Assembly (NCBI GenBank): GCA_905205975.1
Contig: CAJLFQ010000002.1
Location: 10,134 to 74,133, forward strand
Length of the DNA stretch: 64,000 nt
Direction of reading: 5' to 3'
From: an uncultured Eubacteriales bacterium
Lineage (GTDB): Bacteria; Bacillota; Clostridia; Oscillospirales; QAMX01
The position numbers were made by a program, and so were the translations under genes. Below, one piece after another: positions 1-64,000 of the stretch. Numbering within the stretch: position 1 is the stretch's first letter; each line of letters begins with the position of its first letter. The notes beneath the pieces were generated by a model. The model had not been told where the DNA came from. It saw only the letters and a list, made by a program, of their open reading frames with translations, and ran no database searches.

Positions 1-1883
1 TGTACGACTGGGGCATCATGCAGGGCAACAACAAGGGCGAATTCAACCCGAAGGGTCTGCTCACGCGTGACGAAATGTCCAAAATTATGTACGCCATGAA
101 GGAAATCGGCCTCGACGTCGAATCCTACTACGGCGGCTTCCTGACGGCTGCTTTCGTCGACGCGGCGAAGGTTCCGGCATGGAGCAAGAACTACATGGGT
201 TATGCCTACATTGAAAACATCTTCGTCGGCAACGCGAAGAAGGAAATCAATGCGCTGGGCAACCTGTCCTACGTCCAGGCGACGATCGTTCTCCTGCGCG
301 CGCTGGGTGCTGACCGCATGTACGGGTTCGACAACAACCCGGAAGGCGTGAAAATCACCTACGTGGTGGACGGCAAGACCTACAACCTCTTCGAAGGTCC
401 GAAGTGGTTCGAGAACGCTGTTTCCTACGGCGCCAAGTACAAGCTGTTCAAGGGTCTCGACATCGCTGACTTCAACGCGAACATCACGCGTGAAGACGTC
501 GCTGTCATGATCTACAACGCTGTCGATCACGCTCCGTACGCCTTCAAGCTCGCTGAAAAGGTCGAAGGCGTTGTCATCGGCACCAAGCAGAACGACAAGA
601 AAGTTGACTGCTTCGAATTCGCAAACGGCGAACTTTACCCGATCGGCGACCTGAAGGTTGCTGACTTCATGGGCAAGAAGGTCGAATTCTGCGTCGAACC
701 CGCCGAACCCAAAGAAGATCGCAAAGTCGTTTCCGCCATCAAGTCCCTGGATAAGGGCGTTGTCAACACGACGGTCGGCGCCATCGACGAAAAAGATGGT
801 TACTACCGCGCTGACGAAAAGAACTTCGCGAAGATCGCCGAAGTTAAGACGGCTTACCTCTTCAAGAACAACACGATGAAGGGCGCAGAAGTTGCTATCG
901 ACGTTCTGAAAGACGAACTGAAAGCTGAACAGAACGGTCTGGGCTTCGAAGCCATCACCCTCATCAACAACGGCGATTCCATCTCCGTCATCTACAACCC
1001 GGTCGTCTTCATCGACGGCAACTTCGTCAAATCCATTGGCGGCATCAAGCGCGAAGTCAAGGACAACAAGTACACCGGCAAATACTACGTTACCTACAAC
1101 CGCAACGATCTGTATGTTCCGATGAAAAAGCTGGACGACAATGCATGGCTGGCAGTCCGTGTGAACGGCAACGAAGTCGAAGTCGTCGGCACCCCGAAGA
1201 CGATCGACGTCGCTGACATCAACGCTTCCGTCAAGGGCGGCAACTACACCTTCACCTACAAGGGCGAAGAAATGACTGTTGTCACCGCTAAGAACGCAGT
1301 CCTCGGCAACGTTACGATGCTCTCCAAGGATGCAGACATGTTTGACAAGATCGCCAGCAAGGACGCGAAGACGCTGAACGCACTGGTTTACGGCAACCTG
1401 ATCCTTGGTGTTTCCAAGAAGGCCGAAGCACCGAAGCCGCTGGGCACCTACGCATACGTCCTGGATGTTACGACGACCGCTTCCGCGGGCAACACGATCT
1501 ATGTCGTGAAGGCCCTTGTCAACGCCGAAATCAAGACGATCATCGTCAAGGCAGCAGGCGTTGAAGGCACGCCGGTTGTTGGCAACGTCTACGAATACAG
1601 CCTCCAGGCGAAAGACACTGACGACCTGAAGAAGGGCGACGTCGTCCTTACTAACGGCACGGAGGTCAAGCTGGACGACTGGAATGAGAAAAACTTCGAC
1701 GCAACGAAGCTCAGCGACAAGGTTGTTGTTGTTTACAACAAGGATCTTGACACGGTCATCGATGCAACGAAGCTGATCGCCAAAGACGGCGTCGTGACGC
1801 TGGAAGGCGAAGAGATCTACGAAGGCGCTCTGCGCATCTACAAAGGCGCTAAGTACATCCTCATCTGGATCCAGTACAAGTAA
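1..1883 (+). CDS. SLH-domain cell-surface (S-layer-type) protein, 5' end outside the window
   Basis: The frame is open from nt 3 (YDWGIMQGNNKGEFNPKGLLTRDEMSKIMY is an SLH repeat pattern). A second SLH-like repeat is FVDAAKVPAWSKNYMGYAYIENIFVGN. The long body is rich in V/K/T/G/N. Codon bias is strong, as in highly expressed genes. A hairpin terminator follows. Confidence 0.8.
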   Translation, partial: YDWGIMQGNNKGEFNPKGLLTRDEMSKIMYAMKEIGLDVESYYGGFLTAAFVDAAKVPAWSKNYMGYAYIENIFVGNAKKEINALGNLSYVQATIVLLRALGADRMYGFDNNPEGVKITYVVDGKTYNLFEGPKWFENAVSYGAKYKLFKGLDIADFNANITREDVAVMIYNAVDHAPYAFKLAEKVEGVVIGTKQNDKKVDCFEFANGELYPIGDLKVADFMGKKVEFCVEPAEPKEDRKVVSAIKSLDKGVVNTTVGAIDEKDGYYRADEKNFAKIAEVKTAYLFKNNTMKGAEVAIDVLKDELKAEQNGLGFEAITLINNGDSISVIYNPVVFIDGNFVKSIGGIKREVKDNKYTGKYYVTYNRNDLYVPMKKLDDNAWLAVRVNGNEVEVVGTPKTIDVADINASVKGGNYTFTYKGEEMTVVTAKNAVLGNVTMLSKDADMFDKIASKDAKTLNALVYGNLILGVSKKAEAPKPLGTYAYVLDVTTTASAGNTIYVVKALVNAEIKTIIVKAAGVEGTPVVGNVYEYSLQAKDTDDLKKGDVVLTNGTEVKLDDWNEKNFDATKLSDKVVVVYNKDLDTVIDATKLIAKDGVVTLEGEEIYEGALRIYKGAKYILIWIQYK

Positions 1884-1913
1884 GCTTTCTGAAAGCTGAA
1901 ACAGTGAACTGAG

Positions 1914-1950
1914 AAGCACCCCGCAGGGTTAACCCTGCGGGGTGCTTTTT
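1914..1950 (+). terminator. Rho-independent terminator after the SLH protein gene
   Basis: aagcaccccgcaggg-ttaa-ccctgcggggtgctt stem-loop followed by ttttt. Confidence 0.75.
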
Positions 1951-2050
1951 GCGTGTCGGGGGTAAGTTGGCGGATAGGCTGCGGGTTTGTGTTGGCGGAT
2001 ATCCGATGGTTGGTGCGTTGGGGGATATACTGCGGGTGTGTTGCGGCGGG
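1951..2050 (+). repeat. Degenerate ~25-nt tandem repeat (family B; unit approx ggcggataggctgcgggtatgtgtt)
   Basis: gcgtgtcgggggtaagttggcggataggctgcgggtttgtgttggcggatatccgatggttggtgcgttgggggatatactgcgggtgtgttgcggcggg. The same unit family recurs at 37412-37507 and, inverted, at 40131-40200, each time directly after a terminator hairpin. Confidence 0.7.
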
Positions 2051-2247
2051 AATCGATTTCCTGCCGCTGTCTTCTGTCGAAAGCGATTGCGCAAATGGCG
2101 CTTTTTTTGTATGATTTTCCATGCGCTTCGCACAAATTCTGATGAAACAGCCGGATTCGTTGCGGTTTTCCATGCTTTTTTTCTGTTTTTGCCCATAATC
2201 AGTTTTCTGATATCGATAAATACAATATTGATATCAAAAAAAGGGAA

Positions 2248-2276
2248 TTGCCAAATGCGTCGAATCATGCTATAAT
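2248..2276 (+). promoter_or_regulatory. sigma-A type promoter of the mdh-fumC-hdr-flx-frd block
   Basis: TTGCCA, 17-nt spacer, TATAAT, located 40 nt upstream of the ATG at 2316. An AT-rich region lies upstream. Confidence 0.6.
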
Positions 2277-2315
2277 AAGACCAGAAACGATTAAGTACAA
2301 TAGAGAAGGTGCGTT

Positions 2316-3260
2316 ATGAACAAAATTTCCATTATCGGTACCGGCAGCGTCGGCTCGACCATCGCTTACACCCTGACGGTTATGGGTCTGGCCTCTGAAA
2401 TCGTCATGATCGACATCAACAGCGAAAAAGCGCTGGGCGAAGCCCTGGATATCCGGCAAGGCACGCCGTTCTGCGGTGCCTGCTCCATCTACGCCGGCGA
2501 TTACCGCGACGCCGCGAATTCCAACATCGTTATCATCACGTCCGGCATTGCCCGCAAACCGGGTCAGACCCGTCTGGAACTGGCGCAGACCAACGTCAAC
2601 ATCACGAAACAGATCATCCCGGAAATCACGAAGTACGCGCCGGATGCCATTTACATCATCGTCAGCAACCCGGTGGACATCCTGACCTATACGTTCAACA
2701 AAATCTCCGGTCTGCCCGAAAGCCATATCATCGGCTCCGGCACGATTCTCGATACGGCGCGCCTCCGCGCACGCCTTTCCGAATACTACAACATCAACCA
2801 GAGCAACGTCCACGCCTACGTCTTCGGCGAACACGGGGACTCTTCCTTTATCCCGTGGTCCGTCGCCAACATCTCCAACGTGCCGATTAAGGACTGTGCA
2901 AAGCTCCTTGCGACGCCGGGCATCGCCGCACCGGAGCTCGACTATGATGAAATCACCCAGTATGTCAAAAAATCCGGCGGCCGCGTCATTGCCCGCAAAG
3001 GCGCGACGTTCTACGCCGTCTCCGTCTCCGTCTGCCACATCTGCAAATCGCTGCTCGTCGGCATCGACACGACCATGACCGTTTCCACCATGATGCACGG
3101 CGAATACGGCATCGACGACGTCTGCCTCAGCACGCTGAACATGGTCGGACACGACGGCATCCGCGGCAAGGTCAACGTCAAACTGACGGATGACGAAGTC
3201 GCGCAGCTGCAGCACAGCGCCGATACGCTGAAGGGCGTTATCAGAAGCCTCGACATCTGA
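2316..3260 (+). CDS. LDH/MDH-family L-2-hydroxyacid dehydrogenase, predicted malate dehydrogenase specificity
   Basis: Rossmann IGTGSVGS; catalytic His in FGEHGDSSF; SGTILDTARLR. The substrate loop GIARKPGQTRLEL has Arg where canonical LDH has Gln102. RBS gagaagg lies upstream. Confidence 0.85.
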   Translation: MNKISIIGTGSVGSTIAYTLTVMGLASEIVMIDINSEKALGEALDIRQGTPFCGACSIYAGDYRDAANSNIVIITSGIARKPGQTRLELAQTNVNITKQIIPEITKYAPDAIYIIVSNPVDILTYTFNKISGLPESHIIGSGTILDTARLRARLSEYYNINQSNVHAYVFGEHGDSSFIPWSVANISNVPIKDCAKLLATPGIAAPELDYDEITQYVKKSGGRVIARKGATFYAVSVSVCHICKSLLVGIDTTMTVSTMMHGEYGIDDVCLSTLNMVGHDGIRGKVNVKLTDDEVAQLQHSADTLKGVIRSLDI

Positions 3261-3298
3261 GAAAGTCCGACACAAAAACAAAAAGGGAGCGCACATTC

Positions 3299-4675
3299 AT
3301 GGATTATCGCATTGAACACGACTCGATGGGCGAAATGAAAGTCCCGGCCGACCGGCTTTGGGGCGCACAGACGCAGCGGAGCCACGAGAATTTTGAAATC
3401 GGCGTCGATATTGAAACGATGCCGCGCGAAGTGACCCACGCGTTCGGCATTCTGAAAAAGGCGGCCGCACAGGCCAACGCCGAGCTGAAACCGGAAAAAA
3501 TGACCGCGGAGAAGCTCTCCGCCATCGAAACCGCCTGTGACGAGGTCATCTCCGGCTGCCTGAACGACCATTTCCCGCTCGTCGTCTGGCAGACCGGCTC
3601 CGGCACGCAGTCCAACATGAACGCCAACGAGGTCATCGCCAACCGCGCCAACCAGATCGCCGGGCAAAAGCTCTGCCACCCGAACGACGATGTCAATATG
3701 AGCCAGTCCTCCAACGATACGTTCCCGACGGTGATTTCGATTTCCTCCGTCTGCGCGATCGAAGACAAGCTAATTCCGGCTGTTTCCGCGCTGATTGAAA
3801 CGTTCAAACGCCTGGAAGCCGAAAATGAAGACGTCGTGAAGTCCGGCCGCACCCATTTGCAGGATGCCGTTCCGATCCGCTTCAGCCAGGAAATCTCCGG
3901 CTGGCGCGCCAGCCTGGAGCGCGACGTCGAACTGCTGCGCATGGCGGTCAGACCGCTGTATGAGCTGGCGCTCGGCGGAACCGCCGTCGGCACTGGGCTG
4001 AATGCGCCGAAAGGCTTCGCAGAGCTTGTCGCACAGAAAGTCGCCGATCTGACCGGCAAACCGTTTGTCACGGCGCCGAACAAGTTCCACGCCCTGACCT
4101 CGAAAGACGAAATCGTCTTCGCGCACGGCGCCATCAAGGCGACGGCCTGCGACATGATGAAAATCGCCAACGACGTTCGCTGGCTGGCCTCCGGCCCGCG
4201 GGATGGGCTGGGCGAGATCCACATCCCCGAAAATGAACCCGGCTCCTCCATCATGCCCGGCAAGGTCAACCCGACGCAGTGCGAAGCGGTCACGATGGTC
4301 GCCGTTCAGGTCATGGGCAACGACGTCGCCGTCGGCGTCGCCGCTTCCCAGGGCAACTTTGAACTGAACGTTTTCATGCCGGTCATCGCCTATAACTTTT
4401 TGCAATCGGCACGCCTGCTGGCGGAAGCGGTCGCTTCGTTCGACAAGCACTGCGCCGCGGGCATCCGCGCCAACCGCGAAAAAATGCGCACGAACCTGTA
4501 TCATTCGCTGATGCTTGTCACGGCGCTGAACCCGTATATCGGCTATGAAAACGCGGCGAAAGTTGCGAAAAAAGCCTATAAAGAAGATATCACGCTGAAA
4601 GAGGCGTGCGTTGCGCTCGGATTCCTGACGGCGGAACGGTTTGACGAGGTTTTCCACCCGGAGCAGATGGCCTGA
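3299..4675 (+). CDS. fumC: Class II fumarate hydratase
   Basis: 458 aa with the GSSIMPGKVNPTQCE signature of the fumarase/aspartase superfamily. Also HLQDAVP and TGSGTQSNMN motifs. Starts 38 nt after the upstream gene. Confidence 0.95.
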   Translation: MDYRIEHDSMGEMKVPADRLWGAQTQRSHENFEIGVDIETMPREVTHAFGILKKAAAQANAELKPEKMTAEKLSAIETACDEVISGCLNDHFPLVVWQTGSGTQSNMNANEVIANRANQIAGQKLCHPNDDVNMSQSSNDTFPTVISISSVCAIEDKLIPAVSALIETFKRLEAENEDVVKSGRTHLQDAVPIRFSQEISGWRASLERDVELLRMAVRPLYELALGGTAVGTGLNAPKGFAELVAQKVADLTGKPFVTAPNKFHALTSKDEIVFAHGAIKATACDMMKIANDVRWLASGPRDGLGEIHIPENEPGSSIMPGKVNPTQCEAVTMVAVQVMGNDVAVGVAASQGNFELNVFMPVIAYNFLQSARLLAEAVASFDKHCAAGIRANREKMRTNLYHSLMLVTALNPYIGYENAAKVAKKAYKEDITLKEACVALGFLTAERFDEVFHPEQMA

Positions 4676-4703
4676 CCGGACGGGCAAACCGTGAGAAAGG
4701 GGT

Positions 4704-5510
4704 ATGGTCATCCACATGATGAAAGTCTGTTACTTCCCGGGCTGTACGCTGCGCACCAAGGCGAAAACGCTTGACGTCTGCGCCAGAAAATCGGCGGAAG
4801 CGCTGGGCGTTGCACTCTGCGAACCGGAAAACTGGCAGTGCTGCGGCGGCGTGTTTGTCAGCGCGAAGGATGAAATCGCAACCAAGCTGTCGAGCGTCCG
4901 CGCGCTGATTGCCGCGCGGGATGCGGGCCAGCCGCTGGTGACCGTCTGCTCGGCCTGTCATAACGTCATCAAGCAGACGAACGACGCCGTGCAGAACGAT
5001 CCGGAATTTGCCGGAAAAGTCAACCGCTATCTCGCGCAGGACAAAACCGGCAGCGCGCCGTATGCGGGCGAAACGAAAGTATACCATTATCTGGAACTCC
5101 TGCGCGATGTCATCGGCTTTGACAAGCTCAAGGCCGCCGTCAAGCATCCGCTGACCGGCCGGAAAATCGCCGCCTATTACGGCTGCATGCTCCTGCGGCC
5201 CGGCAAGGTCATGCAGTTTGACGACGTGGAAAATCCGCGCATTCTCGAAGATTTTATCCGCGCGCTGGGCGCGGAACCGGTCGTTTCGCCGATGCGGAAC
5301 GAATGCTGCGGCGGATACGTCGCGCTGGAAGACCCGGCTTCCGCCCAAAAGAAGAGCCGTGCCGTCAGCGAAAGCGCAGCGGCGCACGGCGCAGAGGAAA
5401 TCGTGACGGCTTGTCCGCTCTGCCGCTACAACCTTGTGAAAAATGACAGCCCTGTCCCTGTCGTATACTTTACCGAGCTGCTGGCGGAAGCGCTCGGCGT
5501 CGAACTCTGA
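4704..5510 (+). CDS. hdrB: HdrB-like CCG-domain protein (heterodisulfide reductase B / SdhE / TfrB-type)
   Basis: Two CCG motifs: C..QCCGG-(34 aa)-CSAC and C..ECCGG..CPLC. The start could instead be ATG 4716. Confidence 0.85.
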   Translation: MVIHMMKVCYFPGCTLRTKAKTLDVCARKSAEALGVALCEPENWQCCGGVFVSAKDEIATKLSSVRALIAARDAGQPLVTVCSACHNVIKQTNDAVQNDPEFAGKVNRYLAQDKTGSAPYAGETKVYHYLELLRDVIGFDKLKAAVKHPLTGRKIAAYYGCMLLRPGKVMQFDDVENPRILEDFIRALGAEPVVSPMRNECCGGYVALEDPASAQKKSRAVSESAAAHGAEEIVTACPLCRYNLVKNDSPVPVVYFTELLAEALGVEL

Positions 5511-5530
5511 GTGAAGTGTGAGGATTTTGC

Positions 5531-5929
5531 ATGCAGAATTCATCTGAACGCCTGAAAGAGCAGGTTCTGAGAATCAGCGGCGTCAACCCGCGCAAATGTA
5601 TGCGCTGCGGGAAATGCTCCGGAACCTGCCCCGCATATGACGAAATGGAATATCATCCGCATCAGTTTGTCTACCTGGTGGAAACCGGCGACATTGAAAC
5701 GCTGATGCAGTCAAAGTCCATCTACAAATGCCTGTCCTGCTTTGCCTGCGTGGACCGCTGCCCCCGCGGCGTGGAACCGGCAAAGCTGGTCGAAGCCATC
5801 CGCCTCAGCGTGATCCGCGAAAAAGGCGCCAACCACCTGACCGCAGACGATCTGCCGCCGCTTGCCGAAGCGGATCCGGATCTGCCGCAGCAGGCCGTTG
5901 TCAGCGCCATGCGGAAATATTCGAAATAA
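5531..5929 (+). CDS. hdrC: HdrC-like 2x[4Fe-4S] ferredoxin-domain protein
   Basis: CMRCGKCSGTCP and CLSCFACVDRCP cluster motifs. 132 aa, adjacent to the hdrB-like gene. Confidence 0.8.
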   Translation: MQNSSERLKEQVLRISGVNPRKCMRCGKCSGTCPAYDEMEYHPHQFVYLVETGDIETLMQSKSIYKCLSCFACVDRCPRGVEPAKLVEAIRLSVIREKGANHLTADDLPPLAEADPDLPQQAVVSAMRKYSK

Positions 5930-5947
5930 GAAAGGAGAGACGAAACC

Positions 5948-7942
5948 ATGCAAAGAATTGGCGTATTTGTCTGCCACTGCGGCACGAACATCGCCGGAAC
6001 GATCGACGTCAAAGCGGTCGCCGCAGCGCTCCTGCACGAACCGGGTGTCGTTTTCTCCGCTGATTATCCGTATATGTGCTCTCAGGCAGGGCAGAACCTC
6101 ATCAAGGAAGCCATTGCTGAACATCACCTGACCGGCATCGTCGTCTGCTCCTGCTCGCCGCGGATGCACGAGGCGACCTTCCGCAAGACGGCGGCGGCCG
6201 CCGGGCTGAACGCCTATATGGTCGAAATCGCCAACATCCGCGAACAGTGCTCGTGGGTGCACAAGGATATGGCCACCGGCACGGAAAAGGCCATCATCCT
6301 GGGCAAAGCGGCTGTCGCAAAGGTCAACCTGAACACGCCGCTGACGCCGGGTCAAAGCCCGGTCACGAAGCGCGCGCTCGTCATCGGCGGCGGTATCGCC
6401 GGCATCCAGACGGCGCTCGACATCGCCGACGCCGGTTTCCCGGTGGACATCGTGGAAACCAAGCCGACCATCGGCGGCAAAATGGCGCAGCTCGACAAAA
6501 CGTTCCCGACGCTCGACTGCGCGGCCTGTATCCTGACGCCGAAAATGGTGGACGTCGCACAGAACGAAAACATCCGCATCTTCTCGTATTCCGAAGTGAC
6601 CGCCGTCAAGGGCTACGTCGGCAACTTCGATGTGACGATCAAACGCCGCGCGCGCTATGTCAAAGAAGACCTCTGCACCGGCTGCGGCGCCTGCACGGAA
6701 AAATGCCCGCAGAAGAAAATCCCGAACGAATTCAACCTCGGCATGGATAACCGCCATGCAATCTATATCCCGTTTGCACAGGCCGTCCCGAAGGTTGCGA
6801 CGATTGACCCCGAACACTGCATGAAGCTCAAAACGGGCAAATGCGGCGTCTGCTCAAAAGTCTGCACCGCAGGCGCAATCGACTACGAAGCGAAAGACGA
6901 ATTCATCGATGAAAAGTACGGCGCCATCGTCGTCGCCACCGGCTTCGACCCGATTTCCATGGAGCCGTTTGACGAGTTCGCATACGCGCAGTCGCAGGAC
7001 GTCATCACGTCGCTCGAACTGGAGCGCCTGATGAACGCGGCCGGCCCGACCGGCGGCACGCTGCTGCGCCCGTCGGATCACGAACATCCGCACACGATCG
7101 TCTTTGTCCAATGCGTCGGGTCGCGCTGCGCGGCCTGCTCGGAAAAGGGCAAGGAATACTGCTCGAAGATCTGCTGTATGTACACCGCGAAACACGCGAT
7201 GCTCATCCGCGACAAATACCCGGACACCGACGTTTATGTCTTCTATATCGACGTCCGGACGCCGGGCAAGAACTTCGACGAGTTCTACCGCCGCGCCGTT
7301 GAAGAATACGGCGTGCATTATATCAAAGGCATGGTCGGCAAGGTTTCGCCGGAGGGCAAAAAGCTCAAGGTGCAGGCCTCTGACCTGATCTACGGCAAAC
7401 AGCTTCACATCGACGCCGATCTGGTCGTTCTGGCGGCCGCCATCGAACCGGACAAATCGGCCCGCCCGCTGGCGACGATGCTGACGGCCAGCATGGATAC
7501 GAACGACTTCTTCACCGAAGCGCACCCGAAGCTGCGCCCGGTCGAAAGCCCGACGGCCGGCGTGTTCCTCTCCGGCACCTGCCAGGGGCCGAAAGACATT
7601 CCGGAAACGGTCGCACAGGCCGGCGCCGCGGCGTCGAAAGTCATCGGCCTGCTCGCCAAGGATCACCTCGTCGGCAACCCGTGCGTCGCACATTCCGATG
7701 AGATGATGTGCAACGGCTGTTCCACCTGCGCCAACGTCTGCCCGTACGGCGCGATCACATATGAAGACAAAGACTTCAGGATGCCGGACCGCACGACGAA
7801 ACGCCGTCGTGTCGCCGTCGTCAACGAAGCGGTCTGTCAGGGCTGCGGCGCCTGCACCGTCGCATGTATGTCCGGCGCAATGGATCTGCGCGGCTTCCTG
7901 ACACGGCAAATCATGGCGGAGGTAGACGCGATATGCAAGTAG
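5948..7942 (+). CDS. hdrA: HdrA-like FAD- and Fe-S-containing oxidoreductase (putative bifurcating flavoprotein)
   Basis: N-terminal VFVCHCGTNI Cys domain; FAD fold ALVIGGGIAGIQTALDIADAG; FVQCVGSR. Inserted and C-terminal ferredoxin motifs: CTGCGACTEKCP, CGVCSKVCTAGA, CNGCSTCANVCPYGA, CQGCGACTVAC. Confidence 0.9.
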   Translation: MQRIGVFVCHCGTNIAGTIDVKAVAAALLHEPGVVFSADYPYMCSQAGQNLIKEAIAEHHLTGIVVCSCSPRMHEATFRKTAAAAGLNAYMVEIANIREQCSWVHKDMATGTEKAIILGKAAVAKVNLNTPLTPGQSPVTKRALVIGGGIAGIQTALDIADAGFPVDIVETKPTIGGKMAQLDKTFPTLDCAACILTPKMVDVAQNENIRIFSYSEVTAVKGYVGNFDVTIKRRARYVKEDLCTGCGACTEKCPQKKIPNEFNLGMDNRHAIYIPFAQAVPKVATIDPEHCMKLKTGKCGVCSKVCTAGAIDYEAKDEFIDEKYGAIVVATGFDPISMEPFDEFAYAQSQDVITSLELERLMNAAGPTGGTLLRPSDHEHPHTIVFVQCVGSRCAACSEKGKEYCSKICCMYTAKHAMLIRDKYPDTDVYVFYIDVRTPGKNFDEFYRRAVEEYGVHYIKGMVGKVSPEGKKLKVQASDLIYGKQLHIDADLVVLAAAIEPDKSARPLATMLTASMDTNDFFTEAHPKLRPVESPTAGVFLSGTCQGPKDIPETVAQAGAAASKVIGLLAKDHLVGNPCVAHSDEMMCNGCSTCANVCPYGAITYEDKDFRMPDRTTKRRRVAVVNEAVCQGCGACTVACMSGAMDLRGFLTRQIMAEVDAICK

Positions 7943-8394
7943 ACACGCAAGCAAACGAATACAGACCGCTCATCGTGGCGTTCTGCTGCAACTGGTGTTC
8001 CTATGCGGGCGCCGACCTGGCGGGCAATAACCGCCTGAGCTATCCGGCCGACGTCAAAATCATCCGCGTGCCCTGCTCCTGCCGGGTGAACCCGATGTTC
8101 ATCCTGCGCGCGTTCCAGCGCGGAGCAGACGGCGTCATTCTCTGCGGCTGCCACCCCGGCGACTGCCACTATACGTCTGGCAACTACTATACCCGCCGCC
8201 GGATGGCCCTGCTCTTCTCGATGCTCGACTACTTGGGCATTGAACGGCAGCGGACGCGCGTCGAATGGGTCTCTGCGGCAGAAGGCGCAAAATTTGCCGC
8301 AACGATGAAAGACTTTGTCGAAACCGTCGCCGCGCTCGGCGAGAACAAGAGATTGGAGGATTTACGATGCAAGCAATCGGACGCGAATCGCTGA
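7933..8394 (+). CDS. mvhD: MvhD/FlxD-like [2Fe-2S] electron-transfer protein
   Basis: IVAFCCNWCSYAGADLAG, VPCSCRV and CGCHPGDCHY motifs. ATG 7933 overlaps the hdrA stop by 10 nt. The track start at 7864 lies inside hdrA and is unlikely. Confidence 0.85.
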   Translation: MQVDTQANEYRPLIVAFCCNWCSYAGADLAGNNRLSYPADVKIIRVPCSCRVNPMFILRAFQRGADGVILCGCHPGDCHYTSGNYYTRRRMALLFSMLDYLGIERQRTRVEWVSAAEGAKFAATMKDFVETVAALGENKRLEDLRCKQSDANR

Positions 8395-9356
8395 TCGATA
8401 CCGCAAAACGCCTGCTCGAAAACGGCACGGTTGACCGTGTGCTCGGCTGGAAGCGCGGCGAATTTGCCTATGACGTGACGCCGGCGCTCTTCACTTCGGC
8501 GGAAGCGATGGCGCAGGATTTCGTTTGGAACGACTTCTGCGGTGCGAATTTCTCCAAATATCTCGTCAAAGAAACGGCTAAGGGCGACGGAAAAGTGCTT
8601 GTTTTCCTGAAACCCTGCGATACGTACAGCTTCAATCAGCTCCTGACCGAACACCGCTTTGACCGTGAAAAGGTCTATGCCGTCGGCATTCCCTGTGAAG
8701 GGATGCTCGACGCCGGGAAACTCCGCGCCGCGGCGGACGGTATTGCCGCCGTTCAGACCGAAGGCGACACGGTGACGGTCGAAACCCTGTACGACGGTAC
8801 GCGCACCTTCCCGCGTGAAACGATGCTGCCCGACCGCTGCGTACACTGCAAATCCAAAAAACACGTCGCCTACGACGAGCTGCTCGGCGAAGACGGCGAC
8901 GTGCGCGACGCCGGACGCTTCGACGAGGTCGAAGCGCTGGAACGGATGACGCCGGACGAACGGTTTGCCTTCTGGCAGAACGAGCTCTCCCGCTGCATCC
9001 GCTGCAACGCATGCCGCGACGTATGTCCGGCCTGCACCTGCGAAAAATGCGTATTTGACAACCCGAATTCCGGCGTTGAAAACAAAGCGGCGTCGAATTC
9101 GTTTGAAGAAAAACTCTTCCATATCATCCGGGCGTTCCACGTCGCCGGACGCTGCACCGACTGCGGCGAATGCTCCCGCGTCTGCCCGCAGCACATCCCG
9201 CTGCACCTGCTGAACCGGAAATTCATCCACGACATCGACCGCTTCTACGGCGATTATCAGGCGGGTGAAACGGTCGGCAGCCGTGCTCCGATTGTCAACT
9301 ATCAGACGGACGATCTCGAACCGGGTGAAGCGGTAGGAGGGCATGAACATGCGTAA
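8367..9356 (+). CDS. Fe-S cluster protein, FlxB/C- or sulfhydrogenase-beta-like polyferredoxin
   Basis: CIRCNACRDVCPACTCEKC and CTDCGECSRVCPQHIP motifs plus CVHCKSKK. ggagga RBS before ATG 8367. Overlaps the mvhD-like gene by 28 nt. Confidence 0.75.
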   Translation: MQAIGRESLIDTAKRLLENGTVDRVLGWKRGEFAYDVTPALFTSAEAMAQDFVWNDFCGANFSKYLVKETAKGDGKVLVFLKPCDTYSFNQLLTEHRFDREKVYAVGIPCEGMLDAGKLRAAADGIAAVQTEGDTVTVETLYDGTRTFPRETMLPDRCVHCKSKKHVAYDELLGEDGDVRDAGRFDEVEALERMTPDERFAFWQNELSRCIRCNACRDVCPACTCEKCVFDNPNSGVENKAASNSFEEKLFHIIRAFHVAGRCTDCGECSRVCPQHIPLHLLNRKFIHDIDRFYGDYQAGETVGSRAPIVNYQTDDLEPGEAVGGHEHA

Positions 9357-10374
9357 AATTGCACTGCATCAACTCGAATCGCTGTTTGCGGCCATCGAAG
9401 AGAACGCTGCGCTGTACCTGCCGGTCGATACGGCCGCCGGTGCAAAGTTCGAACGCTGGGCGCGCGGGAAAACGCTGTCCGACGCGCTGAACACCGTGCG
9501 CGGCCCGAAGGATTTCTTCTTTCCGCAGACGGAAAACCTGATGGACTTCAAAGTTGAAGGCAAACAGATTGAAATCATTGACACGCGCAAAGAAAGCGAA
9601 GATTTCGTCGTGTTCGGCGTCCGCGCCTGCGACGTCAAGAGCTTTGACATTCTGGACCGCGTCTTCCTGTCGGAGCCGGTCGATACCTATTACAAAAACC
9701 GCCGGGAACACGGCGTGATTTTCTCGCTCGCCTGCACGCGGCCGGCCGAAACCTGCTTCTGCGGGACGTTCGGCATCGACGCCGCAAACCCGGCCGGCGA
9801 CGTCGCCTGCTGGAAGACGGAAGACGCGCTCTATCTGGATGCGAAGACCGAAAAGGGCGCGGCGCTGCTTGCAAAGCTTGAAGCCGTGACCGAACCGGCC
9901 GAAACCGAACCGGTTGAAGCGCAGAAAGCGCAGACCGCCGAACGGCTGGCAAAGCTGCCGCTCGCTGACCTGAAGGCGGACGCCTTCGGCGACGGCAAGA
10001 CGTCGGCGTTCTTCAACGCGCCGGAGTGGAAATCGCTTTCGGAATCCTGCCTCGGCTGCGGCACCTGCACGTTTGTCTGCCCGACCTGCCAATGCTACGA
10101 TATCAAGGATTTCAACACCGGACACGGCGTCAAGCGCTTCCGCTGCTGGGATTCGTGCATGTATTCCGAATTTACCAAGATGTCGGCCGGTCAGCCGCGA
10201 CTGACGCAGCTGGAACGGTTCCGTCAGCGGTTCATGCACAAACTCGTTTATTATCCGACCAACAACGACGGGCTCTTCTCCTGCGTCGGCTGCGGCCGCT
10301 GCGTCGCAAAGTGCCCGATTCAGATGAACATCGTCAAAGTCATGAAAACGCTGGGAGGCCGAGAACATGCCTGA
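9349..10374 (+). CDS. AsrA/HydB-like 4Fe-4S protein (FlxB/C-like)
   Basis: FGVRACD, CTRPAETCFCGTFG, CLGCGTCTFVCPTCQCYD and CVGCGRCVAKCP motifs. aggagg RBS 8 nt before ATG 9349 (the track start at 9343 is also possible). Overlaps the upstream gene. Confidence 0.8.
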   Translation: MRKIALHQLESLFAAIEENAALYLPVDTAAGAKFERWARGKTLSDALNTVRGPKDFFFPQTENLMDFKVEGKQIEIIDTRKESEDFVVFGVRACDVKSFDILDRVFLSEPVDTYYKNRREHGVIFSLACTRPAETCFCGTFGIDAANPAGDVACWKTEDALYLDAKTEKGAALLAKLEAVTEPAETEPVEAQKAQTAERLAKLPLADLKADAFGDGKTSAFFNAPEWKSLSESCLGCGTCTFVCPTCQCYDIKDFNTGHGVKRFRCWDSCMYSEFTKMSAGQPRLTQLERFRQRFMHKLVYYPTNNDGLFSCVGCGRCVAKCPIQMNIVKVMKTLGGREHA

Positions 10375-11200
10375 AATGAAAGAACCGCTGATCCCGGCGA
10401 TCGGCGTTGTGACCGACATCCGCATCGACACGCCGGACGTCAAGACGTTCCGCGTCGTGACGCCGGACGGCAAAAAAGCGTTTGAGCATAAGCCCGGCCA
10501 GTGCGCCATGCTGTCGATTCCCGGCGTCGGCGAAGCGATGTTTTCCATCACCTCGTCGCCGACGAATGAAGCATTTATGGAGTTTTCCATCAAAAAGTGC
10601 GGCTGCGTGACCGAATGGCTCCATTCGATGGAGGTCGGCCAGCAGATTACGATCCGCGGGCCCTACGGCAACGGCTTCCCGGTCGATACAGCGTTCACCG
10701 GACACGACCTGCTGTTCATCGCCGGCGGCATCGGTCTTGCGCCGCTGCGCTCCGTCATCAACTACTGCCGCCACTACCGCGACCGTTACGGCAAGATCGA
10801 CATCGTCTACGGCTCCCGCAGCATGCAGGACCTCGTCGATTACCGTGAAATCGTCGAAGAGTGGACGAAGGATACCGGCGTCAGCGTCCATCTGACGATC
10901 GACCGCGAACAGCCGGAATGGGACGGCCATGTCGGATTCGTCCCGAATTACGTCAAAGAGCTGGCTTTCCCGACGGACAAAATTGCCATTCTCTGCGGCC
11001 CGCCGATCATGATCAAGTTTACGCTGGCCGGCTTGCAGGAGCTGGGCTTTGACAAAACGCAGGTGTATACGACGATGGAACTGCGCATGAAGTGCGGCAT
11101 CGGCAAATGCGGCCGGTGCAACATCGGCGCGAAGTACGTCTGCAAAGACGGTCCGGTTTTCCGCTGCGACCAGCTCGACGAACTGCCGAACGAATATTAA
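10367..11200 (+). CDS. FAD/NAD(P)H-binding ferredoxin-reductase-type subunit with C-terminal 2Fe-2S (AsrB/HydG/FlxA/PyrK-like)
   Basis: FNR-like fold (FEHKPGQCAML, FSITSSP, LLFIAGGIGLAPLRS). C-terminal CGIGKCGRCN cluster motif. Overlaps the upstream gene by 8 nt. gggagg RBS. Confidence 0.85.
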   Translation: MPEMKEPLIPAIGVVTDIRIDTPDVKTFRVVTPDGKKAFEHKPGQCAMLSIPGVGEAMFSITSSPTNEAFMEFSIKKCGCVTEWLHSMEVGQQITIRGPYGNGFPVDTAFTGHDLLFIAGGIGLAPLRSVINYCRHYRDRYGKIDIVYGSRSMQDLVDYREIVEEWTKDTGVSVHLTIDREQPEWDGHVGFVPNYVKELAFPTDKIAILCGPPIMIKFTLAGLQELGFDKTQVYTTMELRMKCGIGKCGRCNIGAKYVCKDGPVFRCDQLDELPNEY

Positions 11201-11327
11201 GGAGACCGCCGGACGGGCTTTTCGAAACGTCTGCGCGGCTCTCCCGAAAAACTTTTCTGTCCCTTCTGTCCCATGGATCCCAAGCACATCCAACCAATCC
11301 CACTCACACCACAAAAGGAGTGTATGC

Positions 11328-12005
11328 ATGATGGAAAACATGGTCAACGTCTTCCTGTTCGGGAAGCAGTATACGGTCCCGGGCGATCTGACGATTATGC
11401 GTGCCATGGAATATGCCGGCTATCAGCTGATTCGCGGCTGCGGCTGCCGGAACGGATTCTGCGGCGCCTGCGCGACCATCTACCGCATCAAAGGCGACCG
11501 GGAACTCAAAACGTGCCTCGCCTGTCAGACCAAGGTTGAAAACAACATGTATGTCGCGACCCTGCCGTTCTTCCCGCTGGTCAAACAGGTCTACGACATC
11601 AACAAAGTCAAACCCACCGAACAGATCATGATGCAGCTCTATCCGGAGATCTACGCCTGCGTTGGCTGCAACGCCTGCACGAAGAGCTGCACCCAGTCGC
11701 TGAACGTCATGCAGTACATCGCCTATGCCCAGCGCGGCGAATTTGACAAGTGCGCAGAAGAATCGTTCGACTGCGTGATGTGCGGCGTCTGTTCGTCCCG
11801 CTGCCCGGCCGGGATTTCGCATCCGCAGGTCGCCATGCTGGCGCGCCGCCTGAACGGCAAATACCTCGCCCCGAAGAGCGAACATCTGGAAGAACGCGTC
11901 AAGGAAATCAAAGACGGCACGTTCAACGACCTGATCGAAGCGCTGATGGGCAAACCGGTCGAAGAACTCAAAGAACTCTACAACAACCGCGAAATCGAAA
12001 AGTGA
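11328..12005 (+). CDS. frdB: Succinate dehydrogenase/fumarate reductase iron-sulfur subunit-like protein
   Basis: N-terminal 2Fe-2S motif CGCRNGFCGACATIY..C. Then CVGCNACTKSC and CVMCGVCSSRCPAG. aaggag RBS 7 nt upstream. Confidence 0.8.
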   Translation: MMENMVNVFLFGKQYTVPGDLTIMRAMEYAGYQLIRGCGCRNGFCGACATIYRIKGDRELKTCLACQTKVENNMYVATLPFFPLVKQVYDINKVKPTEQIMMQLYPEIYACVGCNACTKSCTQSLNVMQYIAYAQRGEFDKCAEESFDCVMCGVCSSRCPAGISHPQVAMLARRLNGKYLAPKSEHLEERVKEIKDGTFNDLIEALMGKPVEELKELYNNREIEK

Positions 12006-12018
12006 GGTGGCTCTGACC

Positions 12019-13614
12019 ATGTACGCGAACGAATTTCAGGAATCCCTCAAGGCGGTCGAAGCCGCCCGTCAAGCCAACATCGCCTATGAACCGGCGCGCA
12101 TGACCGCGCAGGAGAAAGACGATCTGCTGGCAGCCTATCACCCGGACTACAAGAAAAGCGAATTTTCAACGCTGAAAATCGGCCCGAACAAGGGCGAAAA
12201 TGTCCCGCATGAACTGTGCGATATGCTTCAGGCGCACAGCCGCATCTCCGCGGAAGACGTCGACCTCGAAGACATCCGCTATGACGTCGATGTGCTGATC
12301 ATCGGCGGCGGCGGCGCAGGCGCTTCTGCGGCTATTGAAGCCGACAACGCGGGCGCAAAAACCATGATCGTGACGAAGCTCCGCATCGGCGACGCCAACA
12401 CCATGATGGCAGAAGGCGGCATTCAGGCTGCCGACAAGCCGAACGACTCTCCGGCGATCCACTTCCTGGATGCCTTCGGCGGCGGTCATTTTGCGGCCAA
12501 ACGCGAACTGCTCGCCAAGCTCGTCTGCGATGCGCCGGAAGCCATTCAGTGGCTCAACGATCTGGGCGTCGAATTCGACAAAGCGCCGGACGGCACCATG
12601 ATCACCACCCACGGCGGCGGCACCTCCCGCAAGCGGATGCATGCCGCGAAAGACTACTCCGGCGCCGAAATCATGCGTACGCTCCGCGACGAAGTGCTGA
12701 ACCGCGGAATCCCGGTCGTTGATTTCACGTCGGCGGTCGAACTGATCCTCGATGAAAACGGCAGAGCCGCCGGAGCCGTCCTCATGAACATGGAGACGAA
12801 AGAGCTGATGGTTGCCCGCGCGAAAACCGTCATTTTGGCGACGGGCGGCGCAGGCCGGATGCATTATCAGGGCTTCCCGACCTCGAACCACTACGGCGCG
12901 ACGGCAGACGGTCTGGTGCTCGGCTACCGTGCAGGCGCAAAACTGCTGTATGCCGACACGCTGCAATACCATCCGACGGGCGCGGCCTTCCCGCAGCAGA
13001 TCTTTGGTGCGCTCGTCACCGAAAAAGTCCGCTCGCTCGGCGCGAAGCTCGTCAACCGCGACGGCAAAGTCTTCATGCACCCGCTGGAAACACGCGACGT
13101 TGCGGCGGCTTCGATCATCCGTGAATGCTCCGACCGCGATGAAGGCGTCGATACCGGCAGCGGCAAGGCCGTCTGGCTCGACACGCCGATGATTGAGGCC
13201 ATCGGCGGCGAGGGGACGATTGAACGCCGCATCCCGGCCATGATGCGTATGTTCGGCAGCTACGGCATCGACATCCGCAAAGAGCCGATCCTCGTCTACC
13301 CTACACTGCACTATCAGAACGGCGGTTTGGACATCCGCGTGGACGGCATGACGCCGAACGTGGAAAACCTGTATGTCGCGGGCGAAGCCGTCGGCGGCAT
13401 CCACGGCCGCAACCGCCTGATGGGCAACTCACTGCTGGACGTCATCGTCTTCGGGCGCAGCGCCGGTCAGCATGCCGCCGTGCAGGCGAGAACGGTCAGC
13501 AACGGTCGCCTGACGCTTGCCCACATCGCCGCGTTTGACGCGGAGCGGGCGGCGGCCGGCATCGAAACCGACCTCGTCTCGCCGAAACTCCTGCCGGATT
13601 ACCGCCGGAAATAA
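12019..13614 (+). CDS. frdA: Fumarate reductase/succinate dehydrogenase flavoprotein-like subunit (soluble type, non-covalent FAD predicted)
   Basis: DVLIIGGGGAGASAAIEA dinucleotide fold. Active-site-like motifs HPTG, VRSLGA, LHYQNGGL and HGRNRLMGNSL. The ATG at 12019 has an RBS (gaggtgg), whereas the track start at 12007 is GTG. There is a ~95-aa N-terminal extension. Confidence 0.85.
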   Translation: MYANEFQESLKAVEAARQANIAYEPARMTAQEKDDLLAAYHPDYKKSEFSTLKIGPNKGENVPHELCDMLQAHSRISAEDVDLEDIRYDVDVLIIGGGGAGASAAIEADNAGAKTMIVTKLRIGDANTMMAEGGIQAADKPNDSPAIHFLDAFGGGHFAAKRELLAKLVCDAPEAIQWLNDLGVEFDKAPDGTMITTHGGGTSRKRMHAAKDYSGAEIMRTLRDEVLNRGIPVVDFTSAVELILDENGRAAGAVLMNMETKELMVARAKTVILATGGAGRMHYQGFPTSNHYGATADGLVLGYRAGAKLLYADTLQYHPTGAAFPQQIFGALVTEKVRSLGAKLVNRDGKVFMHPLETRDVAAASIIRECSDRDEGVDTGSGKAVWLDTPMIEAIGGEGTIERRIPAMMRMFGSYGIDIRKEPILVYPTLHYQNGGLDIRVDGMTPNVENLYVAGEAVGGIHGRNRLMGNSLLDVIVFGRSAGQHAAVQARTVSNGRLTLAHIAAFDAERAAAGIETDLVSPKLLPDYRRK

Positions 13615-13635
13615 AACAGAAAGCCAGGGAATAAC

Positions 13636-13944
13636 ATGACAGATTTTCTTGAGGCCATGACCATCTTCTGCTTTGGTCTTTCGTGGCCGATCTCCATCCG
13701 CAAATCGCTCGTCTCCCGCACGGCAAAGGGCAAGAGCCTGTTCTTTGAAATCTTCCTCCTGATCGGCTACGCCTGCGGCATCGCCCGCAAGGTGATCCAG
13801 ACGGTAGAGGGCAGCAGCGGCTTCCTCTTCTATCTGAGCTTCTTCTTCTATGTGCTGAACTTCATCGAGATCTCCATCGACGTCATGCTGTACTTCCGGA
13901 ACAAAAAGCTGGACGAAGCGGCGGAAGCGGCACAGCTGGCATAA
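13636..13944 (+). CDS. Small 3-TM membrane protein (PQ-loop/SemiSWEET-like, tentative)
   Basis: 102 aa with three hydrophobic segments and a WPISIRK loop reminiscent of a PQ-loop. Begins 21 nt after frdA. Function not established. Confidence 0.5.
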   Translation: MTDFLEAMTIFCFGLSWPISIRKSLVSRTAKGKSLFFEIFLLIGYACGIARKVIQTVEGSSGFLFYLSFFFYVLNFIEISIDVMLYFRNKKLDEAAEAAQLA

Positions 13945-13992
13945 CCTGCAGTTTTTCCACAGTCCGGCGATCATCAATCAAAGGCGGTACCT

Positions 13993-14622
13993 ATGAAACA
14001 GGCAGAAGTATCCCGGGCGACCATCGGCCGGATCCCGACATATCTGAAATACCTGAAGAGCATCCGGCACACGGAGACCATTTCGGCAACGGCCCTCGCG
14101 CATGCGCTTGGGCTGGGCGAGGTGCAGGTGCGGAAGGATCTGAGCGCCGTCTCCGGCGCGGGGCGCCCGCGGGTCGGATACCATACGCGTCAGCTGATCC
14201 GTGCGTTTGAATCCTTCCTGAGCGGAGACGACAGCCTTGTCGTCATCGCCGGCGCGGGGAAGCTCGGCCGGGCGCTGCTCGATTACGGCGGGTTTGACGA
14301 ATACGGTCTGCACGTTGCAGCGGCGTTCGATATCGCCGTTCAAACGGCGGAACAAAGCAACACCGGCAAGCCGGTTTTCCCCATGCGGGAGCTGGCGGAT
14401 TTCTGCCGGACGCACGCGGTCCGCATCGGCGTCATCGCCGTCCCGGCGGAAGCGGCGCAGTCGGTCTGCGACCAGTTTCTGACCTGCGGGATTCAGGCGA
14501 TCTGGTGCTTTGCACCGTGTATGCTGCATGTGCCGGAAGGGTTCCCGGTGCAGTATGAAAACATGGCGCTGTCGCTGGCGCATCTGAACAAAAAAATCCA
14601 GTGCGCAGAGACGCCCAAATAG
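13993..14622 (+). CDS. rex: Redox-sensing transcriptional repressor Rex
   Basis: N-terminal winged-helix VSRATIGRIPTYLKYL. Rossmann VVIAGAGKLGRALL. 209 aa. Confidence 0.9.
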   Translation: MKQAEVSRATIGRIPTYLKYLKSIRHTETISATALAHALGLGEVQVRKDLSAVSGAGRPRVGYHTRQLIRAFESFLSGDDSLVVIAGAGKLGRALLDYGGFDEYGLHVAAAFDIAVQTAEQSNTGKPVFPMRELADFCRTHAVRIGVIAVPAEAAQSVCDQFLTCGIQAIWCFAPCMLHVPEGFPVQYENMALSLAHLNKKIQCAETPK

Positions 14623-14663
14623 AACGCGCAACCTGATTAGAAACCAGAAAGGACATCGATTTT

Positions 14664-14909
14664 ATGAAAGTAACCGTTTGTATCGGCTCTTCCTGCCATG
14701 TCAAAGGTTCGCACAGCGTGGTCAAACAGCTGCAGGAACTGATTCAGGAAAAAGGCCTTGAAGACAAAATTGAGCTTGCCGGCACGTTCTGCATGGGCAA
14801 ATGCCAGCTCGGCGTCTGCACAACCGTAGACGGCGAATTCTATTCCGTGACGCCCGAAACGACGAAAGCGTTTTTTGAAAACGACATCCTGCCGAAGCTT
14901 GATGCATAA
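14664..14909 (+). CDS. Thioredoxin-like [2Fe-2S] ferredoxin-type protein
   Basis: 81 aa with a CIGSSCHVKG...CMGKC Cys pattern. Sits immediately upstream of the hydrogenase. Confidence 0.7.
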   Translation: MKVTVCIGSSCHVKGSHSVVKQLQELIQEKGLEDKIELAGTFCMGKCQLGVCTTVDGEFYSVTPETTKAFFENDILPKLDA

Positions 14910-14945
14910 GAAACGTTCGCCAATTTCTGTTTTTGGAGGTTTACC

Positions 14946-16370
14946 ATGCGGAAATTCGATACGAAAGTACAATTACTGAAATACAAAGTCCTGCGGGAAG
15001 TCGCCCGTCAGGCATGGCAGGGAACGCTGACCGAAAACCTTCTGGACATTCCGAAGACGATCATCCCGGGCAACACGCCGACAATGCGCTGCTGCATCTA
15101 CAAGGAGCGGGCGATCATCGAGGAACGCGTCAAAGTCGCCATGGGCGGAGACAAGTCGAATCCGAACGTCATCGAGGTCATCGAAATCGCCTGCGACGAA
15201 TGCCCGATCGGCGGCTGCGAAGTGACCAACGCCTGCCGCGGCTGTCTGGCGCACCGCTGCGAAGACGCCTGTCGGTTCGGCGCCATCTCGTTTGACGATC
15301 AGCACGTCGCGCACATTGATAAGACCAAGTGCAAAAACTGCGGCGCCTGCTCGAAAGTCTGCCCGTATACGGCGATTGTCAGCCGGAAGCGCCCGTGCGA
15401 AAATGCGTGCAAGATCAAGGCCATCGAGATGAACGAAAACAAGACGGCCGGCATCGATAACAGCAAATGCATCGCCTGCGGCGCCTGCGTCTACCAGTGC
15501 CCGTTCGGCGCCATTATGGACAAATCGTTCATTTTGGACGTCATCGACATTCTCAAAAAGAGCGAAAACAACACGCAGTATAAAGTGTTTGCCGTGGTTG
15601 CGCCGGCGATTTCGAGCCAGTTTACCTATGCGAAGCTTGGTCAGGTCATCACCGGGCTGAAAGAACTTGGCTTCCACACCGTCGTCGAAGCGGCGCTCGG
15701 CGCCGATATGGTCGCCAATGCAGAGTCCAAGGAACTGGCTGAAAAGGGCTTTTTGACCAGTTCCTGCTGCCCGGCGTTTGTCAGCTACATCGAAAAATCC
15801 TTCCCGGAGCTGAAGCCGTTTGTTTCCCACAACCTGTCGCCGATGGCGACGATCGCAAAATACATCAAGGAGCATGAGGCACCCTGCAAGGTCGTTTTCA
15901 TCGGCCCCTGCACGGCGAAGAAAGCCGAAGCGCAGCGGGAGGAAGTCAAACCGTATGTCGATGCGGTCATGACGTTTGAAGAGCTTCAGGCGCTGTTCGA
16001 CAGCAAGGATATGGATATCACGGCGCTGCCGGAAAACCTGCTGGACAACGCGTCGTATTTCGGCCGGATCTTTGCCCGTTCCGGCGGGCTGAGCGATGCC
16101 GTGCGCGAAGGCCTGAAGGAAAACGGCATCGAAGATTTCGAGCTGAAGCCGTGCGCCTGCGATGGCATTGAAGCGTGCCGCATCGCGCTGCTGAAAAAAT
16201 CAAAGAATCTCCTGACCGAAAACTTCATCGAGGGGATGGCGTGTACCGGCGGCTGCATCGGCGGCGCCGGGTGCTTGACCCACGGCGAGAAAAACAAGGC
16301 GGACGTCGACCGCTATGGCAAAGAGGCGTTTGAAAAAACCATCTCCGACGCCATTTCTGCGCTGGAATAA
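14946..16370 (+). CDS. [FeFe] hydrogenase catalytic subunit (monomeric, multi-ferredoxin-domain type)
   Basis: H-cluster motifs TSCCPAFV, FIGPCTAKK and MACTGGCIGGAGC. Upstream ferredoxin motifs CKNCGACSKVCPY and CIACGACVYQCPFGA. Confidence 0.9.
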   Translation: MRKFDTKVQLLKYKVLREVARQAWQGTLTENLLDIPKTIIPGNTPTMRCCIYKERAIIEERVKVAMGGDKSNPNVIEVIEIACDECPIGGCEVTNACRGCLAHRCEDACRFGAISFDDQHVAHIDKTKCKNCGACSKVCPYTAIVSRKRPCENACKIKAIEMNENKTAGIDNSKCIACGACVYQCPFGAIMDKSFILDVIDILKKSENNTQYKVFAVVAPAISSQFTYAKLGQVITGLKELGFHTVVEAALGADMVANAESKELAEKGFLTSSCCPAFVSYIEKSFPELKPFVSHNLSPMATIAKYIKEHEAPCKVVFIGPCTAKKAEAQREEVKPYVDAVMTFEELQALFDSKDMDITALPENLLDNASYFGRIFARSGGLSDAVREGLKENGIEDFELKPCACDGIEACRIALLKKSKNLLTENFIEGMACTGGCIGGAGCLTHGEKNKADVDRYGKEAFEKTISDAISALE

Positions 16371-16440
16371 GCGCAGCCGACGCGGCGTACCCGCGAAAAG
16401 TGAGACAAATCATAGAAACGCAAATCGTTCAAGCGTCCGA

Positions 16441-16480
16441 AAGGGCCTGCTGTCTGTGCATGACGGTGGGCCCTTTTGTT
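16441..16480 (+). terminator. Probable terminator after the hydrogenase gene
   Basis: aagggcc...ggccctt stem followed by ttgttt. The loop is long, so this is only moderate. Confidence 0.45.
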
Positions 16481-16535
16481 TGGCCGTGATTCTGCAGCTG
16501 CGGGGATGCTGGGTGGATATCGTTTGTGAGGTGAA

Positions 16536-16623
16536 CCTCGGTGGATACGCAAAGTTCCACCTCATCCGGTTCTCTGCTTTTCGGGGAAAAGCAGAGAACC
16601 ACCTTCCCCTCATAGGGGAAGGC
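16536..16623 (+). repeat. Nested-hairpin intergenic repeat, family A, variant 1
   Basis: cctcggtggatacgcaaagttccacctcatccgg + 15-bp hairpin ggttctctgcttttc/gaaaagcagagaacc + hairpin ccttcccct-cat-aggggaagg. Confidence 0.85.
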
Positions 16624-16708
16624 TTATTGCCTGCCGGCATGGCCGCTGGCTTTTCATCTGCGGGGTGTGTTCGCTTCGTTCGTAGGGAAGGCAAAGGGAA
16701 TGGAACAA

Positions 16709-16790
16709 GCCTTCCCCTGAGTAGGGGAAGGTGGCGAAAACGATTTTCCGCGAAAATCGCTTTCGCCGGATGCGGTCGAAGTTTCCCCGC
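16709..16790 (-). repeat. Nested-hairpin intergenic repeat, family A, variant 2 (inverted relative to 16536)
   Basis: gccttcccctgagtaggggaagg + ggcgaaaacgattttc/gaaaatcgctttcgcc hairpin + ggatgcggtcgaa. Confidence 0.85.
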
Positions 16791-16848
16791 GCGCCGCGGT
16801 ACAGACGAAGCGGCTTTTCGCGCTTTTGCACAAAAAACGACAGAGCTG

Positions 16849-16877
16849 TTGACAGAATCTCTTTTTTATGGTATCAT
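16849..16877 (+). promoter_or_regulatory. sigma-A type promoter for the ABC transporter genes
   Basis: TTGACA, 17-nt spacer, TATCAT, with TGg immediately upstream (extended -10). Confidence 0.6.
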
Positions 16878-16960
16878 TGTAGCCGGATAAATTGCCCTGG
16901 CCGATTTGCCGGGAAATATGCGCCGGAAGAAGATTTCCCGGCGGAAGAGGGTTCAAAAAT

Positions 16961-17725
16961 ATGCACATTTTTGGAGAGAGCATCGCGGAAACGCTCCGCT
17001 ATGCAGAGGGCATTCTGCCCGCGCTGATGAACGGGTTCTGGGTGACGCTGAAGCTGTTCGTTTTGACGCTGGCGCTGTCGGTGCCGCTCGGCCTGCCGCT
17101 GGCGCTCGGCAGCATCTGCCGCGTTCCGCCGGTCCGCTGGATCTGCAAGGCCTACATCTGGATTTTCCGCGGGACGCCGCTGATGCTCCAGCTCTTTTTC
17201 TTTTACTTTTTTCTGCCCATCGCCTGCAACATCCGGCTGGACAGCTTTCCGACGGCGGTTATCACGTTCGTTTTGAACTATGCCGCCTATCTCGCGGAGA
17301 TTTACCGCGGCGGCATCGAGAGCATCGACCGCGGCCAATATGAGGCGGCGCAGTCGCTCGGGCTCAGCCGCCTGCGCACCATGTTCGGCATCATCCTTCC
17401 GCAGACGGTCAAGCGTGTGCTGCCCCCGGTGGCCAACGAAGCCATCACGCTCGTCAAGGATACGGCGCTGGTCTACGTCATCGGCGTCGGCGAATTGATG
17501 AAGGCGTCGCAGGGGGCGGTCAACCGCGACGCCAACGCGATGGCCTACCTGATTGCGGCCGTTCTGTATTTGATCTGCGCCTTCCTGCTGACGATGGTGA
17601 CCCGGCGGATCGAATCGCACTTTTCGCGGTATGAGGCGTCGGCGGAATCAGCCAATGCCAGCCAGCAGAAACGCCCGGCGCGCCGCTTCTGGAAGCGCCG
17701 CGCAGACGGCGAACCCCGGAGGTGA
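16961..17725 (+). CDS. Polar amino acid ABC transporter permease (His/Glu/Gln/Arg family)
   Basis: FWVTLKL..., [28 protein letters not shown] (EAA-loop) and ILPQ motifs. ATG 16961 has an upstream RBS. The track start at 16892 runs into repeat and promoter sequence. Confidence 0.85.
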
Positions 17726-18516
17726 GCACAGTGGAAACAAACAAACAGGCGGAATACGTTCTGACCATGCAGGGCATCCGCAAACGGTATGCCAACTGCG
17801 AGGCGCTGCGCGGCGTCGATCTCTGCGTCAAAAAGGGCGAAACCGTCGCCATCATCGGCCCGTCCGGGTCAGGGAAATCGACGCTCCTGCGCTGCATCAA
17901 CTATTTGGAAAAAGTCTCGGCCGGCAAAATCGTCGTCAACGGCGATACGCTGGTCGAAACGAATGAATCGGGCCGGGTCTGTTATCCGAAAGACCGGGAA
18001 ATCCGACGCATCTGCACCGAAACGGGGATGGTTTTCCAGCATTTCAACCTGTTTCCGCACATGACGTGCGTGCAGAATATCAGCTATGCGCCGATCCGCG
18101 TCAAGCATCAGCCAAAAGAAGAGGCGGAGGCGCGCGCCTGCGCCCTGATGGAACTCGTCGGGCTCAAGGGCAAGGAAAACGTCTACCCGGCGCAGATTTC
18201 CGGCGGCCAGAAACAGCGCGTCGCTATTGCGCGCGGGTTGGCGATGAATCCGTCGCTCATGCTGTTCGACGAGCCGACCAGCGCGCTGGACCCGGAAATC
18301 ACGGGGGAGGTGCTGGCCGTCATGCGGCGGCTTGCCGAAGCGAAGACGACGATGATCGTCGTCACGCATGAGATGGGCTTTGCACGAGAAGTGGCCGACC
18401 GCGTGATCTTTATGGATAACGGCCGGATCGAAGAAGAGGGCACGCCGGACGAATTGTTTACGAATCCGAAGAGCAAACGCCTTCAGGCGTTTTTGAGCGC
18501 TACGCTGACGATCTGA
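17722..18516 (+). CDS. Amino acid ABC transporter ATP-binding protein
   Basis: Walker [11 protein letters not shown]-loop [11 protein letters not shown], signature [15 protein letters not shown], Walker [15 protein letters not shown] start overlaps the permease stop. Confidence 0.9.
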
Positions 18517-18550
18517 ATGCAAATGCAAGGGCACCCGCATTTTGAAGCGG
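18517..18550 (+). terminator. Terminator after the ABC ATPase gene
   Basis: aagggcacccgc-attttgaa-gcggatgccctt followed by tt. Confidence 0.6.
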
Positions 18551-18639
18551 ATGCCCTTTTGGCGTGCGGCGGAGCCTGCGGGTTTGCGGCAGGTACATGA
18601 CAAGAGCCTGCGTCGCGATGAGAAGGAAGAAGGCGTTTT

Positions 18640-18795
18640 TTCCCCGGCGGATTTGGCGGATTTGCCTTTTCCCCGGCGGATCCCCGCGCTTCCACCTCAT
18701 CCGGTTCTTTGTTTTTCCCCGAAAAGCAAAGAACCACCTTCCCCTCGTAGGGGAAGGCTTTGATTCGCCGCAGCGCTTTCCTTCGCTTGCAGTCC
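18640..18795 (+). repeat. Family A variant 1 repeat, extended ~150-nt form
   Basis: Core ttccacctcatccggttctttgtttttccccgaaaagcaaagaaccaccttcccctcgtaggggaaggc (18690-18758). The flanks match the inverted copy at about 37695-37850 (ggatccccg.., gcgaaggaaagcgct..). Confidence 0.8.
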
Positions 18796-18800
18796 ACCTG

Positions 18801-19850
18801 CTACTTGGTCGTGGGTTCCAGCGTCGTACCGGGGTAATAGTGCGACAGAATGGCGGCGGCGCTGTGGCCGTCGGCGGCCATGACTTTCGCGCCGTTCTGG
18901 CTCATGCCGACGCCGTGACCATACCCTTCTGTTTCAAACCGGATGCGTCCCGCGCCTTGGGTCACGGTAAACGAGGCGCTGCGCAGACCGCAGAGCGCGC
19001 GCAGTTCGCCGCCGGTGACCGTGACGCCGCCGACGCGGATCGTCTGCACCAAACCGCCCGCCGTGCGGACTGCGTCGGTGAACCAGTCGGATCCGTCGCG
19101 CAGCACGGCCGACGGATGGCGGCTGCAAAACATCTGACGGAATTCGGCGCAGTCGAATACGACGGCATTCCGCCAGCCGTTCAGCGCGGATTCGCCAGCC
19201 GGTGCGTCGACGCTGACGAGATACGGAACTTCGCCGCCCCAGACGTCGGCGCTGCTGTTCGTCGTCCGCCCGGACATCGCGTGAAACACAGCAAGGATCG
19301 GCTCGCCTGCATAGGTGAGAATCTGCCCGGATGTGTCGGCGACGGCATTTCGGATGCGGTCGGCGTATGTCTGCCCCTGCTCGCCCCAGCCTGCCGCCAG
19401 CGCGTTGAGGTCGGCCAGCGCGCAGCAGTGCGCCGGGTTATCGCAGAGGACAGCCGCTTCATGCGCGGAAACCGGGTGTGCCGCGCGGTAGCAGATGTAT
19501 GTCCGCGCGGCGATGGCCTGCGCCTTGAGCGCCTCCGCCGGGTAAAGCGCCGGCATTTCGGCGGCGACAATGGCGGCGACGGTCTCGTCCAGCGTCATCT
19601 GCGTCTCGACGCCGTCCACCAGCACGGTGATGCGCGAAGTGGTTTCCGGCGCTTGGATGGGCTCTCCGGTATCCGCCGGTTCATCGGAAGCAGCGGGTGG
19701 TGCAACGGTGCTGGCGGAGGCGGCCGGCGTGCTGGGGGATGCAGTTGTTTCCAGTGCGGGCAGCGCGTCTGCCCGGCTGGAAAAGATGGCCAGCGGCAGC
19801 GCAAAGGATGCCGCCAGCAGGCATAAGGTGAAAATCAGGCTTCGTTTCAT
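18801..19850 (-). CDS. spoIID: SpoIID/LytB-domain stage II sporulation protein D
   Basis: Signal peptide; ALKAQAIAARTY, AVFHAMSGGRTTNS-like, VPYLVSVD and GYGHGVGMSQNGA motifs. Confidence 0.85.
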   Translation of the reverse strand: MKRSLIFTLCLLAASFALPLAIFSSRADALPALETTASPSTPAASASTVAPPAASDEPADTGEPIQAPETTSRITVLVDGVETQMTLDETVAAIVAAEMPALYPAEALKAQAIAARTYICYRAAHPVSAHEAAVLCDNPAHCCALADLNALAAGWGEQGQTYADRIRNAVADTSGQILTYAGEPILAVFHAMSGRTTNSSADVWGGEVPYLVSVDAPAGESALNGWRNAVVFDCAEFRQMFCSRHPSAVLRDGSDWFTDAVRTAGGLVQTIRVGGVTVTGGELRALCGLRSASFTVTQGAGRIRFETEGYGHGVGMSQNGAKVMAADGHSAAAILSHYYPGTTLEPTTK

Positions 19851-19942
19851 GTTTGTCTCCTCTTTTCGTATCGATGCCGCCGCAGGGCGGTCATTTCTTT
19901 ATATGCGCCGATGCGGAAAAACAGACCGCCCCGTGACCATAT

Positions 19943-19988
19943 GAAAAGAAAAACGCCCGCTGCACAGAAGCCTGTGCAGCGGGCGTTT
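19943..19988 (-). terminator. Terminator after the vWA-domain protein gene
   Basis: aaacgcccgctgcacag-aagc-ctgtgcagcgggcgttt. On the minus strand it is followed by tttttctttt. Confidence 0.75.
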
Positions 19989-20055
19989 CGCGCCTGCGCG
20001 GTGATTTGGAGAAATGCAAAAGTGAATGCAGAGATGGATGCGGCGAAGCGGCGCG

Positions 20056-22788
20056 CTATTGAATCGACGCGAGCAGCGCTTCAAAGTTGCCCGCCATGAC
20101 GTACGCCATATTCGGGCCGACCGAGTTGGTTTCTTCGTAGTGGCTGCGCCCCTGGCAGACCTTGTTGCCGTTGATATACGGCAGCGTCGGGTGCAGCAGG
20201 AAGTCGTTGGGCGGCACGACGTAGCCGGTCATATCGTTGGACAGACCGAAGACGATCAGGTCTTCGTTGTTTTCGCCGAACGTCTTGCCGTAACGGGCTG
20301 CGATTTCCACGAAGGTCTCCGGGTTCTCGGCATCCGGGTTGTGCGGGTCGGTTTCAATGCTGCCGGTGATTTCCGTCAGCAGACCGCCGTAGACGAGTTC
20401 CGGGAACATTTCGCCCGGCGTGAGGACGATGCTCTTCTTCCGGGCGCCGTCTTTCTGATAGAATTCAACCCAGCTCATCTCCGTCGTCGAGCAGAGCGGC
20501 AGATTCTGCTGCGTCATGCGGAAGTAGGACTGTGCGAACGAGGCAAGCGCATACCCGATCAGTTCACCTTCCGACAGACCGGAATCCTTGTAGCGGTTGT
20601 AGGCTGCGCGCATGTCGGCGAGCGCCGCAGCAAACTGCGCCGGATCGGCAAACCCGCGCGCGGTGCTGCGGATCCCGGTGGAAACGTCTTTCTGATAGAC
20701 GCGCGTGTCGATGATGCCGAGAGAGGCGACGAGACCGAGCAGATAGTTGTCGATCTGCGTTTCAAACGTGCGCGAGGTGAAGTTCAGCTTGGGCGCCAGC
20801 TCAAACTCGTTGTCCACGCTGACGGCCAGCTCGCCGACGCGGCGCCCTGTGACCTGCGTGATTTCCCAGAATTTATGCCGGTCGTTGCGCGGAACGAAGC
20901 TTTCCGGGTATTCGTGTTCCTTGGTTGTCCGGATCAGACCGCCGATGGCGCCGGTGAAGAACGCGAAATCGGCGTTGGCTTCGGTATCCAGATAATCGGC
21001 GAGCGGCGCTAAGAAGTCGGCGCTGGCGGCGGGGTTCGGGCCGTAGAGCGCTTCTACATGAACCGGCAGATGGAGCAGCCAGATTTCACGGCGGGAGGCG
21101 TCGTCCGGCGCGAAGCGGAACCGGGTCAGGATGTTGGCGTTTTCGGTCACATAGGGGTAGCGCGTATCTTCCGGGAGCGGGCAGCCGTATTCGGTCTGGC
21201 TGCGGGCGTCGGCGCTGCCGGCATACAGACGGCCCGTGGTACGCGATTCGTAGGCGGCGATGGCGGCGTTTTTCACGGCGTTTTCAACCTGTTCCATATG
21301 GGACGGGTCTTTGGCGTCGAGCAGGAGCTTGCCCCACATGCCGAACGTATCGACCATGGCGTGGTTGTGGTCGCACATGATGTGGATTTCACGGATGTTG
21401 TTTTCGTGGGCAAAGACGGCCAGACTGTCGCGCATTTCGTTGACGGTCGAGCGGCTCATGCCGACGGATTCAACGGCGATCAGCAGGACGCCGCCGCGGC
21501 CGGTGTTGTCGTCGAGGTAGATGGCGCGGGCGTATGCCTGATCGATCCAGCCGAGGCAGGGCTTATCGTTGCCGTAGCCGGCCATCCAGTAGCGCGTCTG
21601 CGGCAGCGACCAGACGGGCAGCGCTTCCTGGAAAGCGGCGACTGCATCGGCTTCACCGTCGGTGCCCAGCGCGGATTCGAGCGCCGCACAGGCTTCTGCG
21701 ACGGAAGCGGCATAGGCGGCGTAATCCGCGTCAAACGTTGCGGCGCAGGCTGCGACGGTTTCCGGGTTGAACGGCGGATCCAGCGGCAGCACGCGGTTCA
21801 AAAACGATTTCCACGAGGTTTTCAGCGCGGCGCGCGCATCTGCCGGATAGGCGGCGTACGCCGTGTCAATGGCGAGATAGGCGTCCATCGCCGTGCGGAG
21901 CGTACCGGTCAGCGCGGCGGGATCAAACGACAGGTCTTCGCCGAAAATCGAGCGGTCATAGAGCGCGTTTTCCGGCAGATCCGAAGGACGGTAGCTTAAG
22001 AAGGGGAGGTCGGAGGGGATGATGCTTTCTTTCCCGAAGCCGGCTGTCCACGTTGACCCCGCGGAGACGGTGTCAAAACCGGTTTCTGCAAACAGCGCGG
22101 CACAGATTTCGGCGCCGGACGCGGTCTGCTGGAAATACCCTTTGTTCTGCGCGGCGCAGAGCAGCTTTTCGCTGCGGGAGCCGCTTTCAACCGCGATGCC
22201 GGCCGACACGATGTCGATGCCCCAGTCGCGCATCAGGTGGGCCTGATCGAGCGCCGCGTCCACAGCGGCATCCGTTTCAAACAGGCCGGTGCCAAGCGTC
22301 TGGGTGTCCGTCGGGTCACAGTAGTACTGCGCCTTGCCTGCGCTGATGAGCACGACGGCCTGCTTGACGCCGGAACGGCCCTCGGTCTGGAGCAGATCCG
22401 TCGCCGCCAGCAGGGCGGCTTCTACGTTGGCTTTCTCGCTGGAACGGAGAATGGTGGTGACGGTTGATTTCAGAAGCGTACGGTTTTTGCTGAAGGTGCG
22501 TGCGACGGCCGCTTCTTTGTCGAATGCGACAATAGCGACGCGGCTGCTGTCATTGCCGGAGAGGACAGCGTCAATCACGCTTTGGGCCAGGCTGCGCGCC
22601 GGGCGCATTTTCCGCACATAGGTGGAGGAATGCAGTGCTTGGGAACGGAACTCTTCATTCATGTTGTCGGAGCGGTCGAGCAGGATGACGACATCCGCGG
22701 GGTCGGTGCCGCTGTCGGCGACGGCGCAGGGCAGAATGCCTGCCAGCATCACACAGACCAGCAGGAGGCTCAGGAGACGTTTTCGCAT
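20056..22788 (-). CDS. Large secreted protein: N-terminal vWA domain fused to a neutral-ceramidase-like hydrolase domain (tentative)
   Basis: Signal peptide MRKRLLSLLLVCVMLAGILPCAVA. vWA-like DVVILLDRSDNM...VAIVAFD. Later MAGYGNDKPCLGWIDQAYARAIYLDD..GVLLIAVESVG...IMCDHNHAMVD resembles the ceramidase N-terminal pattern. Coding is certain, function is not. Confidence 0.6.
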   Translation of the reverse strand: MRKRLLSLLLVCVMLAGILPCAVADSGTDPADVVILLDRSDNMNEEFRSQALHSSTYVRKMRPARSLAQSVIDAVLSGNDSSRVAIVAFDKEAAVARTFSKNRTLLKSTVTTILRSSEKANVEAALLAATDLLQTEGRSGVKQAVVLISAGKAQYYCDPTDTQTLGTGLFETDAAVDAALDQAHLMRDWGIDIVSAGIAVESGSRSEKLLCAAQNKGYFQQTASGAEICAALFAETGFDTVSAGSTWTAGFGKESIIPSDLPFLSYRPSDLPENALYDRSIFGEDLSFDPAALTGTLRTAMDAYLAIDTAYAAYPADARAALKTSWKSFLNRVLPLDPPFNPETVAACAATFDADYAAYAASVAEACAALESALGTDGEADAVAAFQEALPVWSLPQTRYWMAGYGNDKPCLGWIDQAYARAIYLDDNTGRGGVLLIAVESVGMSRSTVNEMRDSLAVFAHENNIREIHIMCDHNHAMVDTFGMWGKLLLDAKDPSHMEQVENAVKNAAIAAYESRTTGRLYAGSADARSQTEYGCPLPEDTRYPYVTENANILTRFRFAPDDASRREIWLLHLPVHVEALYGPNPAASADFLAPLADYLDTEANADFAFFTGAIGGLIRTTKEHEYPESFVPRNDRHKFWEITQVTGRRVGELAVSVDNEFELAPKLNFTSRTFETQIDNYLLGLVASLGIIDTRVYQKDVSTGIRSTARGFADPAQFAAALADMRAAYNRYKDSGLSEGELIGYALASFAQSYFRMTQQNLPLCSTTEMSWVEFYQKDGARKKSIVLTPGEMFPELVYGGLLTEITGSIETDPHNPDAENPETFVEIAARYGKTFGENNEDLIVFGLSNDMTGYVVPPNDFLLHPTLPYINGNKVCQGRSHYEETNSVGPNMAYVMAGNFEALLASIQ

Positions 22789-22984
22789 GGGGATTCCTCA
22801 CTTTCTTCAAGTAAAATGTTCCCCGGAAGGGCCGGGGATGCGCGGAGATTGTGGACACTCATAAGATACCATAAAATGCGCAAACTTGCAACCGCATTCT
22901 GTCGAAAAAAGGGAAATACGCGTTTTTTTTTCAGCCGATTTATGGAGGCCTGCAAAAATAATCCGGAAAGTGCGGCTGTATGTC

Positions 22985-23013
22985 TTGACAAAATGCCCAA
23001 ACGACGGTAAAAT
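22985..23013 (+). promoter_or_regulatory. sigma-A type promoter upstream of rny
   Basis: TTGACA, 17-nt spacer, TAAAAT. Confidence 0.55.
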
Positions 23014-23032
23014 ATATATGTATGATAAAATC

Positions 23033-23084
23033 AGGCGGCAGAGTGGGGCGCGGAAGCGCCGTTGATCCGCAGCCGCCTTTTTTG
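23033..23084 (+). terminator. Promoter-proximal terminator-like hairpin in the rny leader
   Basis: aggcggc...(inner gcgcggaagcgc hairpin)...gccgcct followed by tttttg. Lies about 15-20 nt after the predicted TSS. Confidence 0.5.
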
Positions 23085-23331
23085 TTCGGAGTCGTGTTTT
23101 TCGATTGATCGATTTTCTGATACAGTCCGTTTTTCCGGAAGGCGCCCTGCGTTTTCCGTTTCTTTGATGGAATGCCGTTCCGATTTTGCCGGTTCGGCCG
23201 TTGTGTTTTGCGAATGTACCATAGCGCAGCGTGTAGCATATCACGGCGCGGGCAGCTTTGCCGGCGCCTCATGGCAGAAAACACCGCTCCGGTTTGTCAT
23301 AACTTTTTACAGAGAGGTGTTTGATAGATCT

Positions 23332-24885
23332 ATGGACTGGCTGCTGAAATATGTCCTGCCGGCGCTTGCTGTGCTTGTCGCCGTCGGCGGCGGCTTCTTT
23401 CTGGGCATCTTGTACCGGAAAAAGATCGGAGAAAAAGAAATCGGCAGCGCCGAAGAAGAATCCCGGCGCATTCTGAACGAGGCCATCAAAACGGCGGAGG
23501 CCAAAAAGCGCGAAGCGCTGATCGAAGCAAAAGAAGAAATTCTCAAAGCCCGCAACGAACAAGACCGCGAATTTAAGGAACGCCGCGCAGAAATCCAGAA
23601 ACAGGAACGCCGCGTGGCACAGAAAGACGAAACGCTTGACAAAAAGCTCGACAACGTCGATAAAAAAGAAGAAAACCTGAACCGCAAACTCAAAGAAGCC
23701 GACAAAAAACTGGAAGAGGCCGAAGCCCTGAAGGCCAGCCAGATGGAAGTCCTGGAGAAAATCTCCGGCTATACCGTTGAAGAAGCCAAAGCATACATCC
23801 TGCAAACCGTGGAATCCGAAGCGAAACACGACGTTGCGCTGAAGCTCCGCGAAATCGACCAGAACCTCCGCGAAGACGCGGAAAAGAAGGCCAAAGAAAT
23901 CATTTCGCTGGCCATCCAGAAATGCTCCTCCGACTACGTCACCGAGGCGACGGTTTCGGTTGTTCCGCTCCCGAATGACGAGATGAAGGGCCGCATCATC
24001 GGCCGTGAAGGCCGCAACATCCGCGCCATCGAAACGGCGACGGGCGTTGACCTCATCATTGACGATACGCCGGAAGCCATCACGCTTTCGTGCTTTGACC
24101 CGATCCGCCGGGAAATTGCCCGCCAGACGCTGGAAAAGCTGATTTCCGACGGCCGGATTCACCCGGCCCGCATCGAAGAAACGGTCGAAAAAGCGCGCAA
24201 GGAAGTCGAACAAACCATCAAATCAGAAGGCGAACGCGCCGTTTTTGAAGCGGGTGTTCACGGCGTTCACCCCGAGCTCATCAAGATCCTCGGCCGTCTC
24301 CGCTTCCGGACGAGCTATGGGCAGAACGTTCTGCGCCATTCCATCGAAGTGGCGCATTTGGCCGGCCACATGGCGGCGGAACTGGGCGTCGATACGACGC
24401 TGGCAAAGCGCGCCGGCCTGCTGCACGACATCGGCAAAGCCGTTGACCACGAGGTCGAGGGCACGCATGTCGCCATCGGCGTTGACATCGCCAAAAAATT
24501 CAAGGAAAACCCGGAAGTGATTCACGCCATCGAGGCGCACCACGGCGACGTGGAACCGCATTCGATCATTGCCTTTATCGTCGACGCCGCCGACGATATC
24601 TCAGCGGCCCGTCCGGGCGCCCGCCGCGAAAACCTCGAGGCTTACATCCGCCGTCTGGAACGTCTGGAAGAGATTTCCAACTCCTTCCCGGGCGTCGAGC
24701 GTTCGTTTGCCATTCAGGCCGGCCGCGAGGTGCGCATTATGGTCAAGCCGGAAGAAGTCAGCGACGACAATATGGTGTTGCTGGCGCACGACTTGGCGAA
24801 GAAGATCGAAAACGATCTCGAATACCCCGGCCAGATCAAAATCAGCATGATCCGCGAAACCCGCGCAGTCGATTACGCGAAGTAA
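23332..24885 (+). CDS. rny: Ribonuclease Y
   Basis: N-terminal TM helix, coiled-coil K/E-rich region, KH domain ([13 protein letters not shown]) and HD domain ([17 protein letters not shown]). Start at MDWLLKY. The track start at 23062 is upstream leader sequence. Confidence 0.95.
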
Positions 24886-24917
24886 ACCGCGAACCGCGCG
24901 TCAAACGCAAACCAATC

Positions 24918-24953
24918 AAATGCCCCGTCAGACGTGGTCTGACGGGGCATTTC
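24918..24953. terminator. Bidirectional terminator between rny and the CBS gene
   Basis: aaatgccccgtcagac-gtg-gtctgacggggcattt. Confidence 0.8.
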
Positions 24954-25002
24954 TGCGCTTTGCAGAGCGGGCGGAAGAGCAGCCGGGGGAAAAACAGGTT
25001 TC

Positions 25003-25422
25003 CTACATCGGCTCGGAGATTTTGGAGAGCGCAAGACAGGCCTCCATATCGCAGCTGCGCGCGCGGGCGATATCCGCAAGAGAGAGGATGCCGACCAGCT
25101 GCTGGCTGCGCGTGACCGGCAGGCGGCGGACGCGGTGCTCCGACATGAGCGAAGCCGCCTCGCGCACATCGGCCTCCGGCGAAACGGTGACGACGCCGCG
25201 GGACATGACGTCGCCGACGGTCAGCTCGCCGAGCGGGGCATCGCGCGCGACGCTCCGCGTCAGCATATCGCGGTCGGTGACGATGCCGCAGAGCCTGCCG
25301 CCGTCGTGCGTGACGGGCAGGACGCCGACGCGGTAGTGCGTCAGCAGCTGAACAGCATGGCTGAGCGGCGTCTCCGGCGAAACGGTGACGACATTGGAAT
25401 TCATAAGTGCGCCGACAAGCAT
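25003..25422 (-). CDS. CBS-domain pair protein
   Basis: Two CBS repeats (VVTVSPETPL...GVLPV..GIVTDRD and VVTVSPEADV...RRLPV..GILSLADI). GGAGG RBS before ATG 25422. The longer track ORF is unsupported. Confidence 0.8.
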   Translation of the reverse strand: MLVGALMNSNVVTVSPETPLSHAVQLLTHYRVGVLPVTHDGGRLCGIVTDRDMLTRSVARDAPLGELTVGDVMSRGVVTVSPEADVREAASLMSEHRVRRLPVTRSQQLVGILSLADIARARSCDMEACLALSKISEPM

Positions 25423-25553
25423 GGATTTCAAACCTCCGGAATCAAACTGGCAGTTCATAGCGATAGTATGGCGCAGAAACGCGCGCTTGATGCAAAAATC
25501 CCCCGGATTTTTTGAAAATCCGGGGGATGAACGGCGCGGTGCGGGGAAGCGGA

Positions 25554-26663
25554 TCAATCGGCGGTCAGCTCGGAAAGGCGCAGATAGGTGGGCGAATCCG
25601 CCGAACAGAGACGGAACAGCGCGGGCAGAATGGCGGCGGCTTGATTGCCGGGCAGAACGAGGATATCGCTGCCGGTGTCGAGCCGCGCATGCGCCTGTAT
25701 CAGCTCAGAGCGGGTGTTTGCAGTGAACGTGAACCCGGCCGTCACCGGGCAGTAGCCCGCCGCAGCAAGCGCCTCCGACGTGTCACTGCCGGGGTCGTCG
25801 AGAAAGAGAACGACGCGTGCGGTCTCGCGGGCGGATTCAAACAGGTCGCGGTTGGCCTCGTCCAGCGCGGCTGAGGCAGTCCCGATGTCTCCGGCCAGCA
25901 CAAACGCATGGCCTTCCACTGCGGCGCGGCGCAGCAGCGCGCCGTTCTGCGCGATTTCAAACGGCGTCACCCGGAAAACCGCGTGAACCGAGGCGGTTCG
26001 CAGTGCCGCAAGGACGGCTTCCAGATTGCTCAGACCGTCGATGACCAAACTGACGTCATACTGCCGGGGCGGCTCTGTCTGCGGCGGCGTCGTTGTGACA
26101 GAACTGCCGGGACGCGATGTGCCTGGGGAAGACGAACGGTATTTTTCCAGCAGCGGGGACGCAGCGGACGCATAGTAGCGCAGGAAGGATTCGTCGGACA
26201 TGACGTCGTCATCCGGGAAAGAGAGCCGGGCAAACGGCGCGGGATCGGCGGCAAAGTACCGGTCGACCAGACCGAGGCGGTCGGCGGTGAAGGAGAAGGG
26301 GACAAAGCAGACGCTGCCCTTCCAGACGGCCGCGGCGTGATAGGAACCGTCGCTGTCGGCGGCGGTTCCGGAGGCGGTGTCAAAATAGAGGATGCGGCCG
26401 GATTTGAGGTTGGAGAGGATGACCAGCGTGGACTGATTGGTGCAGGTCAGACCGAGCGCCGTAAACATCGAGACGGGGACATACAGCGTCGAACCGGAAA
26501 AATAGGGCATGGTTTCCCGCTTGGGTTCGTTGATGCGGTACCCTGTGACTGTGAGGATGACGGTATCTTCCGCCGAAACGGTCAGCGCCAGACGAAGCGA
26601 GAACGCCGAAACGAGCAGCGCTGCGGCAAACAGCGCGAAAATCAGACGGGTGGAACGTTTCAC
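25554..26663 (-). CDS. Secreted hypothetical protein (N-terminal beta-rich stalk-like domain; C-terminal region weakly NodB/deacetylase-like without catalytic motifs)
   Basis: Signal peptide MKRSTRLIFALFAAALLVSAFS. VSLVIDG and HAVFRVTP only loosely resemble the NodB motifs TFDDG / ATFF. Function unknown. Confidence 0.55.
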   Translation of the reverse strand: MKRSTRLIFALFAAALLVSAFSLRLALTVSAEDTVILTVTGYRINEPKRETMPYFSGSTLYVPVSMFTALGLTCTNQSTLVILSNLKSGRILYFDTASGTAADSDGSYHAAAVWKGSVCFVPFSFTADRLGLVDRYFAADPAPFARLSFPDDDVMSDESFLRYYASAASPLLEKYRSSSPGTSRPGSSVTTTPPQTEPPRQYDVSLVIDGLSNLEAVLAALRTASVHAVFRVTPFEIAQNGALLRRAAVEGHAFVLAGDIGTASAALDEANRDLFESARETARVVLFLDDPGSDTSEALAAAGYCPVTAGFTFTANTRSELIQAHARLDTGSDILVLPGNQAAAILPALFRLCSADSPTYLRLSELTAD

Positions 26664-26778
26664 GGGGCGCCTCCTTTCAGAACCGGCTCAGAACCGGCGT
26701 CAGAACTTGAAATCAGATTCTATTTTACGCGTTTTCCGCCCGGATGTCAAGGTCTTTCAGCGGTGGAAAAGAATACAT

Positions 26779-26807
26779 TTGCCATATGCATGCATTTATG
26801 GTATAAT
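26779..26807 (+). promoter_or_regulatory. sigma-A type promoter of pgeF
   Basis: TTGCCA, 17-nt spacer, TATAAT, with TGg upstream. Confidence 0.6.
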
Positions 26808-26864
26808 TAGAAACTGAGAAATCAGACGACGCCCGGCGATGGCGCAAAAAGGAGTGTGCTTCGG

Positions 26865-27698
26865 ATGATTCATACCGGCGGTTTTTCCATGCAGACCGGG
26901 CCAAACGGCGTCCCGTATGTCGTCTGCGATGCGCTTTGCGCCTCCGGCGCGGTGGATCATCTGTTTACGACGCGCCTCGGCGGCGTCAGCACCGGCGCAT
27001 TTGCTTCGATGAACCTGACCACCTCCACGGGCGACGATCCGGCAGCGGTCGAAGAAAATCTTCGGCGGCTTCTTCCGGCGCTGCACGCGGATCGTTCGGC
27101 GGTCTGTCGGACGCATCAGGTGCACGGCGACGTGATCCTGCCGGTTTCTCACCAGAATCAGGCGCTTTTTGCGGAAACGCCGCCGGAATGCGACGGCCTG
27201 ACCACGCAGGAACCCGGCCTGCTGCTGTTTGGAAAATTTGCCGACTGCGTCCCTGTCCTGCTCTGCGACCCGGTGCGGCGCGCCTGCGCCGTGATCCATG
27301 CCGGTTGGCGCGGAACGGTGCAGCGCATTGTGCAGAAAGGCGTGCGCGCGCTTGCGGAACGGTATGGCTCTAACCCCGCCGACTGCATTGCCGCCGTCGG
27401 CCCGTCCATCGGCTCCTGCTGTTTTCTGACGCATGAAGACGTCTCAGACGCCGTTCAGGCGGTGCTGGGTGCGGAGGCGGCGCGCGTGATGACGGCGTCG
27501 CCGGATGGACGGACGCACATCGACCTCAAGCAGGTCAACGCGCTGCTGCTGGCGCACTGCGGCGTCGGCGAGATCTATGTCAGCACGGATTGCACCTGCT
27601 GCCGGCCGGAAACTTATTTTTCCCACCGGAGAGACGGTCTTGCGCGCGGCAGCATGGCGGCGCTGATTGCCGTCCGGGAAATGAGGAAAACAACGTGA
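26865..27698 (+). CDS. pgeF: Peptidoglycan editing factor PgeF (YfiH/DUF152, laccase-domain protein)
   Basis: HQVHGD, CDGLTT, ADCVPVLL and HAGWRGT motifs. ATG 26865 lies 10 nt after GGAG (track start GTG 26856). Confidence 0.85.
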   Translation: MIHTGGFSMQTGPNGVPYVVCDALCASGAVDHLFTTRLGGVSTGAFASMNLTTSTGDDPAAVEENLRRLLPALHADRSAVCRTHQVHGDVILPVSHQNQALFAETPPECDGLTTQEPGLLLFGKFADCVPVLLCDPVRRACAVIHAGWRGTVQRIVQKGVRALAERYGSNPADCIAAVGPSIGSCCFLTHEDVSDAVQAVLGAEAARVMTASPDGRTHIDLKQVNALLLAHCGVGEIYVSTDCTCCRPETYFSHRRDGLARGSMAALIAVREMRKTT

Positions 27699-29245
27699 AA
27701 CACGCGCAAAACGATTCAGGCACGGCGAAACCGTGCCGTAAACGATATCAAACGGCTTGGCGCCTGACCTGCTGGCTGCTGGCGCTGACCCTGCTTTCGG
27801 CCTGCGGAAGGGCGCAGCCCGCCGAAACCGAGGCGACGCCGGCGGCAACGACGGCGCCCATCCTGACGCCGCCGGAACCGGCTGTCAACCTGCTGTTCGG
27901 CGTGCCCTTCCATGAAAACCGGCGCATCAACCCGATCACCGCTTCGTCTCAGACGGACCGCGACGTCGATGCGCTGCTGTTCGACCCGCTGTTCCGGGTG
28001 GATGCATCCTATCAGGCGCAGCCGAACCTCTGCACGGAGGCGGTCTATGAAGACGGAAAACTCCGGCTCACCATCCGCGAAGGCGTGCTGTTTACAGACG
28101 GCAGCATGCTCGGCGCAGAAGACGTGGTCTATTCGCTCCGAATGGCCATGGAAGACGAACATTCCTGCTACCGCAGCCGGTTTGCCGGCGTGACGGCCAT
28201 CGAGGCCGCCGGGAACAGAAGCGTTGTGCTGACGCTGCATGCGGCGCACCCGTCCCTGACGGCGATGCTCGATATCCCGATCATCAAACACGGCACCGGG
28301 CAGGACAATGACGCGGTCGGCACCGGCCGCTACCGCATGATGGAGTCAGATGGTCAGCGCTATCTCGTGACGAATACGGCGCATTTTTCCGGGCAGAGCG
28401 GTCATGCGCAGATGACGCATATGCTGCTGGTGGATGTTTCCGACGCCGATGATTTGATTTATGCCGCGGTTTCGGGCAATCTGGGCATTCTGCGCCCCAC
28501 GATTGCCGCCGGTGTGGAGCTGCATGCGGATGCCGACCGATGCCGCATGCCGACGACGACGCTGATCTACATCGGCTTCCGGACGGCTTCCGGGCTGTTT
28601 GCCTCGGAAACGGTTCGCCGCTCGGCGGCGGCGGTTCTGGCAGATGCCGATTGGACCGAAACGCAGACGGCGCAGGCCCCGGACTTCTATCCGGCGGCGC
28701 TCGGCTATGCGGATTCTGATGATGCAGACGCAGACGGAACCACCCGCTGGGCCATCCATGGAACGGTTCGCCTGCTGGTCAACGCGGATGAACCGGATGA
28801 GCTGGCCGCCGCAGAAGCGACCGAGACAGCGCTGACAGCGGCCGGACTGACGGTGACGTGCCTGAAAGAAACCGGCAGCGCTTATACGGCTGCGCTGCAA
28901 AAAGGGGCATATGATTTGTTCGTCGGCGCGTTTGACGCGGGCGCGGACTTTGACCTGCGCGGGCTGCTGGCGACCGGCGGCTCGCAGAACCGGACCGGCT
29001 GCGGCAGTGCCGAGCTGGACGCGCTGCTGACGTCCTATGTCCGCGCCGGAACGGCAGACGGCGAACTGATCGCCCGCCAGATTGTGACGGCGGCGAAACA
29101 GGAAGCGGCCGTCGTACCCGTCGGGTACCGGTGCGATGCGGTGCTTCTGAACCGGAAATTCGGCATCCGCAACGTCAAACCGACGGCGGACGACGTCTTT
29201 GACAACATTTATGACTGGGTTTATGACCGGGCGGAAACGAAATAA
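27695..29245 (+). CDS. ABC transporter substrate-binding lipoprotein, family 5 (peptide/nickel type)
   Basis: Lipobox LLSAC after a basic N-terminus. Family-5-like body (LFDPLF, YRM, LVTN). GTG 27695 overlaps the pgeF stop and has a gagga RBS. The track start at 27590 is inside pgeF. Confidence 0.7.
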   Translation: MKHAQNDSGTAKPCRKRYQTAWRLTCWLLALTLLSACGRAQPAETEATPAATTAPILTPPEPAVNLLFGVPFHENRRINPITASSQTDRDVDALLFDPLFRVDASYQAQPNLCTEAVYEDGKLRLTIREGVLFTDGSMLGAEDVVYSLRMAMEDEHSCYRSRFAGVTAIEAAGNRSVVLTLHAAHPSLTAMLDIPIIKHGTGQDNDAVGTGRYRMMESDGQRYLVTNTAHFSGQSGHAQMTHMLLVDVSDADDLIYAAVSGNLGILRPTIAAGVELHADADRCRMPTTTLIYIGFRTASGLFASETVRRSAAAVLADADWTETQTAQAPDFYPAALGYADSDDADADGTTRWAIHGTVRLLVNADEPDELAAAEATETALTAAGLTVTCLKETGSAYTAALQKGAYDLFVGAFDAGADFDLRGLLATGGSQNRTGCGSAELDALLTSYVRAGTADGELIARQIVTAAKQEAAVVPVGYRCDAVLLNRKFGIRNVKPTADDVFDNIYDWVYDRAETK

Positions 29246-29251
29246 CGGGGG

Positions 29252-30352
29252 GTGCCTGCGGTGAAACAGACGAAATGGATTCAATTCGGCGACCTGCACC
29301 TCGACGCGCCGATGCGGGCGCTCCGACCGGAGACGGCGGCGGCGCGCAGAAAGGCCGCGCGCGGGCTGCTGAACGAAATCATCCGCTATGCCGAACAGGC
29401 GGGCGCCTGCGCCATCCTCTGCACGGGCGACCTGTTCGATTCGCAGACGCCGTACCGCGATACCGTCGAATCTGCGGCACGGGCGTTCGCGGGGACGGCG
29501 CTGCCCGTTTTTCTGACGCCGGGCAACCATGATTTTTATACCGGCGCTTCACCGTACTGTCAGGCGGAGTGGAGTGAAAACGTCCACATTTTCAAATCGG
29601 AAACGCCCGAAACCGCGACGCTTGGCGATATTTCCGTCACCGGCATCGCATTCTGTTCAGATCAGCCGGGGCTGCATCCGCTGCGGCGGCTGACCGCCTG
29701 CGCAGACGGCGTGTTTGTCGGGCATGGCGAGCCGTTTGTGCCGGATTCCGCGTATGCCGCGTACCCGCAGGCGGAGATTGCCGCTTCCGGGCTGGCCTAT
29801 CTGGCGCTGGGGCACATTCATCAGCCGGACGCCCGCATGGCGGGTCAGACGCTGGTTGTGCAGAACGGCAGTGTGGAAGGGCGCGGGCTGGACGAAATCG
29901 GCGAACGCGGATTCTATGAGGTGACGCTCGGCGCAGATGCACCGGCGTGGAAACTGATTCCATCCTCCGGGAGCCGCGTCGTGCGGATGACGGTTCCGGA
30001 TGCGCCGGGCGATACGCCGTCGCTGACGGCAGCCGTTCTGGCGCAGTGCGAAACGGCGCCGGAACGGACGATTCTGCGCCTAACGGCCGAAGCGGCCGAC
30101 CCGGAAGCGCTGTTGGCGGCGCTGAGCCGGCGGTTTCTGGATGTGCGCCTGACGGCGCCGGTGAAGCCGGCCACGCTGCCGGCGGAACGTTCGCCGCTCA
30201 TGCAGCTCTTCTGTGCGCGGGCGGAGGCGGCGATCGCCGCGGCAAAAACGGCGGAAGACCGGCAGATCGCGGAAACGGCGCTGCGTTTTGGTCTGGCCGC
30301 CATGGAGAACCGGGAAGATCCGCACGGCGCATGCGGAACCGGACGCTTTTGA
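29252..30352 (+). CDS. Metallophosphoesterase DNA-repair exonuclease (SbcD/YhaO-like)
   Basis: FGDLHLD, GDLFD, GNHD and GHIH motifs. Confidence 0.8.
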   Translation: MPAVKQTKWIQFGDLHLDAPMRALRPETAAARRKAARGLLNEIIRYAEQAGACAILCTGDLFDSQTPYRDTVESAARAFAGTALPVFLTPGNHDFYTGASPYCQAEWSENVHIFKSETPETATLGDISVTGIAFCSDQPGLHPLRRLTACADGVFVGHGEPFVPDSAYAAYPQAEIAASGLAYLALGHIHQPDARMAGQTLVVQNGSVEGRGLDEIGERGFYEVTLGADAPAWKLIPSSGSRVVRMTVPDAPGDTPSLTAAVLAQCETAPERTILRLTAEAADPEALLAALSRRFLDVRLTAPVKPATLPAERSPLMQLFCARAEAAIAAAKTAEDRQIAETALRFGLAAMENREDPHGACGTGRF

Positions 30353-30398
30353 GAAACGCTTTGCAAGAACGCTTTTGAGATCGAGAGGGCGGTCAAGT

Positions 30399-32603
30399 TT
30401 GATTTATCGGGAAATAGCGGGCAGATTCGGCGGCATAGAAGGCGCCATGCATCTGTCGGACGGGTTGAATGTATACTGCGCGCCGAACGAGTCGGGTAAA
30501 TCGACGTGGTGCGCACTGATCCGGGCCGTTCTGTACGGCGTCGAGTCCGGCGAACGCGCCAAAGCGGGGGTTCTGCCGGCCAAAATCAAATATCAGCCGT
30601 GGAGCGGCCGCCCGGCCTTCGGCCGGATGACCGTTTCGGCGGGCGGACGCGACATCACGCTTGTCCGCCGGAGCGAACGCGGTCGGATGTTTCAGACGTT
30701 TTCGGCGGTCTGCCGGGATTCCAACGAGCCGGTGCCCGGCCTGGACGGCATGAATGCCGGGGAAACGCTGACCGGCGTGCCGGTGAGCGTGTTTACGCGG
30801 AGCCTTTTCTGTTCCGGCGGACAGATGGCGGTGACGGAAGAGGCGGAGCTGGAACGGAAGATTGCCGCCGTCGCCGGAACGGGCGACGATGAAATTTCAG
30901 CCGCCGCAGCAGACGAGCTGCTGGGCGCATGGAAGCGGGCGCGCCGCTATAACAGCCGTGGCAGAATCCCGCAAATCGAAGAACAAATCCGAAAAAACGA
31001 GGCGGAAGCCGCAGAAATTGCCGAGCTGAACGGCGATCTGCTGAAAATCGGCGCAGAGGTCCGGGCGGCGGAAGCAACCTATCTGCGCCTGCGGAAAGAG
31101 CAGGCGGTGTTTTCGCATACGGCGCAGGCGGAACGCGCGTCGGCTGCGGCAGAGGAAGCCGCGCAAGCGGCAGACGCCTTCCGAAAGGAACATGATTTAT
31201 CCGGTGCGCGCGGCGACGCCGAAACGTGCCTGCGCGCCGCCGAGCAGTTCCGGCTGGCGGCCGGACGGGAAGCGGAATGCCGCATCGCAGAAGCGGAGTT
31301 TTATCAGGCAAAGGCCGCCGTCAACGCGGCCGCCTGCCCGAAGGCGCTGTCGATTTTTGAGGGCTGCACTGCACCGTTTGCCCGGGAAACAGCGGCAAGG
31401 GACAGTGCACGCTGTGAAGCCATGCTGAAGGCGAAACCAAAGCGGTGGCTCTTTCCCGCGGCACTTTTGACCATTGCCGCCGGAGTACTGCTGTCGCTGC
31501 CGGCGTATGAGGAGAGCCTGCTCGGCCCGGCGCTGCTCGCCATCCTCGGCGCAGCCGGTCTGGCGCTCGGCGCCGCCGGGGTCGCTTCCGCCGTGAAGAG
31601 CCGGAAAACGCGGGAAGCCGGGGAGGCGCTCTGCGCGTCATACGGCGTGAAGAAACCGGTCGATATGCTTGCGCTGGCCGGGGCATATGAAGCGCATCTG
31701 GCGGACTGCCGTCATCTGGCCGACGCCGCCGATGAAGCCGGACAGACGCTGCTTTCCCTGCGGGAAAAATACGATTTTGTGAAGCACGGCGCGGATGAAT
31801 ATGCGGCGCTGCTGCGGATTCCGCCGGAAGGCGAAGCGGCGGAGGAACTCGTCCGGCTGAACCGCCGGTATGCGCAGCTCTGCGCAGAAGCCGACCGCAC
31901 CGCGGCCGCCTATCAAGCCGTCGCAGCGGCAGAGCCGGAACCGCCGGAGGAACCGACGCAGTTTGCAACCGCAGAAGAAACTGCGCAGGCGCTGGCGGAA
32001 GCGGAAGAACATCTTCGCCGGGCGGAACGGGCGCAGGCCGCCTGCGAAGGGCGGCTCTCACGCCTGCGGGATCTGGCAGAGCTGACGGCCGAGACCGACC
32101 GGCTCCGCGAGACGCTGGCGTCGCTTTTGATGGAATATGACGCGATTGCGCTGGCGCAGACGTGGCTCAAAGAGAGCGCAGGCGAACTGGCCGGCCGTCT
32201 GACGCCGAAGCTCTGCCGCCGGGCGGGCGAACTGTTTGAAGCGATGACCGGCGGAAAATACAGTGCGCTGACCATTGACCGGCACTTTGCAGCCGACGTC
32301 AGCGCTGCGGGCGATCTGGAGCCGCACGGCATGCTCACACTGAGCCGCGGCGCGCTCGACCAGCTGTATCTCGCCATGCGGATTGCGCTGAGCGAAGTCT
32401 GCTTTGAAGCGCCCCTGCCGCCACTCGTGCTGGACGACTGCTTGGCGGCGTTCGACGATGCGCGCGCAGAACAGACGATGGCGCTGCTGGCGGAGCTGGC
32501 AAAGACGCGGCAGATCCTCTTTTTGACCTGCCGGAGCCGGGAGGCCGAGGCGGCAAAACGGTACGGGGCGTCGGAAGTCACCCCGGTGCAGGTGAACGAA
32601 TAA
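30399..32603 (+). CDS. AAA/SMC-like ATPase (SbcC/YhaN-like)
   Basis: Walker A APNESGKST, long coiled-coil Ala/Glu-rich middle with a TM-like segment, C-terminal signature-like LSRGALDQLYLAMRIAL and Walker B LVLDDCL. TTG 30399 has an RBS. ATG 30447 is an alternative. The track start at 30213 overlaps the upstream gene. Confidence 0.75.
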   Translation: MIYREIAGRFGGIEGAMHLSDGLNVYCAPNESGKSTWCALIRAVLYGVESGERAKAGVLPAKIKYQPWSGRPAFGRMTVSAGGRDITLVRRSERGRMFQTFSAVCRDSNEPVPGLDGMNAGETLTGVPVSVFTRSLFCSGGQMAVTEEAELERKIAAVAGTGDDEISAAAADELLGAWKRARRYNSRGRIPQIEEQIRKNEAEAAEIAELNGDLLKIGAEVRAAEATYLRLRKEQAVFSHTAQAERASAAAEEAAQAADAFRKEHDLSGARGDAETCLRAAEQFRLAAGREAECRIAEAEFYQAKAAVNAAACPKALSIFEGCTAPFARETAARDSARCEAMLKAKPKRWLFPAALLTIAAGVLLSLPAYEESLLGPALLAILGAAGLALGAAGVASAVKSRKTREAGEALCASYGVKKPVDMLALAGAYEAHLADCRHLADAADEAGQTLLSLREKYDFVKHGADEYAALLRIPPEGEAAEELVRLNRRYAQLCAEADRTAAAYQAVAAAEPEPPEEPTQFATAEETAQALAEAEEHLRRAERAQAACEGRLSRLRDLAELTAETDRLRETLASLLMEYDAIALAQTWLKESAGELAGRLTPKLCRRAGELFEAMTGGKYSALTIDRHFAADVSAAGDLEPHGMLTLSRGALDQLYLAMRIALSEVCFEAPLPPLVLDDCLAAFDDARAEQTMALLAELAKTRQILFLTCRSREAEAAKRYGASEVTPVQVNE

Positions 32604-32673
32604 CATCGGATGCAGGCAAACGCCTGCGGATCGGATGATTTGATTTTTACGACAACGGAGCTGGACCAAACGG

Positions 32674-34471
<1,798 letters not shown>

Positions 34472-34479
<8 letters not shown>

Positions 34480-35611
34480 GACGCTGGGGCTCTACGTCCA
34501 CATCCCGTTCTGCCGCTCAAAATGCGCCTACTGCGATTTCTATTCGCAGCCGTCGGTCTCGGAAGCGGCGCAGGCGTCATACGTCCGGGCACTGGAACAG
34601 ACGGCGGAAAAAATGCTTCCGCTGGCGGAATCGTACCGGGTGACGAGCGTCTATCTGGGCGGCGGCACGCCGAGCGCCCTGCCGCCAATGCTTTTTGCGC
34701 GGGTGCTGGGTGCGATGCGGCGGTTCCGGATTGAACCGTCGGCGGAAATCACCGCCGAAGCCAACCCGGCGCCCCTGCCCGACGGGCTGTTTGATGTCTG
34801 GGCGCAGAACGGCGTCAACCGCGTGTCCATCGGTATGCAGTCTGCCGAGGCGTCGGAACTGCGCGCCGTCGGCAGGCGGCATACCTGCGCGGATGTCACA
34901 GCCGCCGTTTCCGCGGCGCGCCGTGCGGGGATCCGGAACATCAGCCTTGACCTGATGCTCGGTCTGCCCGGGCAGACGCAGGATTCCGTCCGGCGGTCGC
35001 TCGACTTTGCGCTGTCGCTGGCGCCGGCGCATTTGTCGCTCTACTGCCTGAAGCTCGAACCGGGGACACCGCTGGAACGGCTGGTCTCTGCCGGGCGTGT
35101 GACGCTGCCGGACGATGAGGCGGTCGCCGACTGGTATCTCGACTGCTGCGGGCGTCTGGCTGCGGCAGGGCTCGCACAGTATGAGATTTCCAACTTCGCC
35201 CGCCCGGGGTATGAATCCCGCCACAACCTGCGCTACTGGCAGCGGGGGGATTATCTGGGCATCGGCGCCGCGGCGCACTCCTTTTTTGAAGGCGTCCGGC
35301 GGTTTTTCCCGGCGGATAGGGCCGCATTTCAAACGCTGGCGGCGCAGCCGGAGATCGGCTGGATCGACGATGAACCGGTCAACGAAGCGGAGGAAGTGCT
35401 GATGCTCTCCCTGCGGACCGCGGCGGGCTGCCCGATGGACGCGCTTGCTGCGTGCGCCGGATCCGCTGCGGCAAAACAGATCGGAAATCAGCTGGCGGCG
35501 CTGATTCCGGCGGGTTATGCCGTGCAGAACGCGGACGGCTACGCGCTGACGCCGAAGGGCATGCTTGTTTCCAACACGATTCTGTCCGACCTGATGATGG
35601 CGCTGAACTGA
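34472..35611 (+). CDS. hemW: Radical SAM heme chaperone HemW (coproporphyrinogen III oxidase-like)
   Basis: [17 protein letters not shown] radical-SAM motif and the conserved lepA-hemW pairing. Overlaps lepA by 8 nt. Confidence 0.9.
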
Positions 35612-35714
35612 ATGCCATGCCGGACGGAATGTCAAAAGGAAAAACGGGGCGGGATGCACCGCATCCCATACGACATCCATACGATATCATAGAATCAGAC
35701 AAGGAGAGACCATC

Positions 35715-35984
35715 ATGCGTGCAGTTATCACCGTCGTCGGCAAAGACGCCGTCGGCATCATTGCGGACGTTTCCGCCGTGCTGAAAGCACATTCCGCCAA
35801 CATCGTCGACATTACCCAATCGGTTTTACAGGATCTGTTCGCCATGATCATGCTGGCGGACATCACCGAATTGAACGTGGATTTCAGCAATCTGGCCGAT
35901 GAGCTGACCGGTCTGGGCAAAACGCTCGGTCTGGATGTCCGCGTCATGCACGAGGAAATTTTCAACTCCATGCACCGGATTTGA
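35715..35984 (+). CDS. ACT-domain protein (UPF0237 family)
   Basis: 89 aa, [23 protein letters not shown] fold. Paired with the downstream UPF0210 gene, as is usual. Confidence 0.85.
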
Positions 35985-36004
35985 AAACGGAGGGTGCGAA
36001 AACC

Positions 36005-37363
36005 ATGCTGAACAGCTTTGACATTCTCGAAACCATCAAAATGATCTCCGACGAGCATCTGGACATCCGCACCATCACGATGGGCATCAGCCTGTCGGAC
36101 TGTGCCGCGGAAAGCGTTAAACGCTGCGCGGAGAAGATTTACGACAAAATCACCCATCGGGCGGAACATCTGGTCGAAGTCGGAAACCGGATCGAAAAAG
36201 AATACGGCATTCCGGTCATCAACAAGCGCATTTCGGTCACGCCGATTGCGCTCGTCGCAGCAGCCTGCGCGGAGACGGACGACACGCCGCTGGCGGAAGC
36301 GCTCGACCGTGCGGCGCAGACCGTCGGCATCAACTTCATCGGCGGGTTTTCCGCGCTGGTGCACAAGGGCATGACGGAATCCGACCGGCGGCTGATTGAG
36401 TCGATCCCGTCGGCGCTGGCGGCGACGGAGCGGGTCTGCTCCTCGGTCAACGTCGCGACCACCCGTGCAGGCATCAATATGGATGCCGTTGCAAAAATGG
36501 GCGAAATTATGAAAGAAACCGCCTATCTGACACGCGAAAGTGATTCTTTCGGCTGCGCAAAGCTCGTCGTGTTTGCCAACAGCCCGGAGGATAACCCGTT
36601 CATGGCGGGCGCGTATCACGGCGTCGGCGAAGCGGAGTGCGCCATCAACGTCGGCGTTTCCGGGCCGGGCGTCGTTCGGGCGGCCATCGAACGCCACGGC
36701 GCGATGAACCTGACGGAGCTGGCGGACGTCATCAAGAAGACGGCGTTCAAAATCACGCGCATGGGTCAGCTGGTCGCCTATGAGGCCTCCCAGCGGCTGG
36801 GTGCGAACTTCGGCATTGTCGACCTGTCGCTGGCGCCGACGCCTGCGGTCGGCGATTCCGTCGCCCGGATTTTGGAGGCGATGGGGCTGGAAACGTGCGG
36901 ATGCCACGGGACGACGGCGTGTCTGGCCATGCTGAACGACGCCGTCAAGAAGGGCGGCGTCATGGCGTCGTCTCATGTCGGCGGGCTGTCCGGGGCATTC
37001 ATCCCGGTCAGCGAGGACATGGGCATGGTTGAAGCGGCGCAGAAAGGCGTGCTGACGATCGATAAGCTCGAAGCGATGACGGCGGTCTGCTCGGTTGGGC
37101 TGGATATGATCGCCGTGCCGGGCGATACGCCGGCGGAAGTGCTTTCGGCGATCATCGCGGATGAAATCTCCATCGGCGTCGTCAACAATAAGACGACGGC
37201 GGTGCGTCTGATTCCGGTGTACGGCAAGACGGTCGGCGACAGCATCTCGTTCGGCGGTCTGTGGGGCGAAGCGCCCATCATGCCGGTGCATCGGGAATCG
37301 CCGGCGGTGTTCATTCACCGCGGCGGCCGCATCCCGGCGCCGATCCACAGCCAGCGGAACTGA
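36005..37363 (+). CDS. UPF0210/DUF711 (PFL-like) family protein
   Basis: [25 protein letters not shown]-terminus typical of the family. GGAGGG RBS before ATG 36005. The last codons (HSQRN*) lie inside the inverted repeat. Confidence 0.85.
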
Positions 37364-37374
37364 TTTGACATGCG

Positions 37375-37411
37375 GAATCCCCGGACTGCCAAAGGCAATC
37401 CGGGGATTTTT
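37375..37411 (+). terminator. Terminator of the UPF0210 gene (inside the left repeat arm)
   Basis: gaatccccggactgcc-aaa-ggcaatccggggatt followed by tttt. Confidence 0.8.
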
Positions 37412-37507
37412 GCGTGTGGTTGGGGGAGGCTGCGGGTGTGCGTTGGGGGTAGGCGCTGCGGGTATGTGTTGGCGGATAGGCTGCGGGTATGTGGCGGCGG
37501 ATAGGCT
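37412..37507 (+). repeat. Family B ~25-nt degenerate tandem repeat (about 4 units)
   Basis: gcgtgtggttgggggaggctgcgggtgt / gcgttgggggtaggcgctgcgggtatgt / gttggcggataggctgcgggtatgt / ggcggcggataggct. Confidence 0.75.
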
Positions 37508-37509
37508 AT

Positions 37510-37582
37510 GTTCGACCTCATCCGGCGAAAGCGATTTTCGGTGAAAATCGTTTTCGCCACCTTCCCCTGCTCAGGGGAAGGC
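37510..37582 (+). repeat. Family A variant 2 repeat
   Basis: gttcgacctcatccggcgaaagcgattttcggtgaaaatcgttttcgccaccttcccctgctcaggggaaggc. Confidence 0.85.
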
Positions 37583-37694
37583 GTTGGTAGTTTCCCGCTG
37601 GCTCTCCTGTGTGCGAAGTGTGAACATCGGGTACGGAATGAGCCAGCGGGCTTTCCAAAGGAACGCCAGCTGGCGTTGGCGGTTCCCCAATGTT

Positions 37695-37850
37695 CCCGCA
37701 GCGGACGAAGGAAAGCGCTTCGGCGAATTGGAGCCTTCCCCTACGAGGGGAAGGTGGTTCTTTGCTTTTCCCCGAAAAGCAAAGAACCGGATGAGGTGGA
37801 AGATCGGGGATCCGCCGGGGAAAAGGCGAATCTGCCAAATCAGCTGTCCC
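37695..37850 (-). repeat. Family A variant 1 repeat, extended form (inverted)
   Basis: Core gccttcccctacgaggggaaggtggttctttgcttttccccgaaaagcaaagaaccggatgaggtggaag (37733-37802). The flanks match 18640-18795 in reverse complement. Confidence 0.8.
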
Positions 37851-37911
37851 CTTGTATGCCGCAGGCATAACCGCGTCCCTGCGGGGGGAAGGCTCCGGTG
37901 TTTGATTCGGC

Positions 37912-37940
37912 TTGCTTTTTCCGCTCAAATATGGTATCAT
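37912..37940 (+). promoter_or_regulatory. Inward-facing promoter in the left repeat arm (drives the VOC gene)
   Basis: TTGCTT, 17-nt spacer, TATCAT, with TGg upstream. The same sequence is present inverted at 39898-39926. Confidence 0.6.
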
Positions 37941-38010
37941 ATGCACATATACGGAATCTATTTCCCGTCCCAAAATCAACCATTTCAAACGATTACGGAG
38001 GAATCATCTG

Positions 38011-38418
38011 ATGTCTAACGAACGCATTTCCGGCTGCGGGTTCCACCATCTGGCACTCCGCGTCAGCAACTTTGACAAGAGCTTCCGTTTTTATACGGAA
38101 ACGCTCGGCTTCCGTCTGCGCACCGCATGGGGCGAAGGCGACAAACGCGTCGCGCTGCTTGATTTCGGCGACGGCGGCTGTCTGGAACTGTTCGCAGGCG
38201 CCAACGGCGAACAGCCGGAAGGCTGCTTCTGGCACGCCGCGCTGAAAACAACCGACGTTGACGCCGCCTATGCCGCCGCCCGTGCCGCCGGCGCCGCCGA
38301 TTACCGCGCCCCGTCCGACGTTCTGCTCGGCGAAGGCGACCATCCCAGAATCGCCGCCCGCATTGCATTCGTCCGCGGGTTCGACGGCGAACTGCTCGAA
38401 TTCTTCTGCGAGAAGTAA
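38011..38418 (+). CDS. VOC-family (glyoxalase/bleomycin-resistance/dioxygenase fold) protein
   Basis: GFHHLALRVSNFDKSFRFYTETLGF N-terminal VOC motif. 135 aa from ATG 38011, with a ggagga RBS. Confidence 0.8.
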   Translation: MSNERISGCGFHHLALRVSNFDKSFRFYTETLGFRLRTAWGEGDKRVALLDFGDGGCLELFAGANGEQPEGCFWHAALKTTDVDAAYAAARAAGAADYRAPSDVLLGEGDHPRIAARIAFVRGFDGELLEFFCEK

Positions 38419-38441
38419 TCTGCTCTCACCGCATACAGCCC

Positions 38442-38478
38442 AAAAGGCCGGACAGGCATATCGCCTGTCCGGCCTTTT
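38442..38478. terminator. Bidirectional terminator between the two convergent cassette genes
   Basis: aaaaggccggacaggc-atat-cgcctgtccggcctttt. Confidence 0.85.
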
Positions 38479-38514
38479 CTCATGCAGCAAAACGGATGCC
38501 GCAGTCGACTTCGG

Positions 38515-39807
38515 CTACTGATTCTGCCGGATGATCTGATCGCCCGCCGTCTGAATGTTCGACAGCAGGGTGTTTTTCATGCCGCCCGGCCGTGCGACGA
38601 AAAAGACGTATGGTTCTTCGCCCCGGTTGATGATGTTGGTAAACGCCGCATGATTGAGATACCCCTCGACGGCCACCGTCCGGCGGCAGGCAGAAACCAG
38701 ATTGGAAACGGTGAGATTTTGGATGCTGTCGGGCAGATTGCGGCCATAGGCACCGTCCGGTTCGCCGAGCAGCAGCGCAATCCCGGTTGTGCAGTCCGCC
38801 GGTGAGTTGTCCACCACGTTGTCGATGACGACGTTCCGAATCTGCGCCTCTGCGGGCAGCAGGCGGATCAGACAGCAGACGCCGCTCTGGCAGCGGCCGA
38901 TGACGTTGCGGATGATGATGTTGTAGATGTCGCGTTCCCGCCGGGTCCAGTCGTTGTGCATGACATGCGTCGTGCGGAGGCTTCCGCCCGGCAGCGCGTG
39001 CGGGCTGGCGATGGCGGTCAGCGCGATCAGATCGTCGCCCGTACCGCCGGTGATGTCGGTGACGACGATGTCATGACAGCCGTTGCGCAGGTCGATGCCG
39101 TCCTGATTTTCCGTATTTTGCAGGAGCCCGTCGATTTCGCGTTCCATTTTGGCGTCAAAATCGATTTTTTCGACGCGGCCGTAGGCGCACGCTTCGAGGG
39201 ATATGCCCCAGCCGTGCGATTCGATGATGGTTAGATTTTCGATGGAAAAATGCTCTGCGTTGGCAAACAGAACGCCGATGCCCCGCCAGTCGCCGTAGTG
39301 GGATTCGTTCGGGTTGTTGGCATCGGTGCCGTAGGAATGGTCGTGGCAGTCCCAGAAGTCGAGATTGCCGGACTTGCGGCGTTCCTCCGGAATCCAGTCT
39401 GCCAGCCGGCAAAGATCTTCCGGCTTTTTCGGGCATGGACAGGCCAGAATTTTCGTTCCATCGCCAGTGGCGCGCGGGTGATCGGCGCCCATCAGGACGC
39501 AGCGGCCGACGCCTTTGAGGTGGACGTTCTGGATTTTTGCCGGGTCCGCAATGCCCAACCCGCAGTTGGCCGTGCGGAAGAAGTTGTCCCGGCAGCGGTC
39601 GGAGAGCTTGATCATGCAGTTTTCGAGGATCACGGTCGTGTCGGACGGGATGCAGACCGCCCGGTCCAGCAGCCAGTATGTCCGATCGGGATCCACATCG
39701 GACTGCCGGGGCGGGATGATGACAATGCCGTCCGCTGTGCGGTGCTGAATGGCGCGCTCAAGGGTATCGCTGTCTGTCGCTGCGTAGAAATCATTGGCAT
39801 AGACCAT
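38515..39807 (-). CDS. Right-handed parallel beta-helix (pectin-lyase fold, GH28-like) protein
   Basis: Repetitive beta-helix-like pattern (NVVIDNVVDN, NIIIRNVIG, HDIVVTDITGGTGDDLIAL, NLTIIESHGWGISLE) and no signal peptide. ATG 39807 lies 8 nt after AGGAG (the track GTG at 39816 overlaps the RBS). Confidence 0.7.
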   Translation of the reverse strand: MVYANDFYAATDSDTLERAIQHRTADGIVIIPPRQSDVDPDRTYWLLDRAVCIPSDTTVILENCMIKLSDRCRDNFFRTANCGLGIADPAKIQNVHLKGVGRCVLMGADHPRATGDGTKILACPCPKKPEDLCRLADWIPEERRKSGNLDFWDCHDHSYGTDANNPNESHYGDWRGIGVLFANAEHFSIENLTIIESHGWGISLEACAYGRVEKIDFDAKMEREIDGLLQNTENQDGIDLRNGCHDIVVTDITGGTGDDLIALTAIASPHALPGGSLRTTHVMHNDWTRRERDIYNIIIRNVIGRCQSGVCCLIRLLPAEAQIRNVVIDNVVDNSPADCTTGIALLLGEPDGAYGRNLPDSIQNLTVSNLVSACRRTVAVEGYLNHAAFTNIINRGEEPYVFFVARPGGMKNTLLSNIQTAGDQIIRQNQ

Positions 39808-39897
39808 GGAATACACTCCTTCGTTTTGTCGTGTTCGACTGAACCGCCGGGAAACAGCCGGCTGGAAAATCGGAAACCATCGGGGTCCATTGAGGCT

Positions 39898-39926
39898 ATG
39901 ATACCATATTCGAGCGGAAAAAGCAA
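39898..39926 (-). promoter_or_regulatory. Inward-facing promoter in the right repeat arm (drives the beta-helix gene)
   Basis: The minus strand reads TTGCTT, 17-nt spacer, TATCAT. Confidence 0.6.
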
Positions 39927-40200
39927 GCCGAACGCATTGGATATTGAATCAGCCAGCAGGCCTTTGCCCGCCTTCACCCGCAGAAGAACCATCGGGGAAC
40001 CGCCAGAGCCTTCCCTTCGCCCGCAGCGGGAGCCAGCGGGGGAGCCGCCAGAGCCTTCCCCTGAGAAGGGGAAGGCGGCGAAAACGATTTTCGCTGAAAA
40101 TTGTTTTCGCCGGATGAGATCGAACACAGCGTATCCGCCGACATATACCCGCAGCGCCTCCCCCAACGCACGCCCGCAGCCTGCCTCCAACCACACGCAA

Positions 40201-40235
40201 GAATCCCCGGATTGCCTTTGGCAGTCCGGGGATTC
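40201..40235 (-). terminator. Terminator of the metallophosphoesterase gene (inside the right repeat arm)
   Basis: Same hairpin as 37375-37411, in reverse complement. Confidence 0.75.
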
Positions 40236-40246
40236 CGCATTTCAAA

Positions 40247-41374
40247 TCAGTTCTGCTGGCTGTGGAGCGATGCCGGATCCGGGCAGGCGCGCGCGGTCAC
40301 GCGGCCGTTCTCAGCGGTCAGCACGCCGCCGACGTAGGTTTCGCCGCCGTCATGGCGGAAGGCAGGAATCGACAGCACCGCCGTTGGAAAGTTGGCGTCG
40401 CATCTGTCCGGCGCATGCGGGGGAACCTCATAAACCGTGTGCATATGCCCGGCAAGCAGCAGCTGGATGTTCATCCGGTTCAAAAGGCTCGTCCACGTTT
40501 CGTAGATGTCATCCGCCGGGTTGAACGGCGCGGGCATTTTTTCGACGAACGGCATATGGCAGAAGGCGATTCGGTAAAGCACGCCGGGCGCATCGTATTC
40601 CTGTTCCGCCCGGGCGAGCAGCGATTCCAAAAACTGCGTTTCCCGCCGGCGGAAGGCGCCGCAGTCGATGACGCCGCCGTATTCGACGTGGCTGTCCGCT
40701 TTGTCTTCGCCGCAGTCGAGGACAAGCCCCCACAGCGGACCCTGCTGGAAGGTGTAGAACGTTTCCCGGCGTCCGCCGCGGCATACCGTCGGGATATAAG
40801 CGGGCAGCACGGTCGCCGCTGCGCCGCGCATATCGTGGTTCCCGCGGGCGTTGATGACCGGGCGTTCGCCGTGTACGGCGCCGGCAGACAGGCGGAACGC
40901 CGTATCGAACTGATCCGTGGAATCGCTGGAGCTGTTGAGGTCGCCGTTCAGAAGCAGGATGTCGCAGCCGCCGGACGCTTCGAATGTCTGCAGCGCCGAC
41001 TCGACGCGGCCGTGCGTATCCGCAAACTGGAACAGGCGGAAGGAATCGCCGGACAGCGGGGTAAACCGGTAGGTTTTCCGGACAGTTTCAACACCGACCG
41101 GACGGTTGGAAAGCATTTCCTCATACGCGGCGAACACGACCGTGTATGCGCCGGCTTCAGAGAGCGCCGCGCCGGGGACCGGAATTTTGTGGACGCGCCC
41201 ATACTGGAGCAGGCCGCATTCCTCATCGGTGAAGCGTTCGCCGGCGATTTCAATCCAGCCGATGCCCTTGCGCGCCGTGAGGAAAATGATCTGGTAGTCA
41301 TGCCCGACGGCAAAGACAGAGGGGTCAAAGCGCAGGTCGCCGGCCGCTTCCGGCGTGGTGTGAGCTTCTTGCAT
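40247..41374 (-). CDS. Metallophosphoesterase (calcineurin-like/purple-acid-phosphatase-like)
   Basis: FADTHG, LLLNGDL, ARGNHD and AGHMH motifs. Start at MQEAHTT (41374). The last codons (HSQQN*) lie inside the inverted repeat. Confidence 0.8.
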   Translation of the reverse strand: MQEAHTTPEAAGDLRFDPSVFAVGHDYQIIFLTARKGIGWIEIAGERFTDEECGLLQYGRVHKIPVPGAALSEAGAYTVVFAAYEEMLSNRPVGVETVRKTYRFTPLSGDSFRLFQFADTHGRVESALQTFEASGGCDILLLNGDLNSSSDSTDQFDTAFRLSAGAVHGERPVINARGNHDMRGAAATVLPAYIPTVCRGGRRETFYTFQQGPLWGLVLDCGEDKADSHVEYGGVIDCGAFRRRETQFLESLLARAEQEYDAPGVLYRIAFCHMPFVEKMPAPFNPADDIYETWTSLLNRMNIQLLLAGHMHTVYEVPPHAPDRCDANFPTAVLSIPAFRHDGGETYVGGVLTAENGRVTARACPDPASLHSQQN

Positions 41375-41469
41375 ACGGCACCTCTTCTGTTCGTTTTCTA
41401 TATGATACCTGCTTTGGACGGCGGTGTCAAGACGTTTTGGAAAAAAGAGCCCCTGCACGTGAAAAATGC

Positions 41470-41498
41470 TTGACAACGCCTGCCGAAAAACGTATAAT
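41470..41498 (+). promoter_or_regulatory. sigma-A type promoter
   Basis: TTGACA, 17-nt spacer, TATAAT. Confidence 0.65.
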
Positions 41499-41554
41499 GT
41501 AAACATAGAAACGGATGCAGTTTCTGTATCCGACCATTGAAAGGGAGGCATAAC

Positions 41555-42310
41555 ATGAACAATTTTGATTTCGAAGCGGACTTTGCTGCGGCTGCCGCAG
41601 GCGTTGCGGGGACGGTGCTGGTGCTTTGGCTGATTGCGCTGGCGGCCGGCATTCTGATGATCATCGCGCAGTGGCGGATTTTCAGCAAAGCGGGCGAACC
41701 CGGCTGGGCTTCGCTGATCCCCATCTACAACTTATACGTCCTCTATAAAATCACATGGGGCAGCGGCATTCGCTTCCTGCTCCTGCTGATCCCGCTGTAC
41801 AACATCATCCTCGCCATCCAGACGAATATCCGGCTTGCCCGCGCCTTCGGCAAGGACGACGGGTTTGCCGTCGGGCTGATCTTTCTGCCCAGTATTTTCA
41901 TGCTGATCCTCGGCTTCGGCGGCGCGCAGTACTGCGGCGTGCCGGGCGTTTATCAGCAGCCCTACGGACAGCCGTACGGTCAGCCGTACGGACAGCCGCA
42001 GCAGCCCTACGGACAGCCGCAGCAGCCCTACGGACAGCCGCAGCAGCCCTACGGACAGCCGCAGCAGCCCAACGCCCAGCAGTGGACGTATAACGTCCAG
42101 CAGCAGCCGCAGCAGCAGACATACGCACAGCCGCAGCAGCAGACATACGCACAGCCGCAGCAGCAGACATACACACAGCCGCAGCAGCAGCCGTCCGGCC
42201 AGCCGCAGCAGCAGCCGCAGCAGCCGGCGTTCTGCCCGAACTGCGGTCAGGCGCTCGACCCGAATGTGAAATTCTGCCCGGGCTGCGGACAGCCGACCGG
42301 CAAGGCGTAA
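41555..42310 (+). CDS. DUF5684-like membrane protein with Q/P/Y-rich repeat region and C-terminal zinc-ribbon
   Basis: TM region with IFSKAGEPGWASLIPIYNLYVLYKI, then QPYG / QPQQPYG / QPQQQTYA repeats, then CPNCGQ..CPGCGQ. gggagg RBS before ATG 41555. Confidence 0.8.
   Translation: MNNFDFEADFAAAAAGVAGTVLVLWLIALAAGILMIIAQWRIFSKAGEPGWASLIPIYNLYVLYKITWGSGIRFLLLLIPLYNIILAIQTNIRLARAFGKDDGFAVGLIFLPSIFMLILGFGGAQYCGVPGVYQQPYGQPYGQPYGQPQQPYGQPQQPYGQPQQPYGQPQQPNAQQWTYNVQQQPQQQTYAQPQQQTYAQPQQQTYTQPQQQPSGQPQQQPQQPAFCPNCGQALDPNVKFCPGCGQPTGKA
41957..42226 (+). repeat. In-frame coding tandem repeats (12-nt x3, 21-nt x3.5, 24-nt x3)
   Basis: cagccgtacgg(a/t) units. cagccgcagcagccctacgga at 41993, 42014 and 42035. 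cagccgcagcagcagacatacgca at 42104, 42128 and 42152. Confidence 0.9.
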
Positions 42311-42335
42311 CGCACACCACAAAATCCAAACAACA

Positions 42336-42366
42336 AAACAGCCTGCCCCTTTGGGCAGGCTGTTTC
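42336..42366. terminator. Bidirectional terminator
   Basis: aaaacagcctgccc-cttt-gggcaggctgtttc. Confidence 0.8.
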
Positions 42367-42377
42367 AATTTCTGGGG

Positions 42378-43187
42378 TTATTTTCCGGCGGGGGCCAAGA
42401 GGCGGAGGGCGTTTTGGGAGAGAATTTTTTCGGTCAGCGCGTCGGGCAGATTGAGGGCCAGCAGATACCGCAGCGCGTCTGCCGGGTCGCTCCAGGGGAG
42501 GTCGCTGGCGAAAAGCAGCTTGTCGCTGTCGTGCGCGAGGAGCATGCGTTTCATCTGCGCCGGGTCGAGCGCGAACAGCGAGGTCAGCGAGGTGTCCAGC
42601 CAGACGTTCCGTCCGATGAGCAGGCGTTCGACGTCGTCCCAGCGGCGGGCACCGCCCAGATGTGCGGCGACGAGCTTCAGCTTTGGATATGTGTCCAGCA
42701 CGCGGGCGATGCGTTCCGGCGACGCGTGGATGAAATCCGGGGAAAGGCAGTCCCACCCGGCATGGGTGACGACGAACAGGTCCAGCTCCATGCAGCGCGT
42801 AAAAATCGGGGCAAAGCGCGGATCGTCAATCGCGGTATGCATATAGTCGGGGTGGATTTTGATGCCGGGCAGTCCGGCGGCGGCAATGCCGGTGAGCGTT
42901 TCGTCGATAACGGTCTCGCTGCTCTCCGGGTTGACGGATCCCAGCGCAGTCAGGCGGGGATTGCGGTTCGTTTCGACGGCAAAACGGTTGACGTTTGCGG
43001 TCTGATGGTCGTTGGTTGCGATGTTCAAAACGACGGCCCGGTCGATGCCGGCTTCGTCGAGCCTGCGGATCGTGCCGGAAACGGTGCCGTCGGAATAGGT
43101 ACGCATACCGGCGATGGCGGAAAGCTTTGCCAGCGCGCGCGGGGCGAGTGCATCCGGGAAACAATGGGTGTGGAAATCGATGATCAT
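42378..43187 (-). CDS. Amidohydrolase-family (TIM-barrel metal-dependent hydrolase) protein
   Basis: MIIDFHTHCFP N-terminus (HxH metal motif), VTHAGW and ASDLPW. aaaggaga RBS before ATG 43187. Confidence 0.75.
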   Translation of the reverse strand: MIIDFHTHCFPDALAPRALAKLSAIAGMRTYSDGTVSGTIRRLDEAGIDRAVVLNIATNDHQTANVNRFAVETNRNPRLTALGSVNPESSETVIDETLTGIAAAGLPGIKIHPDYMHTAIDDPRFAPIFTRCMELDLFVVTHAGWDCLSPDFIHASPERIARVLDTYPKLKLVAAHLGGARRWDDVERLLIGRNVWLDTSLTSLFALDPAQMKRMLLAHDSDKLLFASDLPWSDPADALRYLLALNLPDALTEKILSQNALRLLAPAGK

Positions 43188-43283
43188 TGGGCGTTCTCCT
43201 TTTTCTGAAAGCAGAACCATCATACCAGAAATGTGTGAAAATTTACAGCGCCCGGCGCCGGGTCTTTTTCACCCCATATGCAG

Positions 43284-43322
43284 AACCGCCGGGCGCACGC
43301 TGTATGTGCGCCCGGCGGATTT
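43284..43322 (-). terminator. Probable terminator of the GH3 gene
   Basis: ccgccgggcgcac-gctgtat-gtgcgcccggcgg stem. The T-tract is weak. Confidence 0.5.
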
Positions 43323-43338
43323 CAGTATGCAGACCGGT

Positions 43339-45460
43339 TTACCGCGCGGTGAGGCGGAGGCACTCGCGCAGGCCGAGTGCTTTGCTGCGAGCATCCGGCT
43401 GATGGCCGCCGATATGGAAGAAGAGGCCGCCGTCGGCTTCCGTCCGCCGCCCATCCGCGAGTACGGCTTCCGTCCAATATTGCTCTGCATGGAGCGTGAC
43501 GGTTTTGGCTTCGCCCGGCGCAAGTTCGACCGGACAGAGCGCACAGAGCTGGCAGTTCGGCGTTCTCGTGCGGGAATCCCGGAACGACGCATACAGCTGC
43601 ACTTTTTCCACACCGCGCATACCGCCCGTGTTGCGCACGGTGACGGTGACGTCATAGCCGTCTACCGTCTCCGACAGGGAGGCGTTTTCATATGCGGACG
43701 ACGTATATGACAGGCCGAAGCCGAACGGATAGAGCGGGTCATGCGTCAGATAGCGGTATGTTCTGCCGGTCATGGCGTAGTCGGTGAAAGCGGGCAGTGC
43801 TTCGTCACAGTGGTAAACGGTGACGGGCAGACGGCCGCTCGGCGAGAATTGCCCGGCGATCAGCCCGGCGACGGCCAGTCCGCCGACGGCGCCGGGGTAC
43901 CACGCGTGGATCAGGGCGTGTGCCCGCGTGCGGATCGATTCGCCGGGGTCGATGGCGCTGCCGCCCATCAGCACGACGACGACGTCGGCGCAGGCGTCCA
44001 TCACAGCGTCCGCCAGCGCCAGCTGCGCGTCCGGCAGACCGACGGAAACGCGGTCGCCGTTGTCAAAGCACGCGTTTCGCTGACCGTTTTCCTCGCCCTC
44101 GACGGTGCAGTCAAGCCCGAGGCACAAGACGACGGTATCGGCATGTTCGGCATACGTGACGGCCTCGCTGATCATATTTTTGAACCCGTCGCAGTCGTTT
44201 TTGCGCTGCCGCCAGATGTCGCAGCCGATGGCGGACCGGACGTTTTCCGCGCCGAAAACCTGGCGCAGTCCGTCGGAAACGGTGATGTATTCCGATGATT
44301 TCCCGTTGTAGTTGCCCTCCAGCGCAATGCGCGACATGGCGTTTGGGCCGATGACGGCCAGACGGCGCGGTTTTTCCGGGTCGAGCGGCAGGAAACCGTC
44401 GTTTTTCAAAAGCACAAGGCTCTCCTGCGCTGCGGACAGATTGAGCGCACGGTGTTCCGGGCATTCGATTTTTTCAAACGGGATATCGGCATACGGGCGT
44501 TCCGCTTCAAATTCGCCGAGCAGCACGCGGATCGTATAGAGCCGGACGGCTGCTTCCGTGAGGTCTTCCTCCGTGATCAGATCGTGTTCGTAGGCGTCGA
44601 GGAGATGCGCATACGCCTCCCCGCAGTTCAGATGGCAGCCCATTTTCAGGGCTTTGGCACATGCCGCTTCGAGCGAATCCGTATAATGGTGTCCGGCGAA
44701 GATATCTTTGATGGCGCCGCAGTCCGACGTAAAGTAGCCGTCAAACTGCCACTGTGAAAAGAGAATCTCCTGCATCAGCCGCTTGCTGGCGCAGCAGGGT
44801 TCGCCGTTGGTGCGGTTGTATGCGCCCATGACGCCGGCGACACCGGCTTTGACGGCGTGTTCGAATGCGGGCAGATACGTTTCCCAGAGGTCATGCGCGC
44901 TGACTTCGGCGTTGAAGCTGTGGCGGAGCGGTTCCGGCCCGGAGTGTACGGCGAAGTGCTTGGCGCAGGCGGCCGATTTCAGAAAGGCGCCGTCGCCTTG
45001 CAGCCCCTGAATGTACCGGACGCCCAGCACAGCCGTCAGGTACGGGTCTTCGCCGAACGTTTCCTGTCCGCGCCCCCAGCGCGGGTCGCGGAAGATGTTG
45101 ATGTTCGGCGTCCAGAATGTCAGGCCCTTGTAGATGTCATAGTCGCCTTTTGCCTGCGAGCTGTTGTATTTGGCGCGCGCTTCCGTGGAAACGGCGTCGG
45201 CGACGGCCTGAACCCGATCCGGGTCAAATGTGGCGGCCAGCGCGATGGCATGGGGGAAAACCGTCGCCATGCCGGAGCGGGCAAGCCCGTGAGACGCCTC
45301 GTTCCACCAGTTGTATTCGCGGATGCCGAGGCGTTCGATGGCGGGCGCGTTGTAGAGCAGCTGAGACGCTTTTTCCTCAACGGTCATCTGTGCGACCAGC
45401 GCAGCCGCTTTCTGCGCGGCGCGTGCATAATCCCGCGTGCTGTTTTGTCTGTCGTTCATG
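43339..45460 (-). CDS. Glycoside hydrolase family 3 (beta-glucosidase/beta-xylosidase type)
   Basis: WNEASHG, RDPRWGRGQETFGEDP, KHFAVHSGPE, GAYNRTNG and SDCGAI motifs, with a C-terminal Fn3-like domain. aaaggag RBS before ATG 45460. The track start at 45879 is unsupported. Confidence 0.9.
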
Positions 45461-45750
45461 CGTACGCTCCTTTCAGCGTTTGACGCGTTGTCCGGGCCTA
45501 TGCGCCGAACATCAGGCTGTTGATGAGGTGTTCCAGGGATTCCTGACGCCGACCGGCGGAAATCCTGCCTATATTGTACTACACTTTGCCCGAAAATGCA
45601 CGCCGCATATGGGGTCATCACGGAACAAAATCTGCCGTTTCGGCGGCGGCCGGTGTCTGAGGGGCAAAGCATTCTCCTGCGGCGGCGATATGCGCCGGAT
45701 GCTGACAAAAAATAGGACGGTTTTAGTCGTTTATTCTGTTGAAACGTGCC

Positions 45751-45779
45751 TTTACAAACCGTTTCCGTTGTGATATGAT
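45751..45779 (+). promoter_or_regulatory. sigma-A type promoter of the antiporter gene
   Basis: TTTACA, 17-nt spacer, TATGAT, with TGa upstream. Implies a ~95-nt leader. Confidence 0.5.
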
Positions 45780-45873
45780 TATGCTTCGGTGCGTTTGGAA
45801 CCGAGAACGCCTGCAAACGGGGCGAAAACGGCCGAACGCAGCCAAACAGACACAGAAAAAGAGGATGAATGGT

Positions 45874-47157
45874 ATGCAATCACTGATGGGCATCGCCGTC
45901 GCGCTGATGGCGGGCCTTCTGCTTTCCCGCGTGGTCAAGGTGCTGCGGCTGCCTGCGGTCACGGGGTACCTGATCGCGGGGATTCTGATCGGCCCCTACT
46001 GCCTGGGGCGTCTGGGCATCCCCGGTCTCGGATTTACCAAGATTGAAGAGGTCAAGGCGCTGGACGCGATTTCGCAGGTTGCGCTCGGCTTCATCGCATT
46101 TGCCATCGGCAACGAATTCCGTCTGAAACAGCTGAAGCAGACGGGCCGGCAGGCGACGGTCGTCGCCTTCACGCAGGCCATCGCCGCGACGCTGCTGGTG
46201 GATTTGGTGCTGATCGGCCTCCACTTCATCGTCGGCGACAAGCTGCCGATTTCCGCTGCCATCACGCTGGGCGCCATCGCCACGGCGACTGCTCCGGCGG
46301 CGACGCTGATGGTTGTCCGCCAGTACAAGGCGCACGGCAAACTGACCGACATCCTGCTGCCCATCGTCGCCTTGGACGACGCCATCGGCCTTGCGGTGTT
46401 CGCCATTTCGTTCGGCATCGCCAAAGCGCTTCTGAACGGCGAATTCAGCCTGACGGCGATTCTGCTGGAGCCGCTGATTGAAATTGTCCTCTCCGTTGCG
46501 CTCGGCTACGTCATCGGTCTGATCTTCACTTGGTTTGAGCGGTGGTTCCATTCCAACAGCAAACGCCTCTGTCTGTCGGTGACGTTTGTCATTCTGACCG
46601 TTGCGCTGTCGATGCTGGAGTTTGAAGTGGCCGGAATCCGCATCGGGTTCTCGGCGCTGCTCGTCTGCATGATGCTCGGTTCCGTTTTCTGCAACATCTG
46701 CGATTTTTCCGAAGAACTGATGGGGCGCACCGACAGGTGGACAGCGCCGCTGTTTGTGCTGTTCTTCGTGCTGAGCGGCGCAGAGCTGGAGCTGAACGTC
46801 TTCTCCGACATCGCCATTGTCGGCGTCGGCGCCGCCTATATCATTGCGCGGTCGCTGGGCAAGTGCCTCGGCGCTTACGGCGGTGCGCGCCTGATGAAGT
46901 GCGAACCGACCGTCGTCAAATATCTGGGCATTACCCTGCTCCCGCAGGCCGGCGTCGCGCTCGGCATGTCGCTGACCGTCGCCAATACGCTCGGCGCGGA
47001 GGGCGCCATGATCCGGAACGTCTCGCTGTTCGCGGTGCTGATCTATGAGATGATCGGGCCGCTGCTCACAAAGATCGCTCTGACGAAAGCGGGCGAAATC
47101 ACGCCGGGCGCGACCGATGCGCGCGTCTCCTCCGGCGACGATGACGATGCGGAATAA
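45874..47157 (+). CDS. Cation:proton antiporter (CPA2/Kef-type)
   Basis: About 12 hydrophobic segments. N-terminal LPAVTGYLIAGILIGP motif typical of Na+/H+ exchanger family proteins. Acidic C-terminal tail. Confidence 0.8.
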   Translation: MQSLMGIAVALMAGLLLSRVVKVLRLPAVTGYLIAGILIGPYCLGRLGIPGLGFTKIEEVKALDAISQVALGFIAFAIGNEFRLKQLKQTGRQATVVAFTQAIAATLLVDLVLIGLHFIVGDKLPISAAITLGAIATATAPAATLMVVRQYKAHGKLTDILLPIVALDDAIGLAVFAISFGIAKALLNGEFSLTAILLEPLIEIVLSVALGYVIGLIFTWFERWFHSNSKRLCLSVTFVILTVALSMLEFEVAGIRIGFSALLVCMMLGSVFCNICDFSEELMGRTDRWTAPLFVLFFVLSGAELELNVFSDIAIVGVGAAYIIARSLGKCLGAYGGARLMKCEPTVVKYLGITLLPQAGVALGMSLTVANTLGAEGAMIRNVSLFAVLIYEMIGPLLTKIALTKAGEITPGATDARVSSGDDDDAE

Positions 47158-47215
47158 TCGGACGCGCCGGATCCCGTCACTCCATACGTTTTTTTCACGC
47201 TTTCCTGCATACTGA

Positions 47216-47258
47216 AACGGCTTGCCGTCTGTTCATTCCAGACGGCAAGCCGTTTTTT
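47216..47258. terminator. Bidirectional terminator
   Basis: aaacggcttgccgtctg-ttcattc-cagacggcaagccgtttttt. Confidence 0.85.
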
Positions 47259-47283
47259 GATTCAGGAGTTTTTTGATTCAGGA

Positions 47284-49206
47284 TCAGTCGAACACTTCAA
47301 ATCCGGCAAAGGCATATGCCGGGAGATCGCGGTCGAAGCAGACGCGGCTGCCTTCGAGGTGCCCGGAGGCGTTCCAGAATTCGACGCGGCTGTATGCGCG
47401 GTCCAGCGCGATGACCGGCGTCAGCACGGCGTCGGGGAAGATGTTCCACAATCCGACGGCCATCGACGATGCGCCGCGCTTGCAGAGCAGATAGAGATCC
47501 GGGTTGCCCGGGCAGACGGCGGGAAGCGGTTTGCGCCCAAGCCACTCTGCCGCACGGATGAGCTGATTCTGGCGGTAGTAGCTGCGCTGGAAACGGTCGG
47601 AACCGTAGGCGTGTTCGGCGTCATAGCCGAGTACCAGAAAGCGCGTGCCATCGGTGTTTTCATAGCGGAACGCGGAGACGGCCGGTTCCGCGAGGACAAA
47701 TTCCGACAGCGCTTCGGCGCCGGGCTTCAGCGTCAGCCCCATCAGACCGCTTGTTTCGCTCAGGGCAAACGGGGCGACGTCGTCTTCTGCGTAGAAGCGT
47801 TCCAGCCCCGGCTTTTCGGAAAGCGGCGCTGCGGCGGCAAGCCCCGTATCGACGCCGCGTTCTTCCAGAATCTGCGCGGCTTTGACGTCGAGCATCAGCC
47901 CGGCGGGCAGCGGAAGGGCGATGTATTTTGCGTTTTCGCCCATGACGGCGCAGACGTTCGAAGGGTCGTAGGAAATGGGCAGGGAGCAGTTGGTCAGGAG
48001 CTGCTGCTCCGGCTGATAGAAATCGGCGTGGACATAGCTGACGCCGATCTCGCGGAAGGGGTCTTCAATTGTCCGGCCGAGCAGCTTCTTCATCGTGCAG
48101 CAGACGCCGATGCCGGCGTCGGATTTGCCGGCAAACCGGCGGTGGATTTCCGCGGCGACGGTGCGGTTGCGCGCTGCGCGGTCGGCATAGCCGGTTTCAC
48201 AGAGCGGTCGGGCGTTGTAGTCGACGCCGTATTTCAGGATGCCGTCCAGCCGGTTGTCGGCGCGGAGGGCGGTGTCGAACAGCTCCAGATAGGCGGACGG
48301 CACCATGTAACGCGGGCGGGGATAGACGTCGCCTTCCGCCAGCACCTCAATGCCCTGCGCTTCGCACCAGTGGCTCTGCATGCGCTCCAGCTCGATGACA
48401 TAGGCGAGCCGGTCGGCCGGTTTGCTCCAGCGGGCAGCCGGCCAATAGGGGGCGCCGATCTGCCGCAGGAAGGGTTTGGTCTTTCCGGCCATGATGTGCG
48501 CCAGCTCGATGGAATCGACGCCGTCGCCGTCCCAGACGGTGATGCAGGAACAGGCGCCGAAACGGATGGCAGGGTTCACGCGGTCGACGGCCGCCCGCAT
48601 CTGCCGGGCAAAATTGCGCAGCGTGTCGCCCATGAGATGGTAGAATGTGTCGCGGTACCGGTTCGGCCCGCCGGTGAACGCCTTGGTCAGGACATCTTCG
48701 GGGGCGATATCCTCGCCCAAACGGCGGCGCAGCTCCGCCATATGGCGGTCGCAGATGCAGCCGCAGCCGCCGCGGGTGCCGAGGCGGTAGTCGTCGTCGA
48801 TCATGATGAGGTCCGGGCCGGTCTCTGCAAGGCGGCCGATGTGGCGGCAGACAGCGCCGGAAAAGGATGGGTCGAGCGGGCAGAAGGAGTCTTCCGCGCA
48901 GATTTGGCCTTTCAGACCGACGAGCCGGGTGAAGCCGCCCTCAGGCTCTGCGGGATAAGGCACCGGGTGTGCGCCGCCGTGGCCGATGGTTGAAATCCAG
49001 ACGCCGACTTCCAGCCCGGCGGCGCGGTAAATCGGGATGGCTCTGGTCAGCGCTTCGTAGTCGCGTTCGTTTTCCGCTTCGGTGCCGAACCCTTGACCGG
49101 GGCAGAGAAACACGCGGGAAGCGCCGAGACGCTTGACTTCGCGGATGTTCTCTTCATAATGCTCTGCAAATCGGACGAGCGGGACGGAGACGGTGTAGGA
49201 TTGCAT
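47284..49206 (-). CDS. Hypothetical cytoplasmic protein, possibly TIM-barrel glycosidase-like
   Basis: 640 aa from ATG 49206 with a GGAGG RBS. Coding-like composition and no signal peptide. No motif I can assign. Confidence 0.6.
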   Translation of the reverse strand: MQSYTVSVPLVRFAEHYEENIREVKRLGASRVFLCPGQGFGTEAENERDYEALTRAIPIYRAAGLEVGVWISTIGHGGAHPVPYPAEPEGGFTRLVGLKGQICAEDSFCPLDPSFSGAVCRHIGRLAETGPDLIMIDDDYRLGTRGGCGCICDRHMAELRRRLGEDIAPEDVLTKAFTGGPNRYRDTFYHLMGDTLRNFARQMRAAVDRVNPAIRFGACSCITVWDGDGVDSIELAHIMAGKTKPFLRQIGAPYWPAARWSKPADRLAYVIELERMQSHWCEAQGIEVLAEGDVYPRPRYMVPSAYLELFDTALRADNRLDGILKYGVDYNARPLCETGYADRAARNRTVAAEIHRRFAGKSDAGIGVCCTMKKLLGRTIEDPFREIGVSYVHADFYQPEQQLLTNCSLPISYDPSNVCAVMGENAKYIALPLPAGLMLDVKAAQILEERGVDTGLAAAAPLSEKPGLERFYAEDDVAPFALSETSGLMGLTLKPGAEALSEFVLAEPAVSAFRYENTDGTRFLVLGYDAEHAYGSDRFQRSYYRQNQLIRAAEWLGRKPLPAVCPGNPDLYLLCKRGASSMAVGLWNIFPDAVLTPVIALDRAYSRVEFWNASGHLEGSRVCFDRDLPAYAFAGFEVFD

Positions 49207-49270
49207 AAAAAAACCTCCTGAAACAGGATTTTGAAACATGTGGCAGCGCGCGGATGCAGGGGGTGGGGTA

Positions 49271-49360
49271 CCTCGGTGGATACGCAAAGTTCCACCTCAT
49301 CCGGCGAAAGCAATTTTCACGGAAAATTGTTTTCGCCACCTTCCCCTGCATAGGGGAAGG
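49271..49360 (+). repeat. Family A variant 2 repeat
   Basis: ctcggtggatacgcaaagttccacctcatccggcgaaagcaattttcacggaaaattgttttcgccaccttcccctgcataggggaaggc. Confidence 0.85.
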
Positions 49361-49473
49361 CTTTGGCGCTTGTCGGATGTGTCCGATGCGCACAAAGGCG
49401 ATGTGCCTTTGTGCGGTCATGAAATCGGCGGTTTCAAAAAACCGTCCTGTTTTTTGCACAGGACGGTTTTTGA

Positions 49474-50865
49474 TCAGAAGCGGAAGTAGAGGAAGGGGTT
49501 ATACGTCGAATTGACGAGGTACGCCGTAGAGACGGTCAGCCCGGCCAGCATGAGAACGGGCGACAGCACGCTGCGGATGCGTTCCGGAATCCGGCGGTAG
49601 AGCCGGACAGCGAGCGGCGTCGAGGCGACGGCCAGCAGAACGAGCAGCACGGCGTAGGAGCGCAGGTCATACCAGAAAGCGCCGTTGACCAGCGTATTTC
49701 CGCAGAAGATGGCGCCCAAATACGCGCCGAGCTTCTTGAAATCTTCGATGGCAAAGATCGCCCAGCTCAGCATGACAAGGACGAGCGTATAGATGTGCCC
49801 GACGAATCCCGGCGCTTTTTTGAGCCACTTGAGCAGGAACGCCTTTTCCAGCATCAGCAGCACGGCGAAATAGACGCCCCACAGCAGGAAGTTCCAGCTT
49901 GCGCCGTGCCAGAGCCCGGTCAGCATCCAGACGACGCAGATGTTCCGGTAGTTTTTCAGCCGGGAAACGCGGTTGCCGCCGAGGGGGATATAGACGTAAT
50001 CGCGGAACCATGTCGACAGCGAGATGTGCCAGCGCCGCCAGAAGTCGGTGATGCTTTTGGCGATGTAGGGGTAGTTGAAGTTTTCCAGAAATTCAAAGCC
50101 GAGCATCCGGCCGAGACCGACCGCCATGTCGGAATAACCGGAAAAGTCGAAGTAAATCTGGAACGTGAACGCGGCGACGCCGAGGATCGCGCCGAGCACG
50201 CTGAGCTCCTGCGCCGGCGTAACAAACGCCGAATCCCAGAGGCCGCCGATGCTGTTGGCGAGCAGAACCTTTTTGCAGAGGCCGATGGTGAACTTTTCGG
50301 CGCCGGAGGCGAATTTTTCCCACGAGTGCGTCCGGGCGTTGAGCTGATCCGCGACGTCTTTATAGCGGATGATCGGCCCGGCGATGAGCTGCGGAAACAG
50401 CGTGACAAACGCGCCGAACCGCACATAGCTGCGCTGGACGTCTGCGTCGGAGCGATAGACGTCAATCGGGTAGGACATCGCCTGGAACGTGTAGAACGAG
50501 ATGCCGATGGGCAGACCGAGCCCCAGAATGGGGAGGCGGATGCCGGTCAGGCCGGTGAAGCTGGCGGCCAGAAAGTCATAATACTTGAAGAAGACGAGCA
50601 GCGCCAGGTTGACCGCGCACGACCAGAAGATGATGCGGCGCGCCTTTCGATCTTGGCTGCGGTACTTTTCGACGAGGAGCCCGGCGCCGTAGTTCAGCGT
50701 GATGGAAAAGAGCATCAGCAGAATGTAGACCGGTTCACCCCAGCCGTAAAAAACGAGGCTGACGAGAAACAGCACCAGATTGCGCCAAGCCATGGGGACG
50801 GCGTAATATACGGCCAGCGTCAGCGGCAGATAGACGAAGAGAAACGGGAGACTGGAAAAAACCAT
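49474..50865 (-). CDS. MBOAT-family membrane O-acyltransferase (AlgI/DltB-like)
   Basis: Multi-TM protein. FWRRWHISLSTWFRDYVYIPLGGNR contains the conserved MBOAT His. Confidence 0.9.
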   Translation of the reverse strand: MVFSSLPFLFVYLPLTLAVYYAVPMAWRNLVLFLVSLVFYGWGEPVYILLMLFSITLNYGAGLLVEKYRSQDRKARRIIFWSCAVNLALLVFFKYYDFLAASFTGLTGIRLPILGLGLPIGISFYTFQAMSYPIDVYRSDADVQRSYVRFGAFVTLFPQLIAGPIIRYKDVADQLNARTHSWEKFASGAEKFTIGLCKKVLLANSIGGLWDSAFVTPAQELSVLGAILGVAAFTFQIYFDFSGYSDMAVGLGRMLGFEFLENFNYPYIAKSITDFWRRWHISLSTWFRDYVYIPLGGNRVSRLKNYRNICVVWMLTGLWHGASWNFLLWGVYFAVLLMLEKAFLLKWLKKAPGFVGHIYTLVLVMLSWAIFAIEDFKKLGAYLGAIFCGNTLVNGAFWYDLRSYAVLLVLLAVASTPLAVRLYRRIPERIRSVLSPVLMLAGLTVSTAYLVNSTYNPFLYFRF

Positions 50866-50932
50866 GGCGGAAAAACCCTTTCAGGAAAGAACATTTGAGA
50901 GGCTCAGGGGAGAGGCTCAAGAGAAAATCAGG

Positions 50933-52045
50933 TCAGCGCGCCGAAAATGCTTCCCGGATTGCGTCGTACGCCGGTTTGCGCGTGCCGTCGCAGCGGGTGA
51001 TGCCCCATGCCGTTTCGCACGGGCAGTCCGACGCGCCGCAGTTGAAGCAGGTCGGGCTGTCGCGCCAGCAGAAGATGACGGCGCCGGCCAGATGTTCGTT
51101 CCGGCGCAGCATGGGCAGCAGGCGGCGGTAGAACGCAGCCTGACCTTCCTCCGTATGCGGGATGTCGCTCTTTGTAAACCATTTTTTCAGGAGGTGCGTC
51201 CAGTTGCTGAAGACATAATTCTTCCGGTCTTCCGGGGCGCAGTTTTTGGCGCATGCCCGCATGGGTTCCGGCAGCGTTTCAATGAAGTCGTCCAGACGTT
51301 CAACGGCATCGTCGAGGTCGGAAAATCCGCGCGCGTTCAGATAGGCCTTGATCTCTGCGTCGGCGTCTTCAACGATGCCGCCGGTCGAGGGGAAGCCGAA
51401 CTCCATGAGGATGATCGGCGTCTGATTGCCCTGCGCATACAGCGTTTCGATTTCGCGGACATAATCGTCCGGTCCGCCGTCGCCCCAGGAGCCGCAGTAG
51501 CAGTCCAGACCAATGTAGTCGTCCGGGCCTGCCGCAGCGATCAGGCGCGGACGGATGCCGCTGTTGCTGCCGACGGCGCAGTCCGGGTCGCCTGCGCGGA
51601 CGCCTTTGGTGCAGGCGATGAGAAAATCGGTCGCTTCCTCATCGGTCAGCGGGTCGCGGAAGAAGACGATGTGCATTTCGTTTGTGATCTGCCAGCAGTG
51701 GACGAGACCGCGCAGCTCTTCGGCCATGTACTTGCAGACGGCTTCAGCCTGTGCAAGCCCTTCGGCGGTGCGGACATCGATGCCGTTGGCTAAGAACGCG
51801 CGTGGATACGGCGTGATGCCGATGACGCGGATGCCCTTGCCGAGGTACGTCCGGCACATGGCCTTGTAGTCGAGGAACCACTGCGACGGCGTGCCGTCGC
51901 TGTTGAAGGGGTAGGGGGTATCGGAACGGATCCAGCGGATGCTCGCTTCGAGCAGGGCGTCTGTTTCGCCGCACGGGTGGCAGATGCCTTGGATAAAACC
52001 GCCGGTTTTTTCATACAGGCGGGCACGGACATCGGTTTGAGGCAT
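50933..52045 (-). CDS. Hypothetical protein, clan GH-A-like TIM-barrel (tentative)
   Basis: CWQITNEMH (NE acid/base-like) and ILMEFGFPS (nucleophile-like). Cys-rich C-terminus CFNCGASDCPCE. GGAGG RBS before ATG 52045. Confidence 0.55.
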   Translation of the reverse strand: MPQTDVRARLYEKTGGFIQGICHPCGETDALLEASIRWIRSDTPYPFNSDGTPSQWFLDYKAMCRTYLGKGIRVIGITPYPRAFLANGIDVRTAEGLAQAEAVCKYMAEELRGLVHCWQITNEMHIVFFRDPLTDEEATDFLIACTKGVRAGDPDCAVGSNSGIRPRLIAAAGPDDYIGLDCYCGSWGDGGPDDYVREIETLYAQGNQTPIILMEFGFPSTGGIVEDADAEIKAYLNARGFSDLDDAVERLDDFIETLPEPMRACAKNCAPEDRKNYVFSNWTHLLKKWFTKSDIPHTEEGQAAFYRRLLPMLRRNEHLAGAVIFCWRDSPTCFNCGASDCPCETAWGITRCDGTRKPAYDAIREAFSAR

Positions 52046-52174
52046 AGTTGTTTTCCTCCTTGCATCAGCAGATTGAATCAGCAGATCGGCTGTAATCGGA
52101 ATCAATCATGGGTTGAATGAGTCGGAATCAGAAGCACATTGGATGGATTGGCGAACAACAAGCGGCAGCGGGCA

Positions 52175-53305
52175 TCAGATGCGGCTGTCGAGGCGGCCGG
52201 ACCACGTTTCGCGGAAGGCGTCGAACCGCTTCTCCTCGATGGCGAGCCGGATTTCGCCCATCAGGTTGTTGTAGAACCAGAGGTTGTGCATGACGCAGAG
52301 GCGCAGACCGAGCACTTCGCCGGAGCGGAGCAGATGGCGCAGGTACCCGCGGGAATGCTTCGCGCAGACCGGGCAGCCGCACGTCTCGTCGATCGGACGG
52401 GGGTCGTCGGCATACTGCTGGTTGTTCAGGTTGATGCGGCCATTTCGGGTGTGGAGGTGGCCGTGACGCGCGTTGCGCGCGGGCATGACGCAGTCAAAGA
52501 AATCGACGCCGCGCCAGACGGCTTCGATGATGTTGGAGGGCGTGCCGACGCCCATCAGATAGCGCGGACGGTCGGGCGGCATATGCGGCTCCACGGCGTC
52601 AATGACGCGGTACATCTCTTCGGTCGGTTCGCCGACGGCCAGACCGCCGATGGCATAGCCGGGCAGCTCCAGCTTGGCGATGGCCTTCATATGCGCGACG
52701 CGGATTTCCGCCGACGTGCCGCCCTGGTTGATGCCCCACAGCATTTGACCGGGGTTGACGGCTGTCCCTTCCCGGCGGATGCGGTCCATTTCGTCGCGGC
52801 AGCGCGTGAGCCAGCGGACGGTTCGTTCGCAGGAGCGGCGGACATAATCGTCGGGCGACGGGTTTTCGATGCACTCGTCAAACGCCATGGCGATGTCGCT
52901 GCCCAGCCCGGATTGGATGCGCATACTCTCTTCCGGCCCCATGAAGATGCGGCGCCCGTCAATGTGGGAGGCGAATGCGACGCCTTCTTCCGTGATTTTG
53001 CGGAGCGTCGCCAGCGAGAAAACCTGGAAGCCGCCGCTGTCGGTCAGAATGGGGCGGGACCAGTTCATAAAGCCGTGCAGACCGCCGAGGGATCGGACAA
53101 TGTCTTCGCCGGGGCGGAGGTGCAGGTGATAGGTGTTGGACAGCTCGACCTGACAGCCGATCTGTTCCAAATCTTCGGCGGCCAGACCGCCCTTGATGGC
53201 GGCCTGCGTGCCGACGTTCATAAAGACGGGGGTTTCCACCGTCCCGTGGGCGCAGGTGAAGCGGCCGCGGCGCGCGCGGCCGTCTGTTTGCAGCAGTTCA
53301 AACAA
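52175..53305 (-). CDS. tgt: tRNA-guanine transglycosylase (queuine tRNA-ribosyltransferase)
   Basis: TPVFMNVGT, LTDSGGFQ and GLAVGE motifs, plus Zn site CGCPVCAKHSRGYLRHL. TTG 53305 lies 9 nt after GGAGG. The ATG at 53335 (track) lacks an RBS. Confidence 0.93.
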   Translation of the reverse strand: MFELLQTDGRARRGRFTCAHGTVETPVFMNVGTQAAIKGGLAAEDLEQIGCQVELSNTYHLHLRPGEDIVRSLGGLHGFMNWSRPILTDSGGFQVFSLATLRKITEEGVAFASHIDGRRIFMGPEESMRIQSGLGSDIAMAFDECIENPSPDDYVRRSCERTVRWLTRCRDEMDRIRREGTAVNPGQMLWGINQGGTSAEIRVAHMKAIAKLELPGYAIGGLAVGEPTEEMYRVIDAVEPHMPPDRPRYLMGVGTPSNIIEAVWRGVDFFDCVMPARNARHGHLHTRNGRINLNNQQYADDPRPIDETCGCPVCAKHSRGYLRHLLRSGEVLGLRLCVMHNLWFYNNLMGEIRLAIEEKRFDAFRETWSGRLDSRI

Positions 53306-53440
53306 GGTAAAATGCCTCCGAAAAAAGGTATTCATTCTGAATGTGCGAGGGGAACTATGAAAATCATATCATACCGGGCGCCGGGTGTCAAGTCCGGAAG
53401 GGTCGGATTCTGAACAATCTGCAAATTTCATCAGAGCCGC

Positions 53441-53469
53441 TTGCAAAGCAGGCGAAAAAGGTGTAAAAT
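53441..53469 (+). promoter_or_regulatory. sigma-A type promoter
   Basis: TTGCAA, 17-nt spacer, TAAAAT. Confidence 0.5.
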
Positions 53470-53500
53470 AAGCGTATTCTTTGGAACCGGAGGTTTCAAT

Positions 53501-53650
53501 ATGCAGAACGAACCGACAAAACCGAAAGCGGCCGCACGGCTCTGCGCAGCTTTGGCGCGCGGCGCCTATTGGCTCTGGCTTGCCCTGATGTCCTGCGGGA
53601 CGCTGGCCATTGTCGTTTACGCGCTCTTTTTGAAAACGGCGCTGATCTGA
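53501..53650 (+). CDS. Small (49 aa) predicted membrane protein
   Basis: GGAGG RBS 7 nt before ATG 53501. One or two hydrophobic helices (YWLWLALMSCGTLAIVVYALFL). Promoter upstream. Confidence 0.45.
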   Translation: MQNEPTKPKAAARLCAALARGAYWLWLALMSCGTLAIVVYALFLKTALI

Positions 53651-53681
53651 CCGGAAGACAGCGGCGAAACGGAGGCAATGG

Positions 53682-53710
53682 TTGCAATTCCCGGGCAAAT
53701 GTGGTATCAT
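53682..53710 (+). promoter_or_regulatory. sigma-A type promoter
   Basis: TTGCAA, 17-nt spacer, TATCAT, with TGg upstream. Confidence 0.55.
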
Positions 53711-53765
53711 ATAGAAAATGGCGTGCATGCGCAGGCCAAAATAAAATGAAACAGAATGAAATGAA

Positions 53766-54221
53766 TTGAAAGCGGGGCAGAAACCTGTGGCGGCCATCTC
53801 AAAGAAAACGTGGATCTCGAAAATCATCATCCTGCTGCTGATTGCCGCGGTGATTGTCGGGCTGGTTGCCGCCGTACGCGCCTACCGCAGAGAAATCGTC
53901 TGCCCCGTCTCTATGACGGTGCAGTCGCCGTCCGGTGAGAAATCCCTGACCGGCGAGCTGACGTTCCGCCGTGCGCTCTTCGAGCCGACGGTCGTTTCCG
54001 GCTGGCTCCGCATGGACGGGGCCGTGTACCGCGCAGAGGACCATGCACCCGAAGGGACGCTCTGGCAGAAGCTGAAAGGCGAACCCCTGACCTTGATGCT
54101 GACCGGTGAATCCGGCGAAACGCTGACGGCGGTCGGACTCAAAAACCAGAACTTTGAAACGCTGACGTTCCGCACCGGCGCGGGCGAAACGCTGACCGCT
54201 TCGGCGAAAGAACAGCGCTGA
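53766..54221 (+). CDS. Membrane-anchored hypothetical protein
   Basis: N-terminal TM helix ISKIIILLLIAAVIVGLVAAV followed by a ~110-aa soluble domain. Start uncertain (TTG 53766 or GTG 53787). Confidence 0.55.
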   Translation: MKAGQKPVAAISKKTWISKIIILLLIAAVIVGLVAAVRAYRREIVCPVSMTVQSPSGEKSLTGELTFRRALFEPTVVSGWLRMDGAVYRAEDHAPEGTLWQKLKGEPLTLMLTGESGETLTAVGLKNQNFETLTFRTGAGETLTASAKEQR

Positions 54222-54236
54222 CAGAATCACAACAGA

Positions 54237-54281
54237 AAATCACCGGAAACGCCTGAACAGGCGAATCCCGGTGATTTTTTT
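54237..54281. terminator. Bidirectional terminator
   Basis: aaaatcaccgg...(inner cgcctgaacaggcg hairpin)...ccggtgattttttt. Confidence 0.8.
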
Positions 54282-54321
54282 GCGTTTGCGGCGGATGCGG
54301 AAGCGCCCTGCGGGGTGCGTC

Positions 54322-55443
54322 TCATTCGGCGTCGCCGAGGCAGACGGTGACGAGAAAGCCGTCGACGTTGTCGCCGGAGAGGACGGTTTCGCCTTCGGCG
54401 GGTTCAAAAACCTCGCCCGTGCAGCGGCAGATTTCATAGCGTTTGCCGAGGCAGTCGACCGTCAGATGCTGTCCTTCGAACGGATACTGCTTCAGCCAGT
54501 CGAGGTATTCCTCCAGGCAGAAGTTGTGTTCCGCGATCAGCATGGCGTGCGGCAGACCGACATAGCGGTAATGCCACGTTTCGCCGGAAATCCCCGTCAC
54601 AGCGGCTTTCTCCTCCGGGTACCGCTGAATAAAGCCGTACCGCCAAGCGTTGTCCTTGATCCAGACATACGGCCCTTCGCCGGTAAAATCATCGCTCAGC
54701 CCAGTGGACTCAAAATAGAGCGCGAGATCCACCGCCAGCCCGGTGTGATGTTCGCTTTCGCCGGGGTGGGCGATATACTTTTCGGCGTGGTCCTGACCCT
54801 TTTCACGGACGGCCTTGTCCCACAGGCGGCGCTGATAATCCGCTGAACGCCATCCGGCGACGATGTTGATCGTCCGGAGGCCGCTCTCGGCGGCAAAATC
54901 CGAGAGCATCCGGTTCAGCGGATCGACGATTTGTTTGGAGACGTACAAACCGGTCGAGCGGACGAAGTAATCGCTGTTCTTGGTGTCGGAGAGCTGAACC
55001 AGCGTCTCCGCCGCGGAGGCGTCAAACGGCGTCCCGGCACGCGCCAGAATCAGCGTCCCTTGCGACAGGTCGTCTGCCGTGACGGCGACGCGCTGCCAGC
55101 CTGCTGCCTGCCAGTCCGTTTCCGGCGGCGACTGACCGGTTCCGTCGGTCGCATGGGAGACCGAACCGGTCATATCGGCAGATGTGGGGACGCTTGTGCC
55201 GGGCGATGTCGAGAAGCCTGCTTTGCCGCCGGGATTCGACTGGAAAAAAGCGCGCAGGCTGTATGCGGCGGCGGCCGGAAACAGCAGGGCCGCTGCCGTC
55301 ACGGCAATGACAGCGGCCATCCGCCTGCGGCGAATCCGTTTTTTCTGCCGGGATTTGGGCGGCGCAGGCGGTTTTGTTCGTGCGCCGCCCTGCGGATCAT
55401 CTGTCAAATCGTCGTCCTGCAATGGATACCAATCCGGATTCAT
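54322..55443 (-). CDS. M15B-family D-alanyl-D-alanine carboxypeptidase (VanY-like), membrane-anchored
   Basis: GWRSADYQRRLW, SEHHTGLAVDL and WHYRYVG motifs. Basic/TM N-terminus. ATG 55443 overlaps the upstream gene stop (ATGA). Confidence 0.8.
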   Translation of the reverse strand: MNPDWYPLQDDDLTDDPQGGARTKPPAPPKSRQKKRIRRRRMAAVIAVTAAALLFPAAAAYSLRAFFQSNPGGKAGFSTSPGTSVPTSADMTGSVSHATDGTGQSPPETDWQAAGWQRVAVTADDLSQGTLILARAGTPFDASAAETLVQLSDTKNSDYFVRSTGLYVSKQIVDPLNRMLSDFAAESGLRTINIVAGWRSADYQRRLWDKAVREKGQDHAEKYIAHPGESEHHTGLAVDLALYFESTGLSDDFTGEGPYVWIKDNAWRYGFIQRYPEEKAAVTGISGETWHYRYVGLPHAMLIAEHNFCLEEYLDWLKQYPFEGQHLTVDCLGKRYEICRCTGEVFEPAEGETVLSGDNVDGFLVTVCLGDAE

Positions 55444-56405
55444 GCATTCAATCTCCCTTCCTGTTGAGTGGAACAGCCGAGCAGCTCCAGCACGCATTCG
55501 ATGAAGCGGTCTGCGTCGCCGCCGGTCTGAAACGATTCCAGACAGTCTGAACCGCCCGGAAATTCAAACAGACACGCGTCGTAACCGAGCGCGGCTGCAT
55601 AAGCGGTCAGATAGCCCGACCCCTTGCGGCAGTCCGCCCACGTGTTGTCCGGAAATCGTTCCTGAAAGGCGGCAAACAGCGCGCCGTCTCTGCCGTCGGA
55701 GGTGATCGTCTGGCGGTACCAGCCGTGAACGTCGATGCAGATGTTCCGGCCGCTGCCGCGGGTGGATTCAAGAAAAACGGACAGTGCTTCCGCTTCGACG
55801 CAAGCAAGCGGCGCGTCGCCGTTGGCGTTCCGCGCGCCGGACTGCTTTTCCCAAAGCGCCGGGAAGCAGCGGTTCATATCGACGCCAACGGACAGAAGCG
55901 TCCCGTTTTCGCTGTACGAGGCGGTCGTGCAGCGGCCGGGACCGTTGTTGGTGTGCCCGTCTAAGAGCCCGTCCGGATTCAGACAGGGCAGCACCCAGAC
56001 CGTCCAGCCCGCTTCGCAGAGCGCATCGCCCATGCCGTCGAGGACATCCATCAGCCGGTGTGCCGTCCAGACGAGCGCAGCGCCGTCCGCCGGGAAGGCG
56101 TCTTCATAGCCGTGGATGGCGAACGTCAGCACCATGACGTTCTGTCCGTCGCCGAACCGGTAGGCCTTGAGCGCGCGCCCTGCGCCGGAACGACCGTATT
56201 CGACCGCATCGGATCGCTCCAGCGCTGCAAGATGCGCCTGATTCAGCGTCTGTTCGGGCGTGGGGCCCAATGTGCGTGCCAGCCGGTTGGCGGCAAACGC
56301 CGCAATGCCGCCTGTGAGCATCAGCGCACAGACGAGCAGAGCCGTGCGGCGTCTGCGCCGGACGCGCCGCTTCTGCCGTGAGACACGGCACATACCGACC
56401 TGCAT
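55440..56405 (-). CDS. M14-family zinc carboxypeptidase-like protein (gamma-D-Glu-DAP peptidase-like, tentative)
   Basis: N-terminal TM anchor. FAIHGYEDAF (HxxE Zn motif), LNPDG and a downstream IDVHGWY His. Confidence 0.55.
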   Translation of the reverse strand: MQVGMCRVSRQKRRVRRRRRTALLVCALMLTGGIAAFAANRLARTLGPTPEQTLNQAHLAALERSDAVEYGRSGAGRALKAYRFGDGQNVMVLTFAIHGYEDAFPADGAALVWTAHRLMDVLDGMGDALCEAGWTVWVLPCLNPDGLLDGHTNNGPGRCTTASYSENGTLLSVGVDMNRCFPALWEKQSGARNANGDAPLACVEAEALSVFLESTRGSGRNICIDVHGWYRQTITSDGRDGALFAAFQERFPDNTWADCRKGSGYLTAYAAALGYDACLFEFPGGSDCLESFQTGGDADRFIECVLELLGCSTQQEGRLNA

Positions 56406-56517
56406 ACAAAAATCCCCACCTTTCTGCTGTTCCTGCGGCCTGTTTTGACCGCAAGCACAGTATAAAACGGTGAGGATTCATTTTTGCATTGTTTTGGCAT
56501 CGAAACGGCATCGCCGC

Positions 56518-57339
56518 TCAGCGCCCGGCGTTGAAGCGCAGTTCATACGGCGTGATCAGCAGACCGACCGTGCAGGTATTGCCGGAACGGTCCGTCAGGC
56601 AGACGTCCCAGGAAAAGCTGTAAAAGTACGGCGTTCGGATCTCTGAGTCGGGCTGCAGCGTGACCGTGCAGCCGGAAAATCCGTTGCGCTCGCAGACCGC
56701 ATCGGCCAGTGCATCGGCCAGCGTGTCCAGCTTTGTGGTGATGGTATCGAGCATGATTTTATCCAGATTGGGCGGAAGCGGCCATGCGGACGGGGACGCA
56801 TCCGGGTCGTCGTACATCAGCTCACGGGTGATTTGAAAAGAGATCAGCGCGCCCGTCGAATCGTCGATGGCCTGCTGCACATACAAATGGGCGCTCGGCT
56901 CCCGCTGGCCGTCCTGCACGGCGTACTGATTTCTGGCGTCGATTTCCCAGAGGATGATCGTCGTGCCGTCGTCTTTGGCGAGCAGAAACGGCGTGCAGCT
57001 GCTGTTTTGGAGGCTGCCTGCGTCGAACAGACCGAGGGCCGCCATGCGGTCATACCATGTTTCGGCGTAGCCGCAGGCCTCTTCGGATTTCAGGTTCAGC
57101 CCCTGCGTCAGTTCAAACGAGTGCACGAATGCGTTCTCGTCGATCCACTGCATCCGTTCTGCGATGTTTTCGTCTTTATGTCCGCCGAGGCTGATGGGCT
57201 CCATCTCGTAAACGCCCAGTTCACGCTGGCGCTGTGCGTCTTCATAGCGGACGATGGCCTGCGGCAGGAAGGTTCCGACGGCGACGGCCGCCGCCAGAAG
57301 CAGCAGTGCAGAAAGTGCGCCGAACAGCCGGATTTTCAT
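56518..57339 (-). CDS. Membrane-anchored hypothetical protein co-transcribed with the two-component system
   Basis: Signal/anchor MKIRLFGALSALLLLAAAVAV. Overlaps the HK stop by 4 nt. No recognisable motif. Confidence 0.6.
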   Translation of the reverse strand: MKIRLFGALSALLLLAAAVAVGTFLPQAIVRYEDAQRQRELGVYEMEPISLGGHKDENIAERMQWIDENAFVHSFELTQGLNLKSEEACGYAETWYDRMAALGLFDAGSLQNSSCTPFLLAKDDGTTIILWEIDARNQYAVQDGQREPSAHLYVQQAIDDSTGALISFQITRELMYDDPDASPSAWPLPPNLDKIMLDTITTKLDTLADALADAVCERNGFSGCTVTLQPDSEIRTPYFYSFSWDVCLTDRSGNTCTVGLLITPYELRFNAGR

Positions 57340-58727
57340 ACGACCCCTCCATTCAGCGTCACGGTGACGGTGGTGCCCGCGTTCAGCCGGCTGTCGAACG
57401 AGAGCGTGCCGCCGTGCAGCCGGGCGATTTCATTGCAGAGCGTCAGGCCGAGCCCTGCGCCGCCCTGCGCGCGGGAACGGGCTTTATCGACGCGGTAAAA
57501 CGCCTCGGTCAGGTGTGCGATGGCCTCCGGCGGCATGCCGCGGCCGTTATCCGCAACGCGGATCCGGCAGCCGGAAGCGGTCATCTCGGAGACAATTCGG
57601 ATGGTGCCGCCCGATTCGAGCGCCTTGCGGGCGTTGTCGATCAGATTCAGAAGCAGCGACCGAACCAAATCCGGTTCCATCATGCACCAGCCGGGCGCGC
57701 CCTGATTTAGAAGGCGGATGCTCTGTTCGGCGTAGACGGGTCGGAGCTGCGCCGTCAGTGCGGCGATCAGCTGCGCGGGTTCGGCGGCGGTAAACGCGGG
57801 CTTGCTGTTTTTTGTGACCAGCAGATCCAGCAGCTTGAGGGAGAGCGCTTCCAGCCGCTTGCCCTCGGAGAAGATATAGTTGGCCGCGTCCATCTGCTCG
57901 TCGGCGGAAAGCGACTGCGTGCGCAGCAGGTCGGCATAGCCGATGATGGACGTCATCGGCGTTTTCAGCTCGTGGGCAAAGCTGCCCATGAACCGCTCCT
58001 GACGCTCCACGGACTGCTGAAGCTCGGAGACGCCCGTGTCGATGGTTTCGGCCATGTGGTTGAAGTCCGCCGCAAGCGCACCGACTTCGTCACGCGTGCG
58101 GACACGGGCGCGGAAATTCAGGTGGCCGCGCGCCAGCTCCCGCGAGGCGCGTGAAAGGGCGGAGAGCGGGCGCGTCAGCAGCCATGCCAGCCCCCATGCG
58201 AGGAGTGCGCCGGCGGCAATCATAACCCAGAAGAGCCGCCTGCAAAGCGACAGCTGTTCTGCGCGCGTCGCATAGATCGAAGAGATGTCATAGGCGATGT
58301 CGAGCGCCAGCGTTTCGCGGTCAGCTGAGAGCATCCCGCCGATCTGAAGGTAGTAGCGGCCGTCTGCATCTTCAAAGGCGACGGCGCGGCAGTGCGCCGT
58401 GTCGGAGGCCAGCGCCAGCATCCGCTCCGAAGCGCCGCCCTCGGCATAAACGGGAACGCCGTCCACCGCCAGCCGCACGGACGACCAGACGTTCTGCTGG
58501 CGCAGCGCGCTCAGCGTGCCGGTGATGTTGTCGAGGCTTTCGGGGGAATCGGTTTCGTTGATCAGGCGCAGCGTCTCCGCCGTCATGCGGAAGGCGCTGC
58601 GGGCGTTGGCCAGCTCTTGTTCCAGCGACCGGTGAAACGAAAGGGAGACCATCAGGCCGCAGCCAATGCCGAAGACAAGCGCCAGCAGCCAGATCATGCA
58701 GACGGTAATTTTCAGGCGGAAGCTCAT
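57336..58727 (-). CDS. Sensor histidine kinase (two TM segments, HAMP, HisKA, HATPase_c)
   Basis: H-box SFAHELKTPMTSIIGY, N-box LIDNARKAL, G-boxes ADNGRGM and GGAGLGL. Confidence 0.9.
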   Translation of the reverse strand: MSFRLKITVCMIWLLALVFGIGCGLMVSLSFHRSLEQELANARSAFRMTAETLRLINETDSPESLDNITGTLSALRQQNVWSSVRLAVDGVPVYAEGGASERMLALASDTAHCRAVAFEDADGRYYLQIGGMLSADRETLALDIAYDISSIYATRAEQLSLCRRLFWVMIAAGALLAWGLAWLLTRPLSALSRASRELARGHLNFRARVRTRDEVGALAADFNHMAETIDTGVSELQQSVERQERFMGSFAHELKTPMTSIIGYADLLRTQSLSADEQMDAANYIFSEGKRLEALSLKLLDLLVTKNSKPAFTAAEPAQLIAALTAQLRPVYAEQSIRLLNQGAPGWCMMEPDLVRSLLLNLIDNARKALESGGTIRIVSEMTASGCRIRVADNGRGMPPEAIAHLTEAFYRVDKARSRAQGGAGLGLTLCNEIARLHGGTLSFDSRLNAGTTVTVTLNGGVV

Positions 58728-58763
58728 GCGCGGGTCTCCTTTCTCGGTGATTTTCTGCGGCGT

Positions 58764-59417
58764 TCAGACGGTCAGCCGGTAGCCGACCTTGTTGACGGCG
58801 ACGAGCCGGTCTTCCCAGCCGACTTTTTTCCGAAGCCGCTGGATATGCAGATCGACGGTTTTGCTGCCGTAGGGAAAGTCTTCGTGCCAGACGCGCTCAT
58901 AAATCGTCTCGCGGTATAAGGCGATCCCGGGGTTGCGGGCGAAGAGCAGCAGCAGATCGTATTCTTTTTTGGTGAGCGGGATGATTTCATCCCCGCGGGA
59001 GACGAGCATGGCGCGCGTGTCGATGGTCAGCCCGCCGATTTCCAGCACGCCGCTGGTCTTCTGATACCGGCGCAGCACGACATCGACGCGCGCCAGCAGC
59101 TCCAGCACCTCAAACGGCTTGACGATATAGTCCTCCGCGCCCATGCGCAGCCCCTTGACGCGGTCACTGACGGCGTTTTTCGCCGTGATGAAAATCACGG
59201 GGGTGCCGGTCGGGCGGATGTATTCCATCAGCTCAAACCCGTCGATCTTGGGCAGCATGACGTCGAGCAGGATGAGGTCATAGGCGTTCGATTCCAGCAG
59301 ATCCGCCGCGGCGGCGCCGTCGGCCGCGCAGGTACAGATGTAGCCCGCCTTTCGGAGGCTCATGCGGATCAGCTCTGCAATCGGTTTTTCATCTTCAACA
59401 ATCAAAATCCGGATCAT
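58764..59417 (-). CDS. OmpR-family response regulator
   Basis: MIRILIVEDE.., DLILLDVMLP receiver domain, and a C-terminal winged helix (TVDLHIQRLRKK..GYRL). aaaggaga RBS before ATG 59417. Confidence 0.92.
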   Translation of the reverse strand: MIRILIVEDEKPIAELIRMSLRKAGYICTCAADGAAAADLLESNAYDLILLDVMLPKIDGFELMEYIRPTGTPVIFITAKNAVSDRVKGLRMGAEDYIVKPFEVLELLARVDVVLRRYQKTSGVLEIGGLTIDTRAMLVSRGDEIIPLTKKEYDLLLLFARNPGIALYRETIYERVWHEDFPYGSKTVDLHIQRLRKKVGWEDRLVAVNKVGYRLTV

Positions 59418-59580
59418 TCCGATTTCTCCTTTGGGAAAAGACTGCACACAACAGGATACATCAGATTGGCATCAAAACGGCATCTCCGGCCGGAGACGCA
59501 GGGGCTCATATGATAATATCACAAGCGGGCGGGAACGTCAAGAGGTGGTCGGGCGGCAGATTCTGGACGGGTGGTTCCAC

Positions 59581-59609
59581 TTGACAGAATACAAATGTTC
59601 TGCTATAAT
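59581..59609 (+). promoter_or_regulatory. sigma-A type promoter of uvrBA
   Basis: TTGACA, 17-nt spacer, TATAAT. Confidence 0.65.
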
Positions 59610-59643
59610 ATACGGTATGTGATTTCTGTGCGGAGGTGGGTTT

Positions 59644-61605
59644 ATGGAGCGATTTGAGCTGGTTTCGGACTTTTCACCGGCGGGCGATCAGCCGGAAGCG
59701 ATTGACGGATTGGTGCAGGGCATCGAGAACGGCCTGTCGGAGCAGACGCTGCTCGGCGTGACCGGGTCCGGCAAAACATATACGATGGCGCAGGTGATTC
59801 AGCGCGTGCAGAAGCCGACGCTGATTCTCGCGCACAACAAGACGCTTGTTTCGCAGCTGTATTCCGAATTCAAGGCGTTCTTCCCGCACAACGCGGTGGA
59901 GTATTTTGTCTCTTACTTCGATTATTATAAGCCGGAATCTTATCTCCCGCAGTATGATATGTATATTGAGAAAAACTCGGAGCGCAACGAAGAGATTGAC
60001 CGGCTGCGCCACTCTGCGACGTGCGCGCTGTTTGAGCGGCGCGACGTCATCATCGTCGCCAGCGTCTCCTGCATCTACGGTCTCGGCGACCCGGAGGATT
60101 ATACGTCGCTCGTCGTTTCGCTGCGGCCGGGCATGGAAGTCGGGCGCGACAACCTGATCCGGCGATTGATCGACATCCAGTATACGCGGAACGACATCAA
60201 CCTCACCCGCGGCACGTTCCGCGTCCGCGGGGACACGGTGGAGGTCATCCCGTCGTGGAGCGAGGATACCGTCATCCGCATCGAACTTTTCGGCGACGAA
60301 GTCGAGCGGCTGAGCGAAGTCCACGCCGTGACCGGCAGCCGCCTGCGCGATCTAAACCACGTCATGATTTATCCGGCGTCGCACCATACGACGTCGGACG
60401 AGAAAAAACAGCGCGCGCTCAAGGAGATCGAAGCCGAAATGTGGGACCGCGTCAAGTGGTTTGAAGACCACGGCAAGCTCATCGAGGCGCAGCGCATCCG
60501 CGAACGCACGATGAACGATCTGGAGCTGCTCGGCCAGATCGGCTTCTGCAGCGGCATCGAAAACTATTCCCGCATCTTTTCCAACCGGGCGCCGGGCTCG
60601 GCGCCGTATACGCTGCTCGACTATTTCCCGAAGGATTATCTGATGTTCATCGACGAATCCCACGTCTCTGTGCCGCAGGTGCGGGGTATGTATGCCGGCG
60701 ACCGCGCCCGGAAGGAGACGCTTGTCGAATACGGGTTCCGGCTGCCCAGCGCGCTGGACAACCGCCCGCTGACGTTTGAGGAGTTCACCGCCAAGCAGAA
60801 TCAGGTCATCTACGTCTCGGCGACGCCGGGCGAATATGAGCGGAGTCGGAGCGGGCAGATTGTTGAACAGCTCATCCGTCCGACCGGGCTGGTTGATCCG
60901 GAAACCTCCGTCCGGCCGATCGATGGGCAGATTGACGACCTGATCGGGGAAATCAACGCCCGCACGGCGAAAAACGAACGCGTCCTCGTCACGACGCTGA
61001 CGAAGAAAATGGCGGAAGACCTGACGTCTTATCTGGAGGGCGTCGGCATCCGCGTCCGGTATATGCACCACGACGTCCACACGATGGAGCGCATCGAGCT
61101 GCTGCGCGATCTGCGGCTCGGGAAGTTTGACGTGCTGGTCGGCATCAACCTCCTGCGCGAGGGGCTGGATCTGCCGGAGGTTTCGCTGGTCGCCGTTCTA
61201 GACGCCGACAAAGAGGGCTTCCTGCGGAGCGAGACGTCGCTCATCCAGACCATCGGCCGCGCCGCGCGGAACGCGGAGGGCAAGGTCATCCTCTACGCCG
61301 ACCAGGTGACGGATTCGATGGCGGGCGCGATCAAAGAGACGGAGCGCCGTCGGAAGCTGCAAATGGCGTTCAACGAAGCGCACCACATCGTTCCGAAGAC
61401 GATCATCAAAGACGTCCGCGATCTGATCGACATCGGCACGCCGGCGAAATCGGAGAAACAGGCGAAACCGCTGACGGCCTCGGAGCGCAGCGAGGAAATC
61501 GATCGGCTCAAACGCCAGATGAAAGAAGCGGCGAAGAATTTGGAATACGAATATGCCGCCCTGCTCCGCGACCGCATCATTGAACTGAGCGGAAAAGCGG
61601 AGTGA
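59644..61605 (+). CDS. uvrB: Excinuclease ABC subunit B
   Basis: [12 protein letters not shown] Walker A, helicase motifs (DESH, ATPG) and a C-terminal UVR domain [11 protein letters not shown]. Confidence 0.97.
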
Positions 61606-61631
61606 GCAGACATCGGAAAGGCAAGACATAC

Positions 61632-64000
<2,369 letters not shown>

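Follow-up and report, generated by a model that had tools for sequence, protein, structure and literature searches.

Coupling of NADH-dependent fumarate reduction to ferredoxin reduction has been proposed for Pseudoclostridium thermosuccinogenes (Koendjbiharie and van Kranenburg; BMC Microbiol 2020, PMC7282089), a succinate producer whose 'succinate operon' comprises genes for a fumarate hydratase, seven Flx-Hdr proteins and two fumarate reductase subunits, with a small hypothetical protein downstream. This operon was upregulated about 4-fold when CO2 was low, and succinate was no longer formed under H2 (PMC7282089); for the coupling proposal that paper cites a 2019 preprint by the same authors (10.20944/preprints201912.0288.v1). 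Sulfur-oxidising tubeworm symbionts and Thioflavicoccus mobilis carry tfrAB-flxABCD-hdrABC(-korABCD) reverse TCA (rTCA) clusters, for which Rubin-Blum et al. 2019 (PMC6315080) explicitly put forward a complex that bifurcates towards ferredoxin/OGOR on one side and fumarate reductase on the other. The idea of Hdr-coupled fumarate reduction is thus not new, having been published for other bacteria in 2019–2020, and the novelty implied in an earlier note on the DNA described here was overstated, as the same coupling had already been proposed (PMC6315080, PMC7282089). The same note was right to report no biochemically characterised complex of such composition: our literature searches found no biochemical or structural data for any Hdr-linked Frd member, and the PDB matches of the HdrA, HdrB, FlxB-like and FrdB-like proteins include no Flx-Hdr or Hdr-Frd complex.

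The window, a stretch of 64,000 nucleotides, contains an operon that we consider somewhat likely to encode a pathway that converts oxaloacetate to succinate in the cytoplasm without quinones, the last step being catalyzed by an Hdr-based multi-subunit NADH:fumarate oxidoreductase in which HdrA bifurcates electrons to ferredoxin.

Operon organization and the predicted supply of fumarate

Eleven co-directional genes occupy positions 2316–13614 of the + strand, as seen from the list of open reading frames and their translations, and are predicted to form a single operon from the one strong promoter and the tight or overlapping junctions. The promoter, read directly from the sequence at 2248–2276 (+), is of the sigma-70 type (TTGCCA-17-TATAAT with a TG extension); it agrees with the consensus at 11 of 12 positions and ranks first in a promoter scan of 1800–15000. 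It lies about 40 nt from the first ATG, which has the ribosome binding site GAGAAGG, and the upstream gene ends in a strong terminator hairpin (1914–1947). From left to right the junctions are gaps of 38, 28, 20 and 18 nt, overlaps of 10, 28, 8 and 8 nt, and gaps of 127 and 13 nt. The 127-nt gap between flxA and frdB (11201–11327, +), with a stem-loop directly 3′ of the flxA stop codon (~11201–11244; z-score −1.18 for the whole region), is unusually long and not conserved, being peculiar to the window: relatives have a median of 14 nt. Gene number and positions, spacing and the single good promoter all agree with the earlier note, and its gene identities and their order were confirmed, with corrections, by Pfam and NCBIfam profile searches; these also found no FrdC/D or SdhC/D gene in the operon, bearing out its claim that there is no such membrane anchor.

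The first gene (2316–3260, +; Ldh_1_N/C in Pfam) encodes an NAD dehydrogenase of the LDH clade, scoring above the NCBIfam L-LDH cut-offs and below the MDH cut-off (274.8 vs 283), and its nearest solved structures are L-LDHs. Position 102, within the motif GIARKPGQTR, is arginine, as it is in 47 of 47 operon-linked orthologues; because Arg102 is malate-specifying, we predict that the enzyme converts oxaloacetate to malate. The second gene (3299–4675, +) encodes the class II fumarate hydratase FumC (Lyase_1, 3.5e-110, and FumaraseC_C in Pfam), with a score of 702 bits against TIGR00979, above the cut-off of 664.75. Together the two predicted activities can provide fumarate, and the proposal of the earlier note that Mdh and FumC are its source gains support from both Arg102 and the TIGR00979 score.

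To the right of the operon is a gene for a small protein with three transmembrane segments (13636–13944, +), whose translation lacks histidine and matches only DUF2304 (E 0.004). Only about 23 related loci have it immediately after the operon, and it is probably an optional accessory rather than a haem anchor. It is followed by a gene for the redox-sensing repressor Rex (13993–14622, +; NF003994, 224 bits, cut-off 130), which about one relative in four also has close to the operon. Rex is a possible regulator of the operon, and no Rex box was found.

Electron-transfer modules and a proposed mechanism

The HdrB-like protein (4704–5510, +) has two CCG domains (PF02754, two stretches), and because its alignment to HdrB starts at residue 6, translation probably begins at 4716 or 4719. 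It is related to HdrB 8RVV_B (E 1.4e-31) with both C..CCG..CxxC motifs intact; its top NCBIfam match is the MFR SdhE model. The HdrC-like protein (5531–5929, +; Fer4_17/Fer4_8 in Pfam, TIGR03290 at 2.1e-16) has two CxxCxxCxxxCP motifs for two [4Fe-4S] clusters. HdrA (5948–7942, +) is an FAD and Fe-S flavoprotein of which residues 3–661 align to 5–648 of 5ODC_A (E 1.9e-203) with the cluster cysteines conserved, scores 783 bits with the NCBIfam HdrA2 model, and is the presumed site of bifurcation. The adjacent MvhD/FlxD [2Fe-2S] connector (7933–8394, +; PF02662, 6.7e-55) also aligns to the C-terminal MvhD part of the HdrA2 model. By sequence, these four proteins are full homologues of those in the bifurcating Mvh-Hdr core.

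The next three genes encode a predicted pyridine-nucleotide input module of the FNR/HydBG type. The FlxC-like Fe-S protein (8367–9356, +; Fer4_8/Fer4_9) has two 4Fe-4S motifs and an N-terminal part that is faintly FrhB-like (FrhB_FdhB_N/C, E 0.008). The FlxB-like Fe-S protein (9349–10374, +; Fer4_22, 2.2e-29) belongs to the HydB/ShyB/AsrA family, matching the ShyB model at 3e-57 and the P. furiosus sulfhydrogenase I beta subunit (9NEZ_B) at 2.7e-42. The FlxA-like subunit (10367–11200, +), an FNR-fold FAD/NAD(P)H protein with a C-terminal 2Fe-2S domain (FAD_binding_6, NAD_binding_1, DHODB_Fe-S_bind; HydG/AsrB-like in the NCBIfam search), is the presumed entry point of NADH.

The last two genes encode a fumarate reductase-like pair, of which a natural FrdB::FrdA fusion is known (P0123). 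The divergent FrdB-like iron-sulfur subunit (11328–12005, +; Fer2/Fer2_4 and Fer4_9/7) has one 2Fe-2S domain and two CxxCxxCxxxC motifs, and is weakly similar to SdhB (E ~1e-3). The FrdA-like flavoprotein (12019–13614, +; FAD_binding_2, 9.7e-68) has an N-terminal extension of about 90 residues and lacks the C-terminal Succ_DH_flav_C domain. Among curated models it scores highest with that of the fumarate reductase TfrA (321 bits, cut-off 718), of which it spans positions 6–407 of 546, and it is 42% identical to a representative above the TfrA cut-off (P0209). Some database sources label its relatives 'L-aspartate oxidase'. His318 (of HPTG), Glu335, Arg338, Arg359, His431 and Arg466 are invariant in alignments of 12 and 103 sequences, and Thr334 is invariant in the latter, although absent from one distant 50%-cluster representative. 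An AlphaFold2 model (pLDDT 91.9) is confident and predicts an FrdA fold, with Fcc3, FrdA and SdhA as top Foldseek matches. The flavoprotein is thus related to TfrA and has all the residues of a fumarate site; with Asn127 in place of the covalent-FAD histidine its FAD is predicted to be non-covalent, and it is the predicted site of fumarate reduction.

We propose that NADH would reduce the FlxA FAD and that electrons would then reach the FAD of HdrA by way of the FlxB/FlxC clusters and the 2Fe-2S cluster of FlxD; at HdrA each pair would be divided. The downhill electron would travel through HdrC, the HdrB CCG clusters (which would relay electrons to another protein rather than reduce a disulfide), FrdB and the FrdA FAD to fumarate (~+30 mV), and the uphill electron through the ferredoxin-like domain of HdrA to ferredoxin, for a net reaction of 2 NADH + fumarate + Fd(ox) -> 2 NAD+ + succinate + Fd(red). 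The physical association of FrdBA with HdrBC that this would entail is suggested by gene order. Crotonyl-CoA and the heterodisulfide both drive known bifurcations, and the fumarate/succinate couple surpasses either of them in strength as an acceptor. The operon thus probably makes succinate and reduces ferredoxin in parallel; Fd(red) would be consumed by Rnf or hydrogenase, and a quinone-less fermenter could in this way gain energy from fumarate reduction.

Conservation and alternative readings

The order hdrB-hdrC-hdrA-flxD-flxC-flxB-flxA-frdB-frdA is identical in all 80 related Clostridia loci whose upstream sequence extends far enough, nearly all of which also have fumC and mdh upstream, and there are at least some 600 matching stretches among species-representative genomes. 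In an archaeal clade with 54% identity in FrdA, FrdBA accompanies HdrA in six of the seven sampled loci, with input modules that vary: an MvhDGA hydrogenase (L082), an HdrA::MvhD fusion (L083/84, L089, L091), or an FrhB-like protein and an Fe-S flavoprotein of about 1000 residues (L085, L090); the seventh (L081) has malic enzyme and fumarase alpha and beta genes followed by FrdBA. The gene linkage described in the earlier note is therefore kept in relatives. Given the gene identities, the intact fumarate site, the conserved order in the Clostridia and the archaeal recurrence, the bifurcating mechanism of the earlier note is the one with the best support.

It is possible, if unlikely, that the complex is a non-bifurcating NADH:fumarate reductase, with HdrABC serving as an Fe-S/flavin wire or regulatory scaffold and ferredoxin not being reduced. 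Passing electrons from NADH to fumarate is already strongly exergonic on its own, there is no ferredoxin gene within the operon, and the sampled gammaproteobacterial loci (46% identity in FrdA) are FrdB-FrdA-NuoF-like units with only a NuoF-like NADH module; a direct route from NADH to Frd therefore exists in the FrdBA family, which has no intrinsic need for Hdr or bifurcation. However, seven extra subunits are maintained in strict synteny in the 80 loci, the full-length HdrA has every cluster of the bifurcating enzyme, and the Hdr core is kept while the input modules are swapped between Clostridia and Archaea, suggesting that the core itself supplies the function. The suppression of succinate formation by H2 in P. 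thermosuccinogenes (PMC7282089) also argues against this reading.

Rather improbable is a thiol/disulfide shuttle of the methanogen type, an option also raised in PMC6315080 (Text S1), in which Flx-Hdr would use NADH to reduce a disulfide, either soluble or on a protein, and at the same time bifurcate to ferredoxin, and FrdBA, aided by a CCG protein, would re-oxidise the thiols with fumarate in the manner of thiol:fumarate reductase. It would fit the TfrA match of the FrdA-like protein, the complete disulfide-reducing CCG site retained in HdrB, and the joint coverage of the TfrB model NF004898 by the FrdB-like (19–94), HdrC-like (123–219) and HdrB-like (262–486) proteins. A shuttle requires one disulfide-reducing and one thiol-oxidising site, however, whereas the operon encodes a single CCG protein, the FrdB-like subunit has no CCG domain, and there is no thiol-carrier gene (DsrC, CoM/CoB synthesis) in the operon; furthermore, FrdBA has no adjoining CCG protein in the archaeal locus L089 or in the NuoF-linked gammaproteobacterial units.

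Reversibility is general among flavin-based bifurcating enzymes, and the same genes could serve oxidation of succinate, in which the gut is rich, to fumarate; reduced ferredoxin would provide the pull (confurcation), NADH would be formed, and FumC and Mdh would continue to oxaloacetate. SdhA/FrdA enzymes need the histidine that binds FAD covalently if they are to oxidise succinate efficiently, but this residue is replaced by asparagine (Asn127) in both family alignments and in 79 of the 80 Clostridia loci, favouring fumarate reduction. This loss, Arg102 and a bona fide FumC are all consistent with the reductive direction, and the best-studied operon of this type belongs to a succinate producer (PMC7282089), such that reverse operation seems very unlikely.

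Equally little credence is given to coincidental co-transcription or another substrate (aspartate, as for NadB, or another enoate, with Flx-Hdr serving an unrelated acceptor), for although NadB models score nearly level with Sdh/Frd models, the family falls below every curated cut-off and the aspartate oxidase label exists, the NadB-specific Glu121 is replaced by His, the NadB score is 266 bits (cut-off 452.75), and the neighbours of FrdBA in the loci examined from Clostridia, Bathyarchaeota and Gammaproteobacteria are fumarase, malate dehydrogenase or malic enzyme genes and never nadA or nadC. The earlier assignment of the FrdA-like protein as a fumarate enzyme is borne out by the TfrA top score, the site residues and this Glu121 replacement.

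Comparison with known systems

As in type E succinate:quinone reductases and MFR (SdhABE), a CCG protein accompanies an SdhAB-type pair, but the HdrB-like protein is far under the SdhE cut-off (140 bits vs 500), and whereas those enzymes are membrane-associated and quinone-linked with covalent FAD, the window has HdrA/Flx, predicted non-covalent FAD and no sign of a quinone site. To our knowledge, Clostridia have no CoM-S-S-CoB metabolism. The full-length HdrA, the HdrB with both CCG motifs and the MvhD connector resemble methanogen MvhADG-HdrABC (PDB 5ODC and related), with an NAD(P)H input module instead of the [NiFe] hydrogenase; MvhAG is used by some archaeal FrdBA relatives (L082).

The seven module types of Desulfovibrio vulgaris FlxABCD-HdrABC, as described where Ramos et al. 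2015 is cited (PMC7282089, PMC6315080), are all represented (an FNR-like subunit with 2Fe-2S, two Fe-S proteins, MvhD, HdrA, HdrB and HdrC), although the order is reversed (hdrBCA-flxDCBA), there is no adh or dsrC context, and the presumed high-potential acceptor is fumarate via FrdBA rather than the DsrC disulfide. Methanothermobacter TfrAB (Heim et al. 1998, as cited in PMC6315080) is likewise soluble and anchor-less with an associated CCG module, but the FrdA-like protein lacks the C-terminal domain and has an N-terminal extension, and the CCG domains that are fused to the iron-sulfur subunit in TfrB are in a separate HdrB within a full HdrABC.

The symbiont and Thioflavicoccus clusters share the co-localisation of a Tfr-like fumarate reductase with flxABCD-hdrABC and differ in their autotrophic reverse TCA setting with kor and acl genes; the sampled gammaproteobacterial FrdB-FrdA-NuoF-like loci are unlike these flx-hdr clusters (PMC6315080). 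The P. thermosuccinogenes operon (CDQ83_RS03320-65), also from the Clostridia, is alike in composition as the paper describes it; the window differs in having the Arg102 dehydrogenase gene added at the front, and in coming from a mesophilic human-gut relative of Yeguia.

Organization of the operon and its flanks

The eleven genes of the operon are transcribed rightwards between positions 2316 and 13614 in the order mdh-like, fumC, hdrB, hdrC, hdrA, flxD, flxC, flxB, flxA, frdB and frdA, and both their positions and their junctions (four gaps of 38, 28, 20 and 18 nt, four overlaps of 10, 28, 8 and 8 nt, and lastly two gaps of 127 and 13 nt) agree exactly with the earlier note. Searches with Pfam and NCBIfam models bear out the gene identities given there, and likewise find no FrdC/D or SdhC/D gene in the operon; the arrangement it described is real. 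The promoter that had been placed at 2248–2276 (TTGCCA, 17 nt, TG-TATAAT) is the top sigma-70-like site (11/12) in the interval 1800–15000, with a ribosome binding site and ATG about 40 nt to its 3′ side and, to its 5′ side, the terminator of an upstream SLH-domain gene, a perfect 17-bp hairpin. The non-coding DNA between this terminator and the promoter contains two imperfect 43-nt direct repeats (1961–2054; 74% identical, 51 nt apart), and a 16-nt inverted repeat (TTTTCTGATATCGATA / TATTGATATCAAAAAA; arms at 2203–2218 and 2226–2241, 88% complementary) lies directly 5′ of the −35 hexamer. We do not regard the inverted repeat as a conserved operator, its core pattern being missing from all 88 related loci.

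The 127-nt gap between flxA and frdB was considered as a site of internal initiation or termination and rejected: its predicted fold is no better than that of shuffled sequences (z −1.18), the scan found no terminator on the + strand within it, and the sole promoter-like site overlapping it is a weak 9/12 match on the minus strand. The same gap is 8–20 nt in most relatives (median 14 nt), which makes the long spacer local to the window. One relative (L030) carries a 277-residue ORF inserted between flxA and frdB (8466–9299) with an HxHxDH motif, which we take to be typical of metallo-beta-lactamase-fold proteins; this junction thus tolerates insertions, as with the spacer in the window.

To the right of frdA, at a distance of 21 nt, is a small rightwards-transcribed ORF (13636–13944) encoding 102 residues with three predicted membrane helices. 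It was considered as a membrane anchor and set aside, since it lacks histidine, its sole family match is to DUF2304 at E 0.004, and it is found directly 3′ of frdA in only about 23 related loci. In Pseudoclostridium thermosuccinogenes, too, the last gene of the succinate operon encodes a hypothetical protein, which in the authors' view may be a succinate exporter (PMC7282089). Further right are rightwards-transcribed genes for a Rex redox-sensing repressor (13993–14622) and for a 'monomeric' [FeFe] hydrogenase of group B (14946–16370; TIGR04105, 563 bits); about one relative in four has Rex close to the operon, and a few have the hydrogenase there. Regulation of the operon by the adjacent Rex is speculative, because the window has no match to the Rex box TTGTKAW-N4-WTMACAA with up to two mismatches. 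An SLH-domain surface protein (18–1883), SpoIID (18801–19850, minus strand) and RNase Y (23062–24885) fit a spore-forming Bacillota host, and a VWA protein and a peptide-binding protein are also encoded; among the other genes in the partial annotation of the window none bears on the operon.

Predicted subunits and their motifs

The HdrA protein has all the Fe-S and FAD domains found in bifurcating HdrA and aligns along its entire length with the crystal structure of a bifurcating HdrA, 5ODC_A (E 1.9e-203, residues 3–661 to 5–648) with the cluster cysteines conserved. It scores 783 bits with the HdrA2 model against an equivalog cut-off of 1100 because MvhD is here a separate protein, FlxD (PF02662, 6.7e-55). 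The HdrB-like protein contains PF02754 twice and aligns with solved HdrB chains (E ~1e-31) with C..CCG..CxxC kept twice; its true start is probably at 4716/4719, since the alignment to HdrB begins at residue 6. The HdrC-like protein matches Fer4_17 and has two CxxCxxCxxxCP motifs (two 4Fe-4S). Among the remaining Flx proteins, FlxA has an FNR fold with FAD_binding_6, NAD_binding_1 and DHODB_Fe-S_bind (PyrK-type 2Fe-2S) domains, FlxB is HydB/ShyB/AsrA-like (Fer4_22; 2.7e-42 to the Pyrococcus furiosus sulfhydrogenase I beta chain 9NEZ_B), and FlxC is a two-cluster Fe-S protein with generic Fer4 matches only. The PDB holds no Flx-Hdr complex.

The FrdA-like flavoprotein has FAD_binding_2 as its sole domain (PF00890, 9.7e-68), preceded by about 90 residues before the Rossmann motif, and lacks Succ_DH_flav_C (PF02910), its alignments ending near residue 430 of FrdA. 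Conserved with respect to Escherichia coli SdhA, FrdA and NadB are the HPTG His, the Thr-Glu pair, the Arg of TE..R, the proton-donor Arg, and the second His and second Arg. The covalent-FAD His is replaced by Asn (ANTMMAEGG), such that the SHTV or AHTV of SdhA and FrdA aligns with ANTM. In alignments of 12 representatives of 50%-identity clusters and of a 103-sequence family set, Asn127, His318, Glu335, Arg338, Arg359, His431 and Arg466 show little or no variation; Thr334 does not vary in the larger set, but one distant representative (P0174) has lost it. Asn127 is present in 79 of the best 80 related loci; the sole exception, in a yak cecum MAG (L062, JAGBUH010000054), has His at the covalent-FAD position (GDAHTMMAEGG). 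An AlphaFold2 model of the protein is confident throughout, including the N-terminal extension (pLDDT 91.9, pTM 0.92), and a Foldseek search with it returned flavocytochrome c3, E. coli FrdA, SdhA and NadB with TM ~0.7 over ~450 columns.

The best curated model for the FrdA-like protein is that of TfrA (NF004900), matched at positions 6–407 of 546 with 321 bits against a cut-off of 718. P0121, P0129 and P0136 likewise fall below the cut-off with partial coverage, and a representative 42% identical to the window's protein (P0209) passes it. From these matches we place the family as TfrA-related, shortened at its C terminus and extended at its N terminus. It is not NadB: TIGR00551 scores 266 bits against a cut-off of 452.75, and Glu121 of NadB, presumably the contact for the substrate amino group, is replaced by His (TREGGH vs TTHGGG). 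The neighbors in the operon are mdh, fumC and hdr genes, with no nad genes. The FrdB-like protein, weakly similar to SdhB, has a 2Fe-2S motif and two CxxCxxCxxxC motifs within Fer2 and Fer4 domains only, without CCG. The two proteins are tied together by a natural FrdB::FrdA fusion of 727 residues (P0123), whose residues 212–727 are 55% identical to the window's FrdA-like protein.

The first gene encodes an LDH/MDH-family dehydrogenase that scores above the NCBIfam L-LDH cut-offs and narrowly under the MDH cut-off, and its closest solved structures are L-LDHs. Although the HMMs favor the LDH clade, a plain LDH reading was set aside on its invariant Arg at the classical Gln102 position (GIARKPGQTR; Arg in 47 of 47 operon-linked orthologues), which we take to be the residue switching LDH to oxaloacetate/malate specificity. 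FumC passes the TIGR00979 cut-off.

Distribution and modular relatives

A scan of a collection with one genome per species found at least 598 stretches encoding a FrdA-like relative, nearly all in MAGs of gut and rumen Clostridia, mostly human-gut and rumen; a cultured isolate, Yeguia hominis NSJ-40, has the complete operon (91% identity). The best 80 of these loci were surveyed by tblastn with all window proteins as queries, and the linkage reported in the earlier note proved to be conserved, with an identical order from hdrB through hdrC, hdrA, flxD, flxC, flxB, flxA and frdB to frdA wherever upstream DNA exists. In nearly all 80, fumC and mdh lie upstream; mdh is missing in five, and fumC also in two of those.

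More distant relatives are found in an archaeal clade (Bathyarchaeota and Asgard), where FrdA is 54% identical and FrdBA, the FrdB- and FrdA-like pair, occurs with HdrA in six of seven sampled loci. One (L082) has the order HdrA-MvhD-MvhG-MvhA-HycI-HdrC-HdrB-FrdB-FrdA; in L083/84 and L091 an HdrA::MvhD fusion adjoins Hdr(C)B-FrdBA, and in L089 it adjoins FrdBA alone; in L085 and L090 Hdr(C)BA, a ~1000-residue Fe-S flavoprotein, MvhD and an FrhB-like protein precede FrdBA. The seventh (L081) has malic enzyme and fumarase alpha and beta before FrdBA. The HdrA gene of L082 (2563–4590; Asgard MAG JBNGVH010000002) is interrupted by one in-frame TGA (4141–4143), with good HdrA homology beyond it and no cysteine of the window's HdrA aligned there; it could encode selenocysteine or mark a recoded stop codon, an assembly error or a pseudogene. 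We found no description of archaeal FrdBA with Hdr cores and different input modules in the literature examined. In Gammaproteobacteria (46% identical) three loci, L086–L088, contain three-gene FrdB-FrdA-NuoF-like (Complex1_51K) units, which have the look of a simple, soluble NADH:fumarate reductase; the unit of the Ridgeia symbiont has mdh upstream and korAB downstream. Several database sources annotate proteins of these loci as L-aspartate oxidase.

From this survey of distant clades FrdBA appears to be a portable soluble fumarate-reductase module, always among C4-dicarboxylate genes, whose association with an Hdr core is conserved across domains with a varying donor module. The archaeal pairing of FrdBA with Hdr cores of differing input modules also suggests that CCG-cluster proteins are able to act as inter-protein electron relays.

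Proposed mechanism and comparison with known systems

What the sequences themselves show is the set of parts, with catalytic and cluster motifs intact and the covalent attachment of FAD lost, and a synteny that is conserved. Among the readings considered, that of the earlier note, Flx-Hdr-linked bifurcating fumarate reduction with co-reduction of ferredoxin, is the best supported. Electrons from NAD(P)H would enter at FlxA and pass by way of FlxB/FlxC, then FlxD, to the flavin of HdrA, where they would bifurcate, one branch running through HdrC, HdrB, FrdB and FrdA to fumarate and the low-potential branch reducing ferredoxin, with Mdh and FumC supplying fumarate from oxaloacetate. The reaction as a whole would be exergonic, given redox potentials of about +30 mV for fumarate, −320 mV for NAD and about −420 to −500 mV for ferredoxin. 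We are confident of the weaker claim that FrdBA reduces fumarate and is functionally coupled to Flx-Hdr, and consider the whole model probable, with appreciable room for doubt.

The strongest alternative, an NADH:fumarate reductase that does not bifurcate, has a candidate parallel in the gammaproteobacterial NuoF-linked units, and the operon encodes in addition an HdrA with the domain set of bifurcating enzymes; we think it unlikely. A Tfr-like thiol/disulfide shuttle was suggested, alongside a direct bifurcating complex, by Rubin-Blum et al. (2019) for sulfur-oxidizing symbionts in which tfrAB is interspersed with flxABCD-hdrABC and korABCD (PMC6315080, Text S1). Direct Fe-S wiring is favored over such a shuttle because FrdBA has no CCG domain, lacks any CCG partner in some lineages, and is accompanied in the operon by a single CCG protein, and the shuttle seems to us more doubtful still. 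Reverse operation, as confurcating succinate oxidation by the same proteins, is very improbable, the non-covalent FAD arguing for the reductive direction, and we give equally little weight to an unrelated function or another substrate.

A broader reading is offered tentatively, as slightly less likely to be right than wrong: that HdrABC is a general bifurcating adaptor for ancient, modular soluble fumarate reductases in gut and rumen Clostridia, Bathyarchaeia and Asgard archaea. FrdBA, a TfrA-related pair with non-covalent FAD and an N-terminal extension, would be plugged into an Hdr core with swapped inputs (Flx for NADH, MvhAG for H2, FrhB-like for F420H2 or NADPH), and the non-cubane CCG clusters of HdrB would relay electrons to a protein partner with no disulfide reduction. 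If true, hundreds of gut Clostridia species would carry out a quinone-free, energy-conserving 'fumarate respiration'.

New here are the breadth of the system in Clostridia, one culturable host among them, the signatures Asn and Arg102, both invariant, the fusion of FrdB with FrdA, and the recurrence of Hdr-FrdBA across domains with swapped input modules. If the bifurcating mechanism holds, fumarate would be a further high-potential acceptor in flavin-based bifurcation, beside crotonyl-CoA, heterodisulfide, pyruvate and others, and succinate formation and energy conservation (ferredoxin to Rnf or H2) in quinone-less Clostridia would be explained; succinate is a key metabolite in cross-feeding and host signaling. 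The hypothesis dates from 2019 and will not surprise a specialist; the system is a ready target for showing a new class of bifurcating enzyme, and starting points for testing the hypothesis are the cultured Y. hominis NSJ-40 and the genome of Thiorhodococcus minor, where the NuoF-linked unit is simpler. The literature examined, up to mid-2026, yielded no biochemical or structural characterization of a Flx-Hdr-linked fumarate reductase, and no report of fumarate-dependent ferredoxin reduction with NADH by such complexes.

Compared with known systems, the FrdA-like protein shares FAD_binding_2 and the fumarate/succinate site residues with complex II (FrdABCD, SdhABCD), which differs in its covalent-FAD His, Succ_DH_flav_C domain and membrane anchor, all three absent from the operon. 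It falls short of the full-length TfrA cut-off, and whereas the iron-sulfur subunit of TfrAB is fused to two CCG domains, the operon's sole CCG protein is the separate HdrB-like one. The Flx-Hdr part has the architecture of FlxABCD-HdrABC (HdrA, HdrB/C, FlxD, FlxA and FlxB/C); it is compared by architecture with that of Desulfovibrio vulgaris (DVU2399-2405), for which a DsrC disulfide is the presumed acceptor, and neither a dsrC nor an adh gene is in or adjoining the operon. The closest match in composition, compared by published description, is the P. thermosuccinogenes succinate operon, which has genes for a fumarate hydratase, seven Flx-Hdr subunits, two fumarate reductase subunits and a hypothetical protein, and was up about 4-fold under CO2 limitation; the authors proposed fumarate reduction coupled to ferredoxin (PMC7282089, citing preprint 10.20944/preprints201912.0288.v1). 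The window likewise has co-directional genes for a fumarase, seven Flx and Hdr proteins and a two-gene Tfr-like fumarate reductase, with 80 relatives surveyed, and its system is a new member of a class that others have proposed before, found here in abundant human-gut Clostridia.

Follow-up and report, generated by a model that had tools for sequence, protein, structure and literature searches.

The 'succinate operon' of Pseudoclostridium thermosuccinogenes, which comprises genes for a fumarate hydratase, seven Flx-Hdr proteins, two fumarate reductase subunits and a hypothetical protein, has been proposed to couple NADH-dependent fumarate reduction to ferredoxin reduction (PMC7282089). In tubeworm symbionts and Thioflavicoccus mobilis, tfrAB genes are interspersed with flxABCD-hdrABC in reductive TCA (rTCA) clusters (Rubin-Blum et al. 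2019, PMC6315080; Mitchell et al. 2024, PMC11636981), and similar bifurcation proposals exist for the symbionts (PMC6315080, PMC11636981, PMC13147460). A literature search found no study that proves electron bifurcation by a fumarate reductase biochemically, and a 2026 survey still terms the complex 'suggested' (PMC13147460). Soluble fumarate reductases also include Shewanella Fcc3 (1d4c, 1qjd), a periplasmic enzyme made of one polypeptide that has a tetrahaem domain at its N terminus. [quoted passage not shown]

The window analysed here is a 64,000-nucleotide stretch of contig CAJLFQ010000002.1 from an uncultured Eubacteriales bacterium. All genes discussed lie on its forward strand, in the order mdh-fumC-hdrBCA-flxDCBA-FeS-flavoprotein, the flavoprotein being the last catalytic gene. 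The gene inventory and order equal those of the P. thermosuccinogenes operon as described (PMC7282089), down to a hypothetical gene that follows the operon in the same place as a 102-aa protein does here; the window adds mdh upstream and rex and an [FeFe] hydrogenase gene downstream, and its host is of the gut Oscillospirales type. In the tfrAB systems, too, a soluble fumarate reductase of two subunits is genetically linked to Flx-Hdr and is proposed to receive its electrons by bifurcation, but the setting there is autotrophic CO2 fixation whereas that of the window is fermentation. Our findings add detail to a published hypothesis and are not a new one, and the flavoprotein is a further member of an already predicted, biochemically uncharacterised type.

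The genes from mdh to the flavoprotein appear to form one operon. A terminator-like hairpin (2043-2067) closes the upstream gene, and a promoter-like site before mdh (TTGCCA, 17 nt, TG-TATAAT; 2248..2276) agrees with the consensus at 11 of 12 positions, a consensus match only. The first gene (2316..3260) encodes an LDH-like malate dehydrogenase of 314 aa with Ldh_1_N and Ldh_1_C domains; NCBIfam models score it as L-lactate dehydrogenase, and its specificity residue is the Arg of 'IARKPGQTR', which we take to be the malate dehydrogenase signature among LDH-like enzymes. It is followed by a class II fumarate hydratase, fumC (3299..4675; Lyase_1 and FumaraseC_C domains; TIGR00979 702 bits, cutoff 664.75). 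Together these two enzymes fit a reductive branch from oxaloacetate to succinate.

The next seven genes supply all of the FlxABCD-HdrABC subunit types, as judged by domain content, and the cofactor motifs that were checked are present. The HdrB-like subunit (4704..5510) matches PF02754 twice, resembles SdhE and HdrB models to the same degree, and has two intact CCG motifs (C14, C45-C46, C82, C85; C161, C200-C201, C236, C239); the HdrC-like subunit (5531..5929) has two [4Fe-4S] motifs. The HdrA-like flavoprotein (5948..7942), which presumably holds the bifurcating FAD site, has Pyr_redox_2 and Fer4 domains and aligns to positions 1-641 of the 777 of HdrA2 (783 bits). The FlxD/MvhD-like subunit (7864..8394) resembles the C-terminal MvhD part of HdrA2; its PF02662 FlpD match (E 1e-54) runs from residue 37, and its true start probably lies downstream of 7942. 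The FlxC-like Fe-S protein (8265..9356, start uncertain) has a Fer4 dicluster and is conserved at 66 of 80 loci. The FlxB-like Fe-S protein (9343..10374; Fer4_22) is of the sulfhydrogenase beta/AsrA type, with similarity to ShyB and AsrA, and the FlxA-like NAD(P)H-binding flavoprotein with a 2Fe-2S site (10367..11200; FAD_binding_6, NAD_binding_1 and DHODB_Fe-S_bind) is similar to sulfhydrogenase gamma/AsrB. By domain content these are the same seven subunit types as in Desulfovibrio vulgaris FlxABCD-HdrABC, for which the DsrC disulfide is the proposed acceptor (Ramos et al. 2015, cited in PMC7282089 and PMC6315080); the operon in the window also encodes a fumarate reductase core.

That core begins with a 225-aa Fe-S subunit (11328..12005), which has a 2Fe-2S motif, two CxxCxxCxxxC motifs and weak N-terminal similarity to SdhB and TfrB, and whose gene lies next to that of the flavoprotein at 79 of the 80 loci. 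Beyond the flavoprotein lies a small hydrophobic protein of 102 aa (13636..13944), an optional accessory found at 24 of 80 loci; apart from this small hydrophobic ORF, the neighbouring genes include no SdhC/SdhD-type membrane anchor. The Rex redox-sensing repressor (13993..14622; NF003994 224 bits, cutoff 130) is a neighbour outside the conserved cluster, present at 16 of 80 loci. No Rex operator was found upstream of the operon, and elsewhere in the window there was one match with three mismatches against 1.7 expected by chance.

The flavoprotein itself, the subject of this study, has 531 aa (12019..13614, from ATG 12019 to the stop at 13614). The ATG is preceded at a distance of 8 nt by a Shine-Dalgarno sequence, GAGGTGG, and is therefore favoured over the GTG at 12007, which falls inside that sequence. 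The protein matches Pfam FAD_binding_2 from residue 91 (E 9.5e-68) and shares with classical SdhA/FrdA both the fold of Rossmann and capping domains and the catalytic His/Arg/Thr-Glu residues. The top structural match in Foldseek was E. coli FrdA (1kf6_A, E 5.8e-33), and matches to FrdA and SdhA spanned just ~430-455 columns. No curated NCBIfam family cutoff was reached: the top match, the TfrA equivalog NF004900, scored 321 bits (cutoff 718) and aligned to positions 6-407 of 546 only, followed by TIGR01812 for Sdh/Frd (269.9 bits, cutoff 567), TIGR00551 for NadB (266 bits, cutoff 452.75) and TIGR01813 for Fcc3-type proteins (202 bits, cutoff 285). The flavoprotein, of FrdA/SdhA fold, is predicted to form the catalytic part of a soluble fumarate reductase.

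The initial annotation had proposed a fumarate reductase-type flavoprotein in which Asn replaces the His that bonds FAD, and this description is borne out by the fold, the active-site residues and Asn127 (codon AAC, 12397..12399). In phmmer alignments against the PDB, 'GDANTMMAEGG' of the flavoprotein pairs with 'GKAHTVMAEGG' of Mycobacterium smegmatis Sdh (7d6v) and with 'TRSHTVSAQGG' of E. coli SdhA (1nek), so that Asn127 lies where flavinylation would require His. In the flavocytochrome c fumarate reductase of Shewanella (1d4c) the residue is likewise Asn ('PIPGGNTKLAAGG'), as is typical of the soluble Fcc3 enzymes, which bind FAD non-covalently; in NadB it is Ser. By motif count, 296 of the 313 relatives retrieved have Asn there, 10 have His, four Lys and three another residue. 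A 16-sequence alignment gave Asn in all members bearing the N-terminal extension described below and His in three SdhA/TfrA-like sequences, two of which are near-TfrA by NCBIfam; the motif count and this alignment rule out a sequencing error or chance. Since the flavinylated His is replaced, FAD binding is most likely non-covalent; the residue swap argues for this, short of proof.

Covalent FAD is required for succinate oxidation, and loss of covalent FAD, as in FrdA His44 variants, disfavours that oxidation; this is the basis of the 'unidirectional' reading of the initial annotation. Non-covalent FAD together with a reductive direction is plausible for the flavoprotein. The reverse process, electron confurcation in which reduced ferredoxin drives succinate oxidation to yield NADH, has in its favour that flavin-based bifurcating complexes are in principle reversible, but we regard it as highly improbable here given the loss of covalent FAD, the suitability of upstream mdh and fumC for a reductive branch, and the excretion of succinate by P. 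thermosuccinogenes, which has the same operon type (PMC7282089).

The fumarate-site motifs noted in the initial annotation are retained, with one change of role. H318, T334-E335, R338, R359, H431 and R466 are all present, and all of these except T334 are invariant in the 16-sequence alignment. The Arg of 'VRSLGA' is R338, which pairs with R381 of Fcc3; the proton donor is instead R359 in 'ETRDVAA', equivalent to FrdA R287 and Fcc3 R402 by alignment to SdhA and Fcc3. The full fumarate/succinate catalytic set is kept. NadB, which also lacks the flavinylation His, has these catalytic His and Arg residues in common with the flavoprotein, and the NadB model scores almost as well as the Sdh/Frd model (266 vs 270 bits). 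These points, with the failure to reach any curated cutoff, would suit an L-aspartate oxidase-like enzyme or another enoate/2-enoate-type reductase of the FAD_binding_2 superfamily. We give such a function very little credence: the alignment has Ser rather than Asn at the NadB His position, the Fe-S partner is obligatory in the flavoprotein family and absent from NadB, and the neighbours across four phyla are malate dehydrogenase, fumarase, malic enzyme or 2-oxoglutarate:ferredoxin oxidoreductase.

At the C-terminal end, the flavoprotein stops ~60 residues past the FAD domain. A short tail (residues 473-531; 13435..13611), with H502, P522, L524 and P526 conserved between clades, replaces the canonical C-terminal domain, PF02910, which found no match at E<=0.01 in the whole protein or at E<=10 in the tail. 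The absence of this domain is a feature that the initial annotation had missed. Classical SdhA/FrdA thus share fold and catalytic set with the flavoprotein but differ in having the His, PF02910 and anchor subunits. Fcc3 resembles the flavoprotein in being soluble, in having Asn at the His position and the same catalytic residues, and in having no complex II C-terminal domain; unlike Fcc3, the flavoprotein has no haem motif and has a separate Fe-S subunit. The near-TfrA sequences differ from it in keeping both the His and the C-terminal domain and in having no N-terminal extension.

That extension occupies residues 1-90 (12019..12288), slightly shorter than the ~95 aa first estimated because FAD_binding_2 begins at residue 91, and its core motif is LLAAYHPDY...GPNKGENVPHEL. 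It had been described as having no counterpart in FrdA/SdhA, and this proved correct by Pfam, PDB sequence profile and Foldseek coverage: there was no Pfam match even at E<=10, and a 17-sequence profile found no match in the PDB, its top result being a chance pairing with Ubp6 (E 0.12). The extension has a single Cys and no CxxCH motif. In all of the 80 best genome relatives the alignment with the flavoprotein begins at residue 1, whereas in distant relatives conservation starts at about residue 25. The motif LLxx[YF]HPDY...GPNxGE..P.EL is retained in relatives down to 41% overall identity, so a downstream start cannot remove the extension; such a start is also ruled out by the Shine-Dalgarno sequence at ATG 12019 and by conservation from residue 1 in the 80 orthologues. 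Across 80 sequences (79 gut-clade orthologues and the window protein), pairwise identity is 70% in the extension and 89.5% in the core. The extension is kept in four phyla, among Clostridia, Gammaproteobacteria, Bathyarchaeia and Asgard archaea. The idea that the extension is the lost C-terminal domain in circularly permuted form was rejected at the level of sequence, hhalign of the extension profile against a TfrA-like protein giving a probability of 0.15%.

The initial annotation saw in the extension a docking element joining the flavoprotein to the Hdr/Flx module. Its family-specific conservation, the presence of many family members near Hdr genes (in Clostridia and Asgard archaea) and its faster evolution than the core, as is often the case for surface or interface elements, would all suit such a role. 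The genomic contexts of its orthologues speak otherwise. Gammaproteobacterial orthologues, 44-46% identical to the window protein, lie in self-contained three-gene operons (Fe-S, flavoprotein, NuoF-like) that retain the HPDY/GPNxGE motif and have no Hdr or Flx gene within 10 kb; those inspected occupy a locus other than the rTCA cluster. A Bathyarchaeia orthologue has the extension with only malic enzyme and fumarase alongside, and an Asgard orthologue has it beside Mvh hydrogenase and HdrACB, without Flx. The sole partner present in all cases is the Fe-S subunit. P0123, a natural fusion of Fe-S subunit and flavoprotein, has the extension directly after its Fe-S domain, and the Fe-S subunit of the window shows homology both to its counterpart in the gammaproteobacterial operons (E 4e-35) and to the N-terminal portion of P0123 (E 5e-53). 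In the AlphaFold2 monomer the extension is placed confidently (pLDDT blocks 77-96), and its modelled order is more in keeping with an integral part of the structure than with a flexible tether. A Flx/Hdr-specific dock is thus not supported, and we consider docking to the module distinctly unlikely; the most probable contact of the extension is with the Fe-S subunit. The same contexts show the Fe-S/flavoprotein core to be shared while the donor modules are swappable (Flx-Hdr, NuoF-like or Mvh-Hdr).

Our preferred reading, which we hold to be reasonably probable as a whole, is that the window encodes a soluble two-subunit fumarate reductase core with non-covalent FAD that serves as the high-potential acceptor of a bifurcating FlxABCD-HdrABC complex, and that the extension is not its Hdr/Flx dock; as part of the same explanation, the extension and the short C-terminal tail would be family-wide structural additions replacing the canonical C-terminal domain. 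The core would consist of the flavoprotein and the upstream 225-aa partner, with its 2Fe-2S and two [4Fe-4S] motifs, acting as the acceptor module. FlxA would oxidize NADH and pass electrons along FlxB, FlxC and FlxD until they reach HdrA, at whose FAD the pair would be split: one electron would go uphill to ferredoxin, and the second downhill through HdrC and HdrB to the Fe-S subunit, the flavoprotein FAD and fumarate. In TfrB, SdhB-like, HdrC-like and HdrB-like modules are connected to a flavoprotein that reduces fumarate. Segments 19-94, 123-219 and 262-486 of archaeal TfrB correspond in turn to the Fe-S subunit, the HdrC-like protein and the HdrB-like protein of the window, all far below the TfrB cutoff, and this tiling supports the relay, as do the two CCG motifs of HdrB and the two cluster motifs of HdrC. 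Methanothermobacter TfrAB (Heim et al. 1998, cited in PMC6315080) is likewise soluble with an input side of the same three module types; TfrB is one fused protein, whereas its counterpart in the window is split over three genes. The fold, the residues, their conservation across the family, the conserved gene order and the swappable donor modules are observed here, whereas non-covalent FAD, a physical complex, bifurcation and what the extension does are inferred; synteny falls short of proof for the complex and for a direct wire from HdrB/HdrC to the Fe-S subunit. The 127-nt gap between flxA and the Fe-S gene is a point against this reading, and in Endoriftia tfrAB expression departed from the pattern of the remaining Hdr-Flx cluster, which also counts against it (PMC11636981).

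The relay components could instead work by thiol chemistry, as in Tfr: the core with HdrB and HdrC would be a thiol:fumarate reductase, and Flx-HdrA would separately re-reduce the disulfide, be it of a small thiol or of a DsrC-like protein, so that a diffusible or protein-bound couple takes the place of a continuous Fe-S wire. HdrB keeps both of the complete CCG motifs that disulfide chemistry requires, TfrA is the top NCBIfam match and the three proteins jointly tile TfrB; against this, the TfrA and TfrB cutoffs are widely missed (321 vs 718 and 36 vs 385 bits) and the conserved cluster has no gene for a DsrC-like protein or other thiol carrier. We also know of no CoM or CoB, the thiol donors of TfrAB, in Clostridia, which counts against thiol coupling. 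A DsrC-like or ferredoxin route is one of two published models (PMC11636981). The gammaproteobacterial orthologues pair with the NuoF-like protein only, with no CCG protein nearby; the core therefore needs no thiol chemistry, and we judge thiol-mediated coupling unlikely, though less so than extension docking.

The swappable donors of the core also invite a broader reading, which we put forward tentatively and with somewhat less than even confidence: the core may be an ancient portable cassette for at least three electron-input machines. It may comprise the Fe-S subunit and a flavoprotein with Asn for His, an N-terminal arm and no canonical C-terminal domain, the arm and tail forming an adaptor that replaces the complex II C-terminal domain. 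Its inputs may be Flx-Hdr (NADH) in Clostridia, NuoF-like (NADH) in sulfur-oxidising Gammaproteobacteria and Mvh-Hdr (H2) in Asgard archaea, making the enzyme of the window a bifurcating NADH:fumarate/ferredoxin oxidoreductase. If so, bifurcating enzymes would gain a new class, one that is common among gut Clostridia.

If the complex of FlxABCD-HdrABC and the core does bifurcate, gut and rumen Clostridia that form succinate would obtain reduced ferredoxin from fumarate reduction with no need of a membrane-bound quinol:fumarate reductase, ferredoxin that could supply H2 production or Rnf-based energy conservation, and fumarate would join the short list of high-potential acceptors in flavin-based bifurcation. 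The species-level genome collection has at least about 598 matching stretches that encode a relative, so gut fermentation models would then need other redox and ATP balances. Among 80 species-level genomes, nearly every one with a long enough contig has the 10-gene cluster fumC-hdrBCA-mvhD-flxCBA-FeS-flavoprotein, and two lack only a fumC match. Asn for His, the N-terminal arm and the loss of the C-terminal domain offer direct experimental handles, and a cultured close relative, Yeguia hominis NSJ-40 (91% identical), is a possible source organism. Relatives of ~400 aa without the extension (P0167, P0174, P0176 and others) were set aside as a separate subfamily, in which 'PET' replaces 'TE' in 10 of 13. 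A search with P0121, aimed at the link to P. thermosuccinogenes, returned an archaeal clade instead.

The FrdA-like flavoprotein is encoded on the plus strand at 12019-13614 as an ORF of 531 aa. A ribosome-binding site, GAGGTGG, lies 8 nt upstream of the ATG at 12019, and the alternative GTG start at 12007 falls within that site. In Pfam, the FAD_binding_2 domain spans residues 91-472 (E 9.5e-68), after an N-terminal extension of residues 1-90, and no Succ_DH_flav_C domain is detected in the protein. None of the curated NCBIfam models reached its cutoff: the TfrA model scored 321 bits (cutoff 718), sdhA_frdA 270 (567), NadB 266 (453), and flavocytochrome c 202 (285).

Phmmer alignment against the PDB paired the segment GDANTMMAEGG with GKAHTVMAEGG of M. 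smegmatis Sdh (7d6v) and TRSHTVSAQGG of E. coli SdhA (1nek); Asn127 (codon AAC, 12397-12399, plus strand) therefore stands in place of the flavinylated His. In a second search, Fcc3, the flavocytochrome c fumarate reductase of Shewanella (1d4c, 'PIPGGNTKLAAGG'), showed the identical Asn; NadB, unlike the flavoprotein, has Ser there. The substitution is family-wide and no one-off: a motif count among the retrieved relatives gave Asn in 296, His in 10, Lys in 4, and other residues in 3. All ten extension-bearing members of a 16-sequence alignment, down to 41% identity by phmmer, carry Asn, and three SdhA/TfrA-like sequences in it retain both the His and the C-terminal domain, two of them coming near the cutoff of the TfrA model with 690 and 625 bits. 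The initial annotation's claim that Asn replaces the covalent-FAD His is thus borne out by both the PDB alignment and the family-wide count.

The flavoprotein retains H318 (HPTG), T334-E335, R338, R359, H431 (HYQNGG), and R466 (HGRNRL), all of which except T334 are invariant in the 16-sequence alignment. Retention of the fumarate-site motifs, also claimed earlier, was confirmed; the Arg of VRSLGA is R338, which pairs with R381 of Fcc3, whereas the proton-donor Arg is R359, in 'ETRDVAA', by alignment to SdhA and Fcc3. Neither a His at the flavinylation position, nor a later start, nor a mismatched active site was found. Judged by its residues and gene context, the protein is plausibly a fumarate reductase with non-covalent FAD that works in the reductive direction.

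Neither Pfam, with the threshold relaxed to E≤10, nor the PDB, searched with a 17-sequence profile, yielded a match to the extension. By hhalign, the extension profile resembled no part of a TfrA-like protein (probability 0.15%). Foldseek matches of the flavoprotein to FrdA/SdhA span only ~430-455 columns, with a TM-score on the query near 0.7. In an AlphaFold2 model (76-sequence alignment, mean pLDDT 83.6, pTM 0.86) the extension is ordered (pLDDT blocks 77-96), with helices at 4-22, 30-40, and 64-70 and short strands at 49-51 and 61-63; the low-confidence places are cofactor and substrate loops, 127-131 among them. The extension has one Cys only and lacks a cluster motif, and its motif LLxx[YF]HPDY...GPNxGE..P.EL is kept across clades. 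Within a set of 80 sequences (the window protein and 79 gut-clade orthologues), pairwise identity was 89.5% in the core but lower in the extension (70%) and the C-terminal tail (69%), as is typical of elements at the periphery or at an interface.

A promoter-like site at 2248-2276 of the window precedes a plus-strand gene series. Although the first ORF (2316-3260) scores above the L-lactate dehydrogenase cutoffs in NCBIfam, its Q/R specificity position is occupied by Arg ('IARKPGQTR') and fumC follows it. This ORF probably encodes a malate dehydrogenase of LDH-like type, to which automatic annotation would give the wrong name. There follow a class II fumarase exceeding its curated cutoff, HdrB (two intact CCG motifs), HdrC, HdrA, FlxD/MvhD, FlxC, FlxB, FlxA, the 225-aa Fe-S subunit (one 2Fe-2S and two [4Fe-4S] motifs), the flavoprotein, and directly after it a small hydrophobic ORF, all on the plus strand. 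Rex and a monomeric group B1 [FeFe] hydrogenase (13993-16370, plus strand) lie just 3′ of the operon; no canonical Rex operator was found within the window. Elsewhere, three plus-strand ORFs at 18564-22788 (420, 328, and 313 aa) without a Pfam match are overlapped by a 910-aa minus-strand ORF (20056-22788). A 621-aa ORF at 18-1883 matches Pfam only at its extreme N-terminus, with part of an S-layer homology repeat, and this gene probably begins 5′ of the window.

In the proposed mechanism, FlxA would oxidize NADH and FlxB, FlxC, and FlxD would relay the electrons to HdrA, at whose FAD they would bifurcate, one branch going to ferredoxin and the other through HdrC and HdrB to the Fe-S subunit, then to the flavoprotein with its non-covalent FAD, and finally to fumarate. 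With textbook midpoint potentials (~+30 mV for fumarate/succinate, -320 mV for NAD+/NADH, and ~-450 mV for ferredoxin), such coupling would be exergonic. The main rival to a direct relay is that a thiol/disulfide shuttle connects the two halves, Flx-HdrA and the fumarate reductase core with HdrB and HdrC. The Fe-S subunit, HdrC, and HdrB match consecutive segments of archaeal TfrB, a precedent for CCG-type modules wired to a flavin that reduces fumarate.

Scanning one genome per species gave at least 598 stretches encoding a relative. The best 80 of these match the flavoprotein at full length with 79-92% identity, and all are from gut or rumen Clostridia, including the isolate Yeguia hominis NSJ-40 (91%). 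As judged by tblastn of 13 window proteins, fumC-hdrBCA-mvhD-flxCBA-FeS-flavoprotein is present in nearly all of these 80 loci on long-enough contigs, the fumC match alone being absent from two long loci; the small ORF (24/80), rex (16/80), and the hydrogenase (11/80) are optional.

An exhaustive search of cluster representatives, with follow-up searches, showed that relatives with the extension and Asn occur in several lineages besides Clostridia. In the gammaproteobacterial sulfur oxidizers (Endoriftia, Sedimenticola, Thiorhodococcus) the extension-bearing relative belongs to a three-gene operon, seen at loci L081-L084 (~9350-12890 each) of Endoriftia-like bacteria, Thiorhodococcus minor, and marine MAGs. 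The operon encodes an Fe-S subunit of 208-212 aa, the flavoprotein of 539-545 aa, and a NuoF-like protein of 417-419 aa, has no Hdr/Flx within 10 kb, and in Endoriftia adjoins mdh, citrate synthase, and korAB. Its products are candidates for a soluble NADH:fumarate reductase that does not bifurcate, of which we found no published description. The Bathyarchaeia order is malic enzyme, class I fumarase, Fe-S subunit, flavoprotein. An Asgard archaeon MAG (L086, 2563-11656) has POR followed by HdrA, MvhD, MvhG, MvhA, HycI, HdrC, HdrB, Fe-S subunit, and flavoprotein, a candidate H2-dependent (Mvh-Hdr) fumarate reductase; its HdrA frame is broken at 4143, where the gene call is absent, and either selenocysteine or a misassembly may account for this. 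A homologue in Prochlorococcus sp. MIT 1201 (P0136/P0285, WP_413360575.1; 43% identical by phmmer) has the extension and Asn; this is a surprising host for an anaerobe-associated family.

The Fe-S subunits of the window and of the Gammaproteobacteria are homologous (29% identity, E 4e-35), and P0123, a 727-aa protein encoded on a 7.7-kb NCBI contig, is a natural single-chain fusion of Fe-S subunit, extension, and flavoprotein in the order of the window genes. Together with the partner survey, this means that the Fe-S subunit and flavoprotein are the constant unit and the electron-input module is variable. The initial proposal that the extension docks Hdr/Flx is not supported by these data: the extension is also kept in loci without Hdr/Flx, and the sole universal partner is the Fe-S subunit, which the extension directly follows in the fusion. 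We infer that extension and tail substitute for the missing C-terminal domain and touch the Fe-S subunit.

The window system is of a kind already proposed but uncharacterized: we found no biochemical or structural characterization of an Flx-Hdr-linked fumarate reductase in the literature. In tubeworm symbionts, tfrAB is linked with flxABCD-hdrABC and a bifurcating complex was proposed (PMC6315080); supporting transcript data were added later, with tfrAB off the cluster's expression pattern (PMC11636981), and a 2026 survey still calls the complex 'suggested' (PMC13147460). To this we add a protein-level diagnosis (Fcc3-like Asn, lost C-terminal domain, conserved N-terminal arm), evidence that speaks against Hdr/Flx docking by the extension, and the view that the Fe-S/flavoprotein core is portable and its donors swappable.

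A sister group of ~400-aa proteins (P0167, P0174, P0176, and others; alignment A4) lacks both the extension and the C-terminal domain and usually has Asn or Lys in place of the His. In 10 of 13 of its sequences 'PET.R' replaces the 'TE..R' hinge/proton-relay motif, which hints at another substrate.

Follow-up and report, generated by a model that had tools for sequence, protein, structure and literature searches.

The DNA analysed here, referred to as the window, is a 64-kb stretch of a contig from an uncultured Eubacteriales bacterium. The called genes between positions 4946 and 60865 either belong to housekeeping Pfam families or match none, in agreement with the preliminary description, which had found no RAYT or IS200-type transposase in the window. 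That description had also reported at least seven intergenic copies of a three-part element, consisting of a box, a 15-16 bp hairpin and a second hairpin. Indeed, a covariance model built from 15 units recovered exactly seven full-length units at the places reported, all three parts being present in each, with scores of 87-107 bits compared to 16 bits for the next best match. None of the seven overlaps a called gene. The next best match (24891-24979) was not counted as a member; it overlaps a 35-nt palindrome (24918-24952) just 3′ of the RNase Y gene, which is probably the terminator of that gene. The units lie on both strands, at a density of about one per 9 kb.

Each unit consists, in this order, of the box (TTCSACCTCATCCGG; 12-15 nt), the 15-16 bp hairpin (hp1) and a 9 bp hairpin (hp2; CCTTCCCCT-N3-4-AGGGGAAGG), for a length of about 70-90 nt (88-91 nt by the covariance model). 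hp1 is a perfect or near-perfect palindrome. Exact hp2 sequences occur seven times in the window vs. 0 in shuffles. The box, with one mismatch at most, occurs six times vs. 0.45 expected; one of these matches (28793, minus strand) is not part of any unit, and the two units falling outside this set carry GACCGCATCCGG and GATCTCATCCGG. Both hairpins were predicted in 7/7 units folded as single-stranded DNA (z = -5.2 to -8.8), unit 1 folding at -31.4 kcal/mol (z = -8.75).

The positions first given for the copies were correct, but the repeated material runs well outside them, to as much as 136-250 nt between some pairs. It takes in G-rich 25-nt arrays of GGYGGATA, which lie optionally 5′ of a unit, optional tails 3′ of it, and also terminators and a promoter (Table 1). 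Similarly, there are seven units but not seven separate copies: units are arranged as singlets or, equally commonly, as convergent doublets, and the convergent pairs at 16540-16795 (units 1 and 2) and 37496-37816 (units 4 and 5) each form one palindromic composite, which we call doublet 1 and doublet 2. The unit 4 region resembles 40276-40053 in two segments, one of 151 nt (91.4% identity) and one of 103 nt (89.3%). The unit 3 region resembles 37706-37841 (136 nt at 91%), and unit 5 is 95.7% identical to unit 1 over 70 nt. The 35-nt 5′ flank plus box of unit 7 matches that of unit 1 perfectly (16535-16569 = 49270-49304, 100%), although hp1 differs. GGYGGATA was matched 12 times in the window vs. 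2.5 expected, with 8/12 matches inside 25-nt arrays, and repeat finding identified the orphan array as the same module that precedes units 1, 4, 6 and 7. The tail of doublet 1 (GGCTTATTGCCTGCCGGCATGGCCGCTGGCTT) was also found in contigs L147 and L158, where L-numbers designate metagenomic contigs representing strains, other loci or related species.

Table 1. Repeat units and associated modules in the 64-kb window (CM, covariance model; A and B, forms of hp1).
Feature	Position (CM core)	Strand	Composition	CM score (bits)	Setting
Unit 1	16540-16627	+	box TTCCACCTCATCCGG, hp1 form A (GGTTCTCTGCTTTTC/GAAAAGCAGAGAACC), hp2	96.7	left half of doublet 1; 3′ of hydrogenase terminator and two GGTGGATA units (16512, 16540)
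Doublet 1 spacer and tail modules	16628-16704	no strand	between the two hp2 copies (10-strain-contig alignment)		together with hp2, hp2′ and hp1B, the 167 nt absent from short alleles
Unit 2	16705-16795	-	box TTCGACCGCATCCGG, hp1 form B (GGCGAAAGCGATTTTC/GAAAATCGTTTTCGCC, one G·T), hp2	96.9	right half of doublet 1; about 55 nt upstream of predicted permease promoter (16849-16877; TTGACA-17-TATCAT with TG)
Unit 3	18640-18785 (18675-18762)	+	form A, T·G mismatch, CCC loop	87.5	between ABC-ATPase terminator and convergent SpoIID stop; GGCGGAT-type tandem stretch 5′, tail common to unit 5 3′
Unit 4	37334-37587 (37496-37586)	+	form B	104.7	left half of doublet 2; left arm of ~250-nt inverted repeat with 40046-40276; co-repeated with last 30 nt of DUF711 gene, DUF711 terminator and 25-nt array (37427-37507, 3.2 copies; TRF period 25)
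Unit 5	37706-37841 (37729-37816)	-	form A, box TTCCACC, tail and 5′ flank	92.2	right half of doublet 2; upstream of glyoxalase-gene promoter repeat
Unit 6	40046-40276 (40049-40139)	-	form B, A·C mismatch, box TTCGATC	96.9	accompanied by array, terminator and copied DUF711 gene end
Unit 7	49270-49368 (49275-49365)	+	form B	106.9	267-nt gap between MBOAT gene and same-strand 640-aa gene; gap constant in 10 strain contigs
Orphan array	1957-2059	+	GGCGGATA-type 25-nt units, without box or hairpins		after terminator 1914-1947

Both of the hp1 forms originally distinguished in the window are present, together with the paired changes named for them (CTCTGC/GCAGAG vs. CTTTGC/GCAAAG and GCGATT/AATCGT vs. 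GCAATT/AATTGT). At least seven forms, one of them an A/B hybrid, exist when other loci are included. In the alignment of 15 units, where most of the hp1 covariation is the A-versus-B split, 97.9% of hp1 cells were paired and 8/16 pairs changed on both sides; the covariation score was reached by 0/500 shuffles, and slid controls were 48-64% paired. The A-versus-B split itself may correspond to one replacement event. Contrary to the initial description, the stem is not kept by paired changes in every copy, unit 3 having an uncompensated T·G and unit 6 an uncompensated A·C. Globally, mismatches in hp1 show no strand bias, with six G·T vs. nine A·C on the unit strand, and hp1 class is not linked to box type.

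The suggestion that selection acts on structure fits hp1, which covaries, but not hp2, which is conserved as a sequence with zero compensatory changes and whose pairing is lost in copies found independently of it. The hp2 stem is invariant around its loop, as initially described, but part of the loop variation is inversion rather than free change (CGT vs. ACG). The hp1 loop is inverted in the same way (GGG vs. CCC between close copies), and an AGC vs. GCT flip occurs within a single tandem array. The box and hp2 are nearly invariant while hp1 and the 15 nt upstream differ by >30% between copies, a conservation that is inflated to the extent that copies outside the window were found partly via hp2 or the model. 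The 18-nt hp2 palindrome is not diagnostic of the family: unrelated genomes from many phyla contain it by chance, in 119 stretches or more, and the box was absent from all 119 listed. The covariation points to a constraint on hp1 that relates to its being a palindrome. The compensatory changes in hp1 could also come from DNA-level palindrome correction or cassette exchange instead of selection on a fold.

Fold selection would nonetheless be expected to maintain hp1 if the units were transcribed as terminators, mRNA stabilisers or small RNAs, and the hp1 covariation and very stable predicted folds are compatible with this idea. In units 3 and 5, hp2 and the T-rich hp1 form A arm that comes after it resemble a terminator read in the hp2-to-hp1 direction; a terminator consensus scan, which found no more sites in total than in shuffles, flagged hp2 in these two units (in unit 3 also followed by CTTTGATT), and form-B units have no T-rich arm. 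For SpoIID, unit 3 is the only terminator-like structure downstream of the stop, and unit 7 is located between two same-strand genes, which may be co-transcribed. However, the units occur in both orientations relative to neighbouring genes, usually past a separate terminator; the hp1 mismatches lack polarity, hp2 has no compensatory changes and the loop inversions indicate events at the DNA level. The whole window gave 0 matches to Rfam at gathering thresholds, and a sensitive search of 16380-16900 (E ≤ 1) only a chance miRNA match at E 0.5. On grounds of orientation, mismatch symmetry, flipped loops and the lack of an Rfam match, we rejected an RNA element as the main reading, together with the RNA option of the structural selection first proposed; we consider it improbable and prefer a DNA-level explanation.

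DNA-level events were also apparent in the comparison of strains. All seven sites were occupied in every strain contig examined, neither a filled-versus-empty site nor a polymorphic insertion being seen in the 20 or more strain contigs compared, and all strain differences seen are recombinational. Similarity between copies ends at module borders, as where 35 nt are 100% identical up to CCGG and hp1 then diverges, and several breakpoints fall exactly at the end of CATCCGG. In an alignment of 10 strain contigs, the junctions of the short doublet 1 alleles were of two kinds, implying two independent deletions: L121, L122 and L127 are reduced to box-hp1A-box′, and L128 has a chimeric hp1, A on the left and B on the right, joined in the TTTTC/GAAAA core. 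The tandem units 5′ of unit 3 number 1, 2 or 3 depending on the strain, and a 309-nt doublet at another locus is present once or three times (L131 vs. L162, respectively). The native DUF711 gene end and terminator have been copied with unit 4 onto a metallophosphoesterase gene, which now ends …HSQQN-stop; orthologues that are 74-94% identical to the DUF711 protein retain its C-terminus, …IHSQRN.

In L169, the 3′ ends of the DUF711 and hydrogenase genes are joined via a B unit. This is the junction that an inversion of ~20.8 kb between units 2 and 4 would be expected to produce. These two units have no exact word of more than 26 nt in common, which is below 31, taken to be the word length used to assemble the Logan contigs. 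A possible rearrangement at the box/hp1 border in L145 was kept as a weak lead only, and could be an assembly chimera, since units 1 and 7 have an exact 35-mer in common; both junctions, L169 and L145, are represented by a single metagenomic contig each. The units are thus places where strains delete and duplicate DNA and, probably, invert it, bearing out the suggestion that they serve as recombination substrates.

Further units were found at at least 10 other gut-metagenome loci (L131/L162, L132, L133, L138, L157 and L158 with two sites each, L163, L147 and L145), and diverged copies in L130 and L144. The doublet loci number 11 overall, two of them in the window, and all 11 combine two different hp1 classes, which fits a scenario where homotypic doublets delete themselves. 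In 4/11 the doublet is compact, with one shared hp2; compact doublets measure about 130-150 nt and are bounded by the 15-nt inverted repeat TTCCACCTCATCCGG…CCGGATGAGGTSGAA (L138, L158, L131, L163). A TTCC box is paired with a TTCG box in 10/11 doublet loci (binomial P about 0.006 if the loci are independent), so that the outer stem carries a constant C·C/G·G mismatch.

No units were seen in the stretches examined of three related species (L168, DUF711 94% identical in amino acids; L164/L165, 85%; L166/L167, 81%). When an empty site that would define the insertion boundary was sought in L164, L166 and L168, the intergenic DNA was unalignable or rearranged, with no readable boundary or target. 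BLAST searches of 72,556 plasmid and 50,697 phage records returned no related sequence, and the viral contigs searched contained no family match. In the literature searched, neither the box strings nor their reverse complements were found, short hp2-derived strings matched unrelated papers only, and searches on REP/RAYT in Firmicutes and on nested-hairpin repeats or MITEs in Clostridia yielded nothing relevant to the family. The seven repeats are members of a real, undescribed family of two-hairpin palindromic DNA repeats in an uncultured human-gut Clostridiales bacterium. Judging from the sequences compared, this family is specific to one lineage of uncultured human-gut Clostridiales and is young: the stretches covered of its closest relatives contain no units. 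The possibility that the copies are fragments of one known IS or prophage was rejected: they have no coding capacity, no match among the plasmid, phage or viral records, and housekeeping genes alongside.

We propose that the units are DNA-level, non-coding, lineage-specific mosaic palindromic repeats of the REP/BIME kind, i.e. a new family of a known kind, and give this explanation a probability of about 0.6. The intergenic location, the singlets and inverted doublets and the positions after terminators all agree with the likeness to REP/BIME elements noted from the outset. A likeness to MITEs had been noted as well. If the units derived from a DDE-transposase IS by internal deletion, the inverted boxes would be its terminal inverted repeats and singlets, which have one end only, would be broken halves, as the box-bounded compact doublets might suggest. 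No direct repeats were detected by eye around the compact doublets of L138 and L158, however, where the flanks continue the palindrome, and similarity runs outward into the GGYGGATA arrays. The frequency of singlets, together with the lack of a target-site duplication, a filled-versus-empty site or a parent IS in the strains and records searched, makes such an origin very improbable.

A strict REPIN/RAYT scheme is possible but unlikely. The doublet would in that case be a non-autonomous element, mobilised in folded single-stranded form by an HUH tyrosine transposase whose single-copy gene lies elsewhere in the genome and which nicks beside the box at the foot of hp1. The conserved 5′ motif does adjoin a hairpin in these intergenic, post-terminator doublets and singlets, and the TTCC/TTCG pairing would be expected if the doublet were inherited as one asymmetric unit. 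The breakpoints at CATCCGG also suit a nicking site, but breakpoints at the edges of conserved segments are expected from ordinary homologous recombination. The roughly 115 kb of the species that were covered, like the surroundings of every copy, contain no Y1/HUH gene, and more generally there is no transposase or recombinase Pfam family in those 115 kb (the window, L157, L158, L163 and smaller pieces) or in the flanks of the diverged copies. REP-RAYT systems are, furthermore, known mainly from Proteobacteria, and both the invariable occupancy of the sites and the independence of hp1 class from box type argue against this scheme. In its favour, RAYTs have been proposed to mobilise REPs (PMC3184786). 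It is decidedly doubtful that we are dealing with a Clostridial counterpart of REPIN-RAYT or attC systems, where a putative HUH or tyrosine recombinase would read the folded asymmetric doublet (box, hp2 and C·C/G·G mismatch) and cut after CATCCGG at the foot of hp1, with hp1 as an exchangeable hairpin cassette; if true, this would be a structure-specific DNA recombination system new to Firmicutes. The ends of IS200/IS605 elements (PATE) were also considered and rejected, as the two ends of such elements do not match each other in inverted orientation, and neither tnpA nor tnpB was found nearby.

The strict conservation of the box and hp2, as opposed to hp1 and the flanks, could also reflect binding of a host protein, making the units functional sites rather than selfish DNA. 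A nucleoid-associated protein, topoisomerase or insulator factor would then recognise the box and hp2, leaving hp1 as a palindromic spacer. The regular 25-nt spacing of the GGYGGATA motifs would be consistent with this, and BIMEs are known to bind IHF and gyrase (PMC3184786). However, ascertainment through hp2 exaggerates hp2 conservation, strains tolerate the loss of most of a doublet, and the lack of units in the stretches covered of the nearest relatives suggests that no conserved cellular process depends on the family. Host-selected binding sites therefore seem a poor candidate to account for the family.

According to the preferred mosaic-repeat reading, the units would have spread in the past by a trans-acting activity recognising the box and the hairpin at its foot, or else by ectopic recombination or gene conversion carrying flanking DNA along. 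No transposition is visible within the species, and in the absence of a filled-versus-empty site we infer past transposition from dispersal alone. hp1 would remain self-complementary either because the DNA palindrome is the feature recognised or because it corrects itself. Each hp1 form would consequently be a cassette, compensated internally and flanked by two conserved segments prone to recombination. As the modules are their own reverse complements, two copies are at once direct and inverted repeats, with the result that doublets collapse by deletion. The doublets form a collapse series from long doublet to compact doublet with a shared hp2 to box-hp1-box, alongside array slippage, tandem amplification of a doublet and the inversion junction attributed to recombination between inverted units. 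A host role, as a back-up terminator in the hp2-to-hp1A direction or as insulation between a terminator and the next promoter, may have been co-opted secondarily.

To our knowledge, no REP/BIME-like mosaic repeat family has been described in uncultured gut Clostridia, to which the present family is thus an addition. In human gut populations, its units shape the structure of strains: DNA has been deleted or expanded in tandem, a protein C-terminus has been rewritten by a copied gene end, and 21 kb have probably been inverted. The collapse series suggests a simple rule of decay, in which doublets with different hairpins survive while those with identical modules delete themselves. In practical terms, such units break or mis-join metagenome assemblies, and could be used as strain-typing markers.

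Several known systems resemble the family in part. Integron attC sites also have conserved outer boxes around a palindrome that is variable in sequence and length, and the fixed TTCC vs. TTCG mismatch in the outer stem of doublets recalls their extrahelical bases, which mark the recombining strand; here, however, we see no RYYYAAC/GTTRRRY cores, integrase or cassette array, and the units have housekeeping genes alongside. MITEs such as RUP and Correia elements are similarly compact and intergenic with terminal inverted repeats, but differ by their target-site duplications and parent IS, and the present family by its frequent singlets and similarity past the apparent termini. The NIME of Neisseria are likewise mosaic intergenic arrays with conserved inverted repeats around variable segments; their dRS3 repeats are 20-bp sites used by phage or recombinase systems, whereas the present repeats have no known partner of this sort and, compared by eye, look unrelated in sequence. 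In NIME, which consist of RS units and dRS3 repeats, the short inverted repeats bracketing the variable segments have been implicated in recombination (PMC3184786). The BOX elements of Streptococcus pneumoniae are also modular, non-coding intergenic repeats of a Firmicute, with stable predicted structure, variable module number and no transposase of their own (PMC3184786). In BOX, compared by description only, the modules follow one another in the linear order boxA-boxB(n)-boxC; these elements are transcribed, and an IS is believed to mobilise them. The modules seen here are, by contrast, individually palindromic and form inverted doublets.

The REP/BIME elements of enterobacteria and pseudomonads are palindromes lying in intergenic DNA, their 5′ foot marked by a conserved motif; they occur singly or as inverted pairs within mosaics and are associated with recombination (PMC3184786). 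A REP is a single hairpin formed by an imperfect palindrome of about 20-40 nt, with a conserved tetranucleotide (e.g. GTAG) in front, whereas our units have two hairpins, 70-90 nt and a 12-15 nt box, so that the layout is analogous only; this larger and more complex unit speaks against the reading we favour. The hp1 hairpin is, in addition, exchangeable among at least seven unrelated palindromes, the host is a member of the Clostridiales, and no RAYT is present among the called genes of about 115 kb. Nevertheless, the copies are numerous and extragenic (seven in 64 kb), single or in inverted clusters of different types (11 doublet loci). As in BIMEs, the pairs join two different unit types within mosaics of other short motifs, often after convergent gene ends, at sites of recombination.

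The preliminary description counted seven intergenic copies of a repeat family, each made of a box, a first hairpin of 15-16 bp (hp1) and a second of 9 bp (hp2), and this count held. Seven copies of the hp2 motif (CCTTCCCCT-N3-4-AGGGGAAGG) are present in the window vs. none in 100 shuffles, and six of the box CACCTCATCCGG, at one mismatch or fewer, vs. 0.45 expected; one of these six matches (28793, minus strand) is no unit, and the boxes of two units are somewhat more diverged. A covariance model (R1), built from an alignment of 15 units (A2) and searched unfiltered against all of the window, gave exactly seven full-length matches (87-107 bits); the next best (16 bits) overlaps an ordinary 35-nt palindrome directly 3′ of the RNase Y gene. 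All seven units are intergenic according to GC3-based gene calls, Pfam matches on flanking ORFs and public gene calls of the same region in other strains, and both hairpins are predicted in each by single-stranded DNA folding (z -5.2 to -8.8). Human-gut MAGs (Clostridiales/Eubacteriales) contain proteins identical to the hydrogenase and MBOAT proteins encoded in the window. The locus was also recovered from many gut metagenome assemblies, and the contigs carrying it served as strain comparison.

Repeat units, arrays and hp1 forms (L-numbers are metagenomic loci)
Feature	Position	Strand	Details
Unit 1	16540-16627	+	R1 match; hp1 form A
Unit 2	16705-16795	-	R1 match; hp1 form B
Unit 3	18675-18762	+	R1 match; hp1 form A
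Unit 4	37496-37586	+	R1 match; hp1 form B
Unit 5	37729-37816	-	R1 match; hp1 form A
Unit 6	40049-40139	-	R1 match; hp1 form B
Unit 7	49275-49365	+	R1 match; hp1 form B
Array	37427-37507		25-nt period, 3.2 copies
Orphan array	1957-2059		GGCGGATA-type 25-nt units; without box or hairpin unit
hp1 forms A, B			window units and others
hp1 A/B hybrid			perfect; L133
hp1 form C			GGCATTCGGC…GCCGAATGCC; L144
hp1 form F			GGTCATGCC…GGCATGACC; L158
hp1 forms G and H			short stem, 11-nt loop

The three-part unit stands as first described; the size then given to it does not, as what recurs is longer and more strongly modular. BLAST of the window against itself revealed mosaic similarity: units 3 and 5 (form A) have 136 nt in common at 91% identity, units 4 and 6 (form B) ~250 nt, and units 1 and 7 are 100% identical over a 35-nt 5′ flank and the box, yet differ in hp1 form. 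Tail modules recur downstream of hp2, and a G-rich GGYGGATA-type stretch, the array, usually lies upstream of the box; GGYGGATA has 12 matches in the window (2.5 expected), eight of them within the arrays. The orphan array directly follows a perfect 34-nt palindromic terminator (1914-1947) and is either left over from a unit since deleted or a module in its own right. Arrays between terminator and box are G-rich and C-poor on the gene-read strand ((G-C)/(G+C) +0.3 to +0.6, in the 5′ flanks of units 1, 4, 6 and 7, e.g. 37411-37510, and at L131, L132, L138, L147, L157 and L158), so that a transcript entering antisense from the unit would be rich in C and poor in G, resembling a Rho loading site. 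An insulating role of the arrays is possible.

A metagenome scan with box and hp2 returned 16 loci, L134, L135 and L142 among them being chance matches. Repeats of this type are often miscalled as ORFs; a protein collection was therefore searched with concatenated unit translations, giving 16 clusters, and contigs of several were fetched. Units were found at at least ten loci outside the window; L157 and L158, both with units, come from the same samples as window-type contigs, and diverged versions occur in other high-GC Clostridia (L130, L144). With these copies included, at least seven forms of hp1 can be distinguished.

In strain contig L147 (18489-21392), synteny with the window, from ~42378 down, is lost just past the amidohydrolase gene: in place of the repeat-protein and metallophosphoesterase genes there are an N-acetyltransferase gene, a further unit (19473-19563) and mnmA. 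The window gene at 41537-42310 codes for a Gln/Pro/Tyr-rich protein and is built from 21- and 24-nt tandem repeats (TRF 41954-42216); the called protein length differs among strain contigs (219, 229, 235, 237 and 244 aa), so that the repeat number is polymorphic. The 267-nt gap (49207-49473) that separates the MBOAT gene from a 640-aa gene on the same strand holds unit 7 and a terminator-like hairpin; since the corresponding gap in a paralogous MBOAT operon (L145, 886-924) is 38 nt, unit 7 may be intra-operonic and transcribed. At the right end of the window, a 108-nt direct repeat (61660-61767/63484-63591; 78% identity, 1.8 kb apart) in a minus-strand coding region is possibly an internal duplication in a gene such as an ABC-type ATPase.

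Selection on structure, whether as DNA cruciform or RNA, had been proposed for both hairpins; a structural constraint is supported for hp1 and not for hp2. Over the 15 seed units, pairing in hp1 is 97.9%, and both sides are altered in 8 of its 16 pairs; none of 500 shuffles reached its covariation score, and partner sliding lowers pairing to 48-64%. The signal is mostly the A vs. B split, and within each form we also found true double changes, as originally noted, together with single-step intermediates. The nine pairs of hp2 are invariant in the same units, with no compensatory change, and copies found independently of hp2 lose its pairing (CCTTCCTCT, AGGAGAAGG, or a right arm replaced after AGGGGA). 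Hence hp1 is under a constraint tied to its palindromic character, while hp2 is conserved as sequence.

In 30 distinct hp1 sequences, the non-Watson-Crick cells, read on the unit strand, comprise 6 G·T and 9 A·C; in an RNA under one-strand selection, G·U should be tolerated and A·C avoided. Units stand in both orientations relative to neighbouring genes, usually beyond a separate terminator. The hp1 loops are reverse complements between close copies (GGG in units 1 and 5 vs. CCC in unit 3) and inside a single tandem array (AGC vs. GCT), the expected product of recombination between the arms of a DNA palindrome. Rfam gave no match at gathering thresholds over the whole window, and nothing at E ≤1 for doublet 1, the convergent pair of units 1 and 2. 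These four observations point to a DNA-level element and speak against the RNA option. The units may have host functions, such as back-up termination in the direction from hp2 to form A hp1.

Among 10 strain contigs the hydrogenase-permease spacer has two lengths, 590 nt (that of the window) and 423 nt. Three short alleles of doublet 1 read box-hp1A-box′, without hp2, spacer, hp2′ and hp1B; in L128, the fourth, the hairpin is chimeric, a form A left arm being joined to a form B right arm in the shared TTTTC/GAAAA core. The two different junctions mean that the long form lost sequence in two separate deletions, as opposed to having gained it in one insertion, and the convergent pairs are single composites. 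Doublet size varies from the long type (hp2-spacer-hp2′) to a compact one in which a single hp2 is shared (L138, L158, L131, L163), and the two hp1 are of different classes at all 11 distinct doublet loci. Because a palindrome reads the same on both strands, a doublet with the same hp1 twice would contain a direct repeat and lose what lies between; this collapse is seen in the short alleles and, between the two hp2, in the four compact doublets. We infer that heterotypic doublets are its survivors. One box is TTCCACC and the other TTCGACC at 10 of 11 doublet loci (compared at 16540-16795 and 37496-37816 in the window, and at L131, L133, L138, L145, L157, L158, L162 and L163), only L138 having the same box on both sides (binomial P ~0.006 if loci are independent); if the boxes pair, they would hold a fixed C·C/G·G mismatch. 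The doublet may be inherited as one asymmetric unit.

Strain differences are all recombinational. The proposal that units are recombination substrates was borne out by the doublet 1 deletions, by tandem copy-number changes and by an inversion-type junction. Upstream of unit 3, strains have one, two or three GGCGGAT-type units, and a 309-nt doublet at the sortase/YoaP locus occurs as one copy vs. three tandem copies (L131 vs. L162). L169 joins the DUF711 3′ end (98.4% identity) via a B unit to the reversed hydrogenase 3′ end (99.1%), the junction that would be expected from a ~20.8-kb inversion between units 2 and 4. Since the longest exact word shared by these units is 26 nt and the junction unit has variants of its own, an assembly chimera is unlikely, though the junction is from a single contig. 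In L145, a hydrogenase flank 100% identical to the window up to CCGG is joined to a different unit and different genes, a junction made uncertain by the exact 35-mer common to units 1 and 7.

A ~250-nt inverted repeat (37334-37587/40046-40276) includes the last ten DUF711 codons. The unrelated genes DUF711/UPF0210 (37334-37363) and metallophosphoesterase (40247-40276) have near-identical last ten codons (…IHSQRN-stop vs. …LHSQQN-stop) and the same terminator. As this ten-residue ending is native to DUF711 in all orthologues, the metallophosphoesterase gene owes its …HSQQN end, together with the terminator, the array and unit 6, to an inverted duplication or to gene conversion, its C-terminus having been overwritten by the copied gene end. 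Unit 6, at least, spread along with adjoining host DNA and not through precise transposition. Nearby, a 36-nt promoter-like sequence (TTGCTT…TATGGTATCAT) forms a 97% inverted repeat (37906-37941/39897-39932) before the convergent glyoxalase and 430-aa genes. The segment between the copies is inverted in strain contig L156 (7112-9174), with ~750 nt added that include an 83-aa ORF; in the sister species L168 (2936-4221) the 430-aa gene comes directly after DUF711 and is oriented as in L156, which makes the window arrangement look derived.

We saw no sign of current mobility: all seven window sites are occupied in every strain contig examined, no direct repeats were seen flanking compact doublets, and no similar sequence was found in plasmid, phage and viral collections. 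The reported lack of a RAYT/IS200-type transposase in the window was confirmed, as called genes of ~115 kb of the species and of the neighbours of diverged copies matched no transposase or recombinase family. In related species, gene order upstream of the DUF711 locus is conserved (DUF711 amino-acid identity to the window 94% in L168, 85% in L164/L165 and 81% in L166/L167), and no units were found in the 4.5, 21 and 14.5 kb examined, respectively; in L168, 151 nt separate DUF711 from the homologue of the 430-aa gene. On this evidence, the family expanded after the split from the nearest sampled relative.

The finding is real: the units form a new family, best regarded as mosaic palindromic DNA repeats of the BIME/REP kind, lineage-specific and active as a recombination substrate, without transposition seen at present. 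The box strings and their reverse complements were absent from the papers of the searched literature. Of the two affinities first suggested, the MITE one was rejected (no target duplications, no parent IS, no insertion polymorphism), while the REP/BIME layout fits. REP sequences and BIME clusters, the closest analogues, are extragenic palindromes with a conserved 5′ motif, single or in inverted pairs of different types, embedded in mosaics, often between convergent genes and linked to recombination; RAYT transposases are their proposed mobilisers (PMC3184786). A RAYT-like enzyme is an unlikely mobiliser of the present units, and structure-specific cassette exchange a still more doubtful one. 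BOX elements and neisserial mosaic elements are neighbours in concept. Compared with REP/BIME, the unit here is 70-90 nt with two hairpins, its box is long, its hp1 is exchangeable and its host is a Clostridiales bacterium.

Follow-up and report, generated by a model that had tools for sequence, protein, structure and literature searches.

A probable repeat-mediated inversion polymorphism formed after inverted duplication of an intergenic spacer in a human-gut Clostridia bacterium

In an uncultured human-gut Clostridia bacterium, a segment carrying two convergent genes between inverted repeats is found in both orientations within the same species. The locus lies in the window, the 64-kb stretch of DNA that was analysed, and is probably a chromosomal inversion polymorphism made by inverted segmental duplication. 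It is of an ordinary, repeat-mediated kind, and probably neither a new mobile element nor a genetic switch. No new mechanism is opened by this locus. It shows cleanly, in a natural case, how four genes can be rewired at once when a small piece of intergenic spacer is duplicated in inverted orientation: through a new C-terminal tail and terminator, a split operon and a copied promoter. Afterwards the duplication becomes the substrate of an inversion.

Organization of the locus

The four genes are those for UPF0210 (U), a VOC-fold protein, a beta-helix protein (BH) and a metallophosphoesterase (MPE). Each repeat, or arm, contains a terminator that faces outward and a promoter that faces inward, both putative. 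The features are as follows, with coordinates in the window.

36005..37363, plus strand: UPF0210 / DUF711 gene (Pfam PF05167, E 4.5e-196)
About 37335-37363, plus strand: outer end of the left arm, the last ~9 UPF0210 codons, ending APIHSQRN and stop; this tail is conserved in L042, L065 and L080
37368..37417 (core 37374-37408), plus strand: terminator-like hairpin T of UPF0210, then a T-run (fold -34.6 kcal/mol, z -7.1)
37429..37504, plus strand: three 25-nt family B units (GCTGCGGGTRTGTGTTGGCGGATAG) from the repeat search; similar units at 1957-2059
37495..37587, plus strand: family A variant 2 hairpin-pair repeat of the left arm (86% to 49274-49366; 7-copy alignment; fold -47.7 kcal/mol)
37706..37844, minus strand: family A variant 1 copy with flanks in the left arm (139 nt, 91% complementary to 18647-18785)
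37906..37941, plus strand: putative promoter block P, left copy, now before VOC (35/36 to 39897-39932)
37942..38010, plus strand: VOC leader, from comparison with the L042/L009 MPE tail and MPE-VOC spacer
38011..38418, plus strand: VOC / glyoxalase-fold gene, 135 aa (Pfam PF00903, E 6e-15)
38442..38478, no strand assigned: bidirectional terminator hairpin common to convergent VOC and BH (16-bp perfect stem; folds -32.3 (+) and -35.8 (-) kcal/mol)
38515..39807, minus strand: BH gene, 430 aa, beta-helix / GH28-like protein (homologues carry PF00295)
39897..39932, minus strand: putative promoter block P', the copy in the right arm, with the native BH leader (39808-39896) still attached (repeat search and comparison)
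39933..39970, minus strand: segment c, native spacer just upstream of P, absent from the window's left arm
40046..40141, minus strand: right-arm copy of family A variant 2 (repeat alignments)
40127..40185, minus strand: right-arm family B units, lacking one of the 25-nt units present on the left (repeat search; 25-nt gap in the alignment)
40195..40240, minus strand: terminator hairpin T', copy of T, now ending MPE (fold -32.8 kcal/mol, z -6.4; 39-nt exact match to T)
40247..41374, minus strand: metallophosphoesterase gene, 375 aa (Pfam PF00149)
40247-40276, minus strand: last ~9 MPE codons and stop, ending ASLHSQQN, a copy of the UPF0210 tail (arm comparison)

An earlier, sequence-only reading had described the segment as a convergent pair of VOC and GH28-like genes with a shared bidirectional terminator. 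The putative terminator and the VOC assignment stand. The BH protein of the window has no Pfam match at E <= 0.01, although PF00295 is present in many homologues at 57-64% identity. The arm hairpins and the central hairpin all fold strongly (z -6.4 to -8.7); a terminator scan missed all three of these obvious hairpins, and RNA folding was used in its place.

The putative promoter block consists of a -35 element, TTGCTT, at 37912-37917, a 17-nt spacer and an extended -10 element, TGgTATCAT, ending at 37940. The earlier reading had named it a TTGCTT-17-TATCAT promoter. The -35 element matches TTGACA at only 3/6 positions, which explains why a sigma-70 consensus scan reported no promoter there. 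S-type genomes of the species, and sister genomes too, carry this block in front of BH.

The inverted arms

It had been claimed that 37344-37941 and 39897-40266 form an inverted repeat, and this is confirmed far beyond chance. In a blastn comparison of 37300-37960 with 39880-40310, positions 37319-37618 align with the reverse complement of 40291-40015 with 243 identities in 304 columns (80%, E 3e-68). The outer boundary needs correction: the repeat starts not at 37344 but near 37335 on one side and 40276 on the other, in each flanking gene about nine codons before its end. The repeat search divides the outer alignment into 37319-37426 / 40184-40291 (108 nt, 87%) and 37455-37596 / 40039-40180 (142 nt, 83%). 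The arms re-align at the promoter blocks, as had been noticed, but a further match lies between 37672-37711 and 39971-40010 (75%). The left arm was also rightly described as longer: it has one extra 25-nt unit in the main alignment, and the family A variant 1 copy, which has no counterpart in the right arm, accounts for most of the difference. ORF callers call over-long genes through the arms.

The arms are 370-600 nt long and diverged, and the near-identical part is just 36-66 nt. The longest exact run in the window is 39 nt, in the terminator, where hairpin T matches 40240-40202 in inverted orientation, while the window's promoter blocks contain exact runs of 21 and 14 nt only. The flipped contig L095, described below, has exact runs of 54 and 50 nt.

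Only the family A and B hairpin repeats within the arms are dispersed, and they are lineage-specific. These families also occur at 1935-2088, 16497-16802, 18647-18785 and 49239-49398 of the window, always beginning right after terminator T-runs. Family A has 7 copies in the 64 kb, with two sequence variants of hairpin 1 that differ by fully compensating changes (folds -43.6 and -47.7 kcal/mol). No Rfam family matched anywhere in the window at the gathering threshold, and at E <= 1 the region 37300-40300 gave only chance matches of miRNA and sRNA models to hairpins.

Origin of the arms

The arms appear to derive from a single intergenic spacer. In the sister lineage L065/L073 (BH 94-95% and UPF0210 98-99% identical in amino acids), the 190-nt gap between UPF0210 and BH holds the UPF0210 stop, a T-like hairpin and P, followed by BH; the L065/L073 contigs analysed contain no A/B repeats and no second spacer copy. 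The hairpin related to T sits 3' of UPF0210 in L065. S-type genomes have a 142-nt UPF0210-BH gap with c-like sequence and P before BH. The junction of P with the BH leader (P-GCCTC...-BH) seen at P' is the same in L080, L091, L065 and L073; c, P and BH are contiguous on the UPF0210 side in L095, L096 and L094, and c-like sequence precedes P in L091. This comparison identifies the UPF0210 tail, putative terminator T and putative promoter P as the native UPF0210-BH spacer.

The right arm is evidently an inverted copy of this spacer. In the window, MPE ends in CCGGATCC|GGCATCGCTCCACAGCCAGCAGAACTGA and UPF0210 in ATCCCGGCGCCGATCCACAGCCAGCGGAACTGA. The S-type MPE departs exactly after GGATCC and ends in PDPV and stop. 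P0242 and other homologues have the PDPV end as well; another end, PNPEHLHRIDRAPRA and stop (P0122, L042), also differs from that of the window, and the L042 gene reads AATCCGGAGCAC and then RIDRAPRA and stop. The MPE tail therefore appears chimeric, with a UPF0210-derived tail and putative terminator taken from the inverted spacer copy, and VOC has by the same copy apparently gained a duplicate of the putative BH promoter.

What became of the original MPE end may be preserved in the VOC leader, which measures 69 nt compared to 71 nt for the L042 MPE tail plus spacer. Local alignment gives homology for its last 23 nt only, next to the ribosome-binding site, with the L042/L009 MPE-VOC spacer (p 0.001-0.002). 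Its first 42 nt match the L042 MPE tail at 20/42 positions in register (p about 0.008), a suggestive agreement. No homology was found between the leader and the region downstream of the S-type MPE (p 0.47). The leader is probably a relic of the old MPE tail, the MPE-VOC spacer and the ribosome-binding site, with modest support (p about 0.01).

A stepwise history would account for these features. Comparison shows the native order to be UPF0210, T, c, P and BH, with VOC and MPE downstream, and hairpin repeats B and A settled between T and c in the window's lineage. An inverted copy of the whole spacer, from about 28 nt inside the UPF0210 stop codon through the last base of the -10 element, would then have been set into the convergent MPE gene at its 3' end, with its junction at a short common motif, ATCC(C)GG. 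By this step MPE would have received its present tail and terminator, VOC would have been severed from MPE and placed behind a copy of P, and the old MPE tail would have become the VOC leader. The resulting structure is seen in the contigs, and this junction motif, being a microhomology, hints at a template switch during replication or at microhomology-mediated repair. Half of the proposal that an insertion had duplicated its flanks holds. The arms do stem from a duplication, although just one of the flanks was duplicated, and the cassette genes are already at the locus in relatives.

Orientation among relatives

The flanks of the contigs from the same species are 99.2-100% identical; for L095 and L096, the HemN-UPF0210 flank is 99.2-99.5% identical. 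Within this species, 13 contigs besides the window have the window orientation (W-type). Five contigs, each from a different sample, have the flipped orientation (F-type), and their arms are in place. Of these, L095 (62 kb, SPAdes) and L096 (74 kb, MEGAHIT k141) read UPF0210, left arm, BH (+), VOC (-), right arm, MPE, and the shorter contigs L077-L079, from other samples, read MPE, arm, P, VOC. Positions 7761-9823 of L095 correspond to 39968-37906 of the window, reversed, at 97.7% identity. The flipped strains also have an additional insert of ~750 nt, with GNAT and phage fragments, and a third P copy on the UPF0210 side, so that W and F forms differ by at least two events.

The opposite orientation also occurs without arms. 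The outgroup species L009 and L042 have UPF0210 (+), BH (+), VOC (-) and MPE (-) with no arms, and there MPE and VOC form an operon, in that order, on the opposite strand; synteny runs from LepA to the Na/H exchanger. The sister lineage L065/L073 likewise has the opposite orientation without arms, as shown for BH. BH homologues at 66-75% identity were dropped as a guide to polarity, as they lie in unrelated contexts, and a metagenome scan with a BH query returned 5 loci only, 1 of them informative. A third haplotype of the same species, with SpaA/pilin genes, a divergent VOC and an MPE ending in PDPV, falls outside the inversion model.

It had been suggested that the segment is invertible or recombinogenic through its arms, and the two orientations within one species support this. 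Since orientation variants exist, the gene order is not a uniformly conserved one, and the finding survives. The further expectation of an empty site, with UPF0210 directly beside the metallophosphoesterase, found no example among the relatives; in L016 and L017, UPF0210 is directly followed by a DUF5684 gene. Among the retrieved contigs, no sample gave both orientations. What the contigs show is a population polymorphism and probably no active switching.

The exchange point

Whichever the orientation, arm parts a and b go with UPF0210, and a' and c' with MPE. The arms do not leave their flanking genes, and the difference is confined to what comes after P, which places the exchange point at the promoter block. 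Exchange at the 39-nt identical terminators was ruled out, as the arm interiors do not swap sides. In the L069/L108-L111 clade, CGCGCGGATAT is found in both P copies, and in the window clade CGCTC[A/G]AATAT is found in both; moreover, the G/A states are swapped between the P copies of L095 and L096. The outer arm parts are 92-93% identical between orthologues and just 80-82% between the two arms. Concerted evolution appears limited to P, with the outer arm parts not homogenized.

The last step of the proposed history would be an exchange between near-identical inverted promoter blocks, which would have flipped the BH-VOC segment. The blocks measure 36 nt in the window; in the flipped strains they reach 66 nt, of which 50 nt form an exact run. 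The outcome of this step is seen in the flipped contigs. The enzyme that presumably acted would have had 21 and 14 exact bases to work with in the window's blocks, which is short for RecA-type recombination; repeat-mediated inversions in S. aureus can be recA-independent (PMC6778178). In the cassette tree all flipped contigs fall into a single clade, so one historical flip is enough, and the site patterns are mosaic. At least two independent flips had been considered when L069 seemed a separate window-type lineage, and were dropped when more contigs placed all flipped forms in one clade with mosaic signals.

Whichever way the segment lies, one P copy stands directly in front of BH and one directly in front of VOC, with a T copy at the end of UPF0210 and another at the end of MPE. 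All four genes keep the same putative signals either way, for which reason the inversion looks neutral, and it is probably not a regulatory switch.

Alternative explanations

The inversion could be programmed, with the P repeats as sites of a site-specific invertase encoded elsewhere, clonal flipping at high frequency and phase variation. Short, near-identical inverted repeats exactly at the exchange point, both orientations in nature and SNPs shuffled between the P copies would all fit; invertons that contain genes or lie within them have been described from gut bacteria (PMC10028968, PMC11892184), and some repeat-flanked inversions do not depend on recA (PMC6778178). This is nevertheless unlikely. 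No recombinase, integrase or transposase domain was found by Pfam search of the 46 ORFs of the window, nor any recombinase or transposase among precomputed Pfam matches within 10 kb on either side of L001, in agreement with the sequence-only reading; a distant enzyme could act in trans, but nothing in the window points to a dedicated recombinase. Each gene has the same promoter copy either way, hence no ON/OFF or coding change; orientation tracks clades, the flipped form being a single one; no sample among the retrieved contigs has both forms; and the repeats can be shown to be a segmental duplication, one with 300 nt of irrelevant sequence in it. Another reading, also unlikely, would make the A/B repeats a new terminator-targeting mobile repeat that actively seeds local rearrangements and inverted duplications, with this locus, where one species has four structural haplotypes, as a hotspot driven by them; or else P would be the site of a trans-acting invertase, with frequent flipping inside populations.

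Correia-type elements of other bacteria carry promoters and terminators. A mobile terminator-promoter module, or a composite of MITE-like A/B repeats, inserted at both ends and mobilizing the cassette, would have this precedent, along with the dispersal and lineage specificity of the A/B families and the likeness of A(+)...A(-) pairs to MITEs with long terminal inverted repeats. It is very improbable as an account of the arms, since T and P occur at this locus only within the window and belong to the UPF0210-BH spacer of relatives that lack A/B repeats, so that the module proposed earlier is not upheld. The arm also holds ~28 nt of UPF0210 coding sequence, unexpected in such a module; species that lack the arms have BH, VOC and MPE at this same locus; and there is no transposase or target-site duplication, as had been observed, the outer ends lying inside two different genes with only the ATCC(C)GG microhomology. 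It is just as improbable that the arms are an old, inert inverted duplication and the variants assembly artefacts at repeats. Short-read Logan contigs do break inside the arms, the outer parts have diverged to 80-87% without homogenization, and W-type contigs are far commoner. Against this, the flipped form recurs in five samples and three assemblers, including the 62-kb and 74-kb contigs, and the MEGAHIT k of 141 exceeds the 36-66-nt identical repeat. In addition, the flipped contigs have their own SNPs and a consistent structure, sister species have the opposite orientation, and the P block shows concerted evolution. An inversion between duplicated spacers remains the favoured explanation.

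Comparison with known systems

Inversions formed by template switching or microhomology repair, with inverted duplications, are known chiefly from eukaryotes and from E. coli under stress (PMC7954356, PMC3161906). The duplication step is alike in that a nearby segment is inserted inverted with junction microhomology and the target sequence is apparently kept rather than deleted, and it differs in that the mechanism is read from one junction in diverged sequences, not from a fresh event. The A/B units resemble REP/BIME, Correia, RUP/BOX and MITE repeats, being short, hairpin-forming, intergenic, multicopy, lineage-specific and beside terminators; unlike these, they are passengers of the arms, do not set the repeat ends and match no Rfam family. 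A composite transposon would have a mobility gene and target-site duplications at its outer ends, and this locus has neither.

Invertons such as fimS, the Bacteroides capsule promoters and hsdS shufflons (PMC10028968, PMC11892184, PMC7672463) likewise consist of invertible gut-bacterial DNA flanked by inverted repeats, with promoters involved. They flip a promoter or coding part against fixed genes by a dedicated invertase, while here the promoters lie within the repeats and the genes flip, with a symmetric outcome, no adjacent invertase, no predicted change in expression or coding, and an orientation that follows clades instead of being mixed. Inverton finders based on inverted repeats together with mixed orientation across samples would flag this probably neutral, strain-level polymorphism, and caution is warranted in gut-metagenome studies.

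The closest counterpart is inversion between inverted duplicates such as IS copies, prophages, rrn operons and hsdMS loci, known from S. aureus (PMC6778178) and E. coli O157:H7 (PMC8743559). The known repeats are at least 1 kb, compared to 36-66 near-identical nt around a segment of only 2 kb here, and the repeats of this locus arose by duplication of an intergenic spacer, not from IS, prophage or rRNA copies; given the symmetry of the signals, no phenotype is expected. In both cases, inverted copies bound the segment, both orientations occur among strains, the exchange point lies inside the repeats and no element-encoded mobility is needed, and at this locus the P copies bear the signature of exchange or gene conversion.

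Anatomy of the inverted repeat

The UPF0210 gene (DUF711 in Pfam) and the metallophosphoesterase gene (MPE; Metallophos) flank two genes, one for a Glyoxalase-family protein (VOC) and one for a beta-helix, GH28-like protein (BH). The BH protein of the window has no Pfam match of its own; many of its homologues carry PF00295. As the sequence-only reading had proposed, the two genes are convergent and share one hairpin between their ends.

Features of the cassette
38011-38418, plus strand, VOC gene, convergent with BH
38515-39807, minus strand, BH gene, convergent with VOC
38442-38478, hairpin common to the VOC and BH ends, perfect 16-bp stem
37706-37844, extra family A variant 1 copy in the left arm, 91% identical to 18647-18785

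The long imperfect inverted repeat described around this cassette is confirmed. In a blastn comparison of 37300-37960 with 39880-40310, positions 37319-37618 align with the reverse complement of 40291-40015 at 243/304 identities (E 3e-68), the left arm having one 25-nt unit more than the right within the 304 columns. A second block (37906-37941 / 39897-39932), TTCGGCTTGCTTTTTCCGCTC(A/G)AATATGGTATCATA, aligns at 35/36 identities. The repeat enters both flanking genes about 9 codons deep, and their C-termini there read ...APIHSQRN (UPF0210) and ...ASLHSQQN (MPE). Both arms indeed contain a gene end, a hairpin followed by a T-run (-34.6 and -32.8 kcal/mol by RNA folding), 25-nt family B units, and one copy of family A variant 2, and the left arm is the longer one, with its additional variant 1 copy. 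The right arm also holds a 22-nt direct repeat (39994-40015 / 40039-40060) with a spacing of 45 nt. One 45-nt unit is missing in five of the contigs compared with the window (L069, L077, L078, L095, L096), which indicates a small indel polymorphism.

Among the arm components, only the family A and B hairpin repeats are dispersed. Rfam gives no match for them, and they are absent from 51 other-species loci and from a sister lineage. Family A comprises lineage-specific repeats of ~85 nt (CGGYGGAT..TTCSACCTCATCCGG, a 15-16-bp hairpin, and ACCTTCCCCT..AGGGGAAGGC), the hairpin of which exists as two sequence variants whose changes compensate fully. These repeats are often preceded by 25-nt GCTGCGGG..GGCGGATAG units that start directly after a terminator T-run. 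The A(+)...A(-) pairs at 16536-16802 and 37495-37820 resemble ~300-nt MITEs.

Family A and B repeats in the window
16536-16625, plus strand, family A
16707-16802, minus strand, family A
18671-18760, plus strand, family A
37495-37587, plus strand, family A
37732-37820, minus strand, family A
40046-40141, minus strand, family A
49274-49366, plus strand, family A
1957-2059, family B units
16497-16535, family B units
37429-37504, family B units
40127-40185, family B units

Orientation variants

In the nearest other species (L009 and L042, UPF0210 94% identical in amino acids), synteny with the window extends from LepA to the Na/H exchanger. Their gene order is UPF0210+ BH+ VOC- MPE-, and the two-gene segment is thus inverted relative to the window. 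Within the species, exact-protein look-up (HemN-UPF0210 flank at 99.2-100% nucleotide identity) gave long contigs of several structures.

Structures of the contigs
Type W, window form: L001/L090, L060, L069, L088, L089, L093, L097-L101, L108, L109
Type F, flipped, UPF0210, left arm, BH+, VOC-, right arm, MPE: L095 (62 kb, SPAdes), L096 (74 kb, MEGAHIT k141)
Type F, three further samples, MPE-arm-promoter block-VOC-BH: L077, L078, L079
Type S: L080-L087, L091, L092, L094 (same species); L073 (sister lineage)

Positions 7761-9823 of L095 correspond to window 39968-37906 reversed, at 97.7% identity, and the three further type F contigs were found through over-long VOC ORF calls running through the arm. 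L095, L096, and L077 derive from ERZ15609794, ERZ27286917, and ERR10687812, respectively; ERZ27266272 and SRR20662454 are among the samples of the window type. Misassembly is an unlikely source of the F contigs, because the identical repeats measure just 36-66 nt, the assembly k was larger, and the flipped form was recovered in five samples. The occurrence of types W and F within one species supports the earlier suggestion that the segment is invertible or recombinogenic through its arms, in the form of a population-level inversion polymorphism. The cassette tree groups the F contigs in a single clade, and the site patterns are mosaic, a combination for which one flip would be enough among the contigs sampled.

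On the UPF0210 side, the F genomes (L095 7008-7760; also in L096) and one S-type genome (L094) have in addition a low-GC insert of ~750 nt, with a copy of the promoter block in direct orientation at either end. The insert encodes a GNAT acetyltransferase (PF00583, E 1.8e-16), and its second, truncated ORF is similar to the N-terminal part of a phage tail protein. The window lacks this insert, so two changes separate W from F: an inversion, and an insertion or deletion between direct repeats. Type S has the order UPF0210-BH-SpaA-domain protein (967-1005 aa)-pilin (488 aa)-VOC, convergent with MPE. Its VOC is 84-85% identical to that of the window, and its MPE (368 aa, ending PDPV) departs from the window MPE precisely where the right arm has its outer end (GGATCC).

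Gene callers either lengthen the VOC ORF into the GC-rich arms or predict separate ORFs across them (in the window, 39630-40196, minus strand, and 37912-38418, plus strand), and spurious 243-257-aa "VOC" proteins are found in public collections (P0265, P0268; L077 1235-2008, L078 2455-3186). These over-long VOC and arm ORFs are annotation artefacts; the VOC ones served as markers of the flipped junction.

Origin of the arms

In the sister lineage (L065/L073), UPF0210 and BH are 98-99% and 94-95% identical in amino acids to those of the window, and BH lies 190 nt after UPF0210 on the same strand. The spacer runs from the UPF0210 stop through a related terminator hairpin and ~30 nt to GGCTTGCTTTTCCGGAACGGATATGGTATCATAGCC and then directly into the BH leader; these contigs have no family A/B repeats and no second spacer copy. 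Same-species genomes of type S have a spacer of 142 nt, in which the BH leader again adjoins the promoter block. This makeup identifies the UPF0210 tail, terminator, and promoter block of the window as the native spacer between UPF0210 and BH. An inverted copy of this spacer forms the right arm, and the native BH leader in the window is still attached to that copy.

MPE homologues end in ...PNPEHLHRIDRAPRA (the homologous protein P0122, L042, L009) or ...PDPV (368-aa same-species variants). The window MPE agrees with them up to CCGGATCC and then reads GGCATCGCTCCACAGCCAGCAGAACTGA, where UPF0210 has GGCGCCGATCCACAGCCAGCGGAACTGA; its tail is chimeric, with the junction within the motif ATCC(C)GG common to both genes. 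In L042 and L009, VOC follows MPE after ~60 nt as an operon. The VOC leader of the window measures 69 nt, about the length of the L042 MPE tail plus spacer after ATCCGG (71 nt). Its 23 nt beside the ribosome-binding site are clearly homologous to the L042 MPE-VOC region (p 0.001-0.002), and the rest matches the L042 MPE tail in register at 20/42 positions (p about 0.008). We infer that the MPE 3′ end took in the spacer copy and kept its target sequence; the probable mechanism is a template switch or repair event guided by microhomology. In the outer arm parts, orthologous arms of L069 and the window are 92-93% identical and paralogous arms only 80-82%, which makes the duplication older than the present diversity of the species.

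Two other origins had been considered from the sequence. The view that the segment marks an insertion that brought or duplicated its flanks holds for the duplication of one flank, the UPF0210-BH spacer, and fails for the cassette, which was not inserted. A composite transposon, or a composite built from a mobile terminator-promoter module, is rejected: the dispersed elements are the family A/B repeats only, the terminator and promoter block occur at no other place in the window and are native to the locus, and there is no transposase or target-site duplication. Likewise, recombinase, integrase, and transposase domains are absent from the 46 ORFs of the 64-kb window, as first noted for recombinases and transposases, and from precomputed annotations over +/-10 kb of the same-species contig L001.

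Exchange at the promoter block

W and F alike keep the interior of the left arm next to UPF0210 and that of the right arm next to MPE, and the forms differ only in the sequence after the promoter block, which is the VOC leader or the BH leader. This arrangement places the exchange point at the promoter block. Exchange at the 39-nt identical terminators is ruled out because the arm interiors keep their sides in both forms. Both promoter blocks contain CGCGCGGATAT in the L069/L108-L111 clade and CGCTC[A/G]AATAT in the window clade, and corresponding copies in L095 and L096 have opposite G/A states. Set against the unhomogenised outer arms, the clade-specific states indicate that only the promoter block is being homogenised. 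The two blocks share 21 + 14 exact bases in the window and 50 in L095.

The block was first described as a TTGCTT-17-TATCAT promoter. Its -10 is of the extended form TGgTATCAT, but a consensus promoter scanner rejected it because TTGCTT matches only 3/6 of TTGACA; it is therefore treated here as a putative promoter.

Neighbourhood of the locus

At 41537-42310 (plus strand), a gene for a DUF5684 / zinc-ribbon membrane protein contains 21- and 24-nt tandem repeats (41945-42223), which encode a long region rich in Q, P, and Y. Across strains the protein is called at 208-244 aa with 81-96% identity, compared to 97-100% for neighbouring genes. Strain-specific insertions lie beside this gene in L069 (4396-6951, a UvrD-type helicase with topoisomerase zinc ribbon) and L101 (1-955, a large serine recombinase with Resolvase, Recombinase, Zn_ribbon_recom, and DUF4368 domains); the window has neither. 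In L016 and L017, DUF5684 genes directly follow UPF0210, and BH, VOC, and MPE are absent there. The GH3 glycosidase gene (43339-45459) is missing at this position in L009 and L042, where the Na/H exchanger region comes immediately after Amidohydro_2. Unrelated to the inversion locus, 4704-16370 holds a large Fe-S / flavoprotein gene cluster (CCG-domain, Fer4, Pyr_redox, DHODB-like electron-transfer subunit, FAD_binding_2, Rex-like regulator, [FeFe]-hydrogenase large subunit) that adjoins malate/lactate dehydrogenase and fumarase genes.

Comparison with known inversion systems

Invertons, as defined (PMC10028968, PMC11892184), have a cognate invertase and change expression or coding. The window locus departs from them in both respects: it has no such enzyme in 64 kb, and inversion is predicted to leave expression and coding unchanged because, whichever way the segment lies, each arm would provide a terminator facing outward and a promoter facing inward. 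Repeat-mediated inversions are known between IS copies, prophages, rrn operons, and hsdMS loci (PMC6778178, PMC8743559), and in S. aureus at least one thoroughly studied inversion between flanking repeats does not depend on recA (PMC6778178). The locus is a fresh example of this already known kind, repeat-mediated inversion, which works in the same way here at a much smaller scale.
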